Source of the DNA: Candidatus Daviesbacteria bacterium RIFCSPLOWO2_01_FULL_39_23 | GTDB taxonomy: Bacteria > Patescibacteriota > Microgenomatia > Daviesbacterales > UBA10151 | Direction of reading: 5' to 3' | NCBI GenBank assembly: GCA_001776935.1 | Contig: MFDN01000005.1 | Coordinates: 68,893 to 132,892, forward strand | Length of the DNA stretch: 64,000 nt | Shown: positions 1 to 64,000 of the stretch, piece after piece | Layout of the letters: every line of letters starts with the position of its first letter | How positions within the stretch are numbered: position 1 is the stretch's first letter | Made by a program: the position numbers and the translations under genes | The notes under the pieces: model-generated | The model's database searches: none | Told to the model about the DNA's origin: nothing | The model's input: the letters and a program-made list of their open reading frames with translations, nothing else

Positions 1-102
1 GGTCCGCCAAAGGCGGACATGATATAGTCCTACCCCTACAGTAATGTAGAAAGGTGCATAATCTTGAGGCAGCGGGTCCGACTCCCGCCCCCGCAACAAT
101 TT

Positions 103-456
103 TTATTTAAAGAAAACTTTCAACCAGCCTAGCCAGTTAGGAAGACGCACCGCTGCTGCTGACGAGCTTGCCCCCAACACCAGCTTTATCTTTTCCTCAG
201 GAATCACCACTATTGTCTCCCCTTTTTTTGTAAAGCCTAATTTATTCCTGACTTCTTCCTCTATAAACTGGGGAGATTGAATTTGGGAAAGTTTTTCTTT
301 TAAAGCCTTATTTTTAACCTCTAGCTTATTGACTTCATCTGCGGCGGCAGACAATCTTTCTCCCGATTTAGTTGCATCCATAATCTGAGCAATCAGATTG
401 TATGCCACCACCAAACTCACCAATATAATCAATCCCAGCACTATCTTTTTACTCAT
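103..456 (-). CDS. FtsB/DivIC-like septum formation initiator (N-terminal TM helix plus coiled coil)
   Basis: 117 aa, single N-terminal TM segment followed by a K/E-rich coiled coil; typical FtsB/DivIC architecture. Motif-level only. Confidence 0.45.
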   Translation of the reverse strand: MSKKIVLGLIILVSLVVAYNLIAQIMDATKSGERLSAAADEVNKLEVKNKALKEKLSQIQSPQFIEEEVRNKLGFTKKGETIVVIPEEKIKLVLGASSSAAAVRLPNWLGWLKVFFK

Positions 457-514
457 TTTTAGAAATATTCACCCTTGACATTCGTATCCTATAACATTAA
501 AATATGTACTTAAT

Positions 515-1378
515 ATGATTACTCTACGCGATGCACATCAACAATTCGTCGGTCACCTGCAAGGCAAGTCACGGGCCTCAGCTACCATTTTAGCTTATGG
601 CAAAGACATTGAACAACTGGTGAATTTTTTGCAGGGAATAAACAAAACCAATCCTGCTTCTGTTGAAACTTCTGATTTAGAAACCTTTATGCAGAAGCTT
701 GCAAACGAAAACTATACTCCTAAGTCAATCTCAAGAAAGACCAATTCCACCCGGACTTTTTTCAAATTCCTAAAATCTTCAAATTTGATAGAAAAAGATC
801 CTGCTGATATATTGGAACATCCCAAATTCGAGAATAAACCTCCGAGAATTTTGGCAAAATTGGAGTACCGGGCGCTCCGCGACGCCGCCAGATCAGATAT
901 CAGAATGCTTGCAGTAATAGAGCTTTTACTCCAAACCGGCATCAGAATCGGAGAGCTTGCGAAACTGCGGGTTGAAGACATTGACCTTACAAATTTCACT
1001 ATCCATGTTCCCCCATTTGAGGATACCCGAGAAAGAACCATTCCCTTAAACAAATCCGCAGCAGAAGCTGTTAAAAATTATTTGCCTATACGGGCAAAAA
1101 CCCCAAATCACGCTTTATTTGTCACCAAAACCGGCAGGCCTTTGCTTATCAGGAATATCCGTACAGCCATTGATAGATACTTTAAGATTGCAGGCATAAA
1201 AGGCGCTAAAGTTAATGATTTAAGACATACCTGGGTAGCATTTCAGCTGCAATCAGGGGTACCTATGACTATGGTCTCAAAATTAGCCGGTCATAAAAGA
1301 CTTTCTACTACTGAAAAATACCTTCAATTTATCCAGGGCCAGACAGTTGAGGGCAAAGTCAAATTAGAAGAACTATAA
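515..1378 (+). CDS. Site-specific tyrosine recombinase, XerC/XerD family
   Basis: 287 aa. N-terminal SAM-like domain; C-terminal catalytic region ARxxI..., LRHTWV..., LAGHKRLSTTEKYLQ (R-H-R-Y signature). Confidence 0.8.
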   Translation: MITLRDAHQQFVGHLQGKSRASATILAYGKDIEQLVNFLQGINKTNPASVETSDLETFMQKLANENYTPKSISRKTNSTRTFFKFLKSSNLIEKDPADILEHPKFENKPPRILAKLEYRALRDAARSDIRMLAVIELLLQTGIRIGELAKLRVEDIDLTNFTIHVPPFEDTRERTIPLNKSAAEAVKNYLPIRAKTPNHALFVTKTGRPLLIRNIRTAIDRYFKIAGIKGAKVNDLRHTWVAFQLQSGVPMTMVSKLAGHKRLSTTEKYLQFIQGQTVEGKVKLEEL

Positions 1379-1477
1379 ATTAACAATTTCCTTACAGCTT
1401 AACTATTTAACAAATATTGACAAAATAACTCTATAGTTTTAGTATTAGGCCGTTGTAAATTTAGCACATCTTTATTT

Positions 1478-2766
1478 ATGTCAGCTAATTTAGAGACTAA
1501 ACTTAGGGAGGGATTTTATAATACTGCCGCAGCAATTCCTCAACATCTAAAAAATCACACGAAAACAGAGCTTGATGCAGAATTTCATCCTCTTTTTGAA
1601 GCTATCGCTACTCACGGATTGATTCCTTTGTTTACTACCGATAGATATGACCAAGATCTTCAGGGTGCAAGCAGAAATGCAATGCGAAGGCCATTTGGTA
1701 TTGTATTAAACACTTTATCTCCTAGTATTCAACTACTTCTTTATCCTGAAATAGTATATAAACCTATTGCTGAAGATAGAACTATTGCTAAAGAAGAAGG
1801 ACTAGAAGTAAGAACTAAAGGACCTCAAGCAATGCTTTATGTCCTTGATGAGTATGCTGGAGAAGTTGGTCAGGTAGAAAACCTTACTGCTAACATTATA
1901 TTCTCTGGTCATATGGCAGATGCTGCCTTAAATAATAGATTTCCTTTTAAAACGGGTGAGAGATCTTCAGAATTTCAAAAAGCAGTCAAAGAGGCTTTTG
2001 AAAAAGCACAAAGATATGTTTTGGCTCTTGAGGAAGAAAGTAGAGGTAAATTATTGCCCAGGATCTCCAAGTTGGGTGATCTTAATGAGATAGCATTAAA
2101 ACAAACCGCTAGGAATTTTGTCCTTTATGAGGTCGAACCCTTAAAAACTCAAGGCTTAATAGAGGTACCACTAAAGGATGATATAAACTTATCCCCAGCA
2201 GATGCAATCGCCACTGGGCAAACTTATTTACATTGCGACGAGAGAGAACTCCCATTTATAAACCCGTTAGGAGACTCATCTTATACAGGAGTACATGCTG
2301 AAGCTTGGTCGGAAATAGATGGGATAGAGATAATCACCTTTATGGTAGGTATGTTACACAAGTAGATGGAGATCGGTTATGTCTTGATTTTAAACTTGAT
2401 AGTACTCATTTCCCCTCGCCATACGGCTTCTTTGACATAATGGAAATTCAAGGACCACCCAAAGACGGATCTGAGCAACATATACTTATTGGCCAGGAAG
2501 TTAATAGGAAGATGGAACCCTTAGCTATGTCAGCAATATTTGCTCAACCCCAAAGAAATATTGGAGAGATATATAGAGAATTACCAGATAAACTAGTTTA
2601 TCCTGTTGTAGTGGCTGGTGATTTTAATTTTTCAATTCCAAGTATTAAGGAAAGATTAGAACAGCTAGCAGCTGATAAAGGTACAAAAGTTGAGATAGCC
2701 GCAGTTTTAAGGGATATTTTGACACTAGCTTCCCAAGATAAACTCAATAGATTAGCTACTAAATAA
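1478..2766 (+). pseudogene. Hypothetical protein apparently split by a frameshift (ORFs 1478-2365 and 2305-2766)
   Basis: The second ORF has no ATG (begins at TTG 2305) and overlaps the first by 60 nt in a different frame. Consistent with one ~430-aa gene carrying a frameshift (real, programmed, or sequencing error). Confidence 0.35.
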
Positions 2767-2828
2767 TATTTCTGTCATAATTATCAAACGGATTTATCCA
2801 AAAAGAGGTAGGCGGACCAGGATTGATG

Positions 2829-2899
2829 TAGGCCCGGAAGGAATCGAACCCTCGTCTTGATTGTATAAGAATCAGGTATTACCATTATACGACGGGCCT
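2829..2899 (-). tRNA. tRNA-Ile, anticodon UAU (reads AUA)
   Basis: Manual cloverleaf fold: acceptor AGGCCCG/CGGGCCU, D-stem GUAU/AUAC, anticodon stem UGAUU/AAUCA with loop CUUAUAC, T-arm GAGGG-UUCGAUU-CCUUC. CCA not encoded. Confidence 0.6.
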
Positions 2900-2907
2900 G
2901 AGCGGGC

Positions 2908-3603
2908 TTAATTGTACCAAAATTTATCACTCTTTGCTCCATAGAATTCACTTATAGCCTTAATAGACATTGCTATCTTCTCACTTAAATCAACGCTGAA
3001 ACAAAGTAAATTGCATGTTCCATGACCAAAGCTTTTGTAGGTTATGCCCTCTCTATTAGTTTTTTTTACATAAGAGGCTTTGAATTGACACTTAGGAATA
3101 TTTAAAGTATCTGACCAAAAAGACTCTTCCGCATTTCGATCCATATCCTTATAAAGATGCAGTCTAACATAGACTTTTTCCTTTTGAACTCCTAAAACCT
3201 TAGTAAGCCAATGTAGTGCAAATTTTATAACCCGTGGGTCTGTATTACTAATAGCAACTGTGCCTCGTTGCTTGCTTCCCTCCCCCCAATAAAGAAATAC
3301 TCCTGCAATAAAGAGTTCTTTTTCTGTCAAAGGCAATAGAACTTTTTCCTGTTCTGATAGCTTGGTTTTTAATCTTGCAATCCATTTATTTCGTGCTGTT
3401 TGACGAAATTTTTCAATTCTAATATCTCTTGAGATAAGTCTATTTTTAGACAACAAAAGAATTTGCTCTTCGGATAGAGGAAGATTTCTTAACCAGCCGC
3501 TAAGAGTGCTCTTAGCAACCCCTAATTCGCGTTTGATTTGCCCGAAAGTATAACCCTGAAGTCTCAGCTTAATTGATTCCCCGCGTAGAACAGTTTTTGC
3601 CAT
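2908..3603 (-). CDS. HTH-domain protein of unknown function; paralog of 33437-34132; abuts the 5' end of tRNA-Ile
   Basis: 231 aa. N-terminal resolvase-like HTH (TFGQIKRELGVAKSTLSGWLRN). Shares FIAGxxLYxGEGxK, SNxDPxxIKF and IPxxQFK motifs with the 33437-34132 protein. Possible LAGLIDADG-like single motif (tentative). Confidence 0.55.
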   Translation of the reverse strand: MAKTVLRGESIKLRLQGYTFGQIKRELGVAKSTLSGWLRNLPLSEEQILLLSKNRLISRDIRIEKFRQTARNKWIARLKTKLSEQEKVLLPLTEKELFIAGVFLYWGEGSKQRGTVAISNTDPRVIKFALHWLTKVLGVQKEKVYVRLHLYKDMDRNAEESFWSDTLNIPKCQFKASYVKKTNREGITYKSFGHGTCNLLCFSVDLSEKIAMSIKAISEFYGAKSDKFWYN

Positions 3604-3660
3604 CTCGTACTCAGCATATTATTTGTATGAACATCTGTCAATGGTACGATTTTTATAACT

Positions 3661-6009
3661 TTATAACCTGGCTCTTGAGGCCAGTTCTGCCTCAACCTGC
3701 ACTACATCCTTACCATGCTTTAACCTGGATAATTCCCTTATTGCCTGACCGATTTGGGGATTTAACATTGCTTTCCATTTTTTCATATCTTTGGTGGTAT
3801 CCAAAGAAAACGGCACCACCGGCTCGCCGTTTACTATGGTTTTAATATAAACATGAGGTGATTCTATATTAACCAAATCTGCCTCTGAAAATGTGGGAGA
3901 AAATTCATGCTGCAGATAATTGGCATCATTGACTCCGACCCGGAAAGCAATCACTGTACCCACATTTCCGAATACGGCATTTTTTAAATCCTCCCCGATT
4001 TGACCGATAAACTGGTTGGCCACCACTAAATTAAGCCTGTATTTTCTGGCCTCCGATAAAATATCTGCAAAAGTATCTGTGGCAAAATTTTGAAACTCAT
4101 CAACATACAGGTAAAAATCCCTTCTTTGCTCCATTGCCATATCTGTCCGCGACATGGCTGCAGCTAAAATCTTCGGCACCAGGATCAAACCTAAGAAGTT
4201 GGAATTTTCTTCCCCTATTTTTCCTTTGGACAAATTCATAATCAGAATTTTTCCTTCATCCATCACTTTGCGCAAATTAAAAGCAGATTTTGACTGGCCA
4301 ATTATATTCCGCATCATTTTATTGGTGACAAAACGGCCGAATTTGGAAACCGTATAATCCAAAACCTCTGATTTATGAAAATCCGTAGTTTGGGCAATCT
4401 GATCTGTCCAGTAACGCCTGACAACCGGATCAGTAACTTTGGGCAGAAGCTCTTTTACAAACTCCGCATCAGTCATAATCCTAACCACCTCCACAAAAGT
4501 GGCTCCCGGATTACTCATGGCAGTTAACATGGCATTTCTGACACCGTGCTCAAAACGCGGACCGATAATACCGGTTTTATTTGGATCAAAAAGCTTGTAC
4601 ATCAAACCAATAATGGAGGACACCACAAAATGCTTTTGCTGCTCATCATATGCTTCAAGCATGTTTAATCCGAAAGGCCGGGTCATATCCGAAGGATCAA
4701 AATAAATTACGTCTTCTGCCCGCTCCGGAGGAATCAATTGCAAAAGCTCCTCTGCAGCATCACCGTGAGGATCGATAAAACACAAACCTTTACCTGCCCG
4801 AATATCCTGCAGCATCAATGTTTTTAAAAGTTCAGACTTGCCAGTACCGGTTCTTCCGATTATATACATGTGCTTACGCCTGTCATCTTCCGAAAGATAC
4901 ACCGGACGGTCCACTCCCCGGAAGACAGATCTCCCAAGGTATAGTCCGGAAACAGGTATTTTCTCCGGAGCAGGAGCCCGTTTCGAGGAAAGCCAGCTGA
5001 TATACGGAGTTTCTATAGACTTGTTCGGAAAATGAAAAATTGAAGCCAGCTCATCAGCTGTAAGTACCGGAACTTTGGAATACCGGGGCATATAACGATA
5101 GATAAAATCAGTTAAAAAGCCTTTTTCCGAATAAACCTTGCCGCCGGTAAAACCATTATAAGGACCGGAGAATTGCTCAAAAGCCGCTTTTATATTAGTT
5201 AAATGAGCTTTAGCGGATTCTTCTGAGGCGCTTGAGACGGCAATCCGCAAACTTACATCAAATCCGGCTTTAACAACTTTATTCTCAACCGCTTCAAGCT
5301 GTTTGGCATCAGGCGGAGCTTTGGGATTTTTTTCATCTCCCGGCTCTTTTTCTTTTTTTAGCCATTTTTTGCCTGCATCTTTCCAAACACTTCCTGAGGG
5401 AGAAATCATCAATTGGATTGCCGCTCCTTCATTAAGCTGCATCTTGGCAAGAGCAGAAGTAATTCCAGAAAGCGGATCTGTCGGCAGATCGCGAAAAGTC
5501 TTTATAGGAAAATGGTCAGCGCTTTTTAACTTCAATTGGGCATAAGCTGTCTCCCCTGTCTCAGAAAAGATATTGTATTCCGAAACTTCTTTAATTTCTG
5601 CATCAGGATAAGCTCCGTGAATTTGTTTTTCAATCAGATCCTGATGGGACTTATGGCAGGAAATAAAAAACCTGATAGACTCATGCAGGGCCACAATCTC
5701 AAAAGAAAGATGAGGCTGGGGGATAAAAGAGCTAAACATGCCTCCGGATTTTCTAAGGGAAGCCAGGGTGGCAAAAAGCTGTTCAGCGGCATCTATTTTG
5801 ATTTCGTTTCCCCTGGGGACTTTAATTTGCAAAAGCACAAACTGCAAAGAAGATTTTTCCCGGCCCCGGTATTTGATCCAACCCACCAGGTATTTTTTTA
5901 AAAACAAAAAAATACCCACAAAAAAGATAACAACCCCTAAGATTGCCACCATTGCCGCCGCTATTGAATTAAAATCTACTGCCCCCCGTGTTGTTTGTGT
6001 GACTTCCAT
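3661..6009 (-). CDS. VirD4/TraG/TraD-like type IV secretion coupling ATPase
   Basis: 782 aa. N-terminal TM segment; Walker A GRTGTGKS; Walker-B-like LYVDEFQNF; overall TraD/T4SS-DNA-transfer architecture. Confidence 0.7.
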   Translation of the reverse strand: MEVTQTTRGAVDFNSIAAAMVAILGVVIFFVGIFLFLKKYLVGWIKYRGREKSSLQFVLLQIKVPRGNEIKIDAAEQLFATLASLRKSGGMFSSFIPQPHLSFEIVALHESIRFFISCHKSHQDLIEKQIHGAYPDAEIKEVSEYNIFSETGETAYAQLKLKSADHFPIKTFRDLPTDPLSGITSALAKMQLNEGAAIQLMISPSGSVWKDAGKKWLKKEKEPGDEKNPKAPPDAKQLEAVENKVVKAGFDVSLRIAVSSASEESAKAHLTNIKAAFEQFSGPYNGFTGGKVYSEKGFLTDFIYRYMPRYSKVPVLTADELASIFHFPNKSIETPYISWLSSKRAPAPEKIPVSGLYLGRSVFRGVDRPVYLSEDDRRKHMYIIGRTGTGKSELLKTLMLQDIRAGKGLCFIDPHGDAAEELLQLIPPERAEDVIYFDPSDMTRPFGLNMLEAYDEQQKHFVVSSIIGLMYKLFDPNKTGIIGPRFEHGVRNAMLTAMSNPGATFVEVVRIMTDAEFVKELLPKVTDPVVRRYWTDQIAQTTDFHKSEVLDYTVSKFGRFVTNKMMRNIIGQSKSAFNLRKVMDEGKILIMNLSKGKIGEENSNFLGLILVPKILAAAMSRTDMAMEQRRDFYLYVDEFQNFATDTFADILSEARKYRLNLVVANQFIGQIGEDLKNAVFGNVGTVIAFRVGVNDANYLQHEFSPTFSEADLVNIESPHVYIKTIVNGEPVVPFSLDTTKDMKKWKAMLNPQIGQAIRELSRLKHGKDVVQVEAELASRARL

Positions 6010-6012
6010 TAT

Positions 6013-6318
6013 TTATGCAGCTTCCTTTTGTAAAAACCGCTTACCTGAAGCTATTGTAACCGGCACTGATCCTTCAACGCTCCGCTCTCCAGTTGATAAA
6101 CCACCACCCCCTGTCTGTTCTTTGATAGTGCTTCCTACTACGTACGTAGCATTACCAAGCATATCTCTTATATTCTCCAGTGGAGATTGATCGTTTGGAT
6201 TAACAGAAACCGGGGTAGTTGTGTATCCACCCTGATTTAATAAATCGCTAGCCTTTCGGTGCAATTCCGGCGTAGGGTCTGCAGATTCAATTATTCCTTT
6301 TGGGACAGGTTCATGCAT
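6013..6318 (-). CDS. Hypothetical protein
   Basis: 101-aa ORF immediately upstream of the coupling ATPase on the same strand; no recognisable motif. Confidence 0.3.
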   Translation of the reverse strand: MHEPVPKGIIESADPTPELHRKASDLLNQGGYTTTPVSVNPNDQSPLENIRDMLGNATYVVGSTIKEQTGGGGLSTGERSVEGSVPVTIASGKRFLQKEAA

Positions 6319-6337
6319 GAATATATTATCTCACATT

Positions 6338-6631
6338 TTAACGGATAAGTATCACCCTGCCGACAATCTGAGAATCATTAATTTCCCCAAAATTTCTGCT
6401 GTCCGTACTTTCCTTAGCATTATCTCCCCTCACATAAATCCTGCTATTTTTATACATATGCACGCGCTTGATTATTTCACGGCTATTTTGCCTGACAACA
6501 ACTATATCCCCTGCTTTCGGCTTTAAAAAAACATATGCCCAATTAAAACACAATACATCCTGACCCGGCTTTAGAGTTGGCAACATGCTGTTGCCATGAA
6601 TTATAAATTTGGAAAAAGGAAAAATAGCCAT
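6338..6631 (-). CDS. sodX: S26-family signal-peptidase-like protease, probable NiSOD maturation peptidase SodX
   Basis: 97 aa with GNSMLPTL (S26/S24 catalytic Ser motif). Lies directly downstream of sodN, the known sodN-sodX arrangement. Confidence 0.65.
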   Translation of the reverse strand: MAIFPFSKFIIHGNSMLPTLKPGQDVLCFNWAYVFLKPKAGDIVVVRQNSREIIKRVHMYKNSRIYVRGDNAKESTDSRNFGEINDSQIVGRVILIR

Positions 6632-6703
6632 CAGTCATCAGTCTTCAGCTATCAGACGCTTTAATTCTTGCTGATCTGATGACTGACAGCTGATAGCTGA
6701 CGA

Positions 6704-7129
6704 CTACTTTTTAGTTTCTTCAAAAATCCCAGCAATCTCGTCTACAGCTTCAATTAACTCCTGAGCCTTGGCTTCATCTACTGCCCTTTTGTTATCAGAG
6801 CACAACTTCGCTGTTTTCCAAATTAACTCATGCAAATTGGGGAATTTTTCCAGGTGTTCAGCCTTAAAATAATCTGTCCATAAAACCAAAACTTCTTTCT
6901 TGCAAATTTCAGCATGAGCTTCTTTTACCATAACCATACGCACAAAATTGTTCCTGTCTAAAACTTGAGGATTTTCTCTGGGCAGCTCATTTATCTTTTG
7001 TACCATAGTCAAAACAGTCTTAGCGGCAATTTGGGCAGGTTTTGGGTCATAAATGCCGCACGGAATATCGCAATGAGCATAAACAGGCTTAGCCGGAAGA
7101 AGTTTCAGCAGTGTTTTTTTTAAATTCAT
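6704..7129 (-). CDS. sodN: Nickel-containing superoxide dismutase precursor
   Basis: 141 aa. Leader MNLKKTLLKLLPAKPVYA followed by the Ni-hook HCDIPCGIYDP (H-C-x-x-P-C-G-x-Y). Confidence 0.85.
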   Translation of the reverse strand: MNLKKTLLKLLPAKPVYAHCDIPCGIYDPKPAQIAAKTVLTMVQKINELPRENPQVLDRNNFVRMVMVKEAHAEICKKEVLVLWTDYFKAEHLEKFPNLHELIWKTAKLCSDNKRAVDEAKAQELIEAVDEIAGIFEETKK

Positions 7130-7181
7130 TAAATTAAATTTTACCGTTATTTTTTATGATTTAAGTAAGTTTCTATACAAT

Positions 7182-8141
7182 TTATTGTAAGATTCCGTTC
7201 CCTTCGGAAGGCAATTCCAACTTCTGCAAATATTCTTCTACGTTTAAGGCAGCTTTACAGCCGGCGCCGGCTGCTGTCACTGCCTGTCTGTAGCGGTGGT
7301 CTGCCAAATCGCCTGCAACATACACCCCCGGAATTTTAGTATAGACTTCATCCTCCACCAATACATAACCTTTTTCGTCCAGCTCCAGTTCTCCCTTTAA
7401 AAACCCTGTATTGGGTTTATGTCCGATGGCAATAAATACTCCGTCAACCTCCAGCTGGCTAATCTTCCCAGTTTGGGTATTTTTTATTTTCACTCCTGTG
7501 ACTTTTTCTTGTCCTAATACTTCTTCAAGTTGTGAATTCAGGATGAAATCAACATTTTTTTTACTCTTTACCAGTTCCTGTAAAGCAGGCTGGGCGCGTA
7601 ATTTATCTCTCCTGTGCACCACGCTCACTTGCTTGCACATACGGGACAGGTAATTTACCTCCCTCATGGCTGTATCTCCGCCGCCTACCACAATCACTTT
7701 TTTGTCTTTAAAAAAGAACCCGTCGCAGACTGCACAAGCAGATACACCCCTGCCGCGAAGACGTTGCTCAGACTCCAACCCCAACCACATTGCTGAAGCC
7801 CCTGTGGCAATAATTAAGCTTTCAGTCGTCAGCTGTCGGCTTTCAGACTGAACTACAAATGGTTTTTTCTTGAGATCCACAGAAATTACATCCTCATTTA
7901 TAAAACGGGTATCAAATCGCTCGGCCTGCTTGCGCATTTTTGCCATCAGATCAGGCCCCAAAACGCCGTTTTCAAACCCCGGATAATCATCAACATCCGT
8001 TGTCCACATGAGTTGTCCCCCCGCTTCCCTGCCCGCAATAACCAAAGGATTTAAATTTCCCCGGGCAGCATAAATTGCGGCTGTCAAACCAGCCGGGCCT
8101 GACCCGATAATAATCAATTTCTCTATTTTTTTATTTGCCAT
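7182..8141 (-). CDS. trxB: Thioredoxin-disulfide reductase
   Basis: 319 aa. FAD motif IIIGSGPAGLTAA, redox-active CAVCDG, NADPH motif VVGGGDTAM. Confidence 0.9.
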   Translation of the reverse strand: MANKKIEKLIIIGSGPAGLTAAIYAARGNLNPLVIAGREAGGQLMWTTDVDDYPGFENGVLGPDLMAKMRKQAERFDTRFINEDVISVDLKKKPFVVQSESRQLTTESLIIATGASAMWLGLESEQRLRGRGVSACAVCDGFFFKDKKVIVVGGGDTAMREVNYLSRMCKQVSVVHRRDKLRAQPALQELVKSKKNVDFILNSQLEEVLGQEKVTGVKIKNTQTGKISQLEVDGVFIAIGHKPNTGFLKGELELDEKGYVLVEDEVYTKIPGVYVAGDLADHRYRQAVTAAGAGCKAALNVEEYLQKLELPSEGNGILQ

Positions 8142-8144
8142 AAC

Positions 8145-8435
8145 CTAGTTTCCACTTGGGCTGACACGGGCGCTTACGCGCGGACTCACCTTAGGTTTAG
8201 CGCTTGGCGTGGCAGTTTTTGTTGATCCGGTAGCTTCTTTTATTCCCGGGGTGGCAGACGGGCTGGATGTTTGAATTACTGAAGCTATCGGAGTCGGTGT
8301 TAATTGCACCTGTTCTTCTATATTAGGCGAAATAACGGGTGAAACCTTACTTCTAAGCCACACCAAATATCCCGCAATAACCACCAACACTAAAATAACA
8401 ACAACTATTGAGACATTTTTATTCATTCTGTACAC
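8145..8435 (-). CDS. Small membrane protein with Pro/Thr/Ser-rich tail
   Basis: 96 aa, one TM helix then a low-complexity P/T/S-rich region. Confidence 0.35.
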   Translation of the reverse strand: MYRMNKNVSIVVVILVLVVIAGYLVWLRSKVSPVISPNIEEQVQLTPTPIASVIQTSSPSATPGIKEATGSTKTATPSAKPKVSPRVSARVSPSGN

Positions 8436-8501
8436 CTCCCCCCGGGCATTTGCCGCTATCTTAAACCTTTTTTGGCTGTAAAATCAACCCTTCGATTACA
8501 C

Positions 8502-9197
8502 TCAGGGTTGATCTCTTCGAGTCTGAGGACGAGATCGCCAGACCTCAGAGTCGAAGACCTGAGCCGGTCGAAGGATCAATACAGAAGCAAAAAGACCAGT
8601 GGCTAAACCCAACAACGCGCCTCCGAAAATATCAGACACCCAGTGCTCACCCAAATAAACTCTGGTTAGCCCCATTAAAAGAGCAAAAAGCAGAATTGAG
8701 CACAAAATAAAAAATCGCGGCACAATATTTTTTGAAGAGAAAATCACCATACAGCAAAAAATCGTCACAATAAAAATAGTCCGGGTCATGTGTCCGGAAG
8801 GATAGGAAAAATCCGTATGGACATAAAAACTAGGTAGAGATGTGGGTGTAAGACTCCGGTGGAAAAAAACCGGAGGACCAGGATGAAAAAGGATTAATTT
8901 CCCAAACACCTCTGCCGCTGTTGCCGGAATAATCATCAGCCAACCTGCAATAGCCAGCCATCTTTTCTTTAATAGATATAAAAACGCTGCTGCCAAACAA
9001 AATCCCACTGTGATTTCTGCGCTTCCTATAAGCGAGAAGTATGAAAAAATTCCATCAAATTTTTGCGGAATGCGGTCCTGCAGTTTAACCGTGGTATCAA
9101 AATCAATTTTTTGCCACCGCTCTTTTGCCACTGAATAGGAAAAGTACGTAAACAGAAAGGCGAAAAGAAGCGAAAGCAGTAATAATTTAATTCTCAC
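8502..9197 (-). CDS. PAP2-family phosphatase (membrane)
   Basis: 231 aa, multiple TM segments. PAP2 motifs SYPSGH and TRVYLGEHWVSD. Confidence 0.7.
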   Translation of the reverse strand: MRIKLLLLSLLFAFLFTYFSYSVAKERWQKIDFDTTVKLQDRIPQKFDGIFSYFSLIGSAEITVGFCLAAAFLYLLKKRWLAIAGWLMIIPATAAEVFGKLILFHPGPPVFFHRSLTPTSLPSFYVHTDFSYPSGHMTRTIFIVTIFCCMVIFSSKNIVPRFFILCSILLFALLMGLTRVYLGEHWVSDIFGGALLGLATGLFASVLILRPAQVFDSEVWRSRPQTRRDQP

Positions 9198-9211
9198 AGA
9201 CTATAATTGTA

Positions 9212-9682
9212 TCATCTGCGATTTAATATTCTGCTTGTAGAATGATCACCCACCATCTTTGTAACATACCTTAACCTGGCTCCGGTTATCTTAGCAACCC
9301 TTTTATGATAAGAATCCTCATATCCCCTGGTTAAGGCGATTATATTAGGTTTGATTTTTTTTACCAGCTTATTGTAGGACTGCTCTGTTGGCATATACGG
9401 CAACATAACCACATAATCCACCACTTCCAAGGCAGATAGAATTTTAGCCCGATCTTTTTGCATATGAACCGGACGATCAGGGCCTTTTATTTTTTTTAGT
9501 TTTTCATCACTTTCCAATAAAACTATTAAGACATCTCCTGCTTCTTTTGCTTTTTGCAGGAAAATTACATGCCCGGGATGCAAAACATCAAAACATCCGC
9601 CTGCCAAAACGATTTTTTTATTTTCGTCTTTGAGGAGTTTAATAAGGTATGAGATTTTTCTACCTGATAGTACACTTCCCAT
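9212..9682 (-). CDS. Cytidylyltransferase-like nucleotidyltransferase (HxGH; RfaE domain II / TagD-like)
   Basis: 156 aa. LAGGCFDVLHPGHVIFL (HxGH nucleotidyltransferase signature). Confidence 0.6.
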   Translation of the reverse strand: MGSVLSGRKISYLIKLLKDENKKIVLAGGCFDVLHPGHVIFLQKAKEAGDVLIVLLESDEKLKKIKGPDRPVHMQKDRAKILSALEVVDYVVMLPYMPTEQSYNKLVKKIKPNIIALTRGYEDSYHKRVAKITGARLRYVTKMVGDHSTSRILNRR

Positions 9683-9762
9683 TTTTACCTACGATACTTA
9701 ACATGAATCCCTGCGCTGCCCATTTGCTGACGAAAGCTTTTCCATTGCAAGGGCAAATTATA

Positions 9763-10164
9763 TCACAAGGTTGTTTTTCGCTTGGAAGGCTGAATTTCTT
9801 GAGCATAGCTTACCCCACTGCTCTGCTGATGCTTAAGCATGCTTCTTAAGTTTGCAATTTCCTCCTTGAGCTCGTCTAATCGCTCAGCTTGTATCTTTTG
9901 ATCTTGCGCATTTTCCCTTAACATTGCCGGCGAAAGCTGCTCTTTCTGTAATGCTTCTTTTTCAGGCACCAAACCAACCTCTCTGCCTTTATCTACAGAA
10001 CAAAGCACCAATCGGTCAACGCGTAGTTCCAGCTTGCCGTGAACTGCCAAACCGGTATCTAAAACCCTTTCCAGTAAAGTAGCAATGCCTTCTGCGATTT
10101 TTTGACCCACATCCTTCTTCTTCCCTCTGCCTTCGCCTTGCCGGACAAGTTGTTTATCTGCCAT
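9763..10164 (-). CDS. Hypothetical coiled-coil protein
   Basis: ORF with a probable start at MADKQ; charged and helical; no clear family. Confidence 0.35.
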   Translation of the reverse strand: MADKQLVRQGEGRGKKKDVGQKIAEGIATLLERVLDTGLAVHGKLELRVDRLVLCSVDKGREVGLVPEKEALQKEQLSPAMLRENAQDQKIQAERLDELKEEIANLRSMLKHQQSSGVSYAQEIQPSKRKTTL

Positions 10165-10619
10165 AATTCTCACCCCTTTCCAATCATTATTTAGCCAAAT
10201 CATATAACCATATTAAAATAACAAGCGTGTGAATCTTCAGTAAGAACAGTACAAGAAATTTAAAACCATTTTAGTTTTTTCTCCACAAGATAATTAAAAT
10301 CGGCATCAGAGCAACACTGATCCCAAGCACCAGATATTCCCCAAATACCGAAGGTTCGCTACCGGTGGTAATATCATCAAGTGCTGCCTAATCAAACACA
10401 AGAATGATTAAAAAAATAGCTGCAATAATTACTCTTCTCATATGTTAGAACTTATTAATATTAATTAAGATTAAAAATTTCAAAATCGTGGTTGCCCTTT
10501 AGATACTTTCCGCCCTGATAATTCCAATCTCAATTATGCGGCCAAAGCGCGAGCTCATGCCGGTGGTTTCCACATCCACAAAGGACAGATTATTGGGAAT
10601 CATAGACTTTCTTTAAAGT

Positions 10620-11939
10620 TTATTTTTTGTTTTGAAAAATGTGTTTTTCCAAAGAATCCTGCTTTTGCCATTTGGGGTTTTGACGGGTGCACATTTCTAT
10701 TTTATGGGCAGCCTTTTCTGCTTTTTCTTTGGCTTTTTGCACATCCGGATCTGTTGCCAAGACTACTCCCATTCTTCTGTTTAGGTGGGCTTCGTTTTTA
10801 CCAAACAGCAATACGCTGACTCCCGGCTCATTCATTACCTCGCTCAAACGATTATAGCCGGGGTCAAAACCTTCAGAAGGAGCTAAAATGACGTGTGAGG
10901 CAGCCGGCGTTAAAATCGGCACCACATCAAAACCCAGCCTTTTAACGGTGGGGATAGGCAGACCGGTGATGGCCCGGACATGCAAGCCGGCTTCGGAAAA
11001 ACCCAGCTGATGCGAGGCAAAAGTAACCATGCCGGTATCATGCGGTCTGGCGCTGCACTCATTTGCCCAAACCATATCACCCTTAACAAACAGCTCGCAG
11101 CCAAAAACTCCGGGTCCACCCAGGGCATCTGTAACTTTTTTGGCAATCTCATACACTTTTTTTTCTGCTGTCTCGGAAATTTCTGCCAGCTGCCAGCTTG
11201 AGTGGTAATCCCCTCCCCGGGTTTGATATTGGCCGACCGGGTGACAAAACGAAGTTTTAAGCGAGCCCGCTTCGCCCGCGAAGCGAGGCGAGCCATTTAC
11301 AAAATACCTGACCACGAGCTCTGTCACTTCCAAATCAAAATCAATGTTTTTTTCTACAATTAATTTTTCCGCAGAGCCGCGGGCGTGAACTTGAGCTCTT
11401 TCATAAGCTTTTTCTATATCAAGTGGGCTTTTAACCTTAGAAGAACCGGCACCCGAGGAATCCTGAATTGCTTTTACCCAACAAGGAAAGCCGGCCTTTT
11501 TACAAGCAGCTTTTAGCTCTTTTAAAGAAGAAGCATAATAATATTCGGAAACCGGCACACCGGTTTTGACAATCAATTCCCGAATCCTTTCCCTTTGCAT
11601 GGCAGTATAGGTGGCTTTGGCGTTGGGGATAATATTAAATCCTTCTTTTTCCAAATCAAACAGCATATCCAAATTAATGGCTTCTATCTCCGGGACAATA
11701 TAGTCAGGTTTTTCTTTTTCAATTAGGGAACGTAAAAAGGCGGCGTCTTTTAAACTACCGGTGTATGAACGGTGAGCAACTTGTTGACCCGGGGCACCTT
11801 CGTAGCGGTCAACAGCAATGGTAAAAAACCCCAGCCGCATGGCTTCTATAATAACTTCTTTGCCTAACTCTCCTGCACCAAGCAGCATAATCTTGGTAGC
11901 TTTGGCAGATAAAGGTGAATAAAGAATCTGGCGCTTCAT
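10620..11939 (-). CDS. purT: Formate-dependent phosphoribosylglycinamide formyltransferase (ATP-grasp)
   Basis: 439 aa. N-terminus KIMLLGAGELGKEVIIEAMRLGFFTIAVDRYEGAPGQQVAHRS...PDYIVPEIEAI closely resembles the PurT N-terminus; ATP-grasp body with an insertion. Confidence 0.7.
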   Translation of the reverse strand: MKRQILYSPLSAKATKIMLLGAGELGKEVIIEAMRLGFFTIAVDRYEGAPGQQVAHRSYTGSLKDAAFLRSLIEKEKPDYIVPEIEAINLDMLFDLEKEGFNIIPNAKATYTAMQRERIRELIVKTGVPVSEYYYASSLKELKAACKKAGFPCWVKAIQDSSGAGSSKVKSPLDIEKAYERAQVHARGSAEKLIVEKNIDFDLEVTELVVRYFVNGSPRFAGEAGSLKTSFCHPVGQYQTRGGDYHSSWQLAEISETAEKKVYEIAKKVTDALGGPGVFGCELFVKGDMVWANECSARPHDTGMVTFASHQLGFSEAGLHVRAITGLPIPTVKRLGFDVVPILTPAASHVILAPSEGFDPGYNRLSEVMNEPGVSVLLFGKNEAHLNRRMGVVLATDPDVQKAKEKAEKAAHKIEMCTRQNPKWQKQDSLEKHIFQNKK

Positions 11940-11998
11940 TTGGCCATTATGATAATGGGAGGAACTAAAATAATCAAGAAGTTTTAATATTAATAGCC

Positions 11999-12217
11999 TT
12001 AACGGGCATTTCCTCTGGCCAGTTTTGCATCAGCTCTGTTTTTAACTATCAGGGCATTTTTGGCAATCCGTTCTGCATTAATTTGATCAAGAATTTTTTG
12101 ACACTCAGCATCAGGACAAACAGTCTGGGTGCAGGTAACCACAACGGTTCCACTCTTTTCTTCCCAGCTCTTACCATCAATTCTTTGCGTTCCGCATCTG
12201 ACACAGGGATTGTTCAT
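11999..12217 (-). CDS. Small zinc-ribbon protein
   Basis: Probable start at MNNPCVRCG; CxxC...C...C arrangement. Confidence 0.35.
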   Translation of the reverse strand: MNNPCVRCGTQRIDGKSWEEKSGTVVVTCTQTVCPDAECQKILDQINAERIAKNALIVKNRADAKLARGNAR

Positions 12218-12341
12218 AATTTTCTCACTTTGGCTGAGGAACCGCATCTTAACAGAACTGAAGGAATAAAACAATGTTAAGCATGAAAATTCAAATGAGG
12301 TATCGCCTGGATAGCTTTTTCTTTATATACTAAATGAAATT

Positions 12342-13700
12342 ATGCATAGGCTTTTAAACGCCAAGATACTGTTAACTTTTGTAATCTTGCTGGGATTATT
12401 TTCGCTGTGGACCTATAAAGGAATCACTGAGACCGGAATCCATGTTGATTTGGCAAGGGATTTAAATGAAGTCTCTAACCTTTGGATGCATAAAATCGTA
12501 TGGCTGGGACCGATGACAAGTGCCAATTTTCCTGCCAGTCCAATTTATTATTATTTGCTCTTCCCCGGCCTCATCCTAAGCGGTGGAAACGGCTTATCCC
12601 TGATTGTTTCTCAAACTTTTTTTGCCCTTTTTGCCTTAGGCATATTTGCTTTTTTTCAGCTTAAAAAATCTTTTGTTTCTACCATCCTTGTGATATTAAC
12701 CATCGGCCTATCTCCATGGTGGATATCATCTTCATCCTTTATTTGGAATGGGCATATGTATGTTTCGTGGGTATTACTGGCTCTGGTAAGCTTATGGTTT
12801 AAAAAACCTTTATTCATATCGGCTCTTCTATTTGGAGTTTCTATAGCCATTAACCCGGTTGCGGCTATGGCTCTTCCAGTCCTCTTTTATGAATGGATTA
12901 TTGAAAAAAGGCGACTGAAAAATTTAATGCATATTTTATTAGGACTTGCTCTTCCCTGGACTCCAATAATCCTTTTTGAAATCATCACCAAAGGTTTTCT
13001 GACTCGTCACTGGCTTCAATACCCTTCTTCTGCCGGAATAACATTTATTCCCAATTTGGGAAATATCATACGTCTTATAAATACAATATATTTACCCAAT
13101 ACAATTGTAGCAATTATTGCTGCAATTTTAACCTTCTTGATGGGATCAAAAAGGGAAAGATATTGGCTTATTTTTATTTCCCTTCCTTTACTCTTCCTGG
13201 CGTTTACTTCCCCTCTTAGGCAATATTACACATTAGGTTTAATCTGCGCGCTAAGTTTTATTTTTGTCATGATTTGGTCCTCTAAAACAATCGGGAAGAT
13301 AATATTGGTAATTATGATTTTTTTATACACTCAAACAATAACATTCACCCCTCTCTCTTTTGCCGGGCGTTCAATCCAAAGAATGGATAATGCGGTAAAT
13401 ACCTTTATACAAAATAATAATTTGGATAAAACAAAAAAGTACGCTGTTGTTTCAGTAAGAGATACACAAAATTCTACCCCACAGGCAGATGACTTCCGAT
13501 TTTTCTTAAGAACAAAGGGAATAAATGCCTTAAATATTGATGAGTACCCGCAAGCTGATAATTTGATCCTTTTTGTTGAAGTTCCAAATTTTAAATGGCA
13601 GGAATGGGAAGATTGGCATATACTACGGTTTGGTAAAAAAAGATTTCTTTCCAATCAAAACATTGATGGAATAGAGATTGTAATGTATGAGAAAGAATGA
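12342..13700 (+). CDS. Polytopic integral membrane protein (possibly a glycosyltransferase-39/ArnT-like fold)
   Basis: 452 aa with more than 10 predicted TM helices and a C-terminal soluble domain. Confidence 0.45.
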   Translation: MHRLLNAKILLTFVILLGLFSLWTYKGITETGIHVDLARDLNEVSNLWMHKIVWLGPMTSANFPASPIYYYLLFPGLILSGGNGLSLIVSQTFFALFALGIFAFFQLKKSFVSTILVILTIGLSPWWISSSSFIWNGHMYVSWVLLALVSLWFKKPLFISALLFGVSIAINPVAAMALPVLFYEWIIEKRRLKNLMHILLGLALPWTPIILFEIITKGFLTRHWLQYPSSAGITFIPNLGNIIRLINTIYLPNTIVAIIAAILTFLMGSKRERYWLIFISLPLLFLAFTSPLRQYYTLGLICALSFIFVMIWSSKTIGKIILVIMIFLYTQTITFTPLSFAGRSIQRMDNAVNTFIQNNNLDKTKKYAVVSVRDTQNSTPQADDFRFFLRTKGINALNIDEYPQADNLILFVEVPNFKWQEWEDWHILRFGKKRFLSNQNIDGIEIVMYEKE

Positions 13701-13737
13701 ATTGGACAATAAATTCTTACAGGTGTAAAATACGCTC

Positions 13738-14511
13738 ATGGGCTTTCTCTTTAGTATCCCGGGACTGATTTTCCTTTTTATTATCTTTGTAATTATCCCT
13801 TCCATAAAACAGGTGAACCAATACGAACGCGGGGTGCGTTTCCGTTTTGGAAAATTTAAAGATGAAATGATACCCGGCTGGAGAATTGTCTGGCCAATAA
13901 TTGAAAGCTGGCAAAGAATAGATATCCGGGTTAAAGCTGTAGATGTCCCTGATCAGGAAGCCATTACAAAAGATAATGTTTCAGCCCGCGTTAATGCCGT
14001 TATCTATTACAGGATAGACGCCGCCCAAAAAGCAGTATTGGAAGTACAAGACTTTTTTTACGCCGTTTCCCAACTTGCACAAACCACTATGAGAAATGTT
14101 ATCGGAGAAACATCTTTGGATGATCTTTTGTCTAAAAGAAACGAAGTTGCCGATAAAATTCAAAGGATTATTGATAAGGCAACTGATCCATGGGGCGTTA
14201 AAGTTGAATCGGTAGAGCTAAAAGATATAATTTTGCCCGATGAGATGAAACGGGTCATTGCCCGTCAGGCAGAGGCAGAAAGAGAAAGAAGGGCAATAGT
14301 TATCCGGGCAGAAGGTGAAAAAGCAGCGGCAGAAAATATTGCCATTGCAGCAGGGAGGCTTGCCAAAACCACCGGAGGATTACATATAAGAACACTGCAA
14401 ACCCTTTCAGAAGTATCGGCAGATAAAAATAACACCATTGTATTTGTCACTCCTTTGGAAATATTACGGGCCTTTGAAGGCCTGGTCAAAAAAGTTAAAC
14501 CCACTAAATAA
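13738..14511 (+). CDS. SPFH/band-7 (stomatin/prohibitin-like) protein
   Basis: 257 aa. N-terminal TM segment then YERGVRFRFGKF...ITKDNVSARVNAVIYYRI, typical of SPFH domains. Confidence 0.8.
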   Translation: MGFLFSIPGLIFLFIIFVIIPSIKQVNQYERGVRFRFGKFKDEMIPGWRIVWPIIESWQRIDIRVKAVDVPDQEAITKDNVSARVNAVIYYRIDAAQKAVLEVQDFFYAVSQLAQTTMRNVIGETSLDDLLSKRNEVADKIQRIIDKATDPWGVKVESVELKDIILPDEMKRVIARQAEAERERRAIVIRAEGEKAAAENIAIAAGRLAKTTGGLHIRTLQTLSEVSADKNNTIVFVTPLEILRAFEGLVKKVKPTK

Positions 14512-14550
14512 TTTTAGACTCCGAGGATAATCTGTGTTAAATTAACCACT

Positions 14551-15144
14551 ATGTTTTTGATAAAAGATGATTTTTGGCAGGTGAAGCGGACAAAAGAAAA
14601 AGGTCTTGGCATCTTTGCCAAAAAAGGAATAGAGGCAGGCACTATAATCGGCGATTACCTTGGAAAGGTAATAGAAACCGCACGATATGATTTTAATAAT
14701 GATAAAGACGGGCTCTATTTAATGTATTATACGGACGAAGCCTCAATTTATCCGAACCTTAAAAAACCCGGCATTCACCTTTTAAATCATTCCTGTGCGC
14801 CAAACTGTTGGATATATACATACCAATATCATACGCTGTTTTTTGCACTGCGGAATATTAAACCCACTGAAGAGCTCACAATCTCCTACCTGCTAAGCCC
14901 CAAAGGAAAAAGCTGTAATCCCTGCAAACACATCTGCAAATGCAACAGCAAATTCTGCACAGGCACAATGCATTTATCAAAAGATAAATATAAAAAATGG
15001 CAAAAATTTCAAGATAACCAAAATAATAAAAAAGCCGCAAAACCACAGGTTATTTTTAATAAAAATTTGCCAAAGCTAACTTCTTACCCGAAAATAATCC
15101 CCACCAACCCAACTATTATCTCTTTGTTCTTCCCGCATGGATAA
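14551..15144 (+). CDS. SET-domain protein (putative lysine methyltransferase)
   Basis: 197 aa. GLGIFAKKGIEAGTIIGDYLG, NHSCAPNC (SET signature), ELTISY, and a post-SET Cys cluster CNPCKHICKCNSKFC. Confidence 0.7.
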   Translation: MFLIKDDFWQVKRTKEKGLGIFAKKGIEAGTIIGDYLGKVIETARYDFNNDKDGLYLMYYTDEASIYPNLKKPGIHLLNHSCAPNCWIYTYQYHTLFFALRNIKPTEELTISYLLSPKGKSCNPCKHICKCNSKFCTGTMHLSKDKYKKWQKFQDNQNNKKAAKPQVIFNKNLPKLTSYPKIIPTNPTIISLFFPHG

Positions 15145-15161
15145 TCACATAGCCTAAAAGG

Positions 15162-15647
15162 CTACATCGTTATTTCTGTCGTACTTAATTCTTCAAGCTT
15201 AGCGATCAATTCTTCCTTTGTGTAGTTAGAAGTATCTATTTGTTTATTTTCAAAAACCCTTAATCCCTCAATGATTCTTCGGGCAAAAACCGCCTCCTTT
15301 TTTCTCAAATTTTTTATTCTGATTTCATTCTGAGTAGAAGTTTTTGAAACGATAACCAGTTGAGCAAAAAAAGGTGCCGTATTGATAAATATATTTGATA
15401 TATCTTTTATATCAACACTGTGCACTTGAGAAGAAGAGAAAAAACTACGGGTGATTATGGTAATCCTCCCCTCTTCTATATTAATGGTGTTTGGAAATAG
15501 ATCAAAAGGAAATCCATGCGAAGAAATGCTCACCAGTATTCGATTGGATTTCCTAACTAAACCCTCTACGGTATTTTTATCTGCACTTTTCTTATCGCTC
15601 GTAATTTGTTCATTTCTTTTAATATCCATAGTTTCACTGGACATCAT
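15162..15647 (-). CDS. Hypothetical protein (possible bacterial PH-like domain)
   Basis: 161 aa; weak resemblance to bPH_2-type domains; no TM segment. Confidence 0.3.
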   Translation of the reverse strand: MMSSETMDIKRNEQITSDKKSADKNTVEGLVRKSNRILVSISSHGFPFDLFPNTINIEEGRITIITRSFFSSSQVHSVDIKDISNIFINTAPFFAQLVIVSKTSTQNEIRIKNLRKKEAVFARRIIEGLRVFENKQIDTSNYTKEELIAKLEELSTTEITM

Positions 15648-15957
15648 TTGATGATACCCAATCCAAGAAGTCCAATAATAATAAGGTACCCGGCTATCAG
15701 ATAGTTAAGAAATTTCGGAAAAATAAGAATCAATACTCCAAATGCTAATGAAGCCAAGGGAGTTAAATTTGCAAAAGATATACTCATATATTATCACCCC
15801 CTCTCCAACAACTCATTTTTTGGACCGATGGCTAAAAAGCAATAACCAATCAGCGGTCTTATCTAAACACTTTTTTAATAAAACCGATATAGCGCTAACT
15901 GTATCTTATAATCGTAAGAAATCAGGCAGAAAACTGCACCTTCTTGGTAAGACAAAC

Positions 15958-16120
15958 AAATACTTTTTCTCTAAAAGCAGGTATAGTTTGACGTTTTGCC
16001 GCATTAAATTCAGGTTGTTTTTCTGGTTCGAGCAAGACAAGTTTGGCTCCGCTGAGTTGGTACACTTACTTGTCGTGAGGAGTCTTCGACGAAGGAGAAC
16101 TGACAATATTGGAATCAAAC
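15958..16120. repeat. Repeat copy 1 (blocks A then B) including a degenerate fic 3'-end remnant
   Basis: 15958-16010 matches 17953-18006 (contains AGTTTGACGTTTTGCCGCATT, encoding ...AAKRQT(I/V)PAFREK on the minus strand). 16043-16120 matches 17853-17925. The two blocks are in opposite order in the two copies. Confidence 0.6.
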
Positions 16121-16139
16121 GACAATTTTGAACCTGTTT

Positions 16140-16529
16140 TTATTTAGCTGCCAATTTATTTAAATCTTTATCAAAAGTAAAAAGAGTAGAATTATTTTCT
16201 TTGGCTTTACATATCAAAAAACAATCAACAAAATCAATATTTTTACTTTTGCAAGCCTCCAACGCTTCTTTAAAAACCATCCTATCTTCAATATCGAGAT
16301 ATGAGGTCACTAAAAGAGTATTCACCTTCTCTATTACTTCAGCTTTGGGAAATTTATAGTATTTATCCAAGGCAAATAAGACTTCAAATATTATTATTTG
16401 GGGAACAAATATCCTTAGTTTTCCTGATTTAGCTTTAATTAATATATTTGCTGCTTCTTTGGCTTGACTTGGAATATCGTCTAGTAGAAACCTTAAAAAG
16501 ACATTTGCATCCAGTGTTGAAGATTCCAT
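16140..16529 (-). CDS. PIN-domain toxin (VapC-like)
   Basis: 129 aa. N-terminal LDANVFLRFLLDD; PIN acidic residues; downstream of and overlapping a small antitoxin gene. Confidence 0.65.
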   Translation of the reverse strand: MESSTLDANVFLRFLLDDIPSQAKEAANILIKAKSGKLRIFVPQIIIFEVLFALDKYYKFPKAEVIEKVNTLLVTSYLDIEDRMVFKEALEACKSKNIDFVDCFLICKAKENNSTLFTFDKDLNKLAAK

Positions 16530-16533
16530 TAAG

Positions 16534-16773
16534 TTATATAGATTTTTTGGCTATATATCCCTCAAATGCTTTACGAATCTCTTTTGGATAAGCTTGTATA
16601 TTAGTTTTTAATGAACCCTTAAGATCCAGCAGATCTTTTACCGGCTCTATAACAAGTTTGCCGTCTTTTTCTGTAACTATAGCTTTTTTAGATTTGTCTA
16701 AGCCTAGCTTCCGACGGATAGGAGCTGGAATACTTATTTGACCTTGAGAAGTAATTGAAACCATGTATGCCAT
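16534..16773 (-). CDS. AbrB/SpoVT/MazE-like antitoxin
   Basis: 79 aa. SITSQGQISIPAPIRRKLGL swapped-hairpin beta-barrel motif; directly upstream of the PIN gene. Confidence 0.6.
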   Translation of the reverse strand: MAYMVSITSQGQISIPAPIRRKLGLDKSKKAIVTEKDGKLVIEPVKDLLDLKGSLKTNIQAYPKEIRKAFEGYIAKKSI

Positions 16774-16909
16774 ACATTACTTATACCATATTACATTATA
16801 TTTGTCAAGATACATTAAATTAAAAACTCAATTAAAGAACTACTTTCTTCTCGCCTTTTACATATTGGCTAATCAGCAAGTTAATAACATTAGAAGTTAT
16901 TTACCAGAA

Positions 16910-17218
16910 CTATTTGAAAACTCCTGAAAAAAGCAGAATCAGGACAACAGCAGTCATAATTGCAAAGATTCCAACAGTTTTAACAAACAGGTTTACTGCT
17001 TCTTTTTTCTTACCTTCAATAAAAAGTAGAAATGGTTGATAAAAAAACAGGAACGCCATGACTGCTGCAGAAAGGGTAAACACGAATAAGGCCGTGATCG
17101 GGGCAAAAAAAGTATCTGGTTTATTCTTTAAAGGTTGCGTCACAAAGGTCATAACAGAGACAACAAGGATTATATAGGCTGAAGCACTCAGTGCATTAAT
17201 AATAGGATTTTTGGACAT
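16910..17218 (-). CDS. Small membrane protein (3 TM)
   Basis: 102 aa, hydrophobic. Confidence 0.35.
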   Translation of the reverse strand: MSKNPIINALSASAYIILVVSVMTFVTQPLKNKPDTFFAPITALFVFTLSAAVMAFLFFYQPFLLFIEGKKKEAVNLFVKTVGIFAIMTAVVLILLFSGVFK

Positions 17219-17289
17219 ATATTAATTATACCAAGCTGGCTCTGTTTAATGTCGGATGTTAGAACTTATTATTCTAAACAAGTTTTTGT

Positions 17290-17778
17290 TTAAGCTGACT
17301 TAAAGTGTTCCACCACTCCATTTAGCATTTGGCGGACACACCATTTAGCATACATATCCCCAAAAAGAACTCCCAATAATTTAGAAACTCCTGTTGGGAA
17401 GTCGTAATCAATAAATATCTTTAATTTCGATTCCTCGTTTTCAGGAACTATCTCTACCCCCATTTGATAGTTCCCAATCACAAGTAGTGTTACATTCCCA
17501 ACTGTTTCCCATGCTTTTCGATGTGGCGGATTATATTCAGTAACAACCTCTTCCAGAAAGAGATTTATTCCCAACACCTTACCGCTCATTCGAATGTGTG
17601 AGCCTACTTTTTGCCCATTGCCTTCATCTACCTGCGTTTCCATTTTTCCTCCACCCATCATCCACGAGGACTTATTCATATGTGATGAGAAAGCATTATG
17701 GTCATCAATGAAATTAAAAGCATCATTAGGAGATGCCTGAATCAGAGCAGCTTCCTGGTAATGATGAGAATACGTCAT
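17290..17778 (-). CDS. SRPBCC (START/polyketide-cyclase-like) ligand-binding protein
   Basis: 162 aa; size and beta-grip-like pattern consistent with the Polyketide_cyc2 family; no database confirmation. Confidence 0.45.
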   Translation of the reverse strand: MTYSHHYQEAALIQASPNDAFNFIDDHNAFSSHMNKSSWMMGGGKMETQVDEGNGQKVGSHIRMSGKVLGINLFLEEVVTEYNPPHRKAWETVGNVTLLVIGNYQMGVEIVPENEESKLKIFIDYDFPTGVSKLLGVLFGDMYAKWCVRQMLNGVVEHFKSA

Positions 17779-17852
17779 GCTTTAAGTATATCAATAGTTT
17801 GAACTGTCCATTAGGGGTAATAAAAATTTAAGGCTAAAATTACTGGCTCCAC

Positions 17853-18006
17853 GGATTTGGCAAACTTACTTGTTTTAAAGGATCTTCGACAAAAGAGGAC
17901 TGGTTATATTGGAATCGCAGAATGCCTATAAACCAATATTTATCTAATACCTATCTTCCAAATACCTTTTTCCCTAAAAGCCGGTACAGTTTGACGTTTT
18001 GCCGCA
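17853..18006. repeat. Repeat copy 2 (blocks B then A) overlapping the fic 3' end and its downstream region
   Basis: See copy 1; here block A is the genuine 3' end of the fic gene. Confidence 0.6.
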
Positions 18007-18812
18007 TTTAAAACTACAGGAGCTGGTTTACCGGTCTTTATTGCATACTCAGTTGCCTCAATAATCTTACTACCCTTCAAGTAGGCTATTCTTTTATGTA
18101 AAGCTTCCATAAGTGCAAGCGATATCAGTCTCTCCATTATTTGAGTTTTTTTGTCATCACGAAACTCTATAAAAGAACTGTAATAATCTGTTTTTTCTTT
18201 ATCGCGGATAATTATACCCGGAAAACCGAATCTATAAAGCTGATAATTTATAATTACCCGTCCAATTCTGCCATTACCATCGTTAAAAGGATGAATTGTT
18301 TCGAATTGCAAATGGAATTTAGCAACCTTGTCTGCAAAATATGTACTTTGATCGCTTGAGTATTCAATTAAAGCTTCTTCAATCATTCTTTCTATATGCT
18401 CCGGAGGCGGAGCAATAAAACTGCCAACGCGCACATATTCCCCTTTTTTACGTAATCTGCCGGCAATCTTTTCATCAATATTTCCTATTAACATCTGATG
18501 AAACAACAATATAGTTTCTTTGGAAAGTTCTTCCGCAATCTTACCCTGGATATATTCCATAACCCGAGCTAAATTTTTTGCTTCAAACACTTCACGTAAG
18601 GAGACATTTTTTGATATTTCCATCTCTAGAAGGATTTTTTCGGTTTCTTTAAGAGTTAATGTGGAGTTTTCTATAGCATTGGAGTTATAAACACTTTCTG
18701 GGATTTCAGCTTCATCAATAATTTTAAGTAAAGACAGCTTGCCTATCTTTAAACGATCATATTCTTTTTTTAGGGTTTCTATTCTTTTTTGAAGGAAAAG
18801 AGGAGTTGGCAT
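17940..18812 (-). CDS. Fic-family protein (class II, canonical motif)
   Basis: 290 aa. HPFNDGNGRIGR (HPFx[DE]GNGRxxR) plus an N-terminal inhibitory-type SNAIEN motif. Confidence 0.85.
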   Translation of the reverse strand: MPTPLFLQKRIETLKKEYDRLKIGKLSLLKIIDEAEIPESVYNSNAIENSTLTLKETEKILLEMEISKNVSLREVFEAKNLARVMEYIQGKIAEELSKETILLFHQMLIGNIDEKIAGRLRKKGEYVRVGSFIAPPPEHIERMIEEALIEYSSDQSTYFADKVAKFHLQFETIHPFNDGNGRIGRVIINYQLYRFGFPGIIIRDKEKTDYYSSFIEFRDDKKTQIMERLISLALMEALHKRIAYLKGSKIIEATEYAIKTGKPAPVVLNAAKRQTVPAFREKGIWKIGIR

Positions 18813-19011
18813 GATGAAATTATTATATCAGATTCACGTTATTTTGTCAAATTAGCGTGAATCGACTGCCATTTACGGTATAAATTCATGCTTTTTGACT
18901 CAAGAAGCGTAATTTTAATATGAGCACGCTCCTGCTTTGCAGTAACCATGAGTTTATTACATATTATCAAGATATTGACTCCTGCGTATCATTATGATAC
19001 GCTAGAAACAT

Positions 19012-20064
19012 ATGAATGATACGCAAGTAAACAACCGGCAGACTAAATTACTGGAATTTTTATTAGTAAACTCTCCGTCTTCAAGATCCAAAATCGAAAA
19101 CCTCCTGAAAGATGACAATGTTTCCCGAATAACCATTATTCGAGACTTAAATTATCTTATCAGCGTTGGTTTAATTGAACAGGTTGGGGGCGGTAAGTAT
19201 GTAAAATACCGTCTCAAGCCAGAGAAAGAATTACTTATTCCCATAGATCTAGAAAAATACTTCTCGACAGTAACCGATACTAGAAAAATCAAATATCCTA
19301 CATTTAATTTTAATTTGATTAATCGTTTGATGGGGTTATTTTCCAAAGACGAATTGGAGTTGTTTGAGACTGGAAAGGACAAATTGAAAAATAAATTTTC
19401 TTCCTTGGACAAAACTATATTAAAACGTGAACTGGAAAGGTTTACGATTGAACTTTCATGGAAATCTTCCCAAATAGAAGGCAACACCTATTCTCTCCTC
19501 GAAACTGAGGAGTTAATAAAAAATAAAAAGGAGGCAAAAGGACACGATAAAAGTGAGGCAATAATGATTCTCAATCACAAGGCAGCCTTTGACACGATTT
19601 TAGAAAAGAAAGAGAGCTTTAAAGAAATCTCGGTTGCGGACATTAGGAGGATTCACTCGGAACTGGTAAGAAAATTGAATATAAAATCTGGAATTAGGGA
19701 ATCTGCCGTGGGAATTACCGGAACTAAATATCGACCCCTAGATAATAAATGGCAAATAGAGGAAGCTCTAAATAAATTTGTGGTTCAGACAAAAAAAATC
19801 AAATCAGTACCAGAAAAAGCTTTAATTTTTCTAGCTGTTATTGCTTATTTGCAACCTTTTACTGACGGCAATAAAAGAACCTCCAGAATGATCAGCAATG
19901 CAGTTCTCCTTTCAAACGGCTATTATCCTCTTTCCTATAGGAGCGTAGACGAAGTTGAATATAAAAAGGCTTTAATTCTTTTTTATGAACAAAATAATCT
20001 TTACCATCTAAAAAGAATCTTTTTAGAACAACAACGTTTTGCGATCGAAAACTACTTTCTCTAA
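19012..20064 (+). CDS. Fic-family protein with N-terminal winged-HTH and a degenerate active-site motif
   Basis: 350 aa. N-terminal DeoR-like wHTH. Fic core reads QPFTDGNKRTSR (His to Gln, Gly to Lys), so it is probably catalytically altered. Confidence 0.7.
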   Translation: MNDTQVNNRQTKLLEFLLVNSPSSRSKIENLLKDDNVSRITIIRDLNYLISVGLIEQVGGGKYVKYRLKPEKELLIPIDLEKYFSTVTDTRKIKYPTFNFNLINRLMGLFSKDELELFETGKDKLKNKFSSLDKTILKRELERFTIELSWKSSQIEGNTYSLLETEELIKNKKEAKGHDKSEAIMILNHKAAFDTILEKKESFKEISVADIRRIHSELVRKLNIKSGIRESAVGITGTKYRPLDNKWQIEEALNKFVVQTKKIKSVPEKALIFLAVIAYLQPFTDGNKRTSRMISNAVLLSNGYYPLSYRSVDEVEYKKALILFYEQNNLYHLKRIFLEQQRFAIENYFL

Positions 20065-20350
20065 ACAGAAAGATCAACGACTGGCTCAAAACATTGGAGC
20101 GACATACAAGGAAGCTGACGACCAACTGAAACGCTACTACCTCAATTTGTTCTTTGGAGGTGGTGGTTTCTTTGTTAAGGATGGAAAGATTGTCAAAGCG
20201 AAGCTCTCAAACGACGTAAAACCCCTCATCAAAGATGGGTCAGTTCGAGTAAGAATGAATTGGCTCGAACGATGGTATGTTTTCCGAAGGACAGACTGGG
20301 TAAACTACCTGGAATATCCAGAATTTACAACTAAGGAAGTGACTAGGTTT

Positions 20351-21151
20351 TTACAAATCTAGCTTGCTAGCCTCTTTGTTTACTCGACCGACTTCGCCAA
20401 GATAGCGTTTTGAAAGATTGTTAAGCTGTTTTGCAATTCCTAGCTTCAGTAACTTATTAGATCTTTCCACAATCGTTAAAAAGAAATCAAATGAGGCAAT
20501 GAGGTCTTCCTCCACCCAGCTTTCACTCCGTCCAATGTCTACGGTATAACCTTTATCATGAGCCTTAACATAATCATTCATTGTTCTGACAGCCGAATGG
20601 GTGATATTGGATTGCAAATAATAAACGGTTTGATAAGCTCCCTCTCTACCAATCTCCTCCGCCATTTGCCTGATTGGTTTATCAGACCATCCCATTCTGC
20701 CATAATTATGCTTTTCCTGAACCAGCTTGGCATATTTTTCTACCTCTTCGATAGTAGTATCCCCAGGTTTGGGGTGAAGTTTCCTCTCCTCAAATAGCTT
20801 TGCGAAGGTAGGCACAGTTTTGGCGTAATCATACATTTTTTTCCTTATTATCGAATCATAATGGAAATATCTTAAAACTCTTTTGTTAGTAGGATCTTTC
20901 AGGATATAAAGGAGCGTAATTGAAAGATCAAAAAGAGAGCGGGTTAGTATTGCAGCGTCCTCACCATACCCCTGCGCACAAAGAAATAAAATAGCGCCAT
21001 GAGTTTTATAAGCCTTACCAAACATAAAGGTGCTAAGAGCAACTTTTGGAGTAATTTTGTGAAACTCCTTGTTCATAACACTATCAACTATCTTCCGAAG
21101 CTCTTCGTTAAAATCAAAGAGGTCTTTGTGTTTCTGATAGATTATATTTGG
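20351..21151 (-). CDS. Hypothetical protein, last gene of the candidate defence operon
   Basis: Probable start at MPNIIYQ (ATG overlapping the stop of the upstream gene); about 266 aa; no recognised motif. Confidence 0.45.
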   Translation of the reverse strand, partial: PNIIYQKHKDLFDFNEELRKIVDSVMNKEFHKITPKVALSTFMFGKAYKTHGAILFLCAQGYGEDAAILTRSLFDLSITLLYILKDPTNKRVLRYFHYDSIIRKKMYDYAKTVPTFAKLFEERKLHPKPGDTTIEEVEKYAKLVQEKHNYGRMGWSDKPIRQMAEEIGREGAYQTVYYLQSNITHSAVRTMNDYVKAHDKGYTVDIGRSESWVEEDLIASFDFFLTIVERSNKLLKLGIAKQLNNLSKRYLGEVGRVNKEASKLDL

Positions 21152-21158
21152 CATAGAT

Positions 21159-21833
21159 TTACCTTTCATCGAGGGCATAAGGACGAGTAATGGCACTAGG
21201 GGGAACTTGCCCACCACCTGATTGCGAAGAAGAAGTTGATGCACAGGTGTTTGTTGAAATAGGTTTTGGATAACCGCTTGCACCACTTGATCGTGTCGTG
21301 GAGGTTACAACCCTAATTGGAAGCTGATCGATCAAATCCTTATACCGAGAGTTTTTATTACCAATAGAATTTTCAGCTTGATTTACCCTTTGGGTATATT
21401 TATCGTCCTCTAATTCCTGCTTAAACTTGTCCAAAGATTCCAAAAAGTCATTAACTAGGGTTTCTGCATCTAGAACTGCCCCTTCGACTTCTTTATAGAC
21501 AGCTGGTTTCCCTCCATCTCTGCTTATACCACCCCTTGCGAAATATTCGTGTGCCAACCCATTTCTAAAAATATCCCTAAGAATTTCTACGGGGTAATCG
21601 CTTGGGTTGGTAAAACACTTGGAAATATACTCCTGGACACTTTGGGCGAAACTGGTGTAACGACCCAGAAGGAAGCTGCCCAAATATTCCATGTAGGCTA
21701 AAACACAAAGGGCTAAGGGGAAGTTAATATTCCCAATCGCAGCGGGCTGCGGTCTTATTCTGTCCCGCATATTTTCTAAGTCTTTTTTAATGTAACCAAA
21801 GACTACTGTGCCTAAGAATGTCTGCCTATCCAT
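21159..21833 (-). CDS. HEPN-like protein (Rx4H motif), third gene of the candidate defence operon
   Basis: 224 aa. FRNGLAHEY fits the HEPN R-x4-6-H motif; C-terminal S/T/G-rich tail. Confidence 0.4.
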   Translation of the reverse strand: MDRQTFLGTVVFGYIKKDLENMRDRIRPQPAAIGNINFPLALCVLAYMEYLGSFLLGRYTSFAQSVQEYISKCFTNPSDYPVEILRDIFRNGLAHEYFARGGISRDGGKPAVYKEVEGAVLDAETLVNDFLESLDKFKQELEDDKYTQRVNQAENSIGNKNSRYKDLIDQLPIRVVTSTTRSSGASGYPKPISTNTCASTSSSQSGGGQVPPSAITRPYALDER

Positions 21834-21835
21834 AT

Positions 21836-23629
21836 TTACTTTCCTTTTATCGAATTAAAGAACTTGCTGACCTCATCTGGTAATCTGCTTAAGTCAATAG
21901 ACTTTATTACTTCAAATTGAAAACCCTTATATGTTAGGTTTTTAACCTTACTCGACTCCGCTGATAGACGGTCATATAGTTTTTTGGTCATTACTTTTCC
22001 GTCAATTTCCATCAATTTAGTTGAGCTGTCCTTTTCTATCGCTTCAAGATGGTTTGTTACATCTTGTGCCTTGTATTGTCTTTCGTCTGAACTGGCGGCG
22101 TCTGCTATCGCTTCAATATCAAAAAGAAAAACATTCTCGAGCGTCTTGTATGGAGTTACTAAAACATTATTGCCAATCTGCCCCAGAACACCTTCGTCAT
22201 CTTTGTCAATTAAGGCTAAGATGTTCAGGGTAGAAGGTTGTTGGGTGAGAGTGCCGATAAATGTCCTAAAAGCATCACTTGTCTGGATTACTCCTGGTTT
22301 ACTCCCAGAACCAGGTTTATTGTCTGTTCCTGCAGGTATGAATACAACACAATTTTTTAGAGGATCTATCAACCTCTGGTAGACCTTAAAGTCCTCTAGA
22401 TGGTCTTTGGCATTTGGGATACCCTCAACATAAACAATCTTAGGGGCAAGAAAGGCTAAATCGAATCTTTTACCAAGAGAGTTGAGAAGCTCAACTCTAG
22501 TGGTCAAATTGTCAACCTTTTCAATAGACTTAGAGTCACTAGTAATCTGATAAACATTCTCGGTGTTAGCGGAAATAAAGTCTGAGGAATGAGTAGAGAC
22601 AAGACAGCTAAAATCCTTCGCTTTAAGAAAAACACCGTTCATAAATTCTGCTAATCTAGTAACATACTCTGGATGAAGGTGAATGTCTGGTTCGTCGATA
22701 AGCACTATCGGTTTGAACGCTTGGCGTTCCCATTGAATTAACATTGCAGCCAAACCGATTACCTGCCGTTCGCCTGAGCTGGCAAACTGGATTGGATAGC
22801 TTCTGTTTATTTTTTTATTAGTCATTCGGAATTTCATTTCCCCTTTCTCAGCTTGAATTTTGTCGAATGAAAGCTCTAGGGGATAAATGATCTCATTGAT
22901 TCTTGAAAGGGTATCTTCTAATTCGGGAAAGGCTACCTTTTGTTGAGAAAAGACTCTCCAAACTGCCATCATTGCTAATCGATTGAGTAGACTACCTAAT
23001 TGAATATTGCTTCTAGTGGTTCTTTGTCTTATGTCAAAATCTCCAGTAACAACCTCTGTCATTTCAACATCACGAGGCGCAGCTCCTAAAAAGGAAGTGC
23101 CTCCCTCGCCAATGTCTTGGAGGGGTTTAACAAACACGCCTAATACTTTATGCCTACCAAGTTCGGATAACCAAGAAGGAATGTCGTTTTGAGAACTGGC
23201 ACCTATGAACTTACGAGTTGATGGTTGCTGAGGAGAAAAGTCAGAAGGTATTGACAGTTCAACAGTAAAAAAATACCTTCCATTTTTCTTCTGAAGGTCG
23301 TTTTGTATCGTTTGCAAAACTGTTTCCCTTGAAGTAAAAGCATTAGGACTTTTTTCAACCAGTATTTCCGCTAGATGTCCAAGGTCGTCATCGCTTAACG
23401 AAACAGAGGCTCGCCACACCGCCTCTGCCCCCGTAATACCACTAACAACTGTCGTATCAATTTGATTTATGTCTACACTATTCAAAAGGAAATTAGCCAC
23501 TTCAAGTATTGTTGACTTGCCTGTCCCGTTCTGACCAGCAAGAACAATAAATCCAGTAAGTTCAGACGCCTTAACTTCAAAGTTCTCAAAACCTCTAAAA
23601 CCAGTAATTTTTATTTCTTCCACTCTCAT
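21836..23629 (-). CDS. OLD-family nuclease-like protein: ABC-type ATPase (AAA_15/21) fused to a TOPRIM-like C-terminal domain
   Basis: 597 aa. Walker A LAGQNGTGKST; Walker B / D-loop VLIDEPDIHLHP; C-terminal IVYVEGIPNAKDH and ALIDKDDEG (TOPRIM-like E and DxD). Confidence 0.65.
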   Translation of the reverse strand: MRVEEIKITGFRGFENFEVKASELTGFIVLAGQNGTGKSTILEVANFLLNSVDINQIDTTVVSGITGAEAVWRASVSLSDDDLGHLAEILVEKSPNAFTSRETVLQTIQNDLQKKNGRYFFTVELSIPSDFSPQQPSTRKFIGASSQNDIPSWLSELGRHKVLGVFVKPLQDIGEGGTSFLGAAPRDVEMTEVVTGDFDIRQRTTRSNIQLGSLLNRLAMMAVWRVFSQQKVAFPELEDTLSRINEIIYPLELSFDKIQAEKGEMKFRMTNKKINRSYPIQFASSGERQVIGLAAMLIQWERQAFKPIVLIDEPDIHLHPEYVTRLAEFMNGVFLKAKDFSCLVSTHSSDFISANTENVYQITSDSKSIEKVDNLTTRVELLNSLGKRFDLAFLAPKIVYVEGIPNAKDHLEDFKVYQRLIDPLKNCVVFIPAGTDNKPGSGSKPGVIQTSDAFRTFIGTLTQQPSTLNILALIDKDDEGVLGQIGNNVLVTPYKTLENVFLFDIEAIADAASSDERQYKAQDVTNHLEAIEKDSSTKLMEIDGKVMTKKLYDRLSAESSKVKNLTYKGFQFEVIKSIDLSRLPDEVSKFFNSIKGK

Positions 23630-24135
23630 ATTAAAAGCTCTCCAATTCGTTTTAATATTTTTCCTTCTGGGGGATAAGCAGAATAAGATGCTTTATCTAT
23701 CTCGAAAGTCTGCCCGTTTTGCTTTAAGACTAGGCGGGGCGTATCGCTGCGATTGTTGTTCCAAACATAACTGTTGCCAGTAAATAAATGATAATCAGCC
23801 CCGATGAAATCCTCTGGAGACAAACTTTCTAGGGGAATTTCACCGCCAGAATGAACCCGCACAATTCGCCCGACTCCAAGATTACCTGAAAATCCCATGA
23901 CTTTTTCCCATACCCCGTTTGGATAGGGAGGCGTATAGGCAACATGCTGGAGTTCAATACTGTTGAGAGAAAAAGACTCGTCACCAATGTTCTTAAAATC
24001 AACCCATTCGCCAGCTAGTTGAGAGAAAGGGACATAATTACCAAGGCGATCTCTGCCAGATGGGTTTGGTTTTACTTGGGTAACATTAAGCCGTTTCATA
24101 GTAATTTTAATCCTTTGTAATGTAGGACTTGACAT
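23626..24135 (-). CDS. Lamin-tail-domain (LTD)-like protein, first gene of the candidate defence operon
   Basis: 169 aa (start may be the internal MKRLNV). VKPNPSGRD...GEWVDFKNIGDESFSL resembles the LTD core (NPxGxD...EWIELxN). Overlaps the ATPase start by 4 nt. Confidence 0.4.
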   Translation of the reverse strand: MSSPTLQRIKITMKRLNVTQVKPNPSGRDRLGNYVPFSQLAGEWVDFKNIGDESFSLNSIELQHVAYTPPYPNGVWEKVMGFSGNLGVGRIVRVHSGGEIPLESLSPEDFIGADYHLFTGNSYVWNNNRSDTPRLVLKQNGQTFEIDKASYSAYPPEGKILKRIGELLI

Positions 24136-24166
24136 TACTGTAAAATTATCATAAAGTTATCATACT
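24136..24166. promoter_or_regulatory. Divergent promoter/operator region between the defence operon and the lexA-like gene
   Basis: 31-bp intergenic segment containing TACTGT and the direct repeat TTATCATA-AAG-TTATCATA; candidate repressor operator. Confidence 0.3.
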
Positions 24167-24766
24167 ATGCCAGTAAAAGTCAAGCCCATTACAGGTAGAC
24201 AAAAAGAGGCGCTCGATTTTATCAATTCCTTTATCCAAGATAATGGATACGCTCCCTCTCTTCGTGAGTTAGCAGCCTTTCTGAAAACCGACAACATTAG
24301 CACGGCTCATTACTTTGTAAAAGAACTTGAAAAGAAGGGTTACCTCAAACGAGATTACTATAAAAACAGAGGGATCACTCCTATTCTTCAAAAACAAACA
24401 GTTCCACTCTTGGGTTATATTGCCGCTGGTGCGCCAATAGAACCAATTGAAGACTCGGAGCCAATACAAGTGCCAACTAACATTAAATTGGCTACAAATC
24501 AGTCTTATTACGCTCTCAAAGTCAAGGGTGATAGCATGATAGATATGGGAATTCTGGACAAAGATATTGTCCTTATTAAGCATCAAATGACAGCAGATGT
24601 CGGCGATGTGGTTGTGGGAATTACAGAAGACGGAGCAACTCTAAAAATTCTAGGAAGAAAAAATGGAAAAACTATCCTTGAACCACGCAACATAAATTAT
24701 AAATCAATAATTCCTAGACAACTTGAGGTTCGAGGAGTTTTTGTAGGTTTAATAAGGGCTGAATAA
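24167..24766 (+). CDS. lexA: LexA-like autocleavable repressor (HTH plus S24 peptidase)
   Basis: 199 aa. N-terminal wHTH (RQKEALDFI...PSLRELAAFL), Ala-Gly cleavage site (IAAGAP), catalytic GDSM and a conserved Lys. Confidence 0.8.
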   Translation: MPVKVKPITGRQKEALDFINSFIQDNGYAPSLRELAAFLKTDNISTAHYFVKELEKKGYLKRDYYKNRGITPILQKQTVPLLGYIAAGAPIEPIEDSEPIQVPTNIKLATNQSYYALKVKGDSMIDMGILDKDIVLIKHQMTADVGDVVVGITEDGATLKILGRKNGKTILEPRNINYKSIIPRQLEVRGVFVGLIRAE

Positions 24767-24802
24767 TAAATTCAAAAATTATAGAATAAGGATAAGATTA
24801 AT

Positions 24803-25588
24803 ATGAATTCAATTAATGACTATCTCAATAAAATAATTTGCGGTGACTGCATTGAAGTCATGCAGAAGATGCCCAATAAAAGCATCGATCTAGCTGTTAC
24901 ATCTCCTCCTTACAATCTTAAAAATTCTACTGGTAATGGTATGAAAGACGGTAGAGGTGGTAAGTGGGCAAACGCAGCTCTCCAGAATGGTTATAGCCAT
25001 CATGATGACTGTATGCCTCACGAAAAATATGTGGCTTGGCAAAGAAAGTGCTTAGAAGAAATGATGAGATTGTTAAAAGACGATGGAGCAATTTTTTACA
25101 ATCACAAATGGCGTGTCCAAAACGGACTGCTTCAAGATAGACAAGACATTGTTTCGGGCTTTCCTGTACGACAAATAATAATTTGGCATCGCAACGGAGG
25201 TATTAATTTTAATAAAGGTTATTTTTTACCCACCTATGAGGTGATTTATCTAATTGCAAAAAAGAACTTCAAGCTAGCACCAAAGGCAAACGCCCTCGGA
25301 GATGTGTGGGACATGGGACAAGACTTAAACAACCCTCACCCCGCACCATTCCCTGTTGAATTGATTGAAAGGATTATCGGATCAACGACTGCCGAAATTG
25401 TTCTAGACCCATTCATGGGTTCAGGTACAACAGCAGTTGCTGCAAAAAATCTCGGCAGAAAGTATATCGGAATTGATGTCTCTCCTGAATATTGCCAGAT
25501 GGCTGAAGAAAGGATCAAAAAGGGACATTTCAATGGCAAGAAACAACAGGATCTTCTTTCTTTGTTTCCCCAAGACTGTTCCGTGTGA
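24803..25588 (+). CDS. DNA methyltransferase, N4/N6 class (PF01555-like), probably m4C
   Basis: 261 aa. DLAVTSPPYNL (SPPY catalytic motif) and DPFMGSGTT AdoMet motif. Confidence 0.85.
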   Translation: MNSINDYLNKIICGDCIEVMQKMPNKSIDLAVTSPPYNLKNSTGNGMKDGRGGKWANAALQNGYSHHDDCMPHEKYVAWQRKCLEEMMRLLKDDGAIFYNHKWRVQNGLLQDRQDIVSGFPVRQIIIWHRNGGINFNKGYFLPTYEVIYLIAKKNFKLAPKANALGDVWDMGQDLNNPHPAPFPVELIERIIGSTTAEIVLDPFMGSGTTAVAAKNLGRKYIGIDVSPEYCQMAEERIKKGHFNGKKQQDLLSLFPQDCSV

Positions 25589-25606
25589 GATAATTAGCTT
25601 AAAGAT

Positions 25607-26398
25607 ATGCAATTATATACAAAAGACGAACTAATTAAGAAACTGAAACAACTTGCCGAAATGGGTTGGATACCAAATGGGAGATTTGGCAACCACGGAG
25701 GAATCGGCAACACTCTTGAGGATTTTTTGGGTATTACAGAAAATAATTTACCAATACCTAATGCTGCCGAGTGGGAGCTAAAAACACAACGGGCAAACAC
25801 ATCGTCGCTAACAACTCTTTTTCATATCGAGCCATCACCAAGAGCCGTAGGTTTTGTTCCAAAAGTATTGTTGCCACTCTATGGGTGGTCGCACCAAGAG
25901 GCAGGAAAACTTTACAAAGATGGCGAAATGAGTTTCAGGCAGACAATCCACGGACTATCCCACAGCGACAGGGGTTTTATCGTTAAAATCGATCGAGCTG
26001 CCAAAAAAGTGCTTATTTCCTTTGATGCAACCAAAGTAGCAGAAAGACATTCTGAATGGCTTCGGGGTGTTGAACAAAAAATGGGGTTAGGGGAACTCAA
26101 TCCACAACCTTACTGGGGATTCGACGATCTAAAACATAAAGCAGGAACTAAACTTCTTAATTGTTTCTATGTGCAAGCGGAAGTAAAAAAGGAAGGTGAA
26201 AAAGAGTTTTACTGGTATAAAAAGGCGCAAATGCTACAAAAGTTCAAATTTGATGGATTACTGGAGGCACTTGAGAAAGGCGCTCTCCTAGTGGATTTTG
26301 ATGCAAGGACAGGTCACAACCATGGCACAAAATTCAGGCTTAGACAAAATCACCTACCTATGCTCTACGAAAAAGTGACCACCGTTGTGAATTCTTAA
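25607..26398 (+). CDS. Type II restriction endonuclease of the MvaI/BcnI family
   Basis: 263 aa. N-terminal ...AAEWELKTQRANTSSLTTLFH and C-terminal LLVDFDARTGHNHGTKFRLRQNH align by eye with conserved BcnI/MvaI blocks (GEFELK...LTLFH; LVMDLCID...GPHLRI). Confidence 0.65.
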   Translation: MQLYTKDELIKKLKQLAEMGWIPNGRFGNHGGIGNTLEDFLGITENNLPIPNAAEWELKTQRANTSSLTTLFHIEPSPRAVGFVPKVLLPLYGWSHQEAGKLYKDGEMSFRQTIHGLSHSDRGFIVKIDRAAKKVLISFDATKVAERHSEWLRGVEQKMGLGELNPQPYWGFDDLKHKAGTKLLNCFYVQAEVKKEGEKEFYWYKKAQMLQKFKFDGLLEALEKGALLVDFDARTGHNHGTKFRLRQNHLPMLYEKVTTVVNS

Positions 26399-26538
26399 CT
26401 CCCTTAAACAGTTTCCCCCATTTCTAACCGCCTGTGTTGACTTGTGTGGGGCTTTCGTGCCTGGGATGGCATAGTTTCACCTCTGTTTGACTTCAGACCC
26501 CTTGTTTGGCATAGTTGCTGGTTACATAAGGTGATAAC

Positions 26539-26824
26539 TATGAATATGAACCAAAATAGACAGTGTCAGCATAATTTAAGGGCAAAAGCCTTTGGCGAAG
26601 CATTAAAAGAAGGCATCAGGGAAGATGTGATGATGCGGTCTTGTTTTCAGTCAGATTTTTCATTAGACAAACATGAGCGTAAATCCAGGCAAAAAATAGA
26701 AAAACTTCTAAACGGAGATCGCAAGAAGGAAATATCAGAGTGGAAGAAAAACAGTAAGACAAGAGCCGAAGCATCCAGACAAGCATTTATAAGAGGGCTG
26801 AAATCGGGAGACAAAACAGAGTAA
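26539..26824 (+). CDS. Hypothetical basic protein
   Basis: Probable ATG at 26539 within ORF 26444-26824; upstream TTGACT and direct repeats TGGCATAGTT x2. Confidence 0.3.
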
Positions 26825-27008
26825 TTTAGTAGCTACAATCTCTAATTAGCGCCCAGTCTACAGTTTGACCACCCTGAGATCTGTTGATCACGCAGCGCAT
26901 AGTTCCCTTAAACCACAGATACTCCAGTGCTAGGAAAAACATAAAGAACAACAGTCCAACTATGAGCATCTTTTTCATAGGTATTTTTACACTACGACAA
27001 TTGCTGTC

Positions 27009-27740
27009 CTAATTTTCAAACAGCGGCACGGTATTCCAATACTGAATCTGTTTGTTGCCATCAACGGTAATGCGGATGGTCGGATAAGAGTAAGGTCTAC
27101 CCTCTAAGCCTTCGGGCAATTTATAACCCTTGTCTTCCCAGAACCACTGATGTAATTCGCCGCCGTATTTTCCAGAATAAATAAACTGTTCTTTGATTTG
27201 ATCAAAGTTCTTTACTCCTCTGACAAGGTAGCCAAAGGCAACGGCTTCAGCTTCCGTCTTGGTAATCTTCGGCATAGTATTTGAACTTGTGTCTGAGCAA
27301 ATAACACCGTTGCTCTTGTAGCCCTCGATTTCACTGGGTTTGAGTCCCGCTATGACAACTGCCACTAAGGAATGGTTTCTGGAATCAACATGATACTCAT
27401 AAACCGAGCATTGTCCATTAAGTAGTTCCTTTTGGTGGTAAATATCTACTTGGCGTGTCCAACCCTCAACTGCCTCCATATTTTCTCCACCCTCCATCTG
27501 GGTGACTTTGCCAACCCTGAAATATACGGGGAAAGGCACATCCGATTTAACAAAGGCTAACTCCAAAGCAGGTTCTGCCATGAAACTGCGAATGGCTGTC
27601 TCATCTTGAGCGGTATTATCAACTTCTTGTTTGGGTAGTAAAGCAGGAACATAGTTGTTTTTCTTTAACCAGACAAAACCAGTCCCCAAGCCAACCAAGA
27701 TAAGTAAGGTAACGATTATTTTTGTCTTCATATTTTTCAC
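27009..27740 (-). CDS. Secreted/membrane-anchored hypothetical protein
   Basis: 243 aa with an N-terminal signal/TM segment. Confidence 0.4.
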   Translation of the reverse strand: MKNMKTKIIVTLLILVGLGTGFVWLKKNNYVPALLPKQEVDNTAQDETAIRSFMAEPALELAFVKSDVPFPVYFRVGKVTQMEGGENMEAVEGWTRQVDIYHQKELLNGQCSVYEYHVDSRNHSLVAVVIAGLKPSEIEGYKSNGVICSDTSSNTMPKITKTEAEAVAFGYLVRGVKNFDQIKEQFIYSGKYGGELHQWFWEDKGYKLPEGLEGRPYSYPTIRITVDGNKQIQYWNTVPLFEN

Positions 27741-27745
27741 CCCCT

Positions 27746-28414
27746 TTACGGATAGGGCGGATAATCAGTCCAGCCCTCTTCTCCTTGAATAAAATAACGA
27801 CTATCGGTGGTATTACAAACCCTGGGATGCCCAGTGCGCCTAGAAGCCTCCTCGCTGGTGACTTGACCACCATCATGCCCGATAGCTTTAAGGCAGTCAT
27901 CATAGTTATTTACCCAGCTATACTTTGCCTGCATTTGCTCTTTCCAGGTTGGAGCAACATCTCCTCCAGGTAAAAGTGCTGGTGTAAAGGGGTTATATTC
28001 CTCACAACCATGATCACAATCCCTGACGCTGGGTATGCCTTCGTTTAGAAGAATTCTGGCTATCTCCCAAGCGCTCATTGACTGGGAAATATCGTAGGCA
28101 GTCTCGGTATCAATGGTGTTATTGCCAACTTTAATCGCTCCAACCTTACCAGGCGTATTGTCCTTGGTGTGTTCAAGAGCGTATTTAAGAGCTTCTTCGT
28201 CTTTGACGAATCCATAATAAGCAAGATTGCCAGTAACCGCTATAAGGGTATTTTGTTTGTCAACTCGGAACTTAACCACAGGAGCAACTTTGCGAGGCGC
28301 TGCAAATTTATTCTGGGACGACTGATACCAATAGAAACCGCCAACAACAAACAGGAGAACAACAAGCAGGAAAGGAATAGTAATCCTAATCTTATTTTTC
28401 ATCTTTATTGTCAT
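27746..28414 (-). CDS. Secreted/membrane-anchored hypothetical protein
   Basis: 222 aa with an N-terminal TM segment; Cys-containing extracytoplasmic domain. Confidence 0.4.
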   Translation of the reverse strand: MTIKMKNKIRITIPFLLVVLLFVVGGFYWYQSSQNKFAAPRKVAPVVKFRVDKQNTLIAVTGNLAYYGFVKDEEALKYALEHTKDNTPGKVGAIKVGNNTIDTETAYDISQSMSAWEIARILLNEGIPSVRDCDHGCEEYNPFTPALLPGGDVAPTWKEQMQAKYSWVNNYDDCLKAIGHDGGQVTSEEASRRTGHPRVCNTTDSRYFIQGEEGWTDYPPYP

Positions 28415-28614
28415 ATTTTGATATAGTTCGGTATGTTAACTTGCTGTCGAGGAGATTGTCAAATCAAACAGAAAGCTCCCCGCCAGCGATAGCCTTTCGA
28501 CTACCCATACCCCTTTCGGGATACAACCTTCGCAGATGCTCTGACTAGGAGCTTTTATCTGCGAAGGTTTTGATGCCATGCCCTTGCGGGTTTAGGCGGT
28601 TAAATTGTTAAATT

Positions 28615-28806
28615 TTATGGCTTATCTCTGCCGTGCATAAGTTTCAAAATATCTTCTTTTTTATAACGACGGTCTTTGCGTTGACCAAAGCGGACAGACT
28701 GTAAAATGCCTTTTTTATCCCATTGACGAAGAGTATTAGGATGAACACTAAGCAATTTGCTTGCCGCTGATAATGTTAAAAGCTGTGGAACGGTTTGGTC
28801 AGTCAT
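28615..28806 (-). CDS. Excisionase/MerR-type HTH DNA-binding protein
   Basis: 63 aa. LLTLSAASKLLSVHPNTLRQWDKKGIL matches the excisionase-family HTH pattern. Confidence 0.55.
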   Translation of the reverse strand: MTDQTVPQLLTLSAASKLLSVHPNTLRQWDKKGILQSVRFGQRKDRRYKKEDILKLMHGRDKP

Positions 28807-28827
28807 AATTGATAGCGGACTCGCTAT

Positions 28828-29799
28828 TTGTTAACATTAGACTACAATAAGCAACAGTTTATTGCAACTATGACGATGAAAATTGACGAGGAATACAAAA
28901 CCTACACAGCTTTTGTTACGAAACTCGCTGTTATAAAGCAACTCTTGCTTAATCAGGAAGAACCTTCTTATATCTTGGAACGCTACACTCAGAAACACTT
29001 ACTAAGTGAGGAGCAGTTTCAAGGGATACAATCTTTGGTTAACAAAGACAAGAACGAGTTAATAAGACTCTTGGACAAAAGTATAAAAGATTTCATGGCT
29101 GGTAGACATCTCGATAAAATTACAAATCCAGAGCTAATAAAATACTCCTATAAATACCAAAAAGATAACTTTATCAACAAAATCGCAGATTATATAAAAC
29201 AATATGGACTAAAAATACCACTCCATTTCGAGGAGGACGCTTCTCTCTTCGGAGAGAACACAACCAGGATAACCTTCATAGAAACTTTAATAGCCTTAGA
29301 GTCGGAAGGATTTATCTCGATTGTTAGTATTAGAGAAGGGACTTCAAAACCACACGAAATCATTACCGCAGACGCTGGCGTTTGGTCTTTGACCAAAGAT
29401 GAAAACAGAAGTGGTTTTACCGTTTACCCAGTTCCTATTGCTACTATACAGCTTACAAGAAAGTTAATTAGCCTTATCGAGCCCCGACTCTCATATACCC
29501 CTCACAAACTGTCCTTCAAAGGCAAAGTAATTTTTATTCCAGAAGGCGACCAAGATACACTCTGTAGGGTAATTTTGCGAAATAAAAATGCAATGAAAAG
29601 AGAGTGGTCATGGGATGAAGTGCTAGAAAAATCAGGAGAAAGAAATATCGACACAAATATGTGGCGCAGGGTTTATAACGCAGGGCGTGAGATCAATAAA
29701 AAAGTGGCAATAGAAACAACAATTAAGGATCTGCTCGATGTTAGAAAGCAGACAATCTCAGTAAACACAAAATATCTGCCATTTCCCCCGAACAAGTAG
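28828..29799 (+). CDS. Hypothetical protein
   Basis: 323-aa ORF in the island; no motif recognised. Confidence 0.35.
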   Translation: MLTLDYNKQQFIATMTMKIDEEYKTYTAFVTKLAVIKQLLLNQEEPSYILERYTQKHLLSEEQFQGIQSLVNKDKNELIRLLDKSIKDFMAGRHLDKITNPELIKYSYKYQKDNFINKIADYIKQYGLKIPLHFEEDASLFGENTTRITFIETLIALESEGFISIVSIREGTSKPHEIITADAGVWSLTKDENRSGFTVYPVPIATIQLTRKLISLIEPRLSYTPHKLSFKGKVIFIPEGDQDTLCRVILRNKNAMKREWSWDEVLEKSGERNIDTNMWRRVYNAGREINKKVAIETTIKDLLDVRKQTISVNTKYLPFPPNK

Positions 29800-29865
29800 T
29801 TAGATAACTTTATATAACCCCTTAGGAGCTAGGCTTATGTTAATAGCCTAGCTTTTTTTATAACT

Positions 29866-30117
29866 ATGAACCAGCAATTAAACGAGAATTACTATCAGAC
29901 CAGCGATCTATCTCTCGCCACAACCCTCTCTTTATTTGCGCCGATAGAAGAAATTGATCGTTCTACTAATCCCCGCAAAGCACTGTTTATCTTCCGCAAA
30001 ACTCCTGAACTGGAGAAGCTAATTGACCAGTATTTCCGAAACGAAATCAAAATCTCGCCTCAGACCTATTTTAATCAGTTGCGTGTCGTGAAGGCACGGC
30101 TCTATGCCAACGAATAA
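29866..30117 (+). CDS. Hypothetical small protein
   Basis: 83-aa ORF. Confidence 0.3.
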   Translation: MNQQLNENYYQTSDLSLATTLSLFAPIEEIDRSTNPRKALFIFRKTPELEKLIDQYFRNEIKISPQTYFNQLRVVKARLYANE

Positions 30118-30264
30118 CTATGATAGATAAAAATTTACTATTGGAACTAAAACAAATCTTAAAAGAAGACTTTGATCTGGAATTAAGCCTCCAGGAAGTT
30201 ACAGAGATAGGCACAACCCTACTGGCTTTTACCGAGACTTTATTAAAAATCGAGTCAACAAACA

Positions 30265-30528
30265 GTGGAGGAAACAGTTATGACGCCCATAGATAAATTT
30301 GTAAGCATTCTAAAACCGCTTTTATTAGCAGGGTGCGGTATTGAATTAACCACAGAAGAAGCGTCGATTGTGGCAAATACGCTGACAGATTTCTTTGAGG
30401 CATTGGCATTAATCGAACACAAAAAGGATTGTCCTAAGAAAGAAAAGCTTGAAGAATACTTGAGACAAAAATGGGGCGGTAAAAGAAAAATTAATATGAC
30501 CATAAATAACCATGATGATCTCAATTAA
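30265..30528 (+). CDS. Hypothetical small protein
   Basis: 87-aa ORF. Confidence 0.3.
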   Translation: MEETVMTPIDKFVSILKPLLLAGCGIELTTEEASIVANTLTDFFEALALIEHKKDCPKKEKLEEYLRQKWGGKRKINMTINNHDDLN

Positions 30529-30868
30529 CGATATAACTATCAAAATTAAACTCTTGAAATCAGAAACCATGCTAGCCCAGGCAACCGTAATACTTTTTGG
30601 TGTCTGGAAAGAACATGGCTGGAAGGTGTTGAGATCTGATCGACCACATCCAAAACATCAAGATTCCCTATGGTTTCAAGCGCCAAGCTATCGACTAGGT
30701 AGTGGTTGGCACGAAATCGTCTTTATCGATGATCTTGATCTATACGAGGCTGTGATAGAGAAGATTTACAACGCCTATTGCCTTGCCAAAAGCAAACAAC
30801 CCGATCAGGGAGAAAAAGAGGAAGAAATCAATCCAGAGGATGTCGATTTAGAAAGCATTAACTTATGA
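30512..30868 (+). CDS. Hypothetical protein
   Basis: 118-aa ORF. Confidence 0.3.
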   Translation: MMISINDITIKIKLLKSETMLAQATVILFGVWKEHGWKVLRSDRPHPKHQDSLWFQAPSYRLGSGWHEIVFIDDLDLYEAVIEKIYNAYCLAKSKQPDQGEKEEEINPEDVDLESINL

Positions 30869-30973
30869 AAAGACATAGTAACTATATAGGGACTTATAAA
30901 GGGAATTTTATAGTAACAATTTTTCCCTTTAAGAGGAAATGTATTTATATAAGTTACTATAGCTAATTTAACT

Positions 30974-31546
30974 ATGAATATCGTTACATCAAAGATACCA
31001 GGAGAACGAGCAAAACAATACGCCGCTTGGCTTCTTTATTGCGAAGTAGGCAGTTTAGAAAAAACGCTCAGGATGTGGGAGCGAATTTCAGCTCAAGATG
31101 ATACCGAAATGATACCGTTTTTTGGGGTTTTCCTGGGTAAACCCGCTGGTTTGGCAACACTCAAACGCTGGTCAGTCAAATATCGCTGGCAGGAACGAAC
31201 TGAGTTGAAAAACACAGAAGATCTGGAAGACATGAGGTTCAAGTTTAAGAGGATTAAGCAAACAAGAGCATATAAAATTGCCATTTTATTAGACAGGGTT
31301 CTTGATAGATTGGGTCGGCAGTTGGATCAAGGCATGTATGTCAGCACAAGAGATCTTTACACGCTTTGGAAGATGCACCGAGTTGAAGAGGGACTGAGTA
31401 TCGGAAACTACCAAGTTATCACTTACCAAGAACCGCCAGCAGAACCAAAAACCCCAGAAGAAATAGAGTTAGACAAGAAGATACAGGAAATAGTCAGTAG
31501 GTATCACAAGAACAACGACAAGGAGGAGCAACCTACCATTACTTGA
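30974..31546 (+). CDS. Hypothetical protein
   Basis: 190-aa ORF upstream of the serine recombinase. Confidence 0.35.
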   Translation: MNIVTSKIPGERAKQYAAWLLYCEVGSLEKTLRMWERISAQDDTEMIPFFGVFLGKPAGLATLKRWSVKYRWQERTELKNTEDLEDMRFKFKRIKQTRAYKIAILLDRVLDRLGRQLDQGMYVSTRDLYTLWKMHRVEEGLSIGNYQVITYQEPPAEPKTPEEIELDKKIQEIVSRYHKNNDKEEQPTIT

Positions 31547-31592
31547 TATTGCCAAACAATTTGTTTATGTTCTGTGTTACATCAAAATTACT

Positions 31593-33275
31593 ATGAAAAC
31601 TGCCATATTCTGCCGAGTAAGCAGTAAAGAACAAGAAGAAACAGGCTACTCCCTGCCAGCTCAGGAGAAGTTCTTGAGAGAGTATGCTGACAAACAGGGC
31701 TTGGAAGTCGCCAAAGTCTTCGCCGTCTCCGAGTCCGCAGCAGGCAAGGTTCAGAGAAAAATCTTCATCGAGATGGTCGCCTATGTCCGCAAGCATACCA
31801 TTCCCACGATTATCGTGGAAACAACTGACCGTTTAACCAGGAATTTCTCTGATGTCCCCACCATTGACTTATGGATTACCGAGAACGAAGAACACCAAGT
31901 CCACCTGGCAAAAGAAGGCTGTATCCTCCACAACTCCTCCCGCTCTCACGAATGGTTTATGTGGCGGGTCAAAGTGGCCACCGCCGAGTATTACGTCCGT
32001 CTTCTTTCAGAGAATGTGAAGAAGGGGCAGAAAGAAAAACTAGCCCAAGGCTGGATCCCCACCAAACCACCACTTGGGTACAAAACAGTGGGTGAAACCG
32101 GCCACAAAATCCATGTCGTTGATGAAGGTGCTTCTAAGCTAGTAATCAAGATGTTTGAGCTCTACGCCTCCGGCGATTATTCCATCAAAAAGCTTGCAAC
32201 CACTATGTATGAAGAAGGCATGCGCTCACCGCAGGGCAACAGACTGGCGATCAGCAGGACCCACTCCCTGCTGCGTGATCCTTTCTATATGGGTAAAATA
32301 AGGTGGAACAATGAGATCAGCGAAGGCAAACATCAACCGTTAATCAGTAAAGAACTATTTGATAAGGTCCAAAATATGCTTGTGAGCAAAACCACCCCTA
32401 AATATATGAAGCACGACTACCTCTTCAAAGGATTAATCCGCTGTGCAGGCTGTGACGGACTGATTACCTGGGAACTACATCGGGGTCATCACTACGGACA
32501 TTGCAACCACTATCACGACTGTACCCAAGAAACGTGGGTCAAGGAACCGGAAACCGAAGAACAACTCTTAGACGGTTTTGATAGCCTCCGCATCAAAAAC
32601 CAGCGGGTAACTGAGTGGCTCAAGAAAGCTCTCAAAGAAAGCCACCAGGACGAAGTTCAATACCACAACAGCACCGTCGGCGATCTGGAAACCCGCTATG
32701 AAGCTGTCAGCAGAAGAATGGACAAGTTGTACGATGACAAGCTCGATGAGAAAATTACTCAGGAGTTTTATAACCGCAAGTTCAAGCAATACTCCAATGA
32801 AAAAGACGAACTAACCGAAACCATCAAACGCCACTCCATCGCCAGCACTGGCTACATAAACTTTGGTATTAATCTCTATGATCTCTCGCAACGAGCCAAA
32901 AACATCTACCTAACCGCCAAAAATAAAGATATGTTGGACGAACAACGAGCACTGATTAGGCTGGTCTTCGCCAAGTTAACGCTCAATGAAGGCAAACTTA
33001 GCTGGGAATACTCCAAGGCATTTAAAATGCTTTCAGAAGCAGTAGCCCAAACCAATTGTTCTAAAGTGGAAAATTTAGAGGATTTTGAAAAAGGAACTTT
33101 CGAACATGCAGAATTGCCCGACAATTCAACACAAAAGGACGCTTTATTGCCTCTGCGTCCCATCTGGCTCCCCCGCGTGGATTCGAACCACGAACCTCGA
33201 TCTTACAGAATTCCACTTGTTACCAAATGGTCTGGACTATCTAATCATCCCAAGATGCGGGAGCCGGGTATATAG
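31593..33275 (+). CDS. Large serine recombinase (resolvase catalytic domain, recombinase domain, zinc ribbon)
   Basis: 560 aa. N-terminal AIFCRVSSKEQ (catalytic Ser); zinc ribbon CAGCDGL...HCNHYHDC. The last ~37 codons run antisense over the tRNA-Asn 3' exon and intron. Confidence 0.85.
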   Translation: MKTAIFCRVSSKEQEETGYSLPAQEKFLREYADKQGLEVAKVFAVSESAAGKVQRKIFIEMVAYVRKHTIPTIIVETTDRLTRNFSDVPTIDLWITENEEHQVHLAKEGCILHNSSRSHEWFMWRVKVATAEYYVRLLSENVKKGQKEKLAQGWIPTKPPLGYKTVGETGHKIHVVDEGASKLVIKMFELYASGDYSIKKLATTMYEEGMRSPQGNRLAISRTHSLLRDPFYMGKIRWNNEISEGKHQPLISKELFDKVQNMLVSKTTPKYMKHDYLFKGLIRCAGCDGLITWELHRGHHYGHCNHYHDCTQETWVKEPETEEQLLDGFDSLRIKNQRVTEWLKKALKESHQDEVQYHNSTVGDLETRYEAVSRRMDKLYDDKLDEKITQEFYNRKFKQYSNEKDELTETIKRHSIASTGYINFGINLYDLSQRAKNIYLTAKNKDMLDEQRALIRLVFAKLTLNEGKLSWEYSKAFKMLSEAVAQTNCSKVENLEDFEKGTFEHAELPDNSTQKDALLPLRPIWLPRVDSNHEPRSYRIPLVTKWSGLSNHPKMREPGI

Positions 33276-33433
33276 TCTCTACACATTTACCCCGCCACAG
33301 CGGGGATTTAGCTCGGGATTACCCTTCGATTACTCTCAGGGCTTCCCCGAATTAGCCCGATTTTCATCTCGGCATTACTGCCGGGAGCTGCCTATTTTGA
33401 CAGGATCTCGCTCTACCGTTGAGCTACAGGGGA
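33165..33433 (-). tRNA. tRNA-Asn (GUU) interrupted by a group I intron; exons 33433-33400 and 33205-33165
   Basis: 5' exon UCCCCUGUAGCUCAACGGUAGAGCGAGAUCCUGU resembles the E. coli tRNA-Asn 5' half. 3' exon UAAGAUCGAGGUUCGUGGUUCGAAUCCACGCGGGGGAGCCA. Joined anticodon loop CUGUUAA. Acceptor pairs with a G-U wobble; CCA encoded. Confidence 0.7.
33206..33399 (-). ncRNA. Group I intron (~194 nt) in the tRNA-Asn anticodon loop, between nt 35 and 36
   Basis: 5' exon ends in U and the intron ends in G (omega-G). The core contains GUGUAGAGACUAUAUACCCGG and UAGAUAGUCCAGACC, which resemble conserved group I P7/P3 and S-element segments recalled from the Azoarcus tRNA-Ile intron (GUGUAGAGACUAGACGG, AGAUAGUCC). 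Confidence 0.6.
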
Positions 33434-33436
33434 TTA

Positions 33437-34132
33437 TTAATGTACGTGAGCTATTCTATCATCCATCAAAGCTGAAATCCACCCCATTATTCGTCGCTGC
33501 TTATCAGAAACACTAAAATTAATCGAAAAAATCCCATATTTATGAATATTTTTTCTAACTTTTCTGCTGTTTATTTTATTTTCTGCAATATATGTTTTGA
33601 AGAATTGGTTCTCCGGAATCCCAGTTATCTTTGTCCAGTATTTCTTTGCTCTATCCACATCTAATCCTTCATGTATCCAAATAGCTCCTCTAAATCTAGA
33701 CAAAGGAATCTCACAAAATTCTTTAAACCAGCTCATCATAAACTTAATTATCTTAGGGTCACTATTGGCCAAGCCAGCCCGACCATCTCCCTTATTCCCT
33801 TCTCCTGCATATAATGTTATTCCTGCTATAAATCTATCCCTTTTGCTTAGATCTCCAAGTTCTTTTTTTGCTTCTTCATAAATAGTTTGTGTTCTAAGAA
33901 TCCTAGCACGTCTTTTATTATCTGCTGCTACAATCGAACCCTTCTTTTGGCCGAACATCTTGTTCTCAAGAAGCTTCTTTTTTTGGTCTTGTGTAAGCTT
34001 AATATCCCGACACCATCTGCTAATAGTATCCTTTGACACATGAATTTGTTGCATTATTTTACCGTAAGATAAACCCTTTTTGCGTAGCGCCTGAGCTTTA
34101 ATCTTCTCTTCTAATTTTCCAACATATCCCAT
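33437..34132 (-). CDS. HTH-domain protein of unknown function; paralog of 2908-3603; abuts the 5' end of tRNA-Asn
   Basis: 231 aa. N-terminal HTH (LSYGKIMQQIHVSKDTISRWCRD). Shares FIAGITLYAGEGNKG, SDPKIIKF and IPENQFFK motifs with its paralog. Confidence 0.55.
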   Translation of the reverse strand: MGYVGKLEEKIKAQALRKKGLSYGKIMQQIHVSKDTISRWCRDIKLTQDQKKKLLENKMFGQKKGSIVAADNKRRARILRTQTIYEEAKKELGDLSKRDRFIAGITLYAGEGNKGDGRAGLANSDPKIIKFMMSWFKEFCEIPLSRFRGAIWIHEGLDVDRAKKYWTKITGIPENQFFKTYIAENKINSRKVRKNIHKYGIFSINFSVSDKQRRIMGWISALMDDRIAHVH

Positions 34133-34245
34133 ACTTACATTATCAAATTAGGACTAAGTATTGTCAATATATTACTATGGTTGGTAATACGATTTGAATT
34201 CTCCAATTAAAAGTAGCACACTAAAGATTAAGGAGGTGAGAAATT

Positions 34246-34512
34246 TTGAAACTGAATCCTAACAAAACAGCTTTGACTGTCGGAACCTTCGTTGGGCTGT
34301 GGCATTTTGTCTGGGGGCTACTGGTAACTTTTGGATTTGCTCAAATCCTTTTGGACTTTATTTATGGTATTCATTTTATGAATAATCCATTTACGATCCA
34401 GCCATTTGATCTGATTAAATGGATTACTCTAGTCGTGGTAACAACCATAGTCGGTTATATTTTTGGTTATATTTTTACCATAATTTGGAATAAAGTTCAG
34501 AAACAGAAATAG
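34246..34512 (+). CDS. Small membrane protein (2-3 TM)
   Basis: 88-aa hydrophobic ORF. Confidence 0.3.
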   Translation: MKLNPNKTALTVGTFVGLWHFVWGLLVTFGFAQILLDFIYGIHFMNNPFTIQPFDLIKWITLVVVTTIVGYIFGYIFTIIWNKVQKQK

Positions 34513-34568
34513 TAGAGATTGCCGCGTCGGGTCGAAGAATCGACCCTCCTCGCAATGACGGGATGGGG

Positions 34569-35660
34569 TTATTCCAGGTAGTCCCGCAGCTTTTTGGCTC
34601 TGGTGGGGTGCTTTAATTTTCTGATGGCTTTGGCTTCAATTTGTCTGATTCTTTCCCTGGTTACCCCAAATTCTTTGCCTACTTCCTCCAAAGTCCGCTG
34701 CTTTCCATCTTCCAAACCAAACCTAAGCTGCAGCACCCTTTTTTCCCGGGGGGAAAGCGAATCCAAAACCTCATCAAGGTGTATTTTTAAAAGCTCTCTT
34801 GTTGCCTGCTCATCCGGCTGTAAACCCTGATCTGCGATAAAATCCCCTAAATGAGAATCTTCCTCATCCCCGACAGGAGTTTCCAGGGAGGTTGGTTCCT
34901 GTGACACTTTTATAATTTCCCGAGCTTTAGTTTCATCAATTCCTAATGCTTTGGCCACTTCTTCCGGGGTCGGCTCCCTGCCCAGTTCCTGCATCAATTT
35001 TCTTTGAGTCCTGTTAAAGCGATTTATAGTTTCAACCATATGAACAGGAATGCGGATTGTCCTGGCCTGATCTGCAATTGCCCGGGTGATTGCCTGCCTG
35101 ATCCACCAGGTGGCATAAGTTGAGAACTTATATCCCCTTCTCCAGTCATACTTATCAACCGCCCTCATCAAACCAATATTCCCCTCTTCAATTAAATCAA
35201 GTAAACTCATTCCGCGCCCGACATATTTTTTGGCAATGGAAACAACCAGCCTTAAATTAGCGCTGATTAATTTATCACGGGCAGCTTTAACATTTTTCTC
35301 TGCTTTTTTTGCAAGCTCTATTTCATCCGCTGCTGTTAAAAGCGGAATTTTGCCGATATCCCGCAAATACTGCCGGACAGGATCTGTAACAGAACCTGCC
35401 TCCAAAGTAGATAAAACTTCCAGTTCTTTTTCAAGCTCTGTTGTGGATTTAGTCTCAACTTCAAGCTCCTCTGCCGTAGTTTCAAAAACATCAATGTTTT
35501 CATCGGTCAGTTGGAGAAAAAATGCATCCAGGGCTTCTATGGTTTCTTCAGGTTTTGGGAAAATCTGCAGGATTTCTTCCTGCGTTACAAAGCCTCTGCT
35601 TTTACCCAGCTTAAGCAGTTTTTTGATATCTAAAGATGTTTGTTTTTTTTGTTTAGCCAT
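34569..35660 (-). CDS. rpoD: RNA polymerase sigma-70 factor (primary sigma)
   Basis: 363 aa. Regions 2-4 including [30 protein letters not shown] and the region-4 [23 protein letters not shown]. Confidence 0.9.
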
Positions 35661-35665
35661 GGTGG

Positions 35666-37471
35666 TTATAAATTCTTTAATTTCACTGACAAATCCCTAA
35701 ACCGCTTGTTTAGAGACTCAACTGTATCCATCTTATCAAACTCTTGGGCATTTTTTATTTCCAGGGAGAGCTTTTCCAAGGATGCTTTAATTAAGGCTTT
35801 TTTAAGTTCCGATATAACCCCTTCCAACTCTTTTTTCCAGTGTTTATCCTCACTAAACCTTTCGTCAAGCTCCATTAAGTATAGCCTATCTACTTCTACA
35901 GTCAACTCGGAAGGCAAAGTAGAGACAAAATCATTAATATTAAATGCCGTACTTTTAAAAGATATCGAGTCTAAATAAAGCACTAAAAGTACGTAAAGCT
36001 GGCGCCATTTTTCTGCCAAAAACAACGTTTCGGGAAAACCGGGGACAAAATCACTTTCCTGGGGCGGGTGCAGGAGCAAAGCTATTAAATATTCTTCCAA
36101 AAGCTCCCTTCGCCCTTTAACAGGCACAACATTATCTGCAGTTTTGGTAGTTTGCAGCAGCGGAGCATAGCTTTTCGGAGAAGCAGTGCGGGCTTTTTCT
36201 ACCGCCACACGTAAGATCTTCTCATCTGTTTTCAAAAAAGAAGCCAGTCTTTGAATATACCGCTCCCTTACCAAATCATCTGTAATTTTTGCCCAGACAG
36301 GAATTAACTCTTCTCCAATTTTGCGCAAATCAGAAGGCTTTTTGCTGTCATATCTTTTTGCAATAGAGGTTAAGTAATAATCATAAATCGGAACTGCCCC
36401 GGAAATTGCTTTTTGCCAAATAGCCGGATCGCTTTTAATAACCTCTGCCGCGTCTTTGCCGCCCTCAAGCTGCACCACTTGAATATTTAATCCTGCTTTA
36501 TCCGCAATTTCGATACCGCGCCGACAGGCGCTGTCTCCTGCCAGATCCATATCAAAACCCAAACTCAAATTTTCAGTAAATTTTTTCAGCATGTCAATTT
36601 GCCCTTCGGTTAAAGCAGTGCCTTTTGAGGCAACAACATTTTTAAACCCCGCCTGGTAAGAGGCAATCATATCCATCTCCCCCTCTACAAGCACTACTTC
36701 TTTTTTGTTTCTGATCTCTCCTTTTGCCAGATTTAAACCAAATAAGAAATTACCTTTATCAAAAATAGGGGTCTGCGGAGTATTAATGTATTTTGGTTCT
36801 GCAGGCATTAACACCCTGCCGGAAAAACCTCTTAAGTTGCCTTTCGCGTCAATTAAAGGAAAAGTAATCCTGCCTCTGAAACGATCATAACTGCCGCTTT
36901 TTGAAGCCACTCCAAGTCCTGAGGAAATAATTTCCTGATGAGTAAATCCTCTTTTTAATAGAAACCTTGTCAAGGATTCCCATGAGTTAGGGGCATAACC
37001 TATACCAAACTCCTCAATTATTTCAGTTAAAATTCCCCTTTCCTGCAAATAATTCAAAGCTTTTTTACCTAAAGGGTGTTTGGTTAAAATATAGTGGAAA
37101 AACTCCTGGGCTTTTAAGTTGATTTCAAACAACCTGTCTTTAAAATCTTTTTTATCATCGGCTTTTTTTTGCAAAACCACGCCGGCTTTTTTGGCCAGCA
37201 TTTCCAAAGCTTCTTTAAATTCCATCCCCTCTTTTTCCATTAAAAAAGTAAACAAATCTCCACCTTTTTGGCAGCCAAAGCAATGCCAAATTTGACGTTC
37301 AGGAGAGACTACAAAAGAAGGAGTTTTTTCGTTATGAAAAGGACAAGGGGCTTTAAAATTTACACCGGCTTTTTTTAAAGTAAGATATTCAGAAATCAAA
37401 TCAACAATATTGATTTTCTCTTTAATAAGTTCAACATCATCCATAGGTTTACAATAATCCCAAAAGCCCAT
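35666..37471 (-). CDS. dnaG: DNA primase
   Basis: 601 aa. CHC2 zinc finger [11 protein letters not shown]...[10 protein letters not shown]; TOPRIM (EGEMD...D); classic dnaG-rpoD order. Confidence 0.9.
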
Positions 37472-37547
37472 GCAAAATTAAGCTTCCAGGTATTGTTGCG
37501 GCCGATTGTACACTAAAAAGTTCCCGAAGACAAGCCTGGATAGAGTC

Positions 37548-37577
37548 TAGTGACTAGAGTCTGGAATCCAGGTATAA
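37548..37577 (+). promoter_or_regulatory. Putative sigma-70 promoter for tRNA-Ser
   Basis: TGACTA, 16-nt spacer, TATAAT, ending ~12 nt before the tRNA 5' end. Confidence 0.35.
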
Positions 37578-37589
37578 TGTGAAACACTT

Positions 37590-37674
37590 GGAGGGATCGC
37601 ATAGTGGCCTAGTGCGCGGGCTTGGAAAGCTCGTATACCGCAAGGTATCGTGGGTTCAAATCCCACTCCCTCCG
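37590..37674 (+). tRNA. tRNA-Ser (GGA)
   Basis: Acceptor GGAGGGA/UCCCUCC; anticodon loop UUGGAAA; long variable arm; T-loop UUCAAAU. Confidence 0.85.
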
Positions 37675-37701
37675 CAGGTTGTCATAGTGTATAATAATTT
37701 T

Positions 37702-37959
37702 ATGTTTAATAACTGGCAGATGCCGAATTTAGGAGCAGGAATATATTTGCTGATTTTGTGGGAAATTTTTTGGAAGGGAGTGGGTCTTTGGAAATCTGCC
37801 AAAAAAGGCGACCTGATCTGGTTTTTGGCAATATTTTTGATTAATTTTTTTGGCATTATTCCCCTCTTTTACCTTTGGAAAACCAAACAATTAGACGGAG
37901 TTATTAAAGATTTTCAAAATTTCTTTAAATCGCTGTTTTTAAGGTTTCAAAAGAAGTAA
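37702..37959 (+). CDS. Small membrane protein (2 TM)
   Basis: Downstream part of ORF 37579-37959, beginning at MFNNWQ after the tRNA; hydrophobic. Confidence 0.3.
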   Translation: MFNNWQMPNLGAGIYLLILWEIFWKGVGLWKSAKKGDLIWFLAIFLINFFGIIPLFYLWKTKQLDGVIKDFQNFFKSLFLRFQKK

Positions 37960-38580
37960 ATATTCCCTGTTCCCTGCTCCACCCAGGATTGGGGAATCAA
38001 TACAATTTACAATGTACAATTTACAATGTACAATTTTTTCCAGCACCTGATTTTTTACTCTTTCTGCAATTTCAGAAGGCAAAACACCTTTTATGAGATC
38101 TCTTTTATCAGCTTCGTAATGAGGTTTGAGTAAAGCAATAATCAAACCATCCGGTTTAAGGAAATTCTTAACAATAGGTAAAATCAGCTCCAGTTTGGTC
38201 CAGCCGGCATCAATTGTGATTAAGTCAACTCCATCCACCTCGGAGGAGTCATGGCTTCCGCTTCGCTCCAGCCTGCCACCATCCGAGGTGTTTTCAAAGT
38301 CACCTTCCAGGTGGGCTTTGACTCCTGGAAGGTGTGTCAGGCGAAGAATATTTGTCCGCTCCATTACTACTACTCTGGGATCATTGCGCAGTTTCCAGGC
38401 CAGTTCCCCATACGCAGTATCCAAAGCATAAACTTTTCTTGCTCCATTTTGCAGTAAACAATCTACAAATCCGCCTGTTGAGGAACCTACGTCGAGGACG
38501 ACGTAATCTTCAATCCTCAATTTCCAATTTTCAATAGCGGATTGCAGTTTTATTCCGCCCCGGGAAACAAATTGATTCAT
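37939..38580 (-). CDS. TlyA-like rRNA 2'-O-methyltransferase (FtsJ fold, no S4 domain)
   Basis: SRGGIKLQSAIENW...VLDVGSSTGGFVDCLLQNGARKVYALDTAYGELAWKLRNDPRV matches the conserved TlyA/FtsJ motifs. Confidence 0.7.
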   Translation of the reverse strand: MNQFVSRGGIKLQSAIENWKLRIEDYVVLDVGSSTGGFVDCLLQNGARKVYALDTAYGELAWKLRNDPRVVVMERTNILRLTHLPGVKAHLEGDFENTSDGGRLERSGSHDSSEVDGVDLITIDAGWTKLELILPIVKNFLKPDGLIIALLKPHYEADKRDLIKGVLPSEIAERVKNQVLEKIVHCKLYIVNCIDSPILGGAGNREYLLLLKP

Positions 38581-38987
38581 ATCTCCTTCCATCTGTCTAC
38601 TGCTTTTTTTAGCAGTTCCTTATCCTGATTAAAAGTCAACTTCTTCATGGCTTCCTCCTGCTCATACCAGCCGATATCACTAACTTCCCAGTCATGGTCT
38701 TTAATATCTCCTGAGACATATTTCATTAAAAAATAAGTCACTACTTTAAAAATCTTCACATTATTAAAAGTATAGACATATTTGGAATAACCTACCTTCC
38801 CAGCAATCTCAGCCAACACTCCACCCTCTTCCCGGACTTCTCTTAAGGCAGACTCTTCCGTTGTTTGCTCCGGATGATCAAGCAAGCCTTTAGGAAAGCT
38901 CCAATGATGATTTTGGGAATGCTGAGTCAGAAGCACCTGCCCCTTATCATTAAAAACAATTCCTCCTGCTGAAAATTCTTGTTTCAC
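38577..38987 (-). CDS. NUDIX hydrolase
   Basis: 136 aa. Nudix box GLLDHPEQTTEESALREVREEGGV. Confidence 0.8.
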   Translation of the reverse strand: MKQEFSAGGIVFNDKGQVLLTQHSQNHHWSFPKGLLDHPEQTTEESALREVREEGGVLAEIAGKVGYSKYVYTFNNVKIFKVVTYFLMKYVSGDIKDHDWEVSDIGWYEQEEAMKKLTFNQDKELLKKAVDRWKEI

Positions 38988-39088
38988 GTTTTTAATTCTA
39001 TCTTTTTTAATTGTGCCCTCGGCGGGAATTGAATCCTTCGATCCTTCGACATACTCAGGACTCAGGACCTTCGGCCCACATCAATCAG

Positions 39089-39162
39089 TATGCCCGAGAG
39101 GACTTGAACCTCCAACCTCAAGATCCGGAATCTTGTGCTCTATCCAATTGAGCCACGGGCAC
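39089..39162 (-). tRNA. tRNA-Arg (CCG)
   Basis: Acceptor GUGCCCG/CGGGCAU; anticodon stem CAAGA/UCUUG with loop UUCCGGA; T-arm GGAGG-UUCAAGU-CCUCU. Confidence 0.75.
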
Positions 39163-39170
39163 ATATTTTT

Positions 39171-39255
39171 TGGCGGAGGGTGCAGGAGTCGAACCTGCTA
39201 GGGCTTTCACCCGATGGTTTTCGAAACCATTACCTTACCGTTCGGCCAACCCTCC
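39171..39255 (-). tRNA. tRNA-Ser (CGA)
   Basis: Acceptor GGAGGGU; anticodon loop UUCGAAA; long variable arm; CCA encoded. Confidence 0.8.
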
Positions 39256-39406
39256 GAATGCGGGTCGCATTCGTAAATGCGACACCTCCGAAAACTTGTC
39301 TTTTGGAAATTTATGCCAAGTTTTCTTCGGCGCGCCCGGCGGGATCTTTACTTCGTAAAGCATAGTGCACTTCGTTTGCACTATGAACGAACCCACGAGC
39401 GCTTTG

Positions 39407-39478
39407 CGCCCCTGGCGGGAATCGAACCCACATTACGAGATCCGCAATCTCGAGGTTTATCCGTTAGCCTACAGGGAC
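39407..39478 (-). tRNA. tRNA, anticodon GCG (Arg) by manual fold
   Basis: Acceptor GUCCCUG/CAGGGGC; anticodon stem CGAGA/UCUCG with loop UUGCGGA; T-arm GUGGG-UUCGAUU-CCCGC. D-stem has one mismatch. Confidence 0.5.
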
Positions 39479-39536
39479 AACATGGGTATTTTAACAGAAA
39501 TCCAGTCTGAAAGCTGAAGCCTGTGACAACTGAAAA

Positions 39537-40148
39537 CTATCTATGGGTATTTTCCAGGGGGAAGTGTTTTTGTAAACCTTCTGACCATTTTTCCATCCAG
39601 CTTTTATACGGCACCTCAACATACGGCAAAAATTTGGCTACAGTTTTTTTAACTTTTTCTTCATCATGCTCTTCCAGTACCAACATAAGCTGAGCCGGAA
39701 ACCTCAGGCGCGTTTGAATATGCAAAATATTTGAACCATCTTTTTTCTTAAACCAAAAAGCATCCAGGTAATGCCAAAGGTAAAAATCTTCCCCGATAGT
39801 AATACCTTGTGTTGAAATCCTGTAAGTAACTTTATGAGGCGGCACAAAAGCCAAAACATAGGCCACAAAAGCTAAGGATAAAAGTGTGGCGATAAGTAAA
39901 AATTCCTTAGCCAAAAGCAATATTAAAACCAGCAAAATCACAATTATCGCCAAAGTGGTGTAGTAAGACCGGTCTTTTTTTCTAAAAGGACGGGATGGCG
40001 CTTCCCACGAGAGTAACGTTTCAATCTCCTCTGTCTCCATCATCTTAGGAGTAAAAAATTCATGGCCAAGATTTTCCTCAGGAGGATTTTTTGGATGCTC
40101 CTTTTTAGGAGGATTCTGCTGGTGTTTTTCAGGATTATCCTTGGGCAT
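39537..40148 (-). CDS. Hypothetical membrane protein (2 TM, charged termini)
   Basis: 203-aa ORF. Confidence 0.4.
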   Translation of the reverse strand: MPKDNPEKHQQNPPKKEHPKNPPEENLGHEFFTPKMMETEEIETLLSWEAPSRPFRKKDRSYYTTLAIIVILLVLILLLAKEFLLIATLLSLAFVAYVLAFVPPHKVTYRISTQGITIGEDFYLWHYLDAFWFKKKDGSNILHIQTRLRFPAQLMLVLEEHDEEKVKKTVAKFLPYVEVPYKSWMEKWSEGLQKHFPLENTHR

Positions 40149-40198
40149 GTTGATTTTAGTTTAACTTTAAATTCCTAAACTGTAAAGACCGATTGCTG

Positions 40199-40283
40199 CG
40201 GAGGCGGCAGGATTCGAACCTGCGAGCCCTTTCGAGCCAATGGTTTTCAAGACCATCTCCATAAACCGCTCGGACACGCCTCC
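40199..40283 (-). tRNA. tRNA-Ser (UGA)
   Basis: Acceptor GGAGGCG; anticodon loop CUUGAAA; long variable arm; T-loop UUCGAAU. Confidence 0.8.
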
Positions 40284-40288
40284 TTAGG

Positions 40289-40372
40289 CGGAGGGTACAG
40301 GATTCGAACCTGTGTGACATTTCTGCCAACGGTTTAGCGAACCGTCTCCTTAAACCACTCGGACAACCCTCC
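40289..40372 (-). tRNA. tRNA-Ser (GCU)
   Basis: Acceptor GGAGGGU; anticodon stem ACGGU/ACCGU with loop UCGCUAA; long variable arm. Confidence 0.8.
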
Positions 40373-40424
40373 AGCAGGCCTAATTTTAACAGAATAGAGT
40401 TTTTCTATCTAGCCAACAGGATTT

Positions 40425-40685
40425 TTATTGGCTAGCATATTTATGCAGGATTGAAGCAGCTAAGGTTTGATAAGGAATGCCCTCTTCTATAGCTTTAGCC
40501 TTAAGTTTCAATAAATCCCTTTCTGAAATCCTTAAATTAATATTTTTATTCTTTTTAACAGTGTTTTTGGCTGCTTCTATGGCATCTTTTTTAGCTTGTT
40601 CAAAATTCTTAACCCTTTTAAACTCTCCTGCCTCAACAGCCTTGAGGATTTCTTCCTCCTCTTTTGTGAGTTCAAAATATTTCAT
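40425..40685 (-). CDS. brnA: BrnA-like antitoxin
   Basis: 86 aa; downstream of and overlapping brnT; C-terminal RHH-like region. Confidence 0.65.
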   Translation of the reverse strand: MKYFELTKEEEEILKAVEAGEFKRVKNFEQAKKDAIEAAKNTVKKNKNINLRISERDLLKLKAKAIEEGIPYQTLAASILHKYASQ

Positions 40686-40972
40686 TTCTTCCTCCTTTCT
40701 ATTAGGTATATTTTAGTCATTTTTCTGCTTGGATAAAGAGTTTTCAAAAAATATTTCTCTTTATCTTCCACAAACGGAATCAGATAAATATAATCATCAA
40801 ACTCAATTACAAACACTTGTTGATTGGAAAATTTTTCCTTGTTGGGATGATCGATAATATCTAACAAACCACCCTCAATAATTACATTAACTAGTTCTTC
40901 AAAAGATACTCCTCTTTTCTTCTTTAATAAAACGCTTTTCTCCCTATTCCAATCAAAGTACTTCACTTTCAT
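40682..40972 (-). CDS. brnT: BrnT-family (DUF497) ribonuclease toxin
   Basis: 96 aa. FDWNREKSVLLKKKRGVSFEEL matches the BrnT N-terminal signature. Confidence 0.7.
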   Translation of the reverse strand: MKVKYFDWNREKSVLLKKKRGVSFEELVNVIIEGGLLDIIDHPNKEKFSNQQVFVIEFDDYIYLIPFVEDKEKYFLKTLYPSRKMTKIYLIERRKK

Positions 40973-41005
40973 ATTTTATGACAATGTATATGTTTTGTCA
41001 ATGTA

Positions 41006-41713
41006 TTACCTGGCCAAAGTTAAAGCCCACACTTTTTTGGCGCCGTTTCTTTTTAAGACATAACAGCATTCACGCAGAGTTGAACCTGTGGTCCAGACAT
41101 CGTCAATAAGCAAAATGCTCTTAGCTATTTGCTTTTCGCTGTTGGCAAGCGCAAAGGCATTTTTGATATTTTGACGGCGGCCATGACCTTTTAATTTTAC
41201 CTGCGGCTTGGTATAACGAATACGCTTTATCGCATCACAATAGGTTAAACCTAACTTTTTGGATAAAAGTTGCCCCATCAAGGCAGACTGGTTAAAACCG
41301 CGGGAATTTTCTCTCCAAAAGTAAAGCGGCACAGAAACAACCCCCCATCCTTCCCCCCTATCTTTTTTAATCTGATCTAAAACAAAAGGCTGATATTTTG
41401 CCCAATATTCCAAAGTTATATTAACCAATGCTTCTGCCAATTCTTTTACTTTCCTGTATTTTAATTGTTTGATTGCTTCCCGGAGCGACCCCTGGTAAAT
41501 TCCCAGACTCCAAAGTCCATCAAGTGCGTATTTCCTCCCACACACCGGATGGGTTTGACCGCCCAGTGCCAATCTTTCGCACCGCGGGCAAACTAAATCT
41601 GTTTGCATAATTTCGGAAACACAACCTTTGCAAAAGTATGTATCAAATTTTTTGCAGCCAACACATCTTTTAGGGAAAAGAAAATCTAAAAACATCCAGT
41701 ATAAATAGTACAC
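41006..41713 (-). CDS. comFC: ComF family protein (ComFC; phosphoribosyltransferase domain)
   Basis: 235 aa. N-terminal Cys4 zinc finger; PRTase motif LLIDDVWTTGSTL. Confidence 0.8.
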   Translation of the reverse strand: MYYLYWMFLDFLFPKRCVGCKKFDTYFCKGCVSEIMQTDLVCPRCERLALGGQTHPVCGRKYALDGLWSLGIYQGSLREAIKQLKYRKVKELAEALVNITLEYWAKYQPFVLDQIKKDRGEGWGVVSVPLYFWRENSRGFNQSALMGQLLSKKLGLTYCDAIKRIRYTKPQVKLKGHGRRQNIKNAFALANSEKQIAKSILLIDDVWTTGSTLRECCYVLKRNGAKKVWALTLAR

Positions 41714-41910
41714 TACTTAAACCACAAAAAAATCAGTTGTAGGGTAAGAGCGAGAACCAGCAGTTGATTATATTTATTAAATCGTAACTCGCTTTTTATC
41801 TCTCTCTTACCCCCAACCTGATTAACACCCACTATATAGAAGATTTTTGATAAACAAATAATAATGGTGTAAACATCCGGTAAGAAGCCGCTTGACAAGT
41901 CCAGCAGCTT

Positions 41911-43098
41911 ATGTCTTTAATGAATATAGTGAATAAATTTAAAGCGCTGTCCAACCAAAAAGGTTTTGCCCATATATTGCTTTTGGGGGTTATCGTTGCT
42001 GGTTTGGCAGTTGCAGTATATGTGGTTGGTATTGAAACTAAAATATTCCCCAAAGCTGCTGAATTTAAGCAAAGTGTTTCCGGACCGGTTCCTGTTTGCC
42101 AAAAAGGCCTGAATACTTTCAGTTTAGAACAACCTTGCCCGGGTAGCGATCTTTACAAACAAGCCAGTTATACCTGTTTTGGCGGTAAAAGTGGTGTGGT
42201 GGGGAACAGTACTTGTCAAACACCTGCAAAATTACAAATGCTTGCTAAACAGGCTTGTAAGGGCCAGTCCAACTGCCCCTTACCTACCTCAACACCAGTT
42301 AATTTAGGTAGTTGTACAATCAGGGATGCATATACGACGCTACCTGTTTATTCTGCTCCCAGTTTAGGTAATGGTTACGCACAAATCAGTCTTGGTCAGG
42401 TTAAAGATTTAGCAGACGCAAAAGCAAGATGTACAGATGCAATTTTTAATGCCTTAATGACAAATTATTGCTCTGTCAATAACCGCCCCGCCCAATGGGG
42501 TGTAGCATTTCACACAAACCCAAACAGCTTAACAGGCACATCTTCAACCTGCGCTGCAAGTGGTTGCAATAATCATGTTTGTCCAACTTCCTCCCCAACT
42601 CCAACATCCACACCGACTCCTATTCCTACCCTAACAGGGACAGGACAAGGAACATTTGATTTCACCGTTGGCACTTATTCATTACCGATAAACGGAACAG
42701 TTACTGTTGATCAACAAAACAAAATGATTACATTAAGCTGCAAACAAGGAGTTGCAGGCTGCGCTTTTTCGGCTGTTTACCGGGCTAGAAACAGAACCAC
42801 GTCTAACCTATACCACCTCGCCATGTGGGTGGCAAATCCTTCGGGAATATCAAATCTACTCCGCTTCAATGGTTTTGATGGAATCATGACGAATGGAAGA
42901 AGCGAGCTAGATAGAATGGTAGAACCTGGACAGGAAGCAATAAACACTGCAATTAGAGTTGAAGCCCAACAGAACTTAGGAACTGCTTTGGCTTATATGT
43001 ATAGCGATGGAAAAATATGCATCTCGCCAGCAAATCCTCAGAGTTGTACATATAACGGAGGATCAAGCTTTACAATTAAGGTAGTAGTCAGCCCCTAA
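41911..43098 (+). CDS. Secreted Cys-rich protein with pilin-like N-terminal hydrophobic segment and a Thr/Pro linker
   Basis: 395 aa. N-terminus KGFAHILLLGVIVAGLAV (prepilin-like but without Glu5); multiple Cys; TPTSTPTPIPT linker. Confidence 0.4.
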   Translation: MSLMNIVNKFKALSNQKGFAHILLLGVIVAGLAVAVYVVGIETKIFPKAAEFKQSVSGPVPVCQKGLNTFSLEQPCPGSDLYKQASYTCFGGKSGVVGNSTCQTPAKLQMLAKQACKGQSNCPLPTSTPVNLGSCTIRDAYTTLPVYSAPSLGNGYAQISLGQVKDLADAKARCTDAIFNALMTNYCSVNNRPAQWGVAFHTNPNSLTGTSSTCAASGCNNHVCPTSSPTPTSTPTPIPTLTGTGQGTFDFTVGTYSLPINGTVTVDQQNKMITLSCKQGVAGCAFSAVYRARNRTTSNLYHLAMWVANPSGISNLLRFNGFDGIMTNGRSELDRMVEPGQEAINTAIRVEAQQNLGTALAYMYSDGKICISPANPQSCTYNGGSSFTIKVVVSP

Positions 43099-43925
43099 AT
43101 TACAAATAACCACAGCTACCACAAGGTTAGGCAGCTATTTTTAGTTTGCCGCCTATTGAAACAGCCTGCATGGTGATTAAATTGGATAACATTGAAGGTA
43201 TACTAATAGTCCCCCTGCTTTGCAATCCCTCTTTAAGGTTTCTGGCATTCGCCAAGTCAGACTTGGCATCCGCCAGAGATTCTTCACTGTGCTCAGAATG
43301 ACAATGAGTAATTTTAGGATGACTCGTGGGATGTAATTGCATGTTGGGAAAGATAATACCTTAAGAAAATAAAGATAAGATATAAAAAGAGTAAGAATTA
43401 AGAAAGTAATAGGTGGAGATGTCGGCTTTGCAGCCGAGTCCAAAATTGTAACTTTTCAAACCTCTACAAGCTTATCCAGTTAATTTTTGTTCATCAGTTG
43501 TAACCAACTGGAAGGAAAACTAATGAATGATTGAATTGTCTTTTGTAACTTCGGATCAACCAACACCAAAATTACAGCATCCTGACTTTGTACGTACCTT
43601 AGTATTCCGTCAGAAGGAGAACATTTTCTAAGGTAACCTTTAGCTTAAGCTACTAAAGCAGGCTGTAAACCCGCGAACGGGTTAACAGTACCTGTAAATT
43701 TAGCAGCGAACTGCTTCAGGTAACGAGCAATATCATTGCCGTTTGTGTTTTGAAACCATATTTAACGCTTAAGATTTCTTTAGCGGCTTGCAGTTTTCAA
43801 AGAGCAATCCTGTCGAAACTATACATCCCCAGGAGTGTATATTACCACAAAACAACGCTCAAAAGCAAATCGCCAATACCCAGACAAAACATTCAACGAT
43901 CGTGGTATGTTTTGTATAAGATAAT

Positions 43926-44366
43926 TCAGGCTTTTCCCCGGAGTTCCTGCTCTACTCTGCGGGCATGATCCTGTTCTTTGATTGCTTTGCGGTGGTCAAA
44001 TTCCTTTTTACTCCTGGCCAGACCTACTTCTACTTTAAACCGGTTATTTTTTTCATAAATAGACAAAGGGATCAAAGTAGTGTTTTTACCGGAAGTCTTG
44101 CCTATTAAAGAATCAATCTGGTGCCTGTGAAGCAGCAGCTTCCTGGATTTTTGGGCATCATATTCTTTATCAGAAGCCTGATTATACATAGGGATATTGG
44201 CATTAATTAGAAAAGCTTCTCCGTTTAACACCCTTATGTGACTTTCTCCTAAATCAATTCTCCCTGCCCTGATGGATTTAACCTCAGAACCGGATAAAAC
44301 TATCCCTGCTTCAAAGTGTTCAAGAATATGATAGTTATGAAGGGCTTTTTTATTGATGATTTTCAT
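43926..44366 (-). CDS. smpB: SsrA-binding protein
   Basis: 146 aa. NKKALHNYHILE...GIVLSGSEVKSIR canonical SmpB N-terminus. Confidence 0.9.
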   Translation of the reverse strand: MKIINKKALHNYHILEHFEAGIVLSGSEVKSIRAGRIDLGESHIRVLNGEAFLINANIPMYNQASDKEYDAQKSRKLLLHRHQIDSLIGKTSGKNTTLIPLSIYEKNNRFKVEVGLARSKKEFDHRKAIKEQDHARRVEQELRGKA

Positions 44367-44430
44367 ATGGCTATTAGCTTTTAGCTATTGGCTATTCGCT
44401 ACGAAAAGCTAACGACCAAAAGCTAACAGC

Positions 44431-46263
44431 TCATTTTAGCTCTACTGAGTAAATCTTGCTTCGCTCAAGCAAATACACTTTTTTCCCTTTTTCATCTACC
44501 ACCAAATCCGTAGCAGAGCCAAATCCGCTTCCCATCATTTGCCCTTTATAGCCGCCTGTTTTTGTTAGGATCAGGAGCCGGGAATTTCCGGAATCCAAAA
44601 GATATAAATTATCCGTGTCTGATGAGACAAAAAGGCTTTTGGGGCTTTTTACCGGAGAAGGTAAACCGTCATAGGAAAAATTATCTTTGTCTCCTTTTGT
44701 AAAGCGTAATATTTCCCCGTCGCTTTTTAGCACATACACCGAAGATTCAATCTGCATTCTTATGGCATTTGCAAAATCTGCTTTTGTACCTTTGGTTAGG
44801 TATTCCCTTTTATCCGAATATCCGTCTGCAGCAGGCAGGTATTTCCAGATTTGACCTGAATCCAAAAGATATATATTTCCGGCAAAACCATAAATATCCT
44901 TAATTTCCTCCCAATCTTTATCCGCTTTGGAAACTGTAGTTGCTTTCTGTTTTGCGCTGTCCACCCTTATAATTCCTTTATCCTTTGAGAAAACAAAAGC
45001 AAAACTGCCGTTTAAAGAAGCGAAAACAGCCTCTCCTAACCCGTCTGAGCCTGCTAAAATTTGATTGCTCTTTTTTGCCATATCTACAACAACCAATGTT
45101 TTAGTGCCGGGATCCAAAAGCAGCAGTTTATCTTTGGATAAACTCATAGAGACGGCGCGGAAGTCTTTTTTAACCAAATCCATATCTAAAAATTCCGGAA
45201 AATTAGACACCTCCGCAGCCTGCAGTATTGAGGAAGATTCATTTTCAAGGGTGTTTTTAAAATTATTCGCTTCCTGGTCTTTTGGCGCAAGCACCAATGC
45301 TTTACTCACCTTATCCTTGGCAGATTCCAGCCTTTTTTTTGCCTCAGCGGGATTTAAGCTGGCCAAACCCTTAGCTCCCTCAAAATCCTCTTTAGCAGAT
45401 GCAAAGATTTGGTTAAATTGCAAAAGCTTTTCACTGTCCTTGTTAACTTTATATTTATATCCTGCTCCTGCCAGTGCAATAACAATTAAAACAATTGCTA
45501 TTGCCAGCCTCCCTCTGCCGCTTTTTGGAAAATAGGTTTTAAGTTGAGAAAACCCCCAAATGATTTTTTTGAAAAAAGCTCCAAAAACCGCCTTTATTTT
45601 GCCCGGGGAATCCGAAACTTCCTGTTGCAAAGTCTCATCTTCCTCTTTTTGCTTGCTGACAGGGGAGATTTCTACATTTTCCTCCGATATCTCCACTGCT
45701 AAAGCTGCCACCCCTTTCTCTTCGAGCTCTGAGGCGCCAATTTTACCTTGCACTTCTTCTTCAAAACTCTCCAGGGGCAATTCCAAACATTTTGTAAAAT
45801 CTGAACCCAAAAAAGCTGTTAAGCTCCTTGTAGAAAATACCAGTTTATCTCCGGCGTTTATAAAACCGGACACAAGCTGAACTGATGCCACTTTCAAAAG
45901 CGATGAGATTTTATCTGACCGTTTCAGGTAAACATCCACCTCTCCTTTGCCGATAAGATATAAAACCTTTCCGGAAACTGCTGCCAACACCAGGTCCCAA
46001 TCCGTAACCTGCTCTGAAAGTTTTTTTTGAGCCTCTGCAAAAGCTGCATCCAGCTTCTCTGCCACTGTCCCCTCGGACTCAAAATAAAAATCTTCAAGCT
46101 CAGATAAAACTTGCCTGCCCTTGGTGAAAGCATCATCACAGGTAAGTGATAACACCGCAAAAAAACTGTTTCCGTCCCGCTCGCTTGAGGTAACCTGAGC
46201 AGCTTTTTGATCTGTATTTAACCCGATAACTTGTGCAATGTTTAATTTCATAGAATTCCCCAC
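44431..46263 (-). CDS. Large hypothetical protein with one TM segment; C-terminal region possibly beta-propeller-like
   Basis: 610 aa. Central TM segment LAIAIVLIVIALAGAGY; repeated hydrophobic-strand patterns in the C-terminal region. Confidence 0.4.
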   Translation of the reverse strand: MGNSMKLNIAQVIGLNTDQKAAQVTSSERDGNSFFAVLSLTCDDAFTKGRQVLSELEDFYFESEGTVAEKLDAAFAEAQKKLSEQVTDWDLVLAAVSGKVLYLIGKGEVDVYLKRSDKISSLLKVASVQLVSGFINAGDKLVFSTRSLTAFLGSDFTKCLELPLESFEEEVQGKIGASELEEKGVAALAVEISEENVEISPVSKQKEEDETLQQEVSDSPGKIKAVFGAFFKKIIWGFSQLKTYFPKSGRGRLAIAIVLIVIALAGAGYKYKVNKDSEKLLQFNQIFASAKEDFEGAKGLASLNPAEAKKRLESAKDKVSKALVLAPKDQEANNFKNTLENESSSILQAAEVSNFPEFLDMDLVKKDFRAVSMSLSKDKLLLLDPGTKTLVVVDMAKKSNQILAGSDGLGEAVFASLNGSFAFVFSKDKGIIRVDSAKQKATTVSKADKDWEEIKDIYGFAGNIYLLDSGQIWKYLPAADGYSDKREYLTKGTKADFANAIRMQIESSVYVLKSDGEILRFTKGDKDNFSYDGLPSPVKSPKSLFVSSDTDNLYLLDSGNSRLLILTKTGGYKGQMMGSGFGSATDLVVDEKGKKVYLLERSKIYSVELK

Positions 46264-46484
46264 ACCAAAACAATTAACCCAACTGCAAAACCAACATTAA
46301 GCAAAGAGAGGGCTTTGAGAACCGGAGATACTTTGGTAATTAAGGTTTGACTCATTAAATTCACCTGTCTGACAACCACCAACGCAAATATAGCGTAAAG
46401 CACCAAAATTATCAAAATTGCAGCCTTAAGCAATATTCTTATTGACTCAAATTCAAAAGGATTAGACGGGATGGTGACTGGCAT
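46248..46484 (-). CDS. Small membrane protein
   Basis: 78 aa, 2 TM. Confidence 0.3.
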   Translation of the reverse strand: MPVTIPSNPFEFESIRILLKAAILIILVLYAIFALVVVRQVNLMSQTLITKVSPVLKALSLLNVGFAVGLIVLVWGIL

Positions 46485-47037
46485 GATTTCCTCCTTTGCT
46501 GTGAATATTGTGCGTTAGATCCAGAATAAAATCAGCCACATGATGAGGCCTTGGGACATCCAACAAATCAATATTTTTAGAAGTCCCGGCTGTCTGAATA
46601 AAAACATCTCCATAATGAAAAATCGACTGCAATATTCCTCCCATGGATGATGAAGTATCTTCTACATTCCGCAGGGGTGCCATATCGATATTCTTAAAAA
46701 GAAGCGAATGAAAATCTACATCCACTATATTTTTCTCAGTTACTATAATGACATTAAAATACCATTGCAAAAAGCCTTCAAAAACAATAATTAACACCAC
46801 CAGATAGTTGACAATTAAAAATAATATTTCAAAAGTTTGGGGAATAGTCTCAAGATCCAAATTAAAAATAGGTAAAAACCTGGCAGCTATAAAAGGCACA
46901 AAAAATATTACAATAGCTGCAGTGATCCAGCCTAAATTAGTAATCGGGTGGGCCCTCAGTAAAAGAAATATCTTTTCGTCCGGATCCTGACCTTCAAAAC
47001 GGCAATTGGTAGGATTTTCTATATAAGAGGAGAACAT
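46462..47037 (-). CDS. Membrane protein, possible bacterial PH (YdbS/YdbT-like) domain
   Basis: 191 aa; two TM helices followed by a soluble domain. Confidence 0.35.
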   Translation of the reverse strand: MFSSYIENPTNCRFEGQDPDEKIFLLLRAHPITNLGWITAAIVIFFVPFIAARFLPIFNLDLETIPQTFEILFLIVNYLVVLIIVFEGFLQWYFNVIIVTEKNIVDVDFHSLLFKNIDMAPLRNVEDTSSSMGGILQSIFHYGDVFIQTAGTSKNIDLLDVPRPHHVADFILDLTHNIHSKGGNHASHHPV

Positions 47038-47140
47038 TAAGGAAAGTATATCATAGAGATAAATAGAAATATGCTTCGCGAAATAAATTGAAATTTCAAT
47101 AAATTTCTACCTGTTTCTATGTATATCTACAAGTTTCTGC

Positions 47141-48850
47141 TTATTTTTTCTCTATATTAAAAAATGCAAAGCCTTTTTGGGGAATTGCTAGATACCCTGG
47201 TGCTCTAATATTAAACGCCTCCTTAAATACTCCTGCACTTATTCGAATCTCTCCTATGTTGGTTTGAAAAATTATTTCGTTTGTGGAACCGTTACCCTGA
47301 ATTACAGTTACTGAAGAAACCGCAGACGGACCGTTGGACTTTTCGCGAAGCTCTGCATGAGAATAAGGATTAGTACCTGGGTAGCATGAGGTAGTCACCG
47401 GAGTCACTCGATCATCCCTGTATCGCGTTGCGTTAATAATATCCGCCATCTCTTCAGGAGATAACCAGGCATTAGATCTTCCACATTTATTACTATTAAT
47501 ACTGTATCTCTCAGTATACCAGGCCTTATAAAGCCATGGCGAGCCGCCTAATTTATCGTAAGCCTTATCTATAAAATTACTTCCACCAGAACCATCTGTA
47601 GTATCCCAGCCAATCGGTGAAGCAAACCCTCCGTGTGTTGAAGCGTAAAAAGTAACCACATCCTCAACCACCTGACCGCGGGTAGCATTGACCGCATTTT
47701 TCCATGCTTGAGGTGGATTATCAGATTTAGACTTATTAAATACTTGGGCCGCTTCTGTAGTCTTAATCGCCTCTCCTGATTGTTTATATCTCAACGCATA
47801 TGTTCTTGCTGCAACAGCCTGGGCTTTCAACGCTTCCGAATGCCAACTGGAAGGCATCTCAGCAATTCCATATAAGTATTTTTCTTCAAAATTCATCGAG
47901 CCAAAACCTGACACGTTGATATCCCCTCCTGTATCTTTACCCACAGGCTCTTTGCCATAATATGCTTTTAAAATTGCTTTGTAATCCTGACCTGACTCTG
48001 CCCTGCCTCTGGCCCCATATTGGCTCATGCCTTTCCGATGGGTATGCGCACCAAAGGAAAACACCCCAAAATATCCAGCAGGAGCGTTGGCTTTAAAGCC
48101 TTTAATTGAAGCATTTATATCATCTGCCTCTTCACTATCTCCAATAGTCGCAGTAAATTGGCCAGATCTTGCTGCCAAAATCTCCTGTTGTTTGGCGGAA
48201 AGCTCGGCAATTTTCCCTGTCAAATCTGCCTGGTAAGCCTTGGCTTTCTTAATTTCTCCGCCTAAAAAGTCTGCATTTTTATCAACTTCTGCCTGCAAAG
48301 AAGAAAGCTTTACTTTATCTTTTTCCAGTTTTTCTTTTTGGGTTAGAAGATCTATAACTTCCCCTGTAACAGAAGCAATAATCGAGCGGTCTTCGCGGGT
48401 AACTGTCTGCCTATAAGACAGCTCGCGGAACAAATCTCCTGAAGAAATGGATGACAAAAGCACAAGCAAAGGTTCTGCTAAATAAGAGCGGATATAGTAG
48501 GCTTTAACCCGTGTCTCAAGGAGTGCCTGTTGAAGCGCCAGCTTATCCTCCCGGATATCCAAATCTTTTTGCTTTTGCTTAATACTTAAAGATAAATTAT
48601 TTAAATTTGCCTGAATTTGGGCAAGCTGCATTTTTAAGGATTCCAATTGCCCTTCCAAAGGCTTTGTGGCTTTAACAGATGATTCCCTTGCTTTGTTTAA
48701 CTCATCAATTTGTTTTTGCAGGTCTTCTATTTCGTCAGCCTGAGCAGTTGGCAGTAAGTAGCTGGCAGTAAGTATTAAGGGTAAAACAAAAAACAGCATT
48801 CCCATAATACATAATACAAATCCCTTAATACTGCTTTTACGGGCAAACAT
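47141..48850 (-). CDS. SpoIID/LytB-domain protein with N-terminal coiled coil
   Basis: 569 aa. Signal/TM segment, long coiled coil, then the SpoIID signature SEALKAQAVAARTYAL. Confidence 0.65.
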   Translation of the reverse strand: MFARKSSIKGFVLCIMGMLFFVLPLILTASYLLPTAQADEIEDLQKQIDELNKARESSVKATKPLEGQLESLKMQLAQIQANLNNLSLSIKQKQKDLDIREDKLALQQALLETRVKAYYIRSYLAEPLLVLLSSISSGDLFRELSYRQTVTREDRSIIASVTGEVIDLLTQKEKLEKDKVKLSSLQAEVDKNADFLGGEIKKAKAYQADLTGKIAELSAKQQEILAARSGQFTATIGDSEEADDINASIKGFKANAPAGYFGVFSFGAHTHRKGMSQYGARGRAESGQDYKAILKAYYGKEPVGKDTGGDINVSGFGSMNFEEKYLYGIAEMPSSWHSEALKAQAVAARTYALRYKQSGEAIKTTEAAQVFNKSKSDNPPQAWKNAVNATRGQVVEDVVTFYASTHGGFASPIGWDTTDGSGGSNFIDKAYDKLGGSPWLYKAWYTERYSINSNKCGRSNAWLSPEEMADIINATRYRDDRVTPVTTSCYPGTNPYSHAELREKSNGPSAVSSVTVIQGNGSTNEIIFQTNIGEIRISAGVFKEAFNIRAPGYLAIPQKGFAFFNIEKK

Positions 48851-48885
48851 TGTCCTAAAATTTTACCATAAACTCTAATCTCTAG

Positions 48886-48967
48886 ACCCTAAATCCCAAA
48901 ATGTGCTAAGCGCTAAGCTGAAATTTATTGTCCAAAACCATTTTATAGATGGTATAATATAAACATT
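48886..48967 (+). promoter_or_regulatory. Repeated cassette-leader element, copy 1 (CCCTAAATCCCAAAATGTGCTAAGC ... TGTCCAAAA ... TATAAT)
   Basis: Shares CCCTAAA...GTGCTAAGC, AATGTCCA and a -10-like TATAAT with copies at 49569, 50345 and 50650. Confidence 0.5.
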
Positions 48968-49240
48968 ATGAACAAAGCCCAAATCATATCTAACCCCAAA
49001 ATCTTAGGTGGAAAACCCGTGATTGCCGGCACCAGAATTTCAGTGGAACTCATACTGGATAGGATCTCTACCGGAATGAGCGAAAAAGAAATATTAATTG
49101 ATTATCCGCATTTAACAGCTAAACAGATTCAGGCAGCCGTAGCATACGCCAAACGAATAGTTATACAAAAAACTGGCACAAAATTGTCAAGTAAAGACAC
49201 TACACCCGTCACCTTATATACCCATGAAATTTCTCGCTGA
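48968..49240 (+). CDS. DUF433-family protein (antitoxin-like)
   Basis: 90 aa. NPKILGGKPVIAGTRISVELIL typical DUF433. Confidence 0.6.
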   Translation: MNKAQIISNPKILGGKPVIAGTRISVELILDRISTGMSEKEILIDYPHLTAKQIQAAVAYAKRIVIQKTGTKLSSKDTTPVTLYTHEISR

Positions 49241-49565
49241 TGAGGATTTCCCCAAACCTCTGATAATCAAAATTAGGAACTTTGGCTTTTCAATCAAAAC
49301 TATCCAGCAGAAAGATCTTCAAGGATCTTCTGATGAAAGAGTAGCAAGTATCGCTCTCAAAGAAAAACGAATACTTTTAACCTTTGATAAGGATTTCTTA
49401 AAAAACCAGTCTAAAAAATTGCAAGCGGTCATTTTCAGCTTCCCTAAAACTCCAACCGCCGAGATACTTTCTTTAATAGAAATGTTCCTGCGAAATTTGC
49501 CGGAAGAATTATTGAAAAGGAAAATATTAAGATTCAGCAAACGTGGATTTGAAATAATTACTTAG
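49224..49565 (+). CDS. DUF5615/Mut7-C PIN-like protein (toxin-like partner of DUF433)
   Basis: 113 aa. MKFLADEDFP...ILLTFDKDF. Confidence 0.55.
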   Translation: MKFLADEDFPKPLIIKIRNFGFSIKTIQQKDLQGSSDERVASIALKEKRILLTFDKDFLKNQSKKLQAVIFSFPKTPTAEILSLIEMFLRNLPEELLKRKILRFSKRGFEIIT

Positions 49566-49568
49566 TAT

Positions 49569-49662
49569 GACCCTAAATCCCAAAATGTGCTAAGCCACAA
49601 CCAGTTTCATAGTTGTGATAAACTAACTTTAATGTCCAAAAAGATGATATAATACAATCAAT
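49569..49662 (+). promoter_or_regulatory. Repeated cassette-leader element, copy 2
   Basis: CCCTAAATCCCAAAATGTGCTAAGCC...TTAATGTCCAAAAAGATGATATAATAC. Confidence 0.5.
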
Positions 49663-49923
49663 ATGAAAAATATTATTACCAGGAATCCAAAAATTTTAGG
49701 CGGGAAACCCATTATTGCCGGCACCCGGATGTCTGTAGAAGTTATTCTGGAATCTTTAGCCGGAGGCATGAGCATAGAAGAAATGCTAAAAGAATATCCT
49801 TTCTTAAAGAAAGAACATATCCAAGCAGCCATAGATTATGCCGCTAAAATTGTTGGTAAAGAAGAAAGCTACTTGTTTGAAAAAGCTTCTGCTATTACCC
49901 ATGAGATTCATCGCCGACGTTAA
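49663..49923 (+). CDS. DUF433-family protein (second copy)
   Basis: 86 aa. NPKILGGKPIIAGTRMSVEVIL. Confidence 0.6.
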   Translation: MKNIITRNPKILGGKPIIAGTRMSVEVILESLAGGMSIEEMLKEYPFLKKEHIQAAIDYAAKIVGKEESYLFEKASAITHEIHRRR

Positions 49924-50260
49924 TATTCCTCAATTACTTATCACGCGGTTAATCGATTTAGATCATAATGTCCTTGACATTAAAAAACATAATCTGGAAA
50001 TCAGCGATATAGAAATTATTAAGATTGCAAAGAAGGAATCAAGAGTAATACTTACCCGGGATAAAGACTATATAATTTTGGTTCAATTCCCTAGGTATCA
50101 AGTTCCTATTATCGCCATCAGGTTGATCAATCAAACTGATACCCAATATATTACCAGCAAAGTTTTGGAATTTATTAAAAATAATAAAGAATCAATTATC
50201 TTAAATTCTTTAACTGTTATCAGAGAGAATGCTGCTACTTCCTATCAGTACCCACTGTGA
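49901..50260 (+). CDS. DUF5615/Mut7-C PIN-like protein (second copy)
   Basis: Start at MRFIADVN overlapping the DUF433 stop; ...ILTRDKDY. Confidence 0.5.
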   Translation: MRFIADVNIPQLLITRLIDLDHNVLDIKKHNLEISDIEIIKIAKKESRVILTRDKDYIILVQFPRYQVPIIAIRLINQTDTQYITSKVLEFIKNNKESIILNSLTVIRENAATSYQYPL

Positions 50261-50344
50261 TTTTCCTGTCTCAAAAATATATACGATCGTATTAAGTTTT
50301 GTCTATTTTACTAATCATTAAAATTCTAACCACCATTCCCTAGT

Positions 50345-50440
50345 CACTAGGCCCTAAACCCTATCTTGTACTAAGCCACAATCAATTCACGTAGTTGTGG
50401 TAAACTAAAATCAATGTCCAAAATACCTTCTATAGCAATA
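50345..50440 (+). promoter_or_regulatory. Repeated cassette-leader element, copy 3, followed by a truncated 5' remnant of a pilin-like gene
   Basis: CCCTAAACCCTATCTTGTACTAAGCCACAA...TCAATGTCCAAAA. After it, MSKIPSIAIFFV* mirrors the signal peptide of the 50693 gene. Confidence 0.45.
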
Positions 50441-50516
50441 TTTTTTGTATAGTTATTTTTTTCTCCGGTTTCAACCATACCGCCTACGCAATAGACCCAA
50501 AAGATGATTATATTCA

Positions 50517-50690
50517 GACCACCTCTTTAGGAGGAAGGGCTGATTATTTGGTGACAGGAGACGAAGATTTGCTTGCGCTTAGTGCCAAACCTGATTTGGG
50601 AGAACTGAAGATTGTTACGACCAAACAGTTCCTGGCTAAAATTTTACCACAAACTCTGGACCCCAAACTTCTCTTGTGCTAAGCTAAAAT
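50517..50690 (+). pseudogene. 3' remnant of a PIN-domain gene
   Basis: Encodes ...GRADYLVTGDEDLLALSAKPDLGELKIVTTKQFLAKIL*, resembling a PIN-domain C-terminus, with no N-terminal part; overlaps leader element copy 4 (50650-50700). Confidence 0.35.
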
Positions 50691-50692
50691 TA

Positions 50693-52204
50693 ATGTCCAG
50701 GATATTCACTATACCAATAATTTTCCTTTCTGTTGTTATATTTTTCTTCGGTTTTAACCGCATCACCTACGCTATAGATCCAAGAGATCCAAACCTTGAA
50801 ATCATACCCCCATCTCCTGCGGTTACAGACTCACAAGTAACCATCACTGTACAAACCAAAGACGGCAGTAGTTCTTTTAATGAAAAAAAATATTCTTTCG
50901 CTGCATGGAAAGGCGATCTCAGTCTGGTAAACTTTGGTATTTATAAGAGACTCGTAGATTATAATTGTGTTTATATAAACTTTAATGAGAACATCTCTAA
51001 TAGAAAAAACGCAGATCTTAGAATTACTCTGGATAAATCAAAAGCTATTGCTATCTGGCCAGTAGATAACAAGTGCGTAAAAATGGGTGACGTCTGGCAT
51101 TTTCGCTTATGGGCATCTCCAAGCATTGATCCTATGGGTAGCGACTGGGATACCATGATTGAAAATAATTTTCTGGTAGAAGACTACAAGTTTCAGTTTG
51201 TTCAACCAAACGGCAAGATTGCTGCAATCAAAGCAGGAGGAAATACCCAAGATTCTAATGTTTACTCTGGGGAAAATGCAACAGTTGTGCTTTCTAATGC
51301 AGCCGATGGTGCCTCCTACACGTTTTGGTGGCATGGCGCATATGGTATTGCTGAAATATATCATAGCAAAGGATCAGGAAACTTTGAAATCGAAATTAAG
51401 GACCGCTTGAATGGCAAGCAAAGATTGTGTATGGAATTTGGTGATGCTGGATTGCAACCGCCAAAAGGTCATCCTTGCAATCAGCCTGGAAAATTTGTTG
51501 ATTTTGAGTTCCATGGCATTAAAAGACCTCCGACAGCTACTTTGCCTCCTGGAATTCAAACTAAATGTTTTTTATATGCTGCCCACCTGCCAACACTTAA
51601 GGAAAGGGATTCCCTAGCAGTCGGTTACATGAATTTACCTCCACGTCAGGAATTCAAGGCAACACTTGTTAATAAAGATGGCACCGAAGTAAATTCCGCA
51701 AAAGCCGTATCCGACCAAAAAGGAAGTCTACTCATCTCTGTAATAACAGAAATTGGTATTGGTGAAGATTATAAGGTCACCATCACTGATTCTAGCAATA
51801 AAGAGGTTTGCTCAGAAATCTTTTCAGCAACAACAGACGGCACAAGTCCTAAATTCGCTAAATGCGACGATTCTTCTTGCACCCGCTTACCGGATAATAT
51901 GGAATGTAAAGACGGTAGCGGAATCGGTATTAATACTGCCATTGGCTGTATTCATACCAATCCGGCAGCGTTGGTAAAAGATCTTTTAAGGTTTATCCTT
52001 GGAATAGGAGGAGGAATTGCATTTTTAATGATGCTTTTGGGGGTTTTCCAGATGCTGACTTCTGCCGGAAATCCCGAGACTTTAAATGCCGGAAAGGAAA
52101 GATTAACCAGTGCGGTGATTGGACTGCTGTTTGTTATCTTCTCCATCTTGCTGTTACAAATTATAGGGTGGGGTATCTTGAAAATACCGGGATTAGGATC
52201 TTAA
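50693..52204 (+). CDS. Large secreted protein with a C-terminal TrbC/VirB2-like pilin module
   Basis: Probable start at MSRIFTIP inside ORF 50612-52204; signal peptide ...NRITYA/IDP. C-terminus FILGIGGGIAFLMMLLGVFQMLTSAGNPETLNAGKERLTSAVIGLLFVIF matches the pilin-like paralog motif. Confidence 0.5.
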   Translation: MSRIFTIPIIFLSVVIFFFGFNRITYAIDPRDPNLEIIPPSPAVTDSQVTITVQTKDGSSSFNEKKYSFAAWKGDLSLVNFGIYKRLVDYNCVYINFNENISNRKNADLRITLDKSKAIAIWPVDNKCVKMGDVWHFRLWASPSIDPMGSDWDTMIENNFLVEDYKFQFVQPNGKIAAIKAGGNTQDSNVYSGENATVVLSNAADGASYTFWWHGAYGIAEIYHSKGSGNFEIEIKDRLNGKQRLCMEFGDAGLQPPKGHPCNQPGKFVDFEFHGIKRPPTATLPPGIQTKCFLYAAHLPTLKERDSLAVGYMNLPPRQEFKATLVNKDGTEVNSAKAVSDQKGSLLISVITEIGIGEDYKVTITDSSNKEVCSEIFSATTDGTSPKFAKCDDSSCTRLPDNMECKDGSGIGINTAIGCIHTNPAALVKDLLRFILGIGGGIAFLMMLLGVFQMLTSAGNPETLNAGKERLTSAVIGLLFVIFSILLLQIIGWGILKIPGLGS

Positions 52205-52224
52205 TGTAAAGATCAAAAATCAAA

Positions 52225-52596
52225 ATGCAAAATGACAGTGTAAAATTCAAAATTGAGTTCAAGAAAAGACTGTACAGTTTTGCATTAAAACTCATAACAT
52301 TTATCGATCAGCTACCAAATGATAATGTTTCTAAAAGAATCGGAGACCAACTTTTAAGAAGCGGCACGAGTATCATAGGAAATTATATCGAAGCCACAGC
52401 CTCCAGCTCAAAAAAAGACTTCACTAATTTTTTTAATCATTCGTTAAAATCAGCTAACGAAAGCAAACTATGGGTATCCCTTTTAAAAGACACAGGCAGG
52501 GCTGTAAAAGAAAAAACCGAATGGTTTATTGTTGAACTGGATGAAATATCAAAAATTTTTGCCTCTTCAATATTAACTCTAAAAGGTAGAAAATAA
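52225..52596 (+). CDS. Four-helix-bundle protein (23S rRNA intervening-sequence protein family)
   Basis: 123 aa. IGDQLLRSGTSIIGNYIEA...KKDFTNFFNHSLKSANESKLW matches the family signature. Confidence 0.55.
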   Translation: MQNDSVKFKIEFKKRLYSFALKLITFIDQLPNDNVSKRIGDQLLRSGTSIIGNYIEATASSSKKDFTNFFNHSLKSANESKLWVSLLKDTGRAVKEKTEWFIVELDEISKIFASSILTLKGRK

Positions 52597-52662
52597 TGTT
52601 ATTAACATTTTAGATTTTGATATGTCATTTTGATATTTACATTTTAATTTTTAAATTTACTT

Positions 52663-52986
52663 ATGAAGATTGCTCAAGTACTACCTGACCTTCAAAAAAT
52701 ATATGATGCCAAGCCGGCAAAAGATATTAACAGCTTAGGCGATCTTATTTCCGTCTTTCTAAACATTGTTTTTTATGCAGCCGGATTTTTAGCTTTCTAC
52801 TATCTGGTTTGGGGAGCGCTCTCCTATATTATGGCTCAGGGAAATAAAGAAAGTCTGGCCAAAGCCAGAGCCAGGATTACCTGGGCAATTATCGGACTGA
52901 TGGTAGTATTTTTGGCATTTTTCATAGCTAGATTCGCAGGGGAAATATTCCCGCCCAGTCCGGACAGAGGAGGGTTGCCATTTTGA
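52663..52986 (+). CDS. TrbC/VirB2-like pilin-family protein (paralog 1)
   Basis: 107 aa. Hydrophobic helix, then AQGNKESLAKARARITWAIIGL, then a second hydrophobic helix. Confidence 0.55.
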   Translation: MKIAQVLPDLQKIYDAKPAKDINSLGDLISVFLNIVFYAAGFLAFYYLVWGALSYIMAQGNKESLAKARARITWAIIGLMVVFLAFFIARFAGEIFPPSPDRGGLPF

Positions 52987-53426
52987 GAGAAATATCAAAT
53001 ATCAAATATCAAATATCAAAATGTTTAAAACATTTTAGATTTTACATTGTCATTTTGATATTTACATTTTACATTTTAATTTTACCTCCCACCCCTGTTT
53101 ATGCTGCCAACCCCTGCACTCCCGACCCAAAAGGAGGATTTAATATAGGCAGCTGCTTTGGCTTTGGGGATATCACTTCTTTGGGTCAGGCTACCAGCAG
53201 ACTGGTTATACCTGTATTTTCCATAGCCGCGGCAGCAGTAGTAATATATTTTTTACTGGGGGCTTTTAAATATTTGAGTTCAGGGGGAAATAAAGAAGCC
53301 GTAGCAGGAGCCCGAGGAATGATTACTCATGCCATTATTGGATTTTTAATATTAATGTTTGCCTTTTTGATATTACAATTCTTAATATCAAGCTTATTCG
53401 GGATTACCAATTTTCAACTATTTTAA
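52983..53426 (+). CDS. TrbC/VirB2-like pilin-family protein (paralog 2)
   Basis: 147 aa. ...LSSGGNKEAVAGARGMITHAIIGFL... The 5' end contains the (ATATCAA)x4 tandem repeat. Confidence 0.5.
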   Translation: MREISNIKYQISKCLKHFRFYIVILIFTFYILILPPTPVYAANPCTPDPKGGFNIGSCFGFGDITSLGQATSRLVIPVFSIAAAAVVIYFLLGAFKYLSSGGNKEAVAGARGMITHAIIGFLILMFAFLILQFLISSLFGITNFQLF

Positions 53427-53435
53427 AGTTAGAAA

Positions 53436-54074
53436 TTAAAAATGCGGACCGGGAATATGAGTCCCTATATTTTTTACCCAGGGAATTTTATACCTGAAAG
53501 CATAAATACTTGCTATTAAACCAATCAAACCACTACCAATAATAATCTGTCCTAAAGGCAACTCGCTATTATCCCTATTTTCTAACTTCTCAGAAATAAA
53601 AGTGGCTGTTGGAGAAGGAACCGGTGTATAAGTCGGGAATAATCCAGCCCGTTGCCTAATTCTAATCTGTTCTTCTGTAAACGTAGGAGTTACAGTAGAA
53701 GTTACTGTAGGCGTTCCTGTTTCTGTAGGGGTTGGAGTTAGTGTCGGTATACTGGTTTTTGTAGGTGTTCCCTTTATAGCACTTATTTCATCGGCTATAG
53801 CAGTGTGAGTTGCCTCACGAAAGGCTAAATCCCTTTCTTTGGATAAAGCAGTTGTGGTTTTATCTGCAATAGCGATTTTAATATCCTGAACATCCGGTGT
53901 TGGTGTTACAGTAGCGGTCGGAGTCCTTGTTGCGGTAACAGTTGAAGAAGGCTTAGGTCCGTCAGCATAAACGTTTTGTGCGGTGTTATCTATCGCAACA
54001 TTTATCGCTGCGCCCAATACTAACGCGCCTATGGTTCGTCTTCCTATTTCTACAATTCCGGGTTGTTTTTCCAT
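53436..54074 (-). CDS. Hypothetical Thr/Pro-rich membrane-anchored protein
   Basis: 212 aa. TPT repeats (TPTATVTPTP, TPTPTETGTPTVTSTVTPT) and a C-terminal TM segment. Confidence 0.35.
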   Translation of the reverse strand: MEKQPGIVEIGRRTIGALVLGAAINVAIDNTAQNVYADGPKPSSTVTATRTPTATVTPTPDVQDIKIAIADKTTTALSKERDLAFREATHTAIADEISAIKGTPTKTSIPTLTPTPTETGTPTVTSTVTPTFTEEQIRIRQRAGLFPTYTPVPSPTATFISEKLENRDNSELPLGQIIIGSGLIGLIASIYAFRYKIPWVKNIGTHIPGPHF

Positions 54075-54184
54075 AATTAAAGCAATATTTTAGCACAATA
54101 AGACCATTTTGTCAAAATTATAGGATATAATAACTGCCATCTTTCTAATTTCTCTTTTTAAGTGATAATATTAGTCTAGAAGTC

Positions 54185-54823
54185 ATGAACTTATTTACTT
54201 TTGCTAGAAAAATAACCCTGTTGATACTATTTTTTTATCTCATTTCTTTTATTATGCCTGCCTCCTCTTTAGCGATCGAACCAGGACTTCCTTGTGACCC
54301 CCAGGCTGCCAAAAATGAGTGTGAAAAAGATCAAGATGGTTTCAGTTATTCCTGCCAGCGGGTTAAAACCCAATTCCTTTGTGAACGCGATATATTTGGC
54401 ACTGTTGATCCTCCTCCGGTTTTAAATCCTTTTTTAAAAAAAGATTCCACAGGTTCTGGGGCTATTAGTGATTTTTTATCCAGATTAATAGTTTTAATTT
54501 ATTCCATAGCAGGTATAGTTTTACTTTTTATGATCCTTTGGGGAGCTTTGGAATGGATGTTATCCGGAGGAGATAAGGAAAAAATTGCCTCTGCAAGAGG
54601 CAGGATTTTTAATGCCATTATCGGCATCATCCTGTTTGCAATAGCTTTTGCTATAATAAGAGTCATTGGGCAATTTACCGGGTTTACGTTTTTTAAAGGA
54701 CAAAATGATGTCGTTATTGTAAGCACTGGCTATGACTCCACCAGTCAAAGTTCTTATGTTTTATGTTCAAACGGACGAAAGCTCTTCACCCCTAGAAAAG
54801 ACAACGCTGTCTGCACTGAATAG
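54185..54823 (+). CDS. TrbC/VirB2-like pilin-family protein (paralog 3) with Cys-containing N-terminal domain
   Basis: 212 aa. ...LSGGDKEKIASARGRIFNAIIGIILF... Confidence 0.5.
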   Translation: MNLFTFARKITLLILFFYLISFIMPASSLAIEPGLPCDPQAAKNECEKDQDGFSYSCQRVKTQFLCERDIFGTVDPPPVLNPFLKKDSTGSGAISDFLSRLIVLIYSIAGIVLLFMILWGALEWMLSGGDKEKIASARGRIFNAIIGIILFAIAFAIIRVIGQFTGFTFFKGQNDVVIVSTGYDSTSQSSYVLCSNGRKLFTPRKDNAVCTE

Positions 54824-54866
54824 CACTTGACAAGTGCTTTGAAATATAGATATAGTTAAGCTACTA

Positions 54867-55238
54867 ATGAAAAAATTAGCATTTTTAGGATCTTCAGTTT
54901 TATCTTTTTTATCACCGGCTTTAACATTAGCCGCTGATCCAATACAAATCCAAAAACCTGCGGGAGTTGGTTTTTCAACTATTGGAAATTTTATCAGCAA
55001 TATATTAACGGTTGTTTTCAGTATAGCTATTTTAGCAGTACTGGTAATGCTGATCTGGGGGGCTTTTGAATGGATCACTTCAGGCGGAGATAAAGAAGCT
55101 GTTGGTAAAGCAAGAGGGAAAATTATTAATGCCTTAATAGGTTTGGCTGTTTTGGCAGTAGCTTTTGCTTTAGCCAGATTAGGCGGACAATTCGTAGGAG
55201 TAGATATTACTAACCTGCCTATCCCCGATCCCCTGTAA
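54867..55238 (+). CDS. TrbC/VirB2-like pilin-family protein (paralog 4)
   Basis: 123 aa. Signal peptide ...ALTLA/ADP; ...ITSGGDKEAVGKARGKIINALIGLAVLAVAFA. Confidence 0.6.
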   Translation: MKKLAFLGSSVLSFLSPALTLAADPIQIQKPAGVGFSTIGNFISNILTVVFSIAILAVLVMLIWGAFEWITSGGDKEAVGKARGKIINALIGLAVLAVAFALARLGGQFVGVDITNLPIPDPL

Positions 55239-55288
55239 TCTTTAAAACCTTAGTTGTGATTCAAAAAAATTAATGATAAGTTAGAATA

Positions 55289-55756
55289 ATGACAGGTTAT
55301 ATGTTACAGGTTACAGGAATAAAAATACTAGCTTTATTTTTTGCTATCCTTGTCTTTCTTTACCCTTTACCCTTTACCCTTTACCCTGCCTTTGCTGCTA
55401 CTGCCCCTTGCGATGATGCAAATTCCATCAGAGCAGGTTACGGGCCTTGCCCTGCAGGACTTTCAGAAATCGAACAAGTAGTGGCTAACGTAATTTCCGT
55501 AATAGTAGGATTGGGGTTTATTACCATGCTGGTAATGCTTATTTTTGCAGGGATTAAATACTTAACCTCAGGAGGAGAACCTAAAGCCTTGCAAGCTGCT
55601 CATATGACTGTTACCTGGGCCCTTTTGGGAATCTTCTTTCTGGCTTTGGCCTGGCTGGCATTACAACTTATTGCAAACTTAACAGGAATAGACGTTACTG
55701 TATTTAATATAAAAGCCTTGTGCGGCGGAACAGGATTGCCGTTTTGCCAACCTTAA
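55289..55756 (+). CDS. TrbC/VirB2-like pilin-family protein (paralog 5)
   Basis: 155 aa. ...LTSGGEPKALQAAHMTVTWALLGIFFLALAW. Contains the (CTTTACC)x4 tandem repeat encoding YPLPFTLYP. Confidence 0.5.
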   Translation: MTGYMLQVTGIKILALFFAILVFLYPLPFTLYPAFAATAPCDDANSIRAGYGPCPAGLSEIEQVVANVISVIVGLGFITMLVMLIFAGIKYLTSGGEPKALQAAHMTVTWALLGIFFLALAWLALQLIANLTGIDVTVFNIKALCGGTGLPFCQP

Positions 55757-55987
55757 TCAATTTTTTAAGGCTTTACTGAATTCTTCTATAGACATATTTA
55801 GGTCGTCAATTATGGCTTTTAATGTTCCGCGCCTTATTTCTTGAGTTGGATGATAAGGGATAGTGGTTCTTCTGCCGTCGGCATGCTTAAGTTGAACATG
55901 ACTGCCTACCTGATGATATTTCAAAAATCCCAATTTGTTGAGCGTTTTTAGAAGTTGTCTGGCTTTAACAACAGGTAACTTAGGCAT
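55757..55987 (-). CDS. hicA: HicA-like mRNA interferase toxin
   Basis: 76 aa. ...LKYHQVGSHVQLKHADGRRTTIPYHP... HicA/YcfA pattern. Confidence 0.65.
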   Translation of the reverse strand: MPKLPVVKARQLLKTLNKLGFLKYHQVGSHVQLKHADGRRTTIPYHPTQEIRRGTLKAIIDDLNMSIEEFSKALKN

Positions 55988-56216
55988 TAAAAGTAATTGT
56001 TTGGATTACCTCCAGGGAATTTTTCTCCTGCGGAGGCGTGACACCATCTTTGTGCAACCCTTCCAGATGGCAACGGATAGCTTCTTCTAAATTATCTTTA
56101 GTTTCTTCGATAGTATCACCCACAGTATGAACGCCCTTTAAAATAGGCACAAATCCATGGTAACCCTTTTCATCAGGTTCAATAATGGTTCTATAAGTAT
56201 ATGTTTTCATATTCAA
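55980..56216 (-). CDS. hicB: HicB-like antitoxin
   Basis: 78 aa. YRTIIEPDEKGYHGFVPILKGVHTVGDTIEE... HicB/UPF0150 pattern; overlaps hicA. Confidence 0.65.
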   Translation of the reverse strand: MNMKTYTYRTIIEPDEKGYHGFVPILKGVHTVGDTIEETKDNLEEAIRCHLEGLHKDGVTPPQEKNSLEVIQTITFNA

Positions 56217-56275
56217 ATTATACTTGATACAGACAAGACTTGCAAAAGGGACTTAGTTTAAGTTAGTGTTAAAAT

Positions 56276-58195
56276 ATGACTGCCCGATTTGAATTTACAA
56301 TTTACAATTTGTTTTTCAAACTGCCTCCGGCAGAGCACTTTACAATTAAATTCTTAATAATCTCTCTTCTGGCTTTTGTTTGTACATTATACATTGTACA
56401 TTTTACATTCCTCACCCCTGCTTCTGCCCAGACCCCTTCTGCTGTTACTGTAGCCACCTCTTCATCCACCTCGGGGGAGCCAAAGCTCACCCCCGAGGTG
56501 TCTCAAACAATACCCTCCTATATCCCCCCTACTTCCCCTCTTTATACTGATCTTTTGGTAAATAATTTATTCCATTCCTTCAGTTGTCTGGCAATCGGGC
56601 AATCCATGATCGGACAACCCTGCTTGACTTATAAAGTCACCAAAAACGCCCAAGGCGCACTTCAGGGCATACCGGTTCTATCCCAGGTGAACCTGTCCGG
56701 CGGTGCATTAGGCTCTGTAACTTCGGTCATCGGAGCTTTGTACCTAAATCCTCCGGTAAGAACTGCTGATTATTTAGCTTCTGTGGGAACCGGATTAGGG
56801 ATTGTTAAAGAAGCCAATGCACAGGTTGTCGGTTCAGGCGCGGCAGTATTAAGTCCTATTTTAAGCCTTTGGCAGGTTTCCAGAAATGTTTCATACGTTA
56901 TCATGATCATTATTTTTGTGGTGATCGGGCTAATGGTGATGTTCCGGAATAAACTTAACCCCCAAACAGTTATTACAGCCCAGGCAGCTTTACCAGGACT
57001 GGTGATTGGCTTAATTTTAATCACTTTTTCCTACTTTTTAGCAGGACTTATTTCCGATATGGCTTTTGTGGGAACCAATGTAGTAGGTTATTATTTTGTG
57101 GCTGCCCAGGGCAGATTAGACGATCCACAGTTTAAGGACCAGCTCAATTTAACACAGAAAATCTCTCAAAGTAGTATCCTAGACATTTTAGCCCCACTAA
57201 CAGGAATAGTAACACGGGAAAGAGCAGACGATGCAGCCAACCGCTTTGTCAGCCAACTGGGAGATGCCATCTGGCCAATAAGAATAGCAATATTCTTCCT
57301 AAGCGCACAATTTTTGATGCCCATTGCCGGCGGTATTCCCCCTCCTTTTGGTTTGATTGCAGCTCCAATAGTCAGCCTGTTTGGCGGAGCTGTTGCTAAC
57401 ATCGGTCTACCCTTCTTTTTGGGTTACTTTTTAAGCTTTGCTGCTGCTTTGGCACTCACCTATCAAATGATCAAACTGCTGATTAAACTGATTATGGCAT
57501 ATCTGACAATAATTTTTTTGACAATCAGCGCCCCGTTTCAGTTTTTGTTTGCTTCTTTACCGGGCAGACAGGGAATAGCCACCGGCTGGATTATGAACAT
57601 GTTGGGAAATATTTTAATATTTCCGGCAGTGGTGGCAGTCATTTATTTTGTAGCATTCCTGCTTGGTCCTGAACTAATGGCGCCGCATTGCCCCCAAGCT
57701 ACCTGCCCATTTAAGGTTTCCAATTTAAATCAGGAGAGTAACATTGCTCTTGTATCTCCAGTATATGCCCAAGGTGCTAATGAAATAATCGGCAACTCAA
57801 CTTTCCCTTTATTAGGAGGAATGGATTTGAATTTTGTCAAGATTTTACTGGCTTTTGGGGCTTTAATGGCATTACCCACAATCCCTGATATAATAACCAG
57901 AGCCATTGGCAAAGGAGGACAAGCAGGATCTATGATCGGACAAGAAATTATGGGTGGCTTTAGAGAAGGCCAAGGCTACGCCCAAAGAACCTACATGGGG
58001 GGACTAAACTATGCTCAGGGAGCTAAGACAAGTATCTTTGGAGAGAAACAGTTCTCTAGAAACCCCACGACAGGAAGATGGGCGGCTACTTATGGAAAAC
58101 CTGGTGCGGTTCATTGGGGTCAGATTGAAAGGGGTAAAACAGATGCAGATATGACAGAAGGCACGAAAGCAGGCACTCAGGCTTTAGGAAGTTAA
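56276..58195 (+). CDS. Polytopic membrane protein, VirB6/TrbL-like T4SS component
   Basis: 639 aa with many TM helices and a Ser/Thr-rich N-terminal region; position next to the pilin genes; no catalytic motif. Confidence 0.45.
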   Translation: MTARFEFTIYNLFFKLPPAEHFTIKFLIISLLAFVCTLYIVHFTFLTPASAQTPSAVTVATSSSTSGEPKLTPEVSQTIPSYIPPTSPLYTDLLVNNLFHSFSCLAIGQSMIGQPCLTYKVTKNAQGALQGIPVLSQVNLSGGALGSVTSVIGALYLNPPVRTADYLASVGTGLGIVKEANAQVVGSGAAVLSPILSLWQVSRNVSYVIMIIIFVVIGLMVMFRNKLNPQTVITAQAALPGLVIGLILITFSYFLAGLISDMAFVGTNVVGYYFVAAQGRLDDPQFKDQLNLTQKISQSSILDILAPLTGIVTRERADDAANRFVSQLGDAIWPIRIAIFFLSAQFLMPIAGGIPPPFGLIAAPIVSLFGGAVANIGLPFFLGYFLSFAAALALTYQMIKLLIKLIMAYLTIIFLTISAPFQFLFASLPGRQGIATGWIMNMLGNILIFPAVVAVIYFVAFLLGPELMAPHCPQATCPFKVSNLNQESNIALVSPVYAQGANEIIGNSTFPLLGGMDLNFVKILLAFGALMALPTIPDIITRAIGKGGQAGSMIGQEIMGGFREGQGYAQRTYMGGLNYAQGAKTSIFGEKQFSRNPTTGRWAATYGKPGAVHWGQIERGKTDADMTEGTKAGTQALGS

Positions 58196-61100
58196 TTCCT
58201 AAAATCACCTTTTTTGATACCTGGAAACATCTCGGTGTTGCCTGCAACAGCTTCTTTACGGACTAGCGGCGGGATACTCTCTCCCAAATTCCTTATCTTT
58301 TCTTGATCATATTTGCCTGTTTTTCTATTTAACGTATACCAGTAGAAACCTTCTTCCCGCATAAACTCTAGAAGACCTCTTCTCCTTACATTTTCCAAAG
58401 CTTTTTTGACTTCCTTATGCAACCCTGGATCATTCCAGGTTTCTTCATTCAGCAGTGACCGCCCTTTTTGTTTTGCCGCGTTATCTGGCCTAGGTGCCTT
58501 TATCGTATTCCCTTGCGTATCTGTTTTAGGCCGACCTTTATCATCCAGTACCGGATCCATAATAATGTTTCCATCCTGATCCCGTTCATGCAATACTTTG
58601 GATAAAATTAGAGCTCCTTCCTGAGCTAATCTGTTTCTTTCATAATCTCTGAGGATCAGATAATCGCCATCCATGAGCATTGTTTCAACCATTGCAAGAG
58701 ATATCTCGCTGAAAGCTTCTCTTGAATATCCCAGCCGGTCAACAATGCCCCTTCCTCCTTTATCCAAACTTTCTCTGAGCAGCCTTCTAAAGGCATACCA
58801 CCTTATAGTATTCTCATAGACATAGTTTCTGGGCGCATTTCCAATCCTGTTTTGTTCAACTTCTTTTTCTGCCTTTAGCCACATTGTGAAATAGTCAAAT
58901 ACTTTAGCTGTTGTATTATAGAGCTCATTTGATTTTACTTTTCCCTTAGATGCTAGTTTATTGTGATCTACCCAAGTTAATTGTCTGGCTACTTCCAAAT
59001 CAGGATCATTAGACAAGCGTTTTCCTGATCGTACTTCATCCATAAGAATAATATATGTCTTTGTATACCCCAGGCCGAGACTATGCAGGATATTTTCTGC
59101 TACTATACTACGCATCACGTCAGCTACCTGCCAGGCACCATGAATGGGTTCCATTAAAAATCCGGGGGTGAATTGACCTTCTCCTAAGCTCCCGCCTGTC
59201 AAAGCTGTCCTAGCTTTATAAGCTGCTGCTTGTGCTTTGGCGTTTTGAGTCATATCTTTTCTAGGATCAAGCATTTTCTGCTTATGAGCCTCAACCTCAT
59301 TCCTCCTTTTCATGTAATTATTTATATCCCCAATACTTCGGCATCCTAACCATATTCCTAAAGGAAAATAGTTTGTCCCAGCAAAAGGAATAAATTCTGG
59401 AAATTTTACTCCCCCGCTGGTAGAAATATTATATTCTGCCTCAGTAACCGTAAGATTTTCTGGATCATCTCCTGAATCAACTACCCTTAATCTGTCTTCC
59501 ATTTCCTGTGGTTCACCCCAGTCATCAGACATGGTAAACAAAGAAACAGCCGGTTTAGGCACCCCCTGCACCTTCACAACCTTGCCATTAATATCACGCT
59601 CATAAATTGGATATTTCCCAAGCATAAATTCATTATTTGCGCGTCTCGTTTCTGAACGCAAACCTCTTCTTTCGCGTTCCAAAAATTCATAAATTTCTTT
59701 TTTATAATCCGCAAAAGGTAAACCCGGGGCTACTTCTACTCCAAACTCTGCCAGGATTCCCCCGAAAAATTTAATCCCGGAGTTATCAAGAGCGCTGGTG
59801 TGCGGCGTGGTTGGAAATCTTCCGTTTACCATACCCTTAGCTTTAAAAGCATGGGTAACTAAAAACTGACAGTCGACTAATTTATTCCTTAAATTTTTCG
59901 TAGTTTCATCCAAAGCCCGGGTTGCAGTATCAATTGCAGTCTGATCTTTAGCGAGCTCTGCTTTATACAAGGCTTTTTGTGTCTGACGCTTGGCATCTTT
60001 AAAGGGTTTTATTTCTGCCTCTTCATCAGCAATAGCCTTTGCCAACCGCGCCTCAATCACATCCCATACACGAAGACTTTTTCTTTCCGGGTCTACAATA
60101 ATAGCTTCACCATTAGCATCTCTTTCAACTTCAACCTCGCGAGTAACAGGATTTATCCTCCCTTTAATCAGACCTAACAATACACTGGTTTCATCATCAG
60201 CCAGTCTGCCTGTATATTCCCCTGCTTGTGGATGACCTTTTGGCATAATCATTCTAATTCTCATCCCGCCCAGTAAACTACTTTCCATCAAAAACCCCTG
60301 AAAAGACCGGGCCAGTTCAAAACCAAATCTTGCTTCCTCTATACGCCCAGCTTGAAGATCTTTAATTCTTGCCTGAACCTCAACATCGCCATCCGCCGCC
60401 TCCGGAAAATAGGCTGATTCATACATTGCCACCCGTTCTTCGTCTGTTAAGGAACGATCAATTACTTTAGCTGCCCGATCTATCTTCAGCCTGACTTTGT
60501 CCCAACCGCTTGGATACCATCTTCTTTGATGAGTTAAAATCCGTTTATCGTTATAATCTTTTACCCATCTCCAGGCAATGCGATCGCACTCTGTTAGGTC
60601 TCCTTTTTTCTTAGCTTCATCAAATTGAGCCATAGCATTTTTGCTCGGACGTATAAAATAACTCCTTTTTTTATTACTTAACAACTCCATCTGCTCCCGG
60701 ATCCTAGTCCTGACAGCTTCTTGTCTTGTGCTTTCTGTTTTTTGCTCAACTTCTTTTTCAATCCATGCTTTGCTTTCATCAGAATCAGGATTTTTACCCT
60801 CATTACGCAACCGGATACGTAACTGCTCCCGGAAAACATCTTTGCGCACTTCAGCTAAATCAAATAATTCCTCGTCTGATAAAGGTCTGCGCCTACGCTT
60901 TTCCTCTTGTTCAATTTCAGCCCGTGTAACAAAATCAAACCCATCCTCGCGGTCTAATTGCTGTTTTATCCTGCGGAAAACTTTGACACGTAAATCATGT
61001 CTTGTTAAAGCCTCATCATCCTTTGTGTCTGCAATTCTTTTCCTGATTTCATCGTTGGGATCCAAGAGTAATATTTCCAAAGGATCGTTTGCGGAATATT

Positions 61101-63219
61101 GCAATTTATAAAATTCCCTTAGTTCAAAAAAACCTTTATAAGCTAACCTTGCATCTTCCTCGTCGTCTTTACTTCTGATCAACCTTAAATCTTCCTCGCC
61201 TTGTTTTGGCTCTTTACTGAACAGATCTCTGTGCAACCCAAAGAGAGATTCCGTAAAAAAATCCAGAGTGGCAGCTTCATCTATCAACTCCTCCTGTATT
61301 TCTGTCCTGTAATCAAGAATATCGCCCTCTTCGGCTTTATCTGTGCGCCAATTATGTCCAGTCCAGTAAGTTCCATCCTTATGCCTTCTTATTCTCTGCA
61401 TCAGATAAGCTGCACACCTGTTTTCCAAATACATGGCATTAAAATTTGCAATAAACCTGGCAGCAAATCTTTCTTTTGCCTGTGGCCCATATTCAGTATT
61501 ACCAGCTTTCATAATCATATCGTTGGCAAAAACATCAGGTAAAGCTTCGCTTATAGCTCTTGCTCTCAGGTAGTCCGGGTTTGTTTCCAGGATTTTTCCA
61601 AACAGTGCAACTAATCCTGGTTCATCATTACACCGGATGCGGCTGTTTTTAAGTAACATCGGACCAGTCTTTCTAGCTTCTTCAAACTCCTGATTTGCAG
61701 TTCCCGCATCACGCTGACCTATATCTGCTATACGGTCCTTCATCCAGTCCATTACAGTCAGAATCATGTCTCTTGCGCTTTCAGGCCATCCGAATATAGT
61801 AATAGTTGCTCCTCCCCAATAAGATTCGGCTTGAAAATACCTGTTTTCGGATGTACTCATCCTATCCTTAGCCCGTTGACGTTTAATTATGGTGAAGATT
61901 CTTTCTACGGCAGGATGTTTAATTATTCTGTTGATGCCTTCCTCCTCAAAACCGATTAACGCATGAATCCCATCCCATAAATATTGATATATACCTCCAA
62001 TCTCAGCTTTTAACGGCGCAAGTTCAGCAGCATCTTCCAATATTTGTTCCTGCATCCGCGCCCGGCTTCTTTCCTGCTCGATCACAGCTTCTCTTCCCCT
62101 GCCCTGTAACTCACGAACTCTGGTTTCCTTAATCTTTTTATAAGAATCCAGAACCCTTCTAAAAAACTCCTTTAAGGGTTTTACCGGATGATTTTCTGCT
62201 TCAAGCGCCAATTGCTCAATCCTTTGCCTGCTTTGTTCTTGAAGCAGTTTAAGTTGCTGTTGCTCAATTGGGTCTTTCGGTATCGGCCTTGACATTAATT
62301 GTTCATAAACAATTCGAGCTTGAGTAAAAACGCTTGGCCGTTCCGGATTATTTAACTCTATAGCCCTATTCCGGAGTATTTCAACTTCATCCAAAAGACC
62401 ATTTGCTTTATCTGCGGCAGCATCGGGTATCTTTCCTTCATACAGTTGTGCTTCAACAAATACTGCGATTCTGTTAAAAAAGTCTTCATCTGCAAGACCC
62501 CGATCAACGGCATGTTTTACTCTTGTCGCAACCTGTTTTAGCATTGGATTAATACCATAGTCATCCGGATTAATACTTCTTTCTCCCGGAGAGAGACGAC
62601 CCACTAATCCTGCTTCAAAAAGTTTACGTCTTTCTTCTTTAGTAAAACTTGATAATTCTTCTGCTTTTCCCCGGATCTGTTCCCGCTTTAAATTGTATAC
62701 ACCCGCCCGGTATTCTTCATTAAGACCTGCTTCCTTTGATGCTTTTTCATGAGCAGCTATAAGCTCCTTCTGCTGTTGTTCAGACAGTTCTTTGCCTAAC
62801 ACTTCTGCTGCTTTTTGCTTGCGCTCTTCGTCCCCAAGCGCGGCATTTTCTAAAACAGTTCCCTCTACTATTATCTTTCCGTTTATTACCTGTCCAGGTG
62901 ATAATGGCATATTTGGCAAATTAACCTTTGTTGATTCCGGCTGACCCGTTACTTTTTCATTATTGGCCTTTTGAGCGAGCGCAGTACGTATACGCTCCGC
63001 TTCTTGTTCTGCATCTTTAAGAAAGTCTTCGTGAGTTTCATATTTATACCGTTGCTGTTGAATAACTTCCAGAGGATGACGCTGGTTTAGCGTCGCAAAT
63101 AGCTGACGGGACATGCCTGGAATAGGAGATTTAACCGCTGCATTTTCGGCTTGGGGTCCTGGTTGTGTAACTTCTGGTCCTGCATTTGTTCCTTCTGCCA
63201 TATTTCTTTCTTGCGCCAT
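58192..63219 (-). CDS. Very large (1675 aa) charged, coiled-coil-rich hypothetical protein
   Basis: Single uninterrupted ORF; E/K/R-rich; no TM segment, Walker motif or recognisable catalytic signature; sits in the T4SS-like region. Confidence 0.5.
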   Translation of the reverse strand: MAQERNMAEGTNAGPEVTQPGPQAENAAVKSPIPGMSRQLFATLNQRHPLEVIQQQRYKYETHEDFLKDAEQEAERIRTALAQKANNEKVTGQPESTKVNLPNMPLSPGQVINGKIIVEGTVLENAALGDEERKQKAAEVLGKELSEQQQKELIAAHEKASKEAGLNEEYRAGVYNLKREQIRGKAEELSSFTKEERRKLFEAGLVGRLSPGERSINPDDYGINPMLKQVATRVKHAVDRGLADEDFFNRIAVFVEAQLYEGKIPDAAADKANGLLDEVEILRNRAIELNNPERPSVFTQARIVYEQLMSRPIPKDPIEQQQLKLLQEQSRQRIEQLALEAENHPVKPLKEFFRRVLDSYKKIKETRVRELQGRGREAVIEQERSRARMQEQILEDAAELAPLKAEIGGIYQYLWDGIHALIGFEEEGINRIIKHPAVERIFTIIKRQRAKDRMSTSENRYFQAESYWGGATITIFGWPESARDMILTVMDWMKDRIADIGQRDAGTANQEFEEARKTGPMLLKNSRIRCNDEPGLVALFGKILETNPDYLRARAISEALPDVFANDMIMKAGNTEYGPQAKERFAARFIANFNAMYLENRCAAYLMQRIRRHKDGTYWTGHNWRTDKAEEGDILDYRTEIQEELIDEAATLDFFTESLFGLHRDLFSKEPKQGEEDLRLIRSKDDEEDARLAYKGFFELREFYKLQYSANDPLEILLLDPNDEIRKRIADTKDDEALTRHDLRVKVFRRIKQQLDREDGFDFVTRAEIEQEEKRRRRPLSDEELFDLAEVRKDVFREQLRIRLRNEGKNPDSDESKAWIEKEVEQKTESTRQEAVRTRIREQMELLSNKKRSYFIRPSKNAMAQFDEAKKKGDLTECDRIAWRWVKDYNDKRILTHQRRWYPSGWDKVRLKIDRAAKVIDRSLTDEERVAMYESAYFPEAADGDVEVQARIKDLQAGRIEEARFGFELARSFQGFLMESSLLGGMRIRMIMPKGHPQAGEYTGRLADDETSVLLGLIKGRINPVTREVEVERDANGEAIIVDPERKSLRVWDVIEARLAKAIADEEAEIKPFKDAKRQTQKALYKAELAKDQTAIDTATRALDETTKNLRNKLVDCQFLVTHAFKAKGMVNGRFPTTPHTSALDNSGIKFFGGILAEFGVEVAPGLPFADYKKEIYEFLERERRGLRSETRRANNEFMLGKYPIYERDINGKVVKVQGVPKPAVSLFTMSDDWGEPQEMEDRLRVVDSGDDPENLTVTEAEYNISTSGGVKFPEFIPFAGTNYFPLGIWLGCRSIGDINNYMKRRNEVEAHKQKMLDPRKDMTQNAKAQAAAYKARTALTGGSLGEGQFTPGFLMEPIHGAWQVADVMRSIVAENILHSLGLGYTKTYIILMDEVRSGKRLSNDPDLEVARQLTWVDHNKLASKGKVKSNELYNTTAKVFDYFTMWLKAEKEVEQNRIGNAPRNYVYENTIRWYAFRRLLRESLDKGGRGIVDRLGYSREAFSEISLAMVETMLMDGDYLILRDYERNRLAQEGALILSKVLHERDQDGNIIMDPVLDDKGRPKTDTQGNTIKAPRPDNAAKQKGRSLLNEETWNDPGLHKEVKKALENVRRRGLLEFMREEGFYWYTLNRKTGKYDQEKIRNLGESIPPLVRKEAVAGNTEMFPGIKKGDFRN

Positions 63220-63396
63220 AAATTCCTTTCTTTAGAGTCTAGTCGCTAGAGTCAAGAGTCTAGAATTTATGATCTTAACTCCAGCATAGAACTTCCAAAA
63301 TTAAAAGTCAAAACTCAAAGTTCAAAGCTCAAAACTACAGCTTAAAGCTTAAAACTTACAAGTAGTTTATACTGAGTAAAATCGAAGCGCTTGATT

Positions 63397-63714
63397 TTAT
63401 TTTGACAAAATCCTGACGGGTTTAAAGTTAAATATTGATCTACCTAATTCCAAAACACTCCCTCTGCATTGTCCCCCAAAACCATGTTTCCCATTACACT
63501 GAAAACATCTCCGCCGACTCCCTCTTGCACGACGAATCCTTTTTGACCCTCTATTAGCTTTTAATTCGCCGGACAAAAAATCCGGAATTAACCTGCTTAC
63601 AGACGAAGTCTCGTTAAACCGAGCCATGATTGTTTCTGGAAAAGAAGGATTAACCCTCTGCATAACATCTGGGTAAACTAGACCGTTAATTCTTAAAGGT
63701 ATTTCTACTGGCAT
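63397..63714 (-). CDS. Hypothetical basic protein
   Basis: 105-aa ORF with an Arg-rich stretch and CFQCNGKHGFGGQC. Confidence 0.25.
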   Translation of the reverse strand: MPVEIPLRINGLVYPDVMQRVNPSFPETIMARFNETSSVSRLIPDFLSGELKANRGSKRIRRARGSRRRCFQCNGKHGFGGQCRGSVLELGRSIFNFKPVRILSK

Positions 63715-63788
63715 ATTGTAACTCCTTACAGAAACGCAATATTACAATATTTTTCCTTATGCAACAACCAAACTAATAGCTCAAAACT

Positions 63789-63959
63789 CTATGCTGCTTT
63801 TGGTAATTCATAATCTTCTTTCTTTTCTTCTTTCTTTGCTCCTGATGGAGCACAGGAAACTTTATCTGTCCCGCAGCTCTGACAATTATTAACATATCCT
63901 TCCCAAGGCCTCTTGTTAATTGCTCCACAAACAGGACAAGGAAAGTATAGCGAACCCAT
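63789..63959 (-). CDS. Small zinc-ribbon protein (56 aa) missed by the ORF track
   Basis: Minus-strand frame encodes MGSLYFPCPVCGAINKRPWEGYVNNCQSCGTDKVSCAPSGAKKEEKKEDYELPKAA; CPVC...CQSC. Confidence 0.3.
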   Translation of the reverse strand: MGSLYFPCPVCGAINKRPWEGYVNNCQSCGTDKVSCAPSGAKKEEKKEDYELPKAA

Positions 63960-64000
63960 GGAATCTGATTCACCAATAACAGATGCCCCGGCTATACCTG

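Follow-up and report, generated by a model that had tools for sequence, protein, structure and literature searches.

A gene for tRNA-Asn that is divided into two parts by an intervening stretch of 194 nt was identified on the reverse strand of the window, the whole 64-kb stretch of DNA that was analysed. An ORF of 231 aa lies upstream of the gene, and a recombinase gene reaches it from the opposite side. The features of the locus are given below in window coordinates. Positions within the intron are converted to window coordinates as 33400 - n.

33433-33400, (-) strand: tRNA-Asn 5' exon, 34 nt, UCCCCUGUAGCUCAACGGUAGAGCGAGAUCCUGU, tRNA positions 1-35.
33399-33206, (-) strand: group I intron, 194 nt, without an ORF, starting with CAAAAUAGGCAGC and ending with GGAAUUCUG.
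33205-33165, (-) strand: tRNA-Asn 3' exon, 41 nt, UAAGAUCG...GGGGGAGCCA, tRNA positions 36-76.
33388..33403, (-) strand: P1 hairpin with the 5' splice site, in which exon CUGU (33403-33400) and intron C1 (33399) pair with the internal guide GGCAG (33392-33388).
33234..33279, (-) strand: P7 region enclosing the P3 3' strand and P8, from the Rfam alignment.
33206..33233, (-) strand: P9.0, P9 and the terminal (omega) G194, which lies at 33206 and sets the 3' splice site.
33437..34132, (-) strand: 231-aa ORF, context of the intron, ending 4 nt before the tRNA.
34167-34139, (-) strand: promoter-like site TTGACA-17-GATAAT, upstream of the 231-aa ORF.
31593-33275, (+) strand: phage-type large serine recombinase gene, converging on the tRNA and overlapping it.

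The 5' exon ends in C32, U33, G34 and U35, the last of which immediately precedes the 5' splice site. The 3' exon contains U36, A37 and A38, the 3' strand of the anticodon stem, the variable loop, the T arm, the 3' strand of the acceptor stem, G73 and an encoded CCA (33167-33165, (-) strand). The coordinates and sequences that the initial annotation had given for the two halves and for the 194-nt intervening stretch are exact to the base. When the exons were joined in silico, ARAGORN recognized a 75-nt tRNA-Asn(GTT) with the anticodon GUU, a 7-bp acceptor stem, the loop CUGUUAA, G73 and the encoded CCA, which bears out the canonical loop, acceptor stem and discriminator G claimed earlier. Only the junction CUGU/intron/UAA combines a loop of 7 nt with U at -1 and G as the last intron nucleotide. 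The joined tRNA has the same length as four intron-less tRNA-Asn genes of relatives and is colinear with them; 51-55 of 72 positions are identical, the differences lie mostly in stems, and U1-A72 and G73 agree with those genes. The top position of the anticodon stem is mismatched (A27·G43). A check with ARAGORN, proposed in the initial annotation, succeeded in part: the joined exons were called correctly, but the default program misses the split gene, and the mode with intron detection miscalls the locus as a tRNA-Gln(CUG) interrupted at 32/33. A second tRNA-Asn was not found within the 64-kb window by ARAGORN or the Rfam search.

The intervening stretch was identified as a group I intron by the Rfam model RF00028 (Intron_gpI), a search that the initial annotation had also suggested. 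The match at 33409-33213 on the (-) strand covers the full model length (1-253) and scores 55.1 bits, only 5 bits more than the gathering score of 50, with E = 2.9e-11 over the whole window. Together with the covarying helices described below, this match supports the earlier claim of a group I intron. The helices were placed manually on the basis of the Rfam alignment and then checked by covariation. In intron numbering, P1 is formed by exon C32-U35 plus C1 paired with G8-G12, with the wobble pair U35·G9 marking the cleavage site. The remaining helices, all on the (-) strand, are as follows.

P2: intron 17-21/26-30, with L2 = GUAA.
P3: intron 40-44/132-136, from the Rfam alignment.
P4: intron 50-55/82-87, from the Rfam alignment.
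P5/P5a: intron 59-62/75-78 and 65-66/71-72, with the loop GUAA.
P6/P6a: intron 88-89/116-117 and 95-100/105-110, from the Rfam alignment.
P7: intron 121,123-127/161-166 (G121 and G123-A127 with U161-C166), with A122 bulged.
P8: intron 138-141/149-152, from the Rfam alignment.
P9.0: intron 167-169/191-193 (A167 G168 A169 / U191 C192 U193).
P9: intron 170-176/181-187, with L9 = GUAA.

P3 and P7 form the group I pseudoknot. The pair G123-C165 beside the A122 bulge is the putative guanosine-binding pair, an assignment made because of the established group I architecture. An unconstrained minimum free energy fold recovers P2, P4-P5a and P9.0-P9 (z = -2.5). P10 is weak in the window copy, with two of three possible pairs.

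Related loci were gathered with a pattern fixing P7 and T-arm bases, and they provide independent covariation support for the intron helices. Exhaustive enumeration of splice choices followed by ARAGORN gave many spurious alternatives per locus and was useful only once GUU at 35/36 was required. [quoted passage not shown] The split is not a chance match, because these 91 loci share it and the anticodon stem covaries across the intron. The interruption of tRNA-Asn(GUU) between nucleotides 35 and 36, as first annotated, is correct. The 91 genes add draft genomes to a published survey that covered complete genomes.

The helices were evaluated in an alignment of 66 sequences, in which one locus (L011), a tRNA-Asp 35/36 gene mis-parsed as Asn, stays as one noisy row (alignment A1). 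In this alignment 87.8% of cells are paired, compared with 69.1% in shuffles, and the covariation score is 0.489 compared with 0.155 in shuffles; none of 500 shuffles scored as high, and slid-partner controls gave 0.07-0.17. Compensatory changes support the anticodon stem (pairs 28-42 to 31-39, across the intron), P1, P2, P3, P4, P5, P9.0 and P9. The P1 pairs with the exon are C-G in 66/66 sequences, U-A in 65/66, G-C in 66/66 and U·G in 66/66, and the fifth pair, C1-G8, covaries (CG 35, AU 8, GC 8). The exon U that had been noted ahead of the 5' splice site is U35 of this invariant wobble, and the terminal G that had been noted is G194, a G being present at the intron end in 91/91 parsed loci. 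All three pairs of P9.0, which covaries directly upstream of the terminal G, and all seven pairs of P9 change on both sides, and P9 is 95.6% paired. P7 is invariant in the alignment, which is uninformative because the pattern used to select the loci fixes its bases. MAFFT aligned P8 and P6a poorly (44-64% paired). GNRA tetraloops occur at L2 and L9 in most aligned sequences, and the compact intron form, without extra hairpins between P7 and P3, is present in 55/66 introns. P10 is variable, with 3/3 possible pairs in only 18/66 sequences; in view of this weak and variable pairing, it is not claimed as a part of the mechanism. Metagenome contigs at 99.4-99.9% identity hold the same split gene.

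The sequence anatomy, the covariance-model match, the helix covariation and the homology to proven self-splicers are demonstrated at this locus. Catalysis by the window copy is predicted from its sequence, and splicing would proceed along the established group I route. A single precursor would be transcribed, possibly together with the upstream 231-aa ORF, and the intron would fold into its P3-P9 core. The guide GGCAG would pair with exon C32-U35 and intron C1 to give P1, in which the U35·G9 wobble would mark the 5' splice site. The first attack, after U35, would come from an external guanosine that occupies P7. G194, placed by P9.0, would next move into that binding site, and U35, through its free 3'-OH, would attack after G194, so that U35 is ligated to U36 and the loop CUGUUAA is restored. 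Because P10 is weak, the exons are probably held mainly by the anticodon stem of the tRNA.

The genes rpoD and dnaG adjoin the split tRNA locus. The named relatives of a neighbouring protein belong to Ca. Daviesbacteria and Roizmanbacteria, and the order dnaG-rpoD-ORF-tRNA agrees with Daviesbacteria MAGs. Judging from these relatives and this synteny, the host is a member of the Patescibacteria (Microgenomates-like). An origin from a huge phage had been considered because the window contains seven tRNAs, a tmRNA and a LOOT RNA. This origin was ruled out by the adjoining rpoD and dnaG, by the Patescibacteria relatives of the neighbours and by the absence of any blastn match to the locus among 50,697 phage records.

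The locus is almost certainly a Patescibacteria (Microgenomates-like) gene for tRNA-Asn(GUU) that is split at U35/U36 by a self-splicing group I intron of compact, ORF-less form. It is very improbable that the intron is a decayed, non-catalytic copy and the split gene a pseudogene, with an intact tRNA-Asn elsewhere in the genome serving in its place. Such decay would fit the modest Rfam score and the large serine recombinase gene, which abuts the tRNA and marks the region as disturbed, and the view is limited to 64 kb of the genome. The P3-P9 core pairings, however, are all intact in the window copy, which also keeps P9.0, the G at the intron end and the U·G wobble of P1; it shares 71% identity with an intron proven to self-splice, and the near-identical metagenome contigs carry the same gene. 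The reading of the tRNA halves as attachment-site fragments on either side of an integrated element, which the initial annotation had itself named as a refutation, draws on the same phage-type recombinase gene, but it is already refuted by the RF00028 match, the joined cloverleaf and the covariation. What separates the halves is a group I ribozyme of 194 nt that codes for no protein; the halves are complementary cloverleaf parts that covary across the intron and not duplicates; and the recombinase lies outside the tRNA gene, on its 3' side. A repeat of the tRNA 3' end was not found in the window, and the region 20000-34200 contains no meaningful direct repeats.

A shifted splice junction, by which the gene would encode Thr(UGU) with the intron at 33/34 or Gln(CUG) with the intron at 32/33, is most unlikely. 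The Gln reading is the one returned by ARAGORN in intron mode at the window locus, and homologous genes are often named Thr(UGU) 33/34 by ARAGORN and tFind (Table 1, PMC13011429). With a 33/34 junction, however, the intron would end in C (...AAUUC/UGUAAG) and would have no terminal G, and a G at the intron 3' end is also missing from the Gln model, whose anticodon arm is poor. The invariant P1 wobble sits at U35, P9.0 covaries just ahead of G194, the tRNA body (U1-A72, G73) agrees with intron-less tRNA-Asn genes, and the 35/36 junction has been sequenced in homologues (PMC13011429).

The 231-aa ORF contains an N-terminal HTH and one putative LAGLIDADG-fold domain with the motif LYAGEGNKGDG. 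A Pfam search of the ORF gave no match to a LAGLIDADG family and only sub-threshold HTH hits; a profile search of PDB sequences reached I-DmoI with a weak E value of 0.17. The HTH and LAGLIDADG-fold gene is conserved directly upstream of tRNA-Asn in most relatives. Among 72 homologues from a metagenome sample collected protein-first, 62 lie directly 5' of an intron-containing tRNA-Asn; others lie beside intron-less tRNA-Asn (4), tRNA-Asp(GUC) (2) and tRNA-Lys(CUU) (1). A strict dependence between the ORF and the intron was ruled out, since intact ORFs also precede intron-less tRNA-Asn, tRNA-Asp and tRNA-Lys genes, and the intact ORF beside intron-less tRNA-Asn genes argues against simple self-targeting. 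As a tentative suggestion, with the odds against it, the 231-aa gene and the intron-bearing tRNA may form a functional module, in which the protein would be a free-standing homing endonuclease for position 35/36 of tRNA genes with a GUN anticodon, or a domesticated splicing helper or tRNA regulator. Collaborative homing has been described for phage introns, and the homing-endonuclease version may be likened to it.

The practical value of the locus lies in the behaviour of standard tRNA finders, which miss or misname the split gene, so that the genome would seem to be without tRNA-Asn and would be scored as less complete. A homologous intron was also observed in an archaeal tRNA-Asn, on a contig that carries MCM and TBP. 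An archaeal tRNA-Asn intron of this kind would challenge the view of archaeal tRNA introns as bulge-helix-bulge introns only. These two by-products, the tRNA-linked LAGLIDADG-fold gene and the archaeal tRNA-Asn intron, could outweigh the finding itself.

The tRNA-Ile(CAU) intron of Azoarcus is a group IC3 intron of about 200 nt that is ORF-less and lies in the anticodon loop. Its P2 and P9 are capped by GNRA loops, it contains the motif GUAGAGACUA, and its junction is after U36 (36/37). The initial annotation had likened the window intron to this intron. The likeness holds only for the general architecture, as both are small ORF-less anticodon-loop introns with P2/P9 GNRA loops and the GUAGAGACUA motif, but the tRNA is another one and the junction is 36/37 compared with 35/36 in the window. 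The homologues of the window intron were classed as IA, not IC, by Nakagawa et al. (PMC13011429). Another bacterial self-splicing group I intron of an anticodon loop (1993, cited in PMC3984707) is inserted at 34/35, belongs to subgroup IC and comes from a different phylum.

The tRNA-Asn 35/36 introns of ultra-small Patescibacteria were already described and shown to splice in 2025-2026, and the window intron is a further example. The novelty of the 35/36 position in a bacterial tRNA-Asn, which the initial annotation had implied, does not hold, as group I introns at this position of tRNA-Asn(GUU) in Patescibacteria were reported by Nakagawa, Amikura, Omae and Suzuki (mSystems 2026, PMC13011429). 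According to that paper, the site had already surfaced in the tFind work of Williams (bioRxiv 10.1101/2020.01.27.920355). Precise in vitro self-splicing was reported there for the tRNA-Asn 35/36 intron of GCA_016700035.1 and the tRNA-Asp 35/36 intron of GCA_001029755.1, exon ligation was blocked in a terminal G-to-C mutant, and 25 of 28 introns at 35/36 were assigned to structural subgroup IA. The window gene carries its insertion at 35/36 of a tRNA with a GUN anticodon, as in this class. An HMM of the relatives of the window intron scores the published sequences at 107-109 bits, and the related locus L006 (CP006914.1, WWE3) is the GCA_000503835.1 entry of PMC13011429. The window genome is not among 15 tRNA-Asn entries from the tables of that paper.

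The validated Asn intron of GCA_016700035.1 shares with the window intron the tRNA, the junction CUGU/...G/UAA, the P1 guide GCAG and the host phylum, and the core motifs AGAGACUA and GAUAGUCC are common to the window intron and the tRNA-Asn 35/36 introns of PMC13011429. The identity to the GCA_016700035.1 intron is only 58%. This intron and other Asn introns of Table S3 contain an extra hairpin region of about 30 nt between P7 and the P3 3' strand, which is consistent with their IA classification, whereas the window intron has only UAUA there. The tRNA-Asp(GUC) 35/36 intron of GCA_001029755.1 (Microgenomatia, 196 nt) is 71% identical to the window intron, colinear over the whole intron, and shares its compact architecture without the P7/P3 insert. 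[quoted passage not shown] The two differ in the host tRNA, which is Asp in GCA_001029755.1, and in the 3' exon, which starts with CAC there and with UAA in the window. The window intron adds one Microgenomates example to this experimentally characterised class.

The minus-strand tRNA-Asn(GUU) gene at 33433-33165 is split by a group I intron between nucleotides 35 and 36. When the minus strand of 33000-33600 was read and cut at the exon boundaries proposed in the initial annotation, its coordinates and sequence description were reproduced exactly. The gene and its flanking features are as follows.

33433-33400, minus strand: tRNA-Asn 5' exon, 34 nt, ending in CCUGU
33399-33206, minus strand: group I intron, exactly 194 nt, starting with CAAAAUAGGCAGC and ending in UUCUG
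33205-33165, minus strand: tRNA-Asn 3' exon, 41 nt, starting with UAAGAUCG and ending in GGGGGAG-CCA
33437-34132, minus strand: 231-aa open reading frame, downstream of a strong promoter-like site and stopping 4 nt before the tRNA
31593-33275, plus strand: phage-type large serine recombinase (Resolvase, Recombinase and Zn-ribbon domains), converging on the tRNA

The joined exons were identified by ARAGORN as a canonical 75-nt tRNA-Asn(GTT), as had been proposed. The interrupted gene is not reported by default ARAGORN; with intron detection, a check suggested in the initial annotation, the program does call an intron-containing gene, but as an implausible tRNA-Gln(CUG) with the intron at 32/33. 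The other suggested check, the Rfam group I model RF00028, matches 33409-33213 (minus strand) over the full model length with 55.1 bits, above the gathering score of 50 (E = 2.9e-11 across the window), and is the sole Rfam family matching the split tRNA locus. No open reading frame was found inside the 194-nt intron. A single pair of cuts, CUGU|C...G|UAA between 35 and 36, combines an exon-final U, an intron-final G and a 7-nt anticodon loop. The alternative often picked by annotation tools for such genes, a tRNA-Thr(UGU) with a junction at 33/34, would leave the intron ending in C, and is contradicted by the ARAGORN result on the joined exons and by covariation among related introns.

Helices were assigned from the Rfam alignment and inspection. 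All lie on the minus strand, with intron numbering n = 33400 minus the window coordinate.

P1: exon C32-U35 and intron C1 with G8-G12; U35·G9 wobble
P2: GUAA loop
P3: crosses P7
P4, P5 and P5a: GUAA loop on P5a
P6 and P6a
P7: A122 bulged beside the G123-C165 pair
P8
P9.0: 3 bp immediately 5' of the terminal G
P9: GUAA loop

The crossing of P3 and P7 forms the group I pseudoknot. P2, P4-P5a and P9.0-P9 were independently recovered by an unconstrained energy fold (z = -2.5 versus shuffles). The mechanism is most likely ordinary guanosine-initiated group I self-splicing. P10 is weak, with two of three possible pairs in the window intron and all three in just 18/66 aligned introns. Exon alignment probably depends on the anticodon stem, a role established in the pre-tRNA of Anabaena (Zaug et al. 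1993, cited in PMC3984707).

Relatives were collected by a GTDB scan (one genome per species) with the pattern AGAGACTA-N(28-58)-GATAGTCC-N(20-46)-GTTCRAWTC, which returned at least 119 loci; further loci retrieved via the neighbouring protein bring the set to 124. Among the matches listed, 91/124 are tRNA-Asn(GUU) genes split at 35/36, all 91 with ...CTGT 5' of the intron and G|TAA 3' of it, and intron lengths range from 173 to 571 nt. The other loci contain related introns in different tRNAs, e.g., CAU-anticodon tRNAs and Arg(CCU) at 36/37. From the matches listed, 66 distinct introns of up to 235 nt with short exon flanks were aligned with MAFFT (one row, L011, is actually a tRNA-Asp gene), and the window structure was counted on this alignment. 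Paired cells amounted to 87.8% versus 69.1% in shuffles, and the covariation score was 0.489 versus 0.155, a value reached by 0/500 shuffles. Sliding the partners by 1-3 columns lowered the score to 0.07-0.17, although taking the structure from the window sequence itself alone gives an advantage over these slid controls. Two-sided changes occur at all anticodon-stem pairs from 28-42 to 31-39, so the halves on either side of the intron evolve together as a single tRNA. Virtually all sequences have CUGU/GCAG as P1, with U·G in 66/66, and the fifth P1 pair covaries. Compensatory changes were found in P2 (5/5 pairs), P3 (4/5), P9.0 (3/3) and P9 (7/7), and GNRA tetraloops cap L2 and L9 in most sequences. 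The invariance of P7 and the T arm is uninformative because both were fixed by the search pattern, and MAFFT aligns P8 and P6a poorly.

The junction, the RF00028 match and the covariation show that the initial structural interpretation, a group I intron at 35/36 of tRNA-Asn, was correct. That the two halves might instead be att-site fragments, which the initial annotation had named as a refutation, is contradicted by the RF00028 match and by the covariation of the halves; a repeat search found no att-like repeat. A decayed intron or pseudogene is likewise contradicted, both by the set of helices assigned in the window intron and by its 71% identity to the self-splicing Asp intron of GCA_001029755.1.

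Genes for RpoD (363 aa) and DnaG (601 aa) lie upstream of the tRNA in the same orientation. For the protein encoded between rpoD and the tRNA, 463 homologues are detectable; where a source is named, it is Ca. Daviesbacteria, Roizmanbacteria or another member of the Patescibacteria. The order dnaG-rpoD-ORF-tRNA is repeated in Daviesbacteria MAGs, and two ENA metagenome contigs match 33055-35090 at 99.4-99.9% identity. The window therefore belongs to a Patescibacteria chromosome; a phage origin was rejected on the neighbouring genes, the homologues and the gene order. Downstream of the tRNA, gene content varies among relatives, so an integrated element beside tRNA-Asn is probable on that side. 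Homologues of the recombinase align to residues 1-485 alone, and its residues 525-560 (the last 36 codons) are antisense to the tRNA 3' exon and intron end. The near-identical metagenome contigs L127 and L128 stop ~100 nt past the tRNA.

Other RNAs were also detected in the window. A LOOT RNA motif (RF03000, 78.7 bits; 28488-28598, minus strand) is located at the far edge of the plus-strand block of open reading frames that ends with the recombinase. A 420-nt tmRNA (43411-43830, minus strand, Rfam 105.6 bits), unreported by ARAGORN, carries a ~60-nt insertion relative to the model after the resume codon. Four tRNA-Ser and two tRNA-Arg genes cluster at 37590-40372, and 2828-2899 (minus strand) encodes a tRNA-Ile with a UAU anticodon. 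Such a tRNA-Ile is uncommon in bacteria, where AUA is usually decoded by a modified CAU tRNA.

The 231-aa protein has close homologues at 60-87% identity and is not recognized by Pfam or Foldseek. Its AlphaFold2 model (pLDDT 83.5) has a helical HTH region at the N terminus and an alpha/beta domain at the C terminus, and the family profile places an invariant LYAGEGxK on the second LAGLIDADG motif of I-DmoI (E = 0.17). In the intron-selected loci, every tblastn match (26 loci) directly precedes the split tRNA in the same orientation. A protein-first metagenome sample gave 79 loci, of which 72 extend 150 nt or more past the gene; in these 72 the gene is immediately followed by an intron-containing tRNA-Asn (62), an intron-less tRNA-Asn (4), tRNA-Asp(GUC) (2) or tRNA-Lys(CUU) (1), with nothing detected in the other 3. 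Since a tRNA-Asn is detected in the normal way in the majority of complete Microgenomatia genomes (tRNA counts in the supplementary table of Nakagawa et al., mSystems 2026, PMC13011429), this enrichment for the intron is suggestive. A functional link between the gene, which PMC13011429 does not mention, and the intron-bearing tRNA is possible but unproven. In phage "collaborative homing", free-standing endonucleases target the intron insertion site (PMC3984707). A domesticated role would fit at least equally well with the high degree of conservation and with the loci that have an intron-less tRNA-Asn, where the open reading frame is undamaged and retains its acidic motif residue. In one Daviesbacteria MAG (L001:4697-4827), the 5' end of tRNA-Asn is partially duplicated (TTCCTCGATAGCTCCAACGG...); the copy, followed by a short GC-rich hairpin-like sequence, is situated between this gene and the full split tRNA-Asn.

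A homologous 511-nt intron splits tRNA-Asn(GUU) at 35/36 in L020:64-647 (minus strand; RF00028 97.2 bits), on the 8,951-nt contig CAYIBB010000024.1 labelled Ca. Woesearchaeota. This tRNA has G1-C72, versus U1-A72 in all bacterial copies, and within the intron a 113-aa open reading frame without a Pfam match encodes an HNH-like cysteine/histidine motif. The contig also encodes an MCM with an archaeal winged helix, TBP, aIF1A and aIF2-beta. Mis-binning is not an explanation; a chimeric assembly is a possible one. A "Pacearchaeota" tRNA match was earlier dismissed as mis-binned (Williams 2020, bioRxiv 10.1101/2020.01.27.920355). The published archaeal group I introns all lie in rRNA genes (39/39; Nawrocki et al. 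2018), so L020 may be a case of such an intron within a tRNA gene of an archaeon.

The initial annotation knew of no description of position 35/36, but the site is already published for tRNA-Asn, first in Williams' tFind preprint of 2020 according to PMC13011429. In 95 complete Patescibacteria genomes, 15 tRNA-Asn(GUU) and three tRNA-Asp(GUC) genes carry group I introns at 35/36 and are often mis-called as Thr(UGU) or Ala(UGC) at 33/34 by ARAGORN and tFind (PMC13011429; intron sequences in its Table S3). In vitro self-splicing with sequenced ligated exons was demonstrated for one Asn intron (GCA_016700035.1) and one Asp intron (GCA_001029755.1), and a terminal G-to-C mutation blocks exon ligation in both (PMC13011429). 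The WWE3 entry of that survey (GCA_000503835.1) is our locus L006 (CP006914.1), and the Asn sequences of the survey score 107-109 bits against an HMM of our alignment. The window intron shares 58% identity with the validated Asn intron and 71% with the 196-nt validated Asp intron from Microgenomatia, with which it is colinear throughout. In the intron of GCA_016700035.1 and the other published Asn introns inspected, P7 and the P3 3' strand are separated by an additional hairpin region of ~30 nt, in keeping with the IA classification of PMC13011429; the window intron and the Asp intron have a 4-nt joiner at this place (UAUA in the window intron, within 33264-33279, minus strand). This compact form occurs in 55/66 aligned introns among the matches listed, and its presence in the window Asn and Microgenomatia Asp introns suggests that the intron has moved between GUN-anticodon tRNAs within a host clade. 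One guide sequence suits every such tRNA because P1 requires exon CUGU alone, consistent with the Asn, Asp and Tyr hosts reported in PMC13011429. The window locus is a further, compact-form member of the family described and experimentally validated in 2025-2026.

What the first reader, a model, noticed from the sequence alone, without database searches (positions are those of the whole stretch)
31593..33433. Large serine recombinase whose 3' end runs antisense through the tRNA-Asn 3' exon and intron; likely island boundary
The recombinase ORF continues about 110 nt into the tRNA gene on the opposite strand. Together with an excisionase-like HTH gene (28615-28806) and phage/plasmid-like hypotheticals (28828-31546), this looks like the integration module of an element inserted at or into tRNA-Asn. 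Serine integrases only rarely target tRNA genes, and here the overlap includes the group I intron, which is unusual.
Basis: partly seen in the sequence, partly recalled or inferred. Interest (0 to 1): 0.5.

Follow-up and report, generated by a model that had tools for sequence, protein, structure and literature searches.

The report
Serine-integrase island inserted at tRNA-Asn
The recombinase gene marks the right end of a 12.9-kb mobile island inserted at the last bases of a tRNA-Asn gene, and it belongs to a widespread, apparently undescribed group of serine integrases in CPR (Patescibacteria) bacteria whose recombination site lies inside their own gene, so insertion swaps the protein's tail for tRNA-antisense sequence.

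Summary
ORF 31593-33275 (+) is a large serine recombinase (LSR). Its last 111 nt run antisense through the 3' exon (33165-33205) and 70 nt of the group I intron of tRNA-Asn(GUU) (33165-33433, -).

The island spans about 20261-33170 (12.9 kb). It has no tRNA direct repeat, only a 6-bp core (TGGCTC) at each end.

The displaced native 3' end of the recombinase gene (31 codons plus stop) sits at the far junction (20267-20362). So attP lies inside the recombinase gene, and integration replaces a conserved, structured C-terminal tail with tRNA-antisense residues.

In 80 related genome loci, at least 61 recombinase genes abut a tRNA 3' end in the same way (40 Asn). Five carry the intact tail. A related contig joins the window's left arm directly to a tRNA-Asn 3' end, showing an unoccupied site.

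The site geometry fits the published LSR rule of an outer motif shifted 5 bp between attB and attP. The intron overlap is incidental.

This is a new variant of a known kind: a serine-recombinase counterpart of phage Mx8 IntP. Mobility of this copy is inferred, not shown.

The parts
20027..20262 (+). Remnant of the 3' end (about 75 codons) of a different LSR gene from a second clade. It forms the arm to the left of the left junction and is probably left over from an older element at the same tRNA.
   Evidence: phmmer against 1.84 billion proteins matches the C-termini of 498-511-aa Resolvase+Recombinase proteins (P0151, P0185, P0190, P0198). A homologous ORF occurs in L004.
20261..20266 (.). 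Left junction core TGGCTC. The inferred crossover dinucleotide is TC at 20265-20266.
   Evidence: The sequence matches the right junction. The alignment with the unoccupied site L093 stops at 20266.
20267..20362 (+). Displaced native 3' end of the recombinase gene (P' arm plus tail): ERWYVFRRTDWVNYLEYPEFTTKEVTRFLQI followed by a stop. It is in frame with the core.
   Evidence: An HMM of native tails hits this ORF at E=1.4e-10, the only significant hit in the window.
20351..26824 (.). Variable cargo: DUF5677 protein, a 224-aa ORF, an AriA/PtuA/OLD-like ABC ATPase (21836-23629 -), a weak lamin-tail-domain (LTD)-like protein (below Pfam's cut-off), a LexA-like S24 repressor (24167-24766 +), a type II methyltransferase (24803-25588 +), an MvaI/BcnI restriction endonuclease (25607-26398 +) and a 126-aa ORF.
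   Evidence: Pfam and PADLOC. GC content rises from 0.34 to 0.40 at about 20000.
27009..28414 (-). Two membrane-anchored proteins (243 and 222 aa) that travel with the element core.
   Evidence: They are 77-90% identical in nucleotide sequence in L001, L017 and L018. The recombinases of L017 and L018 are only about 55% identical to the window's and target tRNA-Gln.
28488..28598 (-). LOOT RNA (Rfam RF03000), directly downstream of the HTH gene. It is a recurrent component of these elements.
   Evidence: Rfam scores 78.7 bits against a gathering score of 46.4. My own covariance model finds 26 copies in 86 loci, 25 of them inside the elements upstream of the recombinase.
28615..28806 (-). MerR/HTH_17 excisionase-like protein (63 aa). 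It is a candidate directionality factor or regulator.
   Evidence: Pfam MerR_1 5.5e-9 and HTH_17 2.2e-8. PHROG excisionase families.
28828..31546 (+). Conserved element core operon: a 323-aa ORF, DUF5659 (29866-30117), three small ORFs, and a 190-aa small-terminase-like/HTH protein (30974-31546).
   Evidence: Pfam and PHROGs. The same gene order occurs in L001.
31593..33275 (+). Large serine recombinase ORF as it now stands (560 aa). Residues 1-526 (31593-33170) come from the element. Residues 527-560 are antisense tRNA and intron.
   Evidence: A homologue's AlphaFold2 model matches the SPbeta, Bxb1, phiC31 and LI integrases.
33165..33170 (.). Right junction core TGGCTC. This is the reverse complement of tRNA positions 71-76 (G71 A72 G73 C74 C75 A76).
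   Evidence: Alignments with L001, L004 and L015 stop at 33170/33171.
33165..33433 (-). tRNA-Asn(GUU). The 5' exon is 33433-33400, the group I intron is 33399-33206 (194 nt), and the 3' exon is 33205-33165 including CCA. This is the host target gene, left intact by the insertion.
   Evidence: The tRNA-Asn, rpoD and dnaG neighbourhood is conserved in many relatives.

Best explanation
The window holds a 12.9-kb integrative element (about 20261-33170) inserted by its own large serine recombinase at the extreme 3' end of the host tRNA-Asn(GUU) gene.

The element's attachment site (attP) lies inside the 3' end of the recombinase gene, centred on codon Leu526 (CTC). The P arm is formed by codons ...R-P-I-W-L. 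The P' arm is formed by the first codons of a conserved 31-residue tail.

Recombination with the tRNA end (core TGGCTC, tRNA positions 71-76; inferred crossover dinucleotide TC) leaves the tRNA body in place. The element supplies the discriminator base and the CCA. The last 31 codons of the recombinase gene are carried to the far end of the element (20267-20362). The integrated gene therefore reads on into antisense tRNA and intron until a chance stop.

Excision would rebuild a 557-aa protein. The left arm of the far junction is itself the remnant of another LSR gene, so the site appears to have been used repeatedly (tandem accretion).

What is shown: the anatomy, the family-wide pattern, the displaced tails and the unoccupied site.

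What is inferred: the exact crossover dinucleotide, the roles of the arms, present-day mobility, and any regulatory meaning of the tail swap.
For: (1) More than 100 homologues (52-90% identity) are collinear up to RPIWL and then diverge. Some continue into tRNA-antisense tails (WLPR.DSN..P) and others into a conserved non-tRNA tail (W[DE]xFRTxxWxxE..PE....LL). P0003 and P0004 are identical in the last 57 residues before that point.

(2) Of 80 genome loci, 61 have an opposite-strand tRNA 3' end at the recombinase 3' end: 40 Asn, 7 Thr, 7 Gln, 3 Asp, 2 Ser, 1 Leu and 1 Glu. Five have the intact tail. At least 4 of the 10 unclear cases are of the tRNA type but cut at contig ends.

(3) An HMM of the tails has one significant hit in the window, at 20270-20359 on the + strand (E=1.4e-10). 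It is in frame with a TGGCTC core identical to that at 33165-33170. The same displaced tail lies 3.5-10 kb upstream of the tRNA-abutting recombinase in at least 10 other loci.

(4) Homology breaks exactly at the cores. L001, L004 and L015 match the window up to 33170/33171. L093 matches up to 20266, where the same 36-nt left arm is joined directly to a tRNA-Asn 3' end.

(5) Site geometry. The P (reverse complement) and P' arm profiles correlate only at zero shift about the TC dinucleotide (0.38 against at most 0.28 elsewhere). The tRNA T-loop motif ATTCGAAC in B' matches P' best at +5 bp (0.617; next best 0.455). This is the attB/attP zinc-ribbon-motif rule of Rutherford et al. 2013 (PMC3783163).

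(6) GC content steps up at about 20000. The cargo is defence-type. The cargo is mosaic between relatives. A 99.9-100% identical partial copy lies in another genome bin (L013).

(7) The AlphaFold2 model of a native-tail homologue has the LSR architecture. It also has a separate three-helix C-terminal module (residues 516-551, pLDDT about 78-82) after a disordered linker. Foldseek hits SPbeta, Bxb1, phiC31 and LI integrases at E 1e-18 to 1e-11.
Against: No excised circle or empty site was found for this exact strain. Every displayed place, out of 23+23 contigs read for this population, shows the element integrated.

The exact predicted attP 22-mer was absent from viral contigs. In metagenomes it hit only related elements.

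The left arm is not plain host DNA but a remnant of another LSR gene. The junction is therefore formally P(remnant)-P', and it is unclear whether it can serve as attL for excision.

The window's own P' arm departs from the family consensus in both motifs.

No contig showed terminal overlap indicating a circle.

The unoccupied site L093 comes from a related genome, not the same one, and the contig ends 26 nt into the tRNA.
Confidence: 0.85

Rival explanations
1. This is a fossil or domesticated arrangement. An element did insert here once, but the tail-less recombinase is now inactive or has been co-opted, and the island is fixed in the chromosome. The overlap persists only by inheritance.
For: Every displayed place from the contigs read for this population carries the integrated form. 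The left junction arm is a remnant of another LSR gene rather than a clean host arm. Decayed copies exist in relatives, for example L091 and the L004 fragment at 17638-17752.
Against: The recombinase ORF is intact and has every residue that is invariant in the family, including R8 and S10. The displaced tail is still an open, in-frame reading frame. Close relatives occur in tRNA-joined and tail-joined states. A 100% identical partial copy sits in a different context.
Confidence: 0.2
2. The tRNA-Asn belongs to the element, as a phage- or plasmid-borne tRNA. The overlap would then be an internal feature of the element and not a junction.
For: The recombinase and the tRNA are adjacent in most relatives.
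Against: Homology between elements stops exactly at the core, before the tRNA. tRNA sequences vary with the host while the P arms are conserved. The tRNA-Asn, rpoD and dnaG synteny continues to the right in many genomes. The same left arm is joined to a tRNA with no element between them in L093. Native-tail forms lack the tRNA.
Confidence: 0.03
3. The overlap is a chance read-through or an ORF-calling artefact with no bearing on mobility, and the region to the left is ordinary chromosome.
For: The length of the overlap (111 nt) is indeed set by the chance position of a stop codon. No long direct repeat exists.
Against: The junction position is the same in at least 61 of 80 loci. The displaced tail scores E=1.4e-10. 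GC content shifts. Mosaic cargo is shared with elements that target other tRNAs.
Confidence: 0.02

Closest known systems
Phage-type large serine integrases (phiC31, Bxb1, A118/LI, SPbeta SprA, TP901-1)
   Same: They share the domain order: a resolvase catalytic domain, a recombinase domain, and a zinc ribbon with a coiled-coil insert. The att sites are short, with a minimal shared core and no long direct repeats. The outer DNA motif is shifted 5 bp between attB and attP.
   Different: Here attP lies inside the integrase's own 3' coding region, so integration changes the protein. The target is the 3' end of a tRNA gene, and this holds across a large clade. Mageeney et al. 2020 (PMC7192596) state that use of t(m)RNA genes by serine integrases had not been reported, and they found only 14 of 297 predicted cases. 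From memory, the characterised LSRs have attP outside the int reading frame.
Myxococcus phage Mx8 IntP (tyrosine integrase)
   Same: attP lies within the int coding sequence, and integration creates a recombinant gene with a new 3' end (PMC6070905; PMC4383910). From memory, its attB sites overlap the 3' ends of tRNA-Asp genes.
   Different: Mx8 IntP is a tyrosine recombinase with an unrelated fold and chemistry. The present protein is a serine recombinase. This is a functional analogy, not family membership.
SSV-type archaeal integrases (fuselloviruses)
   Same: The integrase reading frame extends across attP, and the target is a tRNA gene (PMC4383910).
   Different: They are tyrosine recombinases. 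From memory, their int gene is split into two large parts on integration, whereas here only the last 31 codons are detached.
Classical tyrosine-integrase tRNA islands (Islander type)
   Same: An island lies next to a tRNA 3' end with the integrase gene at the tRNA-proximal end. The tRNA is kept functional.
   Different: Those islands duplicate a tRNA 3' segment as a direct repeat at the far end. That was tested here and is absent.
phiRSM-type small serine recombinase integrases
   Same: They are serine-family enzymes acting as site-specific integrases of integrative elements (mentioned in PMC7192596). From memory, they use a tRNA-Ser 3' end.
   Different: They lack the recombinase and zinc-ribbon domains, and attP is not within the gene.

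Membership tests
Large serine recombinase (LSR / serine integrase) | N-terminal resolvase-type catalytic domain with the nucleophilic serine and the arginine/aspartate cluster | tested here: met
   Pfam Resolvase 1.3e-18 over residues 4-153. R8, S10, D79, R80 and R83 are invariant in 38- and 42-sequence alignments.
Large serine recombinase (LSR / serine integrase) | Recombinase domain (PF07508) after the long alpha-E helix | tested here: met
   Pfam Recombinase 3.1e-16 over residues 181-263. The homologue model has helix 119-151 followed by a mixed domain.
Large serine recombinase (LSR / serine integrase) | Zinc-ribbon domain with four cysteines and an inserted coiled coil | tested here: met
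   The Pfam Zn_ribbon_recom match is only 18.9 bits, below the 25.3 cut-off. However, C284, C287, C304 and C310 are invariant. The model has a long helical hairpin at 352-441. Full-length Foldseek matches to SPbeta, Bxb1, phiC31 and LI integrases have E values of 1e-18 to 1e-11.
Large serine recombinase (LSR / serine integrase) | Short att sites with a small common core and no long direct repeats flanking the element | tested here: met
   A 6-bp core TGGCTC lies at 20261-20266 and 33165-33170. A GCTC core is shared by the Asn-targeting relatives. There is no repeat of the tRNA 3' end.
Large serine recombinase (LSR / serine integrase) | attP and attB half-sites share an inner motif in register, while the outer (zinc-ribbon) motif lies 5 bp nearer the centre in attB | tested here: met
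   GGA sits at positions 9-11 of all three arms. The TTCGAAC motif is at position 12 in B' and position 17 in P'. The profile match peaks at +5 (0.617 against 0.455 for the next best). The rule is from PMC3783163. This is correlative evidence, not a binding test.
Large serine recombinase (LSR / serine integrase) | Catalyses attP x attB integration, with excision needing a directionality factor | not testable with these tools
   There is only comparative evidence: an unoccupied site and attP-type and integrated forms among close relatives. The candidate factor is the HTH_17 protein at 28615-28806.
Mx8 IntP-type arrangement (attP inside int, C-terminus altered on integration) | attP within the integrase coding sequence, so that integration gives the gene a new 3' end | tested here: met
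.
Mx8 IntP-type arrangement (attP inside int, C-terminus altered on integration) | The enzyme is a tyrosine recombinase | tested here: not met
   The protein is a serine recombinase. It works like Mx8 IntP but is not a member of that family.
Classical tRNA-targeting genomic island (tyrosine integrase type) | A displaced tRNA 3' fragment forms a direct repeat at the far end of the island | tested here: not met
   The 32-nt tRNA 3' end occurs only once with up to 3 mismatches. Repeat and BLAST searches of the window find no copy.
Group I intron in a tRNA anticodon loop | Match to the group I covariance model, a 5' exon ending in U, an intron ending in G, and exons that join into a canonical tRNA | tested here: met
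   RF00028 scores 55.1 bits against a gathering score of 50. The spliced product is a 75-nt tRNA-Asn(GUU). Self-splicing was not tested.

The most novel reading that the evidence does not exclude
A large clade of serine integrases in CPR/Patescibacteria, not described in the literature I could search, uses the acceptor/T-arm end of tRNA genes as attB and keeps attP inside its own reading frame. Integration and excision would then reversibly remove and restore a structured three-helix C-terminal module. That toggle would act as a built-in switch of integrase activity or directionality, in the way proposed for Mx8 IntP/IntX. The element-borne LOOT RNA and the HTH protein would be its regulators. 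The tRNA T-loop would be the zinc-ribbon recognition motif, which would explain how one enzyme family can hop between Asn, Gln, Asp, Thr and Ser tRNAs.
Probability: 0.3. Interest if true: 0.8.

Novelty: new variant of a known kind. Interest (0 to 1): 0.62.

Why it matters
Serine integrases are the main tools for inserting large DNA into genomes, and textbook accounts say they do not use tRNA genes. A 2020 survey (PMC7192596) called such use unreported and in need of proof.

This family has more than 550 members in species-level genomes, and its members sit on tRNA 3' ends with a readable attP/attB logic. That offers three things:
- natural landing sites that are conserved across hosts;
- a case in which protein sequence and DNA site are encoded by the same bases (the RPIW and WDD codons form the inverted repeat of attP);
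- a possible self-regulating integrase whose C-terminus depends on whether the element is integrated.

It also gives a genomic context to the orphan LOOT RNA, and it shows how small defence islands move among CPR bacteria.

Tried and rejected
(1) Direct repeat of the tRNA 3' end. I tried repeat finder, a pattern search with 3 mismatches, and BLAST with word size 7. No copy was found. A 21-nt match between intron 33321-33341 and 8487-8507 lies in a region with no RNA family and is probably chance.

(2) First guess for the left end, at about 28474 next to LOOT, where GCTCCCCGC resembles the right junction. I rejected it because that stretch is conserved inside the elements (L001, L017, L018) and the tail HMM places the junction at 20266.

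(3) Idea that the non-tRNA tails are antisense LOOT. I rejected it because the tails form a conserved peptide and LOOT is internal to the element.

(4) Empty site in the same strain. Exact-protein look-ups of both flanking genes returned only the integrated form.

(5) Exact predicted attP 22-mer. There were no viral hits. The four metagenome hits are related elements, not this one, so this was not an independent confirmation.

(6) Circular contigs. No terminal overlaps were found in 24 whole-contig loci.

(7) Left flank as a remnant of the same LSR family. The family profile does not hit it. An exhaustive phmmer search shows it belongs to a second LSR clade.

(8) The 231-aa ORF upstream of the tRNA as a LAGLIDADG homing endonuclease. 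This is not supported; there are only weak N-terminal HTH matches.

(9) Viral origin. Only 6 weak relatives were found in 2.9 million IMG/VR contigs.
Full report
**The observation**

The ORF at 31593-33275 (+) encodes a 560-aa protein. It matches the Pfam Resolvase and Recombinase domains and, weakly, the recombinase zinc ribbon.

On the opposite strand, Rfam finds a group I intron at 33213-33409. Reading the sequence shows tRNA halves on either side of it. Splicing after the U at 33400 and after the G at 33206 gives a canonical 75-nt tRNA-Asn(GUU) with an encoded CCA ending at 33165.

ARAGORN misses the gene without intron mode. In intron mode it misplaces the intron.

The ORF overlaps the tRNA gene by 111 nt: 41 nt of 3' exon and 70 nt of intron. 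Its last 36 residues (WLPRVDSNHEPRSY...) are simply the antisense reading of the tRNA.

**A family-wide pattern**

More than 1600 database proteins match the recombinase. The best 120 (52-90% identity) are collinear up to a conserved RPIWL and then diverge.
- Many continue as WLPR.DSN..P, which is the antisense of an acceptor stem and T arm.
- Others continue with a conserved, non-tRNA peptide: W[DE]xFRTxxWxxE..PE....LL.
- P0003 and P0004 are identical in the last 57 residues before RPIWL and differ completely after it.

A scan of one genome per species gave 554 relatives, and I examined the best 80 loci.
- In 61, a tRNA gene on the opposite strand has its 3' end at the recombinase 3' end: 40 Asn, 7 Thr, 7 Gln, 3 Asp, 2 Ser, 1 Leu and 1 Glu.
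- Five carry the non-tRNA tail contiguously.
- Four are cut by contig ends.
- Of the remaining ten, at least four are visibly of the tRNA type but truncated.

The length of the overlap varies from 13 to 151 nt, median 42, in the 42 loci where it could be measured cleanly. The long overlap here, and the fact that it reaches the intron, are therefore accidents of stop-codon position.

**The far end of the element**

No repeat of the tRNA 3' end exists in the window. An HMM built from the non-tRNA tails has a single significant hit in the six-frame translation of the window. It lies at 20270-20359 on the + strand (E=1.4e-10).

The sequence there reads ...AAT TGG CTC GAA CGA TGG..., translated as NWLERWYVFRRTDWVNYLEYPEFTTKEVTRFLQI followed by a stop. 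The right junction reads ...ATC TGG CTC CCC CGC....

Both junctions share TGGCTC in the same codon phase. Joining the recombinase to this tail would give a 557-aa protein, the same length as the tail-bearing relative in L004.

GC content rises from about 0.34 to 0.40 at about 20000.

The same displaced tail lies 3.5-10 kb upstream of the tRNA-abutting recombinase in at least ten other loci. Each has a short core (GCTC for the Asn-targeting elements) shared by both junctions.

**Breakpoints**

- L001, L004 and L015 align with the window's recombinase gene up to 33170/33171 and then diverge.
- L093, a 2-kb contig from another sample, aligns with the window from 20079 to 20266. There the same 36-nt left arm is joined directly to CGCGACTAGGATTCGAACCTAGAACC. 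That 26-nt stretch also occurs exactly in the tRNA-Asn(GTT) gene called in L029.

L093 is an unoccupied site with respect to the 12.9-kb element, although it comes from a related genome and not the same one.

**The left arm**

The 75 codons to the left of the left junction (20027-20262) are not ordinary host DNA. An exhaustive phmmer search matches them to the C-termini of 498-511-aa Resolvase+Recombinase proteins of a second clade. Members of that clade likewise end either in tRNA antisense or in the same kind of tail.

The junction is therefore formally a remnant P arm joined to the present element's P' arm. This suggests successive insertions at the same tRNA. L004 shows such a tandem series outright: tail, element A, recombinase plus tail, element B, recombinase fragment plus tail.

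**Site geometry**

I aligned 40 attR and 14 P' arms on the core.
- The reverse complement of the P arm (GCaAgataGGAcga) and the P' arm (GC.cgatgGGACGAtTTtcGAAcg) correlate only at zero shift about the TC of GCTC (0.38 against at most 0.28). attP is therefore an imperfect palindrome centred on TC.
- The conserved peptides RPIW and WDD are encoded by its two inverted-repeat arms.
- The tRNA arm shares GGA at positions 9-11. Its T-loop motif ATTCGAAC matches the P' arm best when shifted outward by 5 bp (0.617; next best 0.455).

This is the relation that Rutherford et al. (PMC3783163) established for the zinc-ribbon motif in attB and attP.

With TC as the crossover, the tRNA keeps positions 1-71/72 from the host and receives the discriminator and CCA from the element. 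The gene therefore stays intact. These assignments are inferences from sequence.

**The protein**

The catalytic residues (R8, S10, D79, R80, R83) and four zinc-ribbon cysteines are invariant.

An AlphaFold2 model of a tail-bearing homologue (P0108, mean pLDDT 81) has these parts:
- the catalytic domain;
- the long alpha-E helix;
- the recombinase domain;
- a zinc ribbon with a helical hairpin at 352-441;
- a disordered linker at 496-513;
- a separate three-helix C-terminal module at 516-551 (pLDDT about 78-82).

The att core falls in the first helix of that module, so integration removes most of it.

Foldseek matches the SPbeta, Bxb1, phiC31 and LI integrases over the full length (E values 1e-18 to 1e-11).

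The tail is conserved well beyond the roughly 25 bp that an attP half-site could occupy, which argues for a protein-level function. What that function is remains open.

**The element**

The conserved core (27009-33170) holds:
- two membrane proteins;
- a LOOT RNA;
- a 63-aa MerR/HTH_17 excisionase-like protein;
- a 323-aa ORF;
- DUF5659;
- small ORFs;
- a 190-aa small-terminase-like protein;
- the recombinase.

The variable part next to the P' arm (20351-26824) holds:
- a DUF5677 protein;
- an AriA/PtuA/OLD-like ATPase;
- a LexA-like repressor;
- a type II restriction-modification pair.

Relatives carry different cargo (L001, L004).

L017 and L018 have recombinases only about 55% identical to the window's and target tRNA-Gln. 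Yet they share the left core module at 77-89% nucleotide identity.

L013, a contig binned with a different genome, carries a 99.9-100% identical copy of 28576-32597 with a different left part.

Only six weak relatives occur in IMG/VR, and no structural or conjugation genes were seen. The element is best described as a small integrative island of unknown transfer mode.

**Limits**

All displayed places from the contigs read for this population show the integrated form.

The predicted attP 22-mer hit only related elements, and no circular contigs were found. Mobility of this particular copy is therefore inferred from comparison, not shown.

**Literature**

- Mageeney et al. 2020 (PMC7192596) found t(m)RNA usage in 14 of 297 serine-integrase islands. 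[quoted passage not shown]
- Searches combining serine integrase or recombinase with tRNA, Patescibacteria or the candidate phyla radiation found no description of this family.
- The nearest functional precedent is phage Mx8, whose attP lies within int so that integration gives the gene a new 3' end (PMC6070905, PMC4383910). Mx8 IntP, however, is a tyrosine recombinase.

**Verdict**

It is a new variant of a known kind.

Noticed in passing
window 28488-28598 (-); also L001, L005, L009, L011, L012, L013, L017-L019, L026, L029, L037 and others: The orphan LOOT RNA motif (Rfam RF03000) is a recurrent component of these serine-integrase elements. A covariance model built from 8 copies finds 26 hits in 86 loci (1.33 Mb). 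In 25 of them the hit lies inside the element, 1.7-7.5 kb upstream of the recombinase, and 23 of 26 are on the strand opposite to the recombinase. In the window it follows the HTH_17 gene directly. The stems show clear compensatory changes. The main text of the discovery paper does not discuss it.
   Followed up: partly
window 33437-34132 (-): A 231-aa ORF ends 4 nt before the 5' end of the intron-containing tRNA-Asn. It has only weak N-terminal HTH matches. A LAGLIDADG-like stretch (IAGITLYAGEG) is not supported by Pfam, PHROGs or PDB searches. A homologue lies in the same place in L011, which also has an intron in tRNA-Asn. A free-standing homing endonuclease is possible but unproven.
   Followed up: partly
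L013 7030-11005 (LBSX01000016.1, Candidatus Magasanikbacteria GW2011_GWC2_37_14): A contig assigned to a different genome carries a 99.9-100% identical copy of window 28576-32597. To the left of a breakpoint inside the LOOT RNA the sequence is unrelated, and the contig ends inside the recombinase gene. This could be recent transfer, a mosaic element, or a binning or assembly effect.
   Followed up: partly
L004 1069-21273: L004 holds a tandem series of elements and remnants on one chromosome. In order: a displaced tail, element A with an intact recombinase plus native tail (10001-11674), element B with a 1001-aa ATPase and a 542-aa methyltransferase, a 115-nt recombinase 3' fragment plus tail (17638-17850), and then a second-clade remnant plus a short tail (20971-21273).
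   Followed up: partly
window 17940-20064: Two divergent Fic/DOC genes, and PIN/MazE genes further left, lie just outside the left junction in lower-GC DNA. In L090 a Fic-like gene is also flanked by tail remnants. The Fic region may therefore be cargo of an older, decayed element at the same tRNA.
   Followed up: no
window 33165-33433 (-); L006, L011, L044, L056, L080: Group I introns interrupt tRNA-Asn after anticodon position 35 in several of these genomes. Other targeted tRNAs (Thr, Leu, Glu, Met) also carry long introns. ARAGORN's intron mode misassigns the window's tRNA as Gln(CUG).
   Followed up: partly
window 20039-20362 (+) and 31593-33275 (+): Public gene calls for this population list a 107-aa ORF and a 560-aa recombinase (L082, L084). 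Both are junction chimeras. The first is an LSR remnant plus the displaced tail. The second is the recombinase plus antisense tRNA. Automatic annotation therefore hides the true 557-aa product.
   Followed up: yes
window 8487-8507 and 33321-33341: A 20/21-nt match links the tRNA intron to a stretch just downstream of the minus-strand ORF at 8502-9197, overlapping its stop codon. No RNA family is found there, so the match is probably chance.
   Followed up: yes

Follow-up and report, generated by a model that had tools for sequence, protein, structure and literature searches.

Copies of a pilin gene's own promoter and start codon, probably multiplied among toxin-antitoxin cassettes at an insertion hotspot of Candidatus Daviesbacteria

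The four repeats between a SpoIID-domain gene and a pilin-fusion gene in the window (the whole 64-kb stretch of DNA analysed) are probably the promoter and start codon of a single gene, multiplied while toxin-antitoxin (TA) cassettes accumulated in an insertion hotspot. Homologous recombination, with the conserved promoter module as portable homology, is the most likely route. The hotspot and its repeats are not peculiar to the window and recur across Ca. Daviesbacteria, a group of groundwater bacteria that are uncultured.

The repeated element

Four direct copies of the element were found, at about 48851-48937, 49569-49641, 50313-50423 and 50636-50702, with repeat units of 684-695 nt; the pilin-like continuation of copy 3 reaches 50505. 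The fourfold recurrence described in an earlier note on this DNA is thus borne out, at the same places and in direct orientation. That note had proposed an alignment to separate shared blocks from an AT-rich coincidence, and the blocks are shared. The 25-mer CCCTAAATCCCAAAATGTGCTAAGC occurs twice versus 0 expected (100 shuffles), and a 28-nt weight matrix built from the same promoter in 32 other genomes scored 27.8, 36.8 and 38.4 bits for copies 2, 3 and 4 (4.8 bits for copy 1 with the fixed-spacing matrix). No further match of 12 bits or more was obtained on either strand of the window, and the maximum in shuffles of 655 kb was 13.8 bits. The short motif GTGCTAAGC is not significant by itself (7 matches with at most one mismatch versus 10.8 expected); the non-chance signal is the combination and order of the blocks, not a single motif.

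Relatives with a short spacer carry merely 41-77 nt between the SpoIID-like gene (minus strand) and the large pilin-fusion gene (plus strand), in the order CAT, TAAAATTTTACCA, 7-nt repeats with TAGACC, TGnTAAGCT, 7 nt and ATGTCCAAA. Some relatives with spacers of 47-75 nt show the blocks of the element in the same order, so the repeat reads as the compact native region of divergent SpoIID and pilin promoters, extended by 8-13 nt into the pilin ORF. The block CTAAAATTTTACCA would be the SpoIID promoter in the opposite orientation (TGGTAAAAT, with 9 nt to the ATG), CCCTAAA/CTCTAGA are the 7-nt repeats, terminating in a -35-like TAGACC or TGGACC, and GTGCTAAGCT (TGnTAAGCT) looks like a candidate extended -10 box for a leaderless pilin mRNA, followed after 7 nt by ATGTCCAAA. 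The architecture of TGnTAAGCT, 7 nt and ATG is kept in about 40 genomes. The -35 is weak, the strong part being the extended -10 alone, and a generic sigma-70 scan passed over these sites; the promoters, their transcription starts and the leaderless translation are all read from consensus.

Copies 2 and 3 are of a long form with an inserted 9-bp-stem inverted repeat, CCACAAYNA...TAGTTGTGR, which the short copies 1 and 4 lack. A 22-nt segment further upstream, CTAAAATTTTACCAYAAACTCT, is common to copies 1 and 4 (95% identical); copy 3 has a diverged version preceded by AATCAT. The block from the -35 to the box is identical at 27/27 positions in copies 1 and 2.

The earlier note saw a generic promoter-bearing leader heading each cassette. 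The element does appear to carry a promoter, which would be the pilin gene's own together with its start and not a generic leader. TATAAT, placed by that note within the shared element, is present in copies 1 and 2 only and lies outside it, as part of TGGTATAAT and TGATATAAT respectively, each 9 nt before a DUF433 ATG; it is most simply read as the DUF433 cassettes' own extended -10, the putative promoter of the shared element being the GTGCTAAGCT block 7 nt before the ATG. The further claim that the element supplies an ATG applies to copies 3 and 4, where AATGTCCA is the pilin start, and fails for copies 1 and 2, where (A/T)TGTCCAAAA is a scar left by the pilin start and does not begin any TA gene downstream.

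Organization of the locus

The left flank of the hotspot is the conserved SpoIID-domain gene (47141..48850, minus strand, 569 aa; Pfam PF08486, E 3.6e-18), which is syntenic in all relatives. Copy 1 (48851..48937, plus strand) is a degenerate short form. It comprises the putative SpoIID promoter segment CTAAAATTTTACCATAAACTCT (48855-48876), with TGGTAAAAT on the minus strand (48868-48860), the 7-nt repeats (48875-48895), a -35-like TAGACC (48883-48888), TGTGCTAAGC (48902-48911) with a GCTAAGC duplication, and TAAGCT (48914-48919). Relative to an empty-site consensus derived from relatives, it has ATTGTCCA instead of AATGTCCA and the 7-nt GCTAAGC duplicated, and it ends in ATTGTCCAAAA, the ATG being changed into ATT/TTG. 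With its start codon lost and its spacing changed, copy 1 appears to be decaying. Cassette 1 (48968..49565, plus strand) consists of DUF433 (48968-49240) and DUF5615 (PIN-like, 49224-49565) genes overlapping by 17 nt, and its own extended -10, as read from the sequence, is TGGTATAAT (48950..48958, plus strand); the same box precedes orthologous cassettes in L012 and L079.

Copy 2 (49569..49641, plus strand) contains GACCCTAAATCCCAAAATGTGCTAAGC, the stretch identical to copy 1, the inverted repeat (49595-49603 and 49610-49618), TGaTAAACT (hexamer 49619-49624) and, after 7 nt, ATGTCCAAAA (49632-49641). Cassette 2 (49663..50260, plus strand; DUF433 49663-49923, DUF5615 49901-50260) is preceded by its own putative extended -10, TGATATAAT (49645..49653, plus strand), at the place where its orthologue in L093 has TGGTATAAT. 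Directly after cassette 2 lies an imperfect palindrome (50272..50301) centred on TACGATCGTA (50282-50291); this 10-mer has one occurrence in L003, likewise within the hotspot.

Copy 3 (50313..50423, plus strand) reproduces an empty site in full, with AATCAT, a remnant of the SpoIID start (50313-50318), the diverged promoter segment TAAAATTCTAACCACCAT, 7-nt repeats (50340-50360), TGTACTAAGC (50367-50376), the inverted repeat (50376-50384 and 50392-50400), TAAACT (50401-50406) and, after 7 nt, an ATG at 50414; over 41 nt it matches the long leader of L057 at about 90% identity. It runs into a truncated 5' end of the pilin-fusion gene (50414..50505, plus strand) with the ORF MSKIPSIAIFFV (50414-50452, stop at 50450-50452), 71-79% identical in nucleotides to the real gene start up to 50505 (71% by global alignment). 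Next comes the 3' remnant, about 45 codons, of a PIN_3 toxin gene from a Phd-PIN cassette (50503..50643, plus strand). By blastp, its stretch 50503-50637 matches the C-terminus of the PIN at the L057 hotspot (residues 111-155 of 157; PF13470 PIN_3, E 1.5e-20) with 66.7% identity across 45 aa; nucleotide identity is 93% over 45 nt. The truncated pilin-like signal-peptide ORF and the PIN remnant between copies 3 and 4, both pointed out in the earlier note, are therefore real, and both are recombination scars.

Copy 4 (50636..50702, plus strand) is the short form containing the putative promoter and the start of the pilin-fusion gene: CTAAAATTTTACCACAAACTCT (50636-50657), -35 TGGACC (50657-50662), a 17-nt spacer with TG at 50677-50678, -10 TAAGCT (50680-50685), 7 nt and ATG at 50693. 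We infer that it is the active promoter of that gene (50693..52204, plus strand, 503 aa; Pfam PF18895, residues 429-489), which bounds the hotspot on the right. The promoter consensus is also retained in copies 2 and 3, from which transcription may run into cassette 2 and the scar region, respectively. The protein encoded by the pilin-fusion gene joins a variable N-terminal domain to a conserved C-terminal T4SS_pilin domain; full-length identity to homologues is at most 37-41%, that of the C-terminus up to about 80%.

The toxin-antitoxin cassettes

Pfam searches confirmed the gene content reported for the two overlapping pairs (DUF433, E 4e-24 and 1e-24; DUF5615, E 5e-18 and 2e-17). The pairs had been called duplicates, but they are not recent ones. 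Between cassettes 1 and 2 the proteins are 50.6% (DUF433) and 35.6% (DUF5615) identical and the DNA 61% and 51%, whereas closer orthologues occupy the hotspots of other genomes: those of cassette 1 in L012 (78% aa) and L079 (81% aa), and that of the cassette 2 DUF5615 in L093 (91% aa), joined to the promoter module at the same point. The pairs are old paralogues.

A DUF433 (COG2442)-PIN toxin-antitoxin pair was reportedly predicted by Makarova et al. in 2009, and cassettes 1 and 2 are predicted to be PIN-COG2442 pairs of this kind. One such pair that has been studied is vapBC10 of Synechocystis (PMC3834315). Like VapBC-type pairs of this family, both cassettes in the window consist of overlapping DUF433 and DUF5615/PIN-like genes; the pairs themselves are ordinary, but their position among copies of the promoter of a neighbouring gene is not.

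The hotspot across Ca. Daviesbacteria

Synteny is conserved around the site: on the minus strand lie SmpB, genes of 607 aa and 190 aa, and SpoIID, and opposite them, on the plus strand, the pilin-fusion gene followed by further pilins. The SpoIID/pilin spacer exceeds 300 nt in 25/42 Daviesbacteria loci versus 7/138 of the spacers in a comparison set, the three neighbouring spacers of the same loci (Fisher p = 1.4e-13). This supports the earlier reading of the site as a cassette hotspot; it is a lineage-wide one for small self-contained accessory cassettes, mostly TA pairs with their own extended -10. The cargo includes BrnT/BrnA, HicAB, YafQ-type, VapBC, Phd-PIN_3, MazE-PIN, MNT-HepT and DUF433/DUF5615 pairs, besides AbiEii, Fic, AAA_14/DUF4143 ATPases and small four-helix 23S_rRNA_IVP genes.

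The search for further copies suggested in the earlier note returned nothing elsewhere in the window and was positive at the same hotspot in other Daviesbacteria. Extra direct copies of the module of promoter plus ATGTCCAA bracket cassettes in at least 11 genomes (the window, L012, L026, L035, L039, L044, L048, L051, L053, L055 and L057) and also occur in the metagenome loci L074, L086 and L093. All extra copies (15/15) lie within hotspots on the pilin strand, with 0 in the rest of the 655 kb, and non-terminal copies stop 7-13 nt past the A of the ATG. The same cassette joins the module at the same point across genomes and array positions: cassette 2 in the window and L093, Phd-PIN in L057, L074 and L093, the AAA ATPase in L035 and L073, and a RelE-like pair in L039, L051 and L095. 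Module copies inside one genome often have species-specific bases in common; those of L012 are 30/30 identical, including its own ATGGGTAAAAA, and those of L057 have the spacer TTTGGATA in common.

Between genomes with SpoIID proteins less than 50% identical, the module is 85-96% identical. The pilin N-domains do not follow SpoIID relatedness: L003, with SpoIID merely 47% identical, has the closest full-length pilin homologue, yet L058, L012 and L008, with SpoIID 74-78% identical, match the pilin at its C-terminus only. About 15 occupied hotspots (e.g. L003, L015, L079) have an insertion between the two promoters and no duplicated module, so module duplication is not the sole route. No recombinase was found among the Pfam-scanned hotspot ORFs or in precomputed annotations within 10 kb. 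The same arrangement is present in 23/23 contigs read for the window's species, and no gain or loss event was seen among them.

Proposed mechanism

The promoter module would act as a portable homology arm, because few other stretches of the locus keep their DNA sequence from one species to the next. DNA from the hotspot of another Daviesbacterium would recombine through it, either by uptake and RecA recombination or by unequal or Campbell-type exchange between copies. Each exchange would restore an intact promoter and ATG beside the pilin gene and leave further direct copies between cassettes. Later exchanges between copies could then produce the mosaics: short and long forms, the 27/27 block of copies 1 and 2, deletions, the fusion of a truncated pilin start with the 3' end of a PIN gene, and the decayed start codon of copy 1. 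Genes for homologous recombination and DNA uptake are present in Patescibacteria (PMC12455944). Homologous recombination accounts for the spread and reshuffling of the module, not for its first duplication.

The locus resembles the integration hotspots between conserved core genes, a concept reportedly due to Oliveira, Touchon and Rocha in 2017. Many such hotspots are without recognisable mobile-element machinery, and their turnover is ascribed to homologous recombination in the conserved flanks. Here, too, a fixed interval between two conserved genes holds differing accessory genes in each relative, no such machinery is recognisable and turnover would proceed by homologous recombination. Unlike there, homology also lies in a promoter-plus-start-codon module of about 50-90 nt, which is multiplied and ends up between cassettes, and the interval is a divergent promoter region of 41-77 nt in a member of the Candidate Phyla Radiation (CPR).

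Alternative explanations

Unlikely, although the best of the alternatives, is an integron-like system in which the promoter/ATGTCCAAA module, especially its hairpin-bearing long form, is an att-type site and an unlinked tyrosine or serine recombinase moves circular cassettes in and out, stockpiling TA and defence cassettes beside the pilin gene. Compact cassettes are indeed bracketed by direct-orientation arrays of up to three or more modules. Junctions fall inside a 7-nt span after ATGTCCAA in many genomes, the same for each cassette whatever its array position, and this tight clustering at +7 to +13 would suit a site-specific enzyme too. Cassette 3' ends lie 0-30 nt from the next module (L035 and L044 have a TAG stop codon that overlaps the -35 TAGACC), and there are small tandem duplications at junctions (ATGTCCAAAAT twice in L074, GCTAAGC twice in copy 1). 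The 9-bp stem is conserved: 93% of its cells pair, and one pair is compensatory (UA in 7 sequences, CG in 5). Together with a loop of 6-25 nt, this would be expected of a folded-strand site and not of a dimer operator. Sedentary chromosomal integrons have cargo dominated by TA pairs, and so does this hotspot; like their IntI, attI and attC arrays, it holds compact cassettes with a short direct repeat between them at one chromosomal locus, in an order that differs among relatives. However, no integrase was found in or near any hotspot examined, nor is intI adjacent here. The repeat is a promoter and start codon, not attC; its hairpin is short, unlike attC in size and R''/R' boxes, and optional, copies 1 and 4, like most empty sites, lacking it. 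Cassettes stand in both orientations, each with its own promoter, and junctions are not base-precise, differing by several nt with 3-17 nt of filler that is not the same between genomes. Many insertions lie elsewhere within the spacer, and L074 has several cassettes between two modules, none separated by a module.

The pdif modules of Acinetobacter plasmids, and other Xer-dependent integrated elements, are likewise small, often TA (BrnT/BrnA, HigBA), bounded by sites of about 28 nt and without a recombinase gene inside, and they are shuffled among replicons. The pdif sites alternate in orientation and have an 11-6-11 XerC/XerD architecture, whereas the copies at this locus all point the same way and show no evident architecture of that type; no terminus-like GC-skew switch was seen at the locus.

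Still less probable is a module repeated under selection, in which the pilin promoter and a regulator site (the inverted repeat or the 7-nt repeats) were copied before TA operons to co-regulate them with the pilin. Copies 2 and 3 do have near-consensus promoters overlapped by the inverted repeat, and the module is better conserved than the flanking proteins, which could reflect selection on a regulator site and not exchange. Against this, L026, L039, L048 and L051 have a module copy followed by a cassette on the opposite strand, the TA operons appear to possess their own extended -10 boxes, copy 1 is decaying, and copy 3 would drive merely a 12-codon ORF and a gene remnant.

Purely local tandem duplication, by which unequal crossing-over doubled leader plus DUF433/DUF5615 and leader plus pilin 5' end in place, followed by divergence and with no horizontal input, is largely refuted by the orthologue comparisons and is considered improbable. 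It would suit the direct orientation and regular unit length, the block shared by copies 1 and 2, and the species-specific bases common to the module copies of L012, L057, L035 and L053. It does not suit the low identity of the two TA pairs and the far closer orthologues at other hotspots. Moreover, copy 3 has AATCAT, as in L003 and L006, where this genome's own SpoIID start is AACAT, and it carries the TAAAATTCTA variant; the PIN remnant is a third cassette type, and unrelated cassettes occupy the same place in other genomes.

A dispersed mobile or structured-RNA element (MITE/REP-type repeat, riboswitch or small RNA) clustering here by chance is very improbable despite the hairpin of copies 2 and 3 and GC-rich palindromic MITE-like inserts within the same module in L032 and L012, since neither the window nor about 600 kb of related loci has a module copy outside the hotspot, viral contigs gave no match, no Rfam family was found at E <= 0.01 in 48700-50900, terminal inverted repeats and target-site duplications are absent, and high-scoring metagenome matches adjoin SpoIID and/or pilin genes on contigs long enough to judge. 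The exceptions in the metagenome scan were L099, where the context is unrelated, L073, where the match follows a small pilin gene on its downstream side, and about six matches at chance level.

Structure of the repeated element and its flanks

The composite element described in the earlier note is present in four direct copies, located at 48851-48937 (copy 1), 49569-49641 (copy 2), 50313-50423 (copy 3) and 50636-50702 (copy 4), as determined by a reading of positions 48000-52000, a repeat finder and a four-way alignment. Two occurrences of the 25-mer CCCTAAATCCCAAAATGTGCTAAGC compare with an expectation of 0; the frequency of GTGCTAAGC taken alone is not significant. TATAAT had been counted as part of every copy; the alignment retains it in copies 1 and 2 only, and it is absent from copies 3 and 4. 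An inverted repeat is found additionally in copies 2 and 3 (long form). Copies 1 and 4 are shorter (short form) and have a 22-nt stretch further upstream in common, which is 95% identical (repeat D10). This stretch, CTAAAATTTTACCAYAAACTCT, was first taken for the end of a PIN gene, since the reading frame of the PIN remnant continues through it; the assignment was dropped, as in the empty sites of relatives the stretch adjoins the SpoIID start. Small tandem duplications occur within the module, namely GCTAAGC twice in copy 1 (48905-48919), CTAAG twice in the relatives' loci L009 and L035, and ATGTCCAAAAT twice in L074 (reverse complement, around 5908).

The left flank is a SpoIID-domain gene on the minus strand, and the right flank a gene of 503 aa with a C-terminal T4SS_pilin domain (Pfam). 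The two DUF433/DUF5615 pairs reported between them (cassette 1, 48968-49565; cassette 2, 49663-50260) agree with the Pfam matches (PF04255 and PF18480), the genes of each pair overlapping by 17 and 23 nt, respectively. By the adjacency of the two families they are predicted type II toxin-antitoxin (TA) systems of the PIN-COG2442/DUF433 kind, a pair that is already known. Identical pilin and SpoIID proteins were found on aquifer-metagenome contigs, and annotation assigns homologues to Candidatus Daviesbacteria or Patescibacteria. The array showed no polymorphism within the species: its arrangement did not differ among the contigs read that encode an identical pilin or SpoIID protein.

In the pilin-fusion protein (50693-52204) and its homologues, the N-terminal domain (about 400 aa) is hypervariable. 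Identity over the full length is 34-41% in the best homologues, and that of the C-terminal pilin domain reaches about 80%. This variability suggests that a surface protein is under diversifying selection or undergoes allele replacement; allele replacement at the locus is suggested by the N-domains, whose relatedness does not track that of the SpoIID proteins. Compared with the relatives' loci L005 and L006, the pilin operon of the window contains two more small insertions, at 52225-52596 (a 23S_rRNA_IVP four-helix gene directly after the pilin-fusion gene) and at 55757-56216 (a HicA/HicB pair that follows the final small pilin). At the position of the IVP gene, just downstream of the pilin-fusion gene, L024, L057 and L058 have arrays of a CTAGACT-type 7-nt repeat.

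The element as probable divergent promoter and pilin start

Three relatives identified through pilin homologues have identical synteny: the minus strand carries SmpB, a 607-aa gene, a 190-aa gene and SpoIID, which face the pilin-fusion gene and a series of small pilins. The SpoIID-pilin gap is only 75 and 47 nt in two of these, and reads CAT-..CCTAAAATTTTACCA...TTGTGCTAAGCT-7 nt-ATGTCCAAA. As these short spacers are built of the same blocks, the "leader" is therefore the native divergent promoter region together with the beginning of the pilin gene. A scan based on SpoIID alignment, using one genome per species, gave about 50 Daviesbacteria loci, in 42 of which both genes could be placed. Sixteen of the 42 have spacers of 22-149 nt with an identical block order, and the succession TGnTAAGCT, 7 nt, ATG is kept in nearly all.

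The corresponding blocks of the window are TGaTAAACT in copy 2, TGgTAAACT in copy 3 and TGcTAAGCT in copy 4. The TG is present in most of about 40 orthologous promoters, the hexamer lies 7 nt from the ATG in 32 of the 42 genomes (6 or 8 nt in most others), and no Shine-Dalgarno sequence (GGAGG) is present. We read the block as a putative sigma-70-type extended -10 promoter producing a leaderless mRNA. The CCCTAAA/CTCTAGA part is a piece of a short array of 7-nt repeats, the last unit of which (TAGACC or TGGACC) is located 17-18 nt from the -10 hexamer. On the opposite strand TAAAATTTTACCA reads TGGTAAAAT, 9 nt ahead of the SpoIID ATG. TGGTATAAT and TGATATAAT, each 9 nt ahead of the respective DUF433 ATG, are the predicted promoters of the cassettes themselves and were found again ahead of orthologous cassettes in other genomes. 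All promoter assignments were made from consensus and conservation only. A generic -35/-10 promoter and terminator scan returned 7 matches against 7.4 expected, did not call the sites of the element and gave no terminators.

Among 16 distinct long-form leaders the sequence GCTAAGC-CCACAAYTA-loop-TARTTGTGG-TAARCT is shared, with loops of 6-25 nt. In the 9-bp stem 93% of cells are paired, and one position is U-A in seven sequences and C-G in five; comparison with shuffled sequences (9-14/500) gives the stem modest support. One empty site (L043) has the long form, and in L079 two hairpin units stand in tandem. The inverted repeat could be a regulator site, a DNA hairpin or a recombination footprint.

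The CCCTAAA-type 7-nt repeats were rejected as a signal specific to the hotspot, as similar period-7 CTAR arrays occur elsewhere in the genomes (23 outside versus 16-21 inside); they are still enriched at the hotspot, which makes up only 5.6% of the sequence. Period-7 tandem repeats are common in the window (38001, 44370, 52216, 52990, 53030, 55358, 56383 and 63303), with 3-8 units that are in some cases 100% identical (AAATATC x4.4, CTTTACC x4.3). Most are located at or just within the 5' ends of the pilin-like and neighbouring genes, where a unit that is no multiple of three could allow on/off switching by slippage.

Integration hotspot and cargo

The distance from SpoIID to the pilin gene ranges from 22 to 4148 nt and exceeds 300 nt in 25 of the 42 loci. 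Three neighbouring spacers of the same loci exceed this length in 2/49, 2/47 and 3/42 cases (7/138 in total; Fisher p = 1.4e-13). With its conserved flanks and an accessory content variable beyond that of the neighbouring intervals, the locus is a core-gene-flanked integration hotspot, which is also the closest known concept. The cargo is mostly TA or defence-like. In addition to DUF433/DUF5615, it includes BrnT/BrnA, HicA/HicB, DinJ/YafQ-type, VapB/PIN, Phd/PIN_3 and MazE/PIN, as well as MNT/HepT, AbiEii, Fic, AAA_14/DUF4143 ATPases and 23S_rRNA_IVP four-helix proteins. No recombinase was found among the precomputed Pfam annotations up to 10 kb away, in relatives, or in the 20 hotspot ORFs scanned.

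Some smaller sequence features are associated with the hotspot. The motif TTTGYAAAGCAAA, contained in CAACGAATTTTGCAAAGCAAAATTAA, is absent from the window and present in the hotspots of L003, L008, L026, L057 (twice) and L074; its five occurrences in 655 kb are confined to the hotspot, have the orientation of the pilin gene and precede a module ATG by 92-119 nt. The palindrome TACGATCGTA (window 50282-50291; L003 6233-6242) occurs once per genome segment, inside the hotspot both times, and is nested in a longer palindrome whose outer arms differ between the two. MITE-like inserts, GC-rich and palindromic, interrupt the promoter module of L032 (about 75 nt) and L012 (about 150 nt); the insert of L032 has CTAG on either side, as judged against the uninterrupted sequence of L005.

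Multiplication of the module

A 28-nt weight matrix was built on 32 pilin-proximal promoters, with the window left out, and used to search 655 kb. It matched the pilin start in 34 loci and a further 15 sites inside the hotspot in 11 loci, every one on the pilin strand. Five other matches fell in loci whose pilin start had been overlooked or wrongly placed, and no other kind of place in the 655 kb was matched; shuffled sequence gave about one match at 12-14 bits. In the window the matrix detects copies 2, 3 and 4 and no other site, copy 1 escaping because its ATG and spacing are changed. A wider search, of the kind proposed in the earlier note, finds the element in other genomes, with the extra copies in the 655 kb confined to the hotspot; the finding is real and more general than could be seen from the window. 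In at least 11 genomes the arrays comprise 2-4 modules in direct orientation, always on the pilin strand, and the non-terminal copies stop 7-13 nt past the A of the ATG. A scan of metagenomes gave 39 loci, with additional module arrays in L074, L086, L088 and L093. On contigs long enough to judge, the high-scoring matches adjoin SpoIID and/or pilin genes. About six low-scoring matches are chance-like, one match (L099) stands in an unrelated context, and another (L073) is situated 3' to a small pilin gene.

Cassettes and history of the array

Orthologues of cassette 1 occupy the same hotspot in L012 (78% aa identity) and L079 (81%). In L012 the orthologue lies between perfect 30-nt direct repeats, TTGTGGTAAACTGAATTTAATGGGTAAAAA; in L079 it directly follows the SpoIID promoter, with no left module copy. 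The cassette 2 orthologue in L093 (DUF5615, 91% aa) has its junction with ATGTCCAAAA at the same position; a further module and a Phd-PIN cassette come after it. The junction of the Phd-PIN cassette with the module falls within 3 nt of one point in L057, L074 and L093, at differing array positions. The ATPase cassette (L035, L073) and the RelE-like cassette (L039, L051, L095) likewise have conserved junctions, with differing filler of 3-17 nt.

The two DUF433/DUF5615 pairs of the window had been regarded as duplicated; they are 50.6% and 35.6% identical to each other, and are therefore not the product of a recent duplication. The two gene remnants previously noted were both recovered. Copy 3 is a complete "empty-site" copy, consisting of a SpoIID-start remnant (the variant AATCAT, shared with L003 and L006), a diverged promoter segment, an array of 7-nt repeats and a long-form promoter, and it runs on into the first 92 nt of a pilin gene, where identity to the resident one is 71-79%. 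At about 50503 the truncated pilin gene passes into what is left of a PIN_3 gene, its final 45 codons, which have 66.7% identity to the PIN encoded in the L057 hotspot. Copy 4 starts once more with a SpoIID promoter segment. In the simplest reading, successive recombination events would each have brought or regenerated a promoter-plus-start module, and a later deletion would have removed Phd and most of the PIN gene.

Mechanism and comparison with known systems

The comparison documents a lineage-wide hotspot, direct-orientation multiplication of a native promoter/start module, conserved junctions, and a cassette order that varies among genomes. Module DNA is 85-96% identical between genomes, conserved far beyond the flanking proteins. 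We infer that homologous recombination via the module transfers cassettes between and within genomes: a donor segment comprising SpoIID promoter, module, cassette, module and pilin 5' end would provide a homology-flanked insertion for an empty recipient. The first duplication of the module would be left unaccounted for by this proposal. Genes for DNA uptake and homologous recombination have been reported in Patescibacteria (PMC12455944).

A site-specific system acting at the module is possible, and one trait of integrons, the separation of cassettes by direct repeats of a site, is found here; against it speak the lack of a nearby recombinase, junctions that are not precise, insertions elsewhere in the spacer, and cassettes that lie in either orientation with promoters of their own. 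It appears unlikely that the locus represents an undescribed cassette-array system of Ca. Daviesbacteria without linked integrase, in which a promoter-plus-start-codon module (-35 TAGACC ... TGnTAAGCT ... ATGTCCAAA, hairpin optional) would double as recombination site, and either a site-specific recombinase encoded elsewhere or a pathway dedicated to short homologies would capture, stockpile and reshuffle TA, defence and ATPase cassettes directly ahead of a hypervariable surface pilin gene.

The array layout resembles that of chromosomal integrons or pdif modules, but most of the defining traits of integrons are missing and those of pdif modules are not evident. Integron attC sites are imperfect palindromes of 57-141 nt with R''/L''...L'/R' boxes (RYYYAAC...GTTRRRY) that follow every cassette. 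As candidate attC-like site the module offers only the 9-bp stem CCACAAYTA/TARTTGTGG of about 25-40 nt, which is absent from copies 1 and 4 and was rejected; the box consensus matches the long-form stem only at AAC...GTT. An intI tyrosine recombinase gene stands beside integron arrays, whereas none was found in the annotation within 10 kb, in relatives or among the hotspot ORFs scanned. Integron cassettes are mostly promoterless and co-oriented, whereas those of the hotspot have putative TGnTATAAT or TTGACA...TATTAT promoters of their own, and several are inverted. By eye, no convincing arms of a dif-like site (28 nt, 11-6-11) were seen, and no GC-skew switch of the kind read as dif, terminus or origin occurs at the locus, the skew tracking gene strand.

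A dispersed repeat (MITE/REP) is the weakest candidate, with no copies outside the hotspot in 655 kb and neither terminal inverted repeats nor target-site duplications. Phage carriage was likewise rejected, as viral contigs gave no match. Rfam gave no gathering-level matches in the region and two at chance level (E 0.019 and 0.31). No description of the locus was found in the literature searched.

Significance

CPR/Patescibacteria have tiny genomes and are often called poor in defence and TA systems; to our knowledge, little is known of how they gain genes. The locus provides a concrete, recurrent route of gene gain, with a divergent promoter region of 41-77 nt serving as landing pad for TA and defence-like genes in more than half of the sampled Daviesbacteria. 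The promoter itself has been multiplied and is apparently reused as homology that shifts cassettes between genomes, and cassette turnover is tied to a fast-evolving surface pilin gene. The well-conserved candidate extended -10 leaderless promoter architecture should aid gene-start annotation in this uncultured lineage. With a dedicated recombinase involved, the locus would represent a novel type of cassette platform; otherwise it would be a clear natural case of short conserved regulatory DNA acting as portable homology.

Other features of the window

The window also contains a group I intron, seven tRNAs, a LOOT RNA and a tmRNA. The intron (33213-33409, minus strand; Rfam RF00028, 55 bits, E 2.9e-11) is preceded on its own strand by an ORF (33437-34132) that stops 28 nt before it, and is faced on the plus strand by the 3' end of a further ORF (31593-33275); no rRNA match was obtained anywhere in the window. 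The LOOT RNA, a small RNA family (RF03000, 78.7 bits), is located at 28488-28598 on the minus strand, and the tmRNA, at 43411-43830 on the same strand, adjoins smpB.
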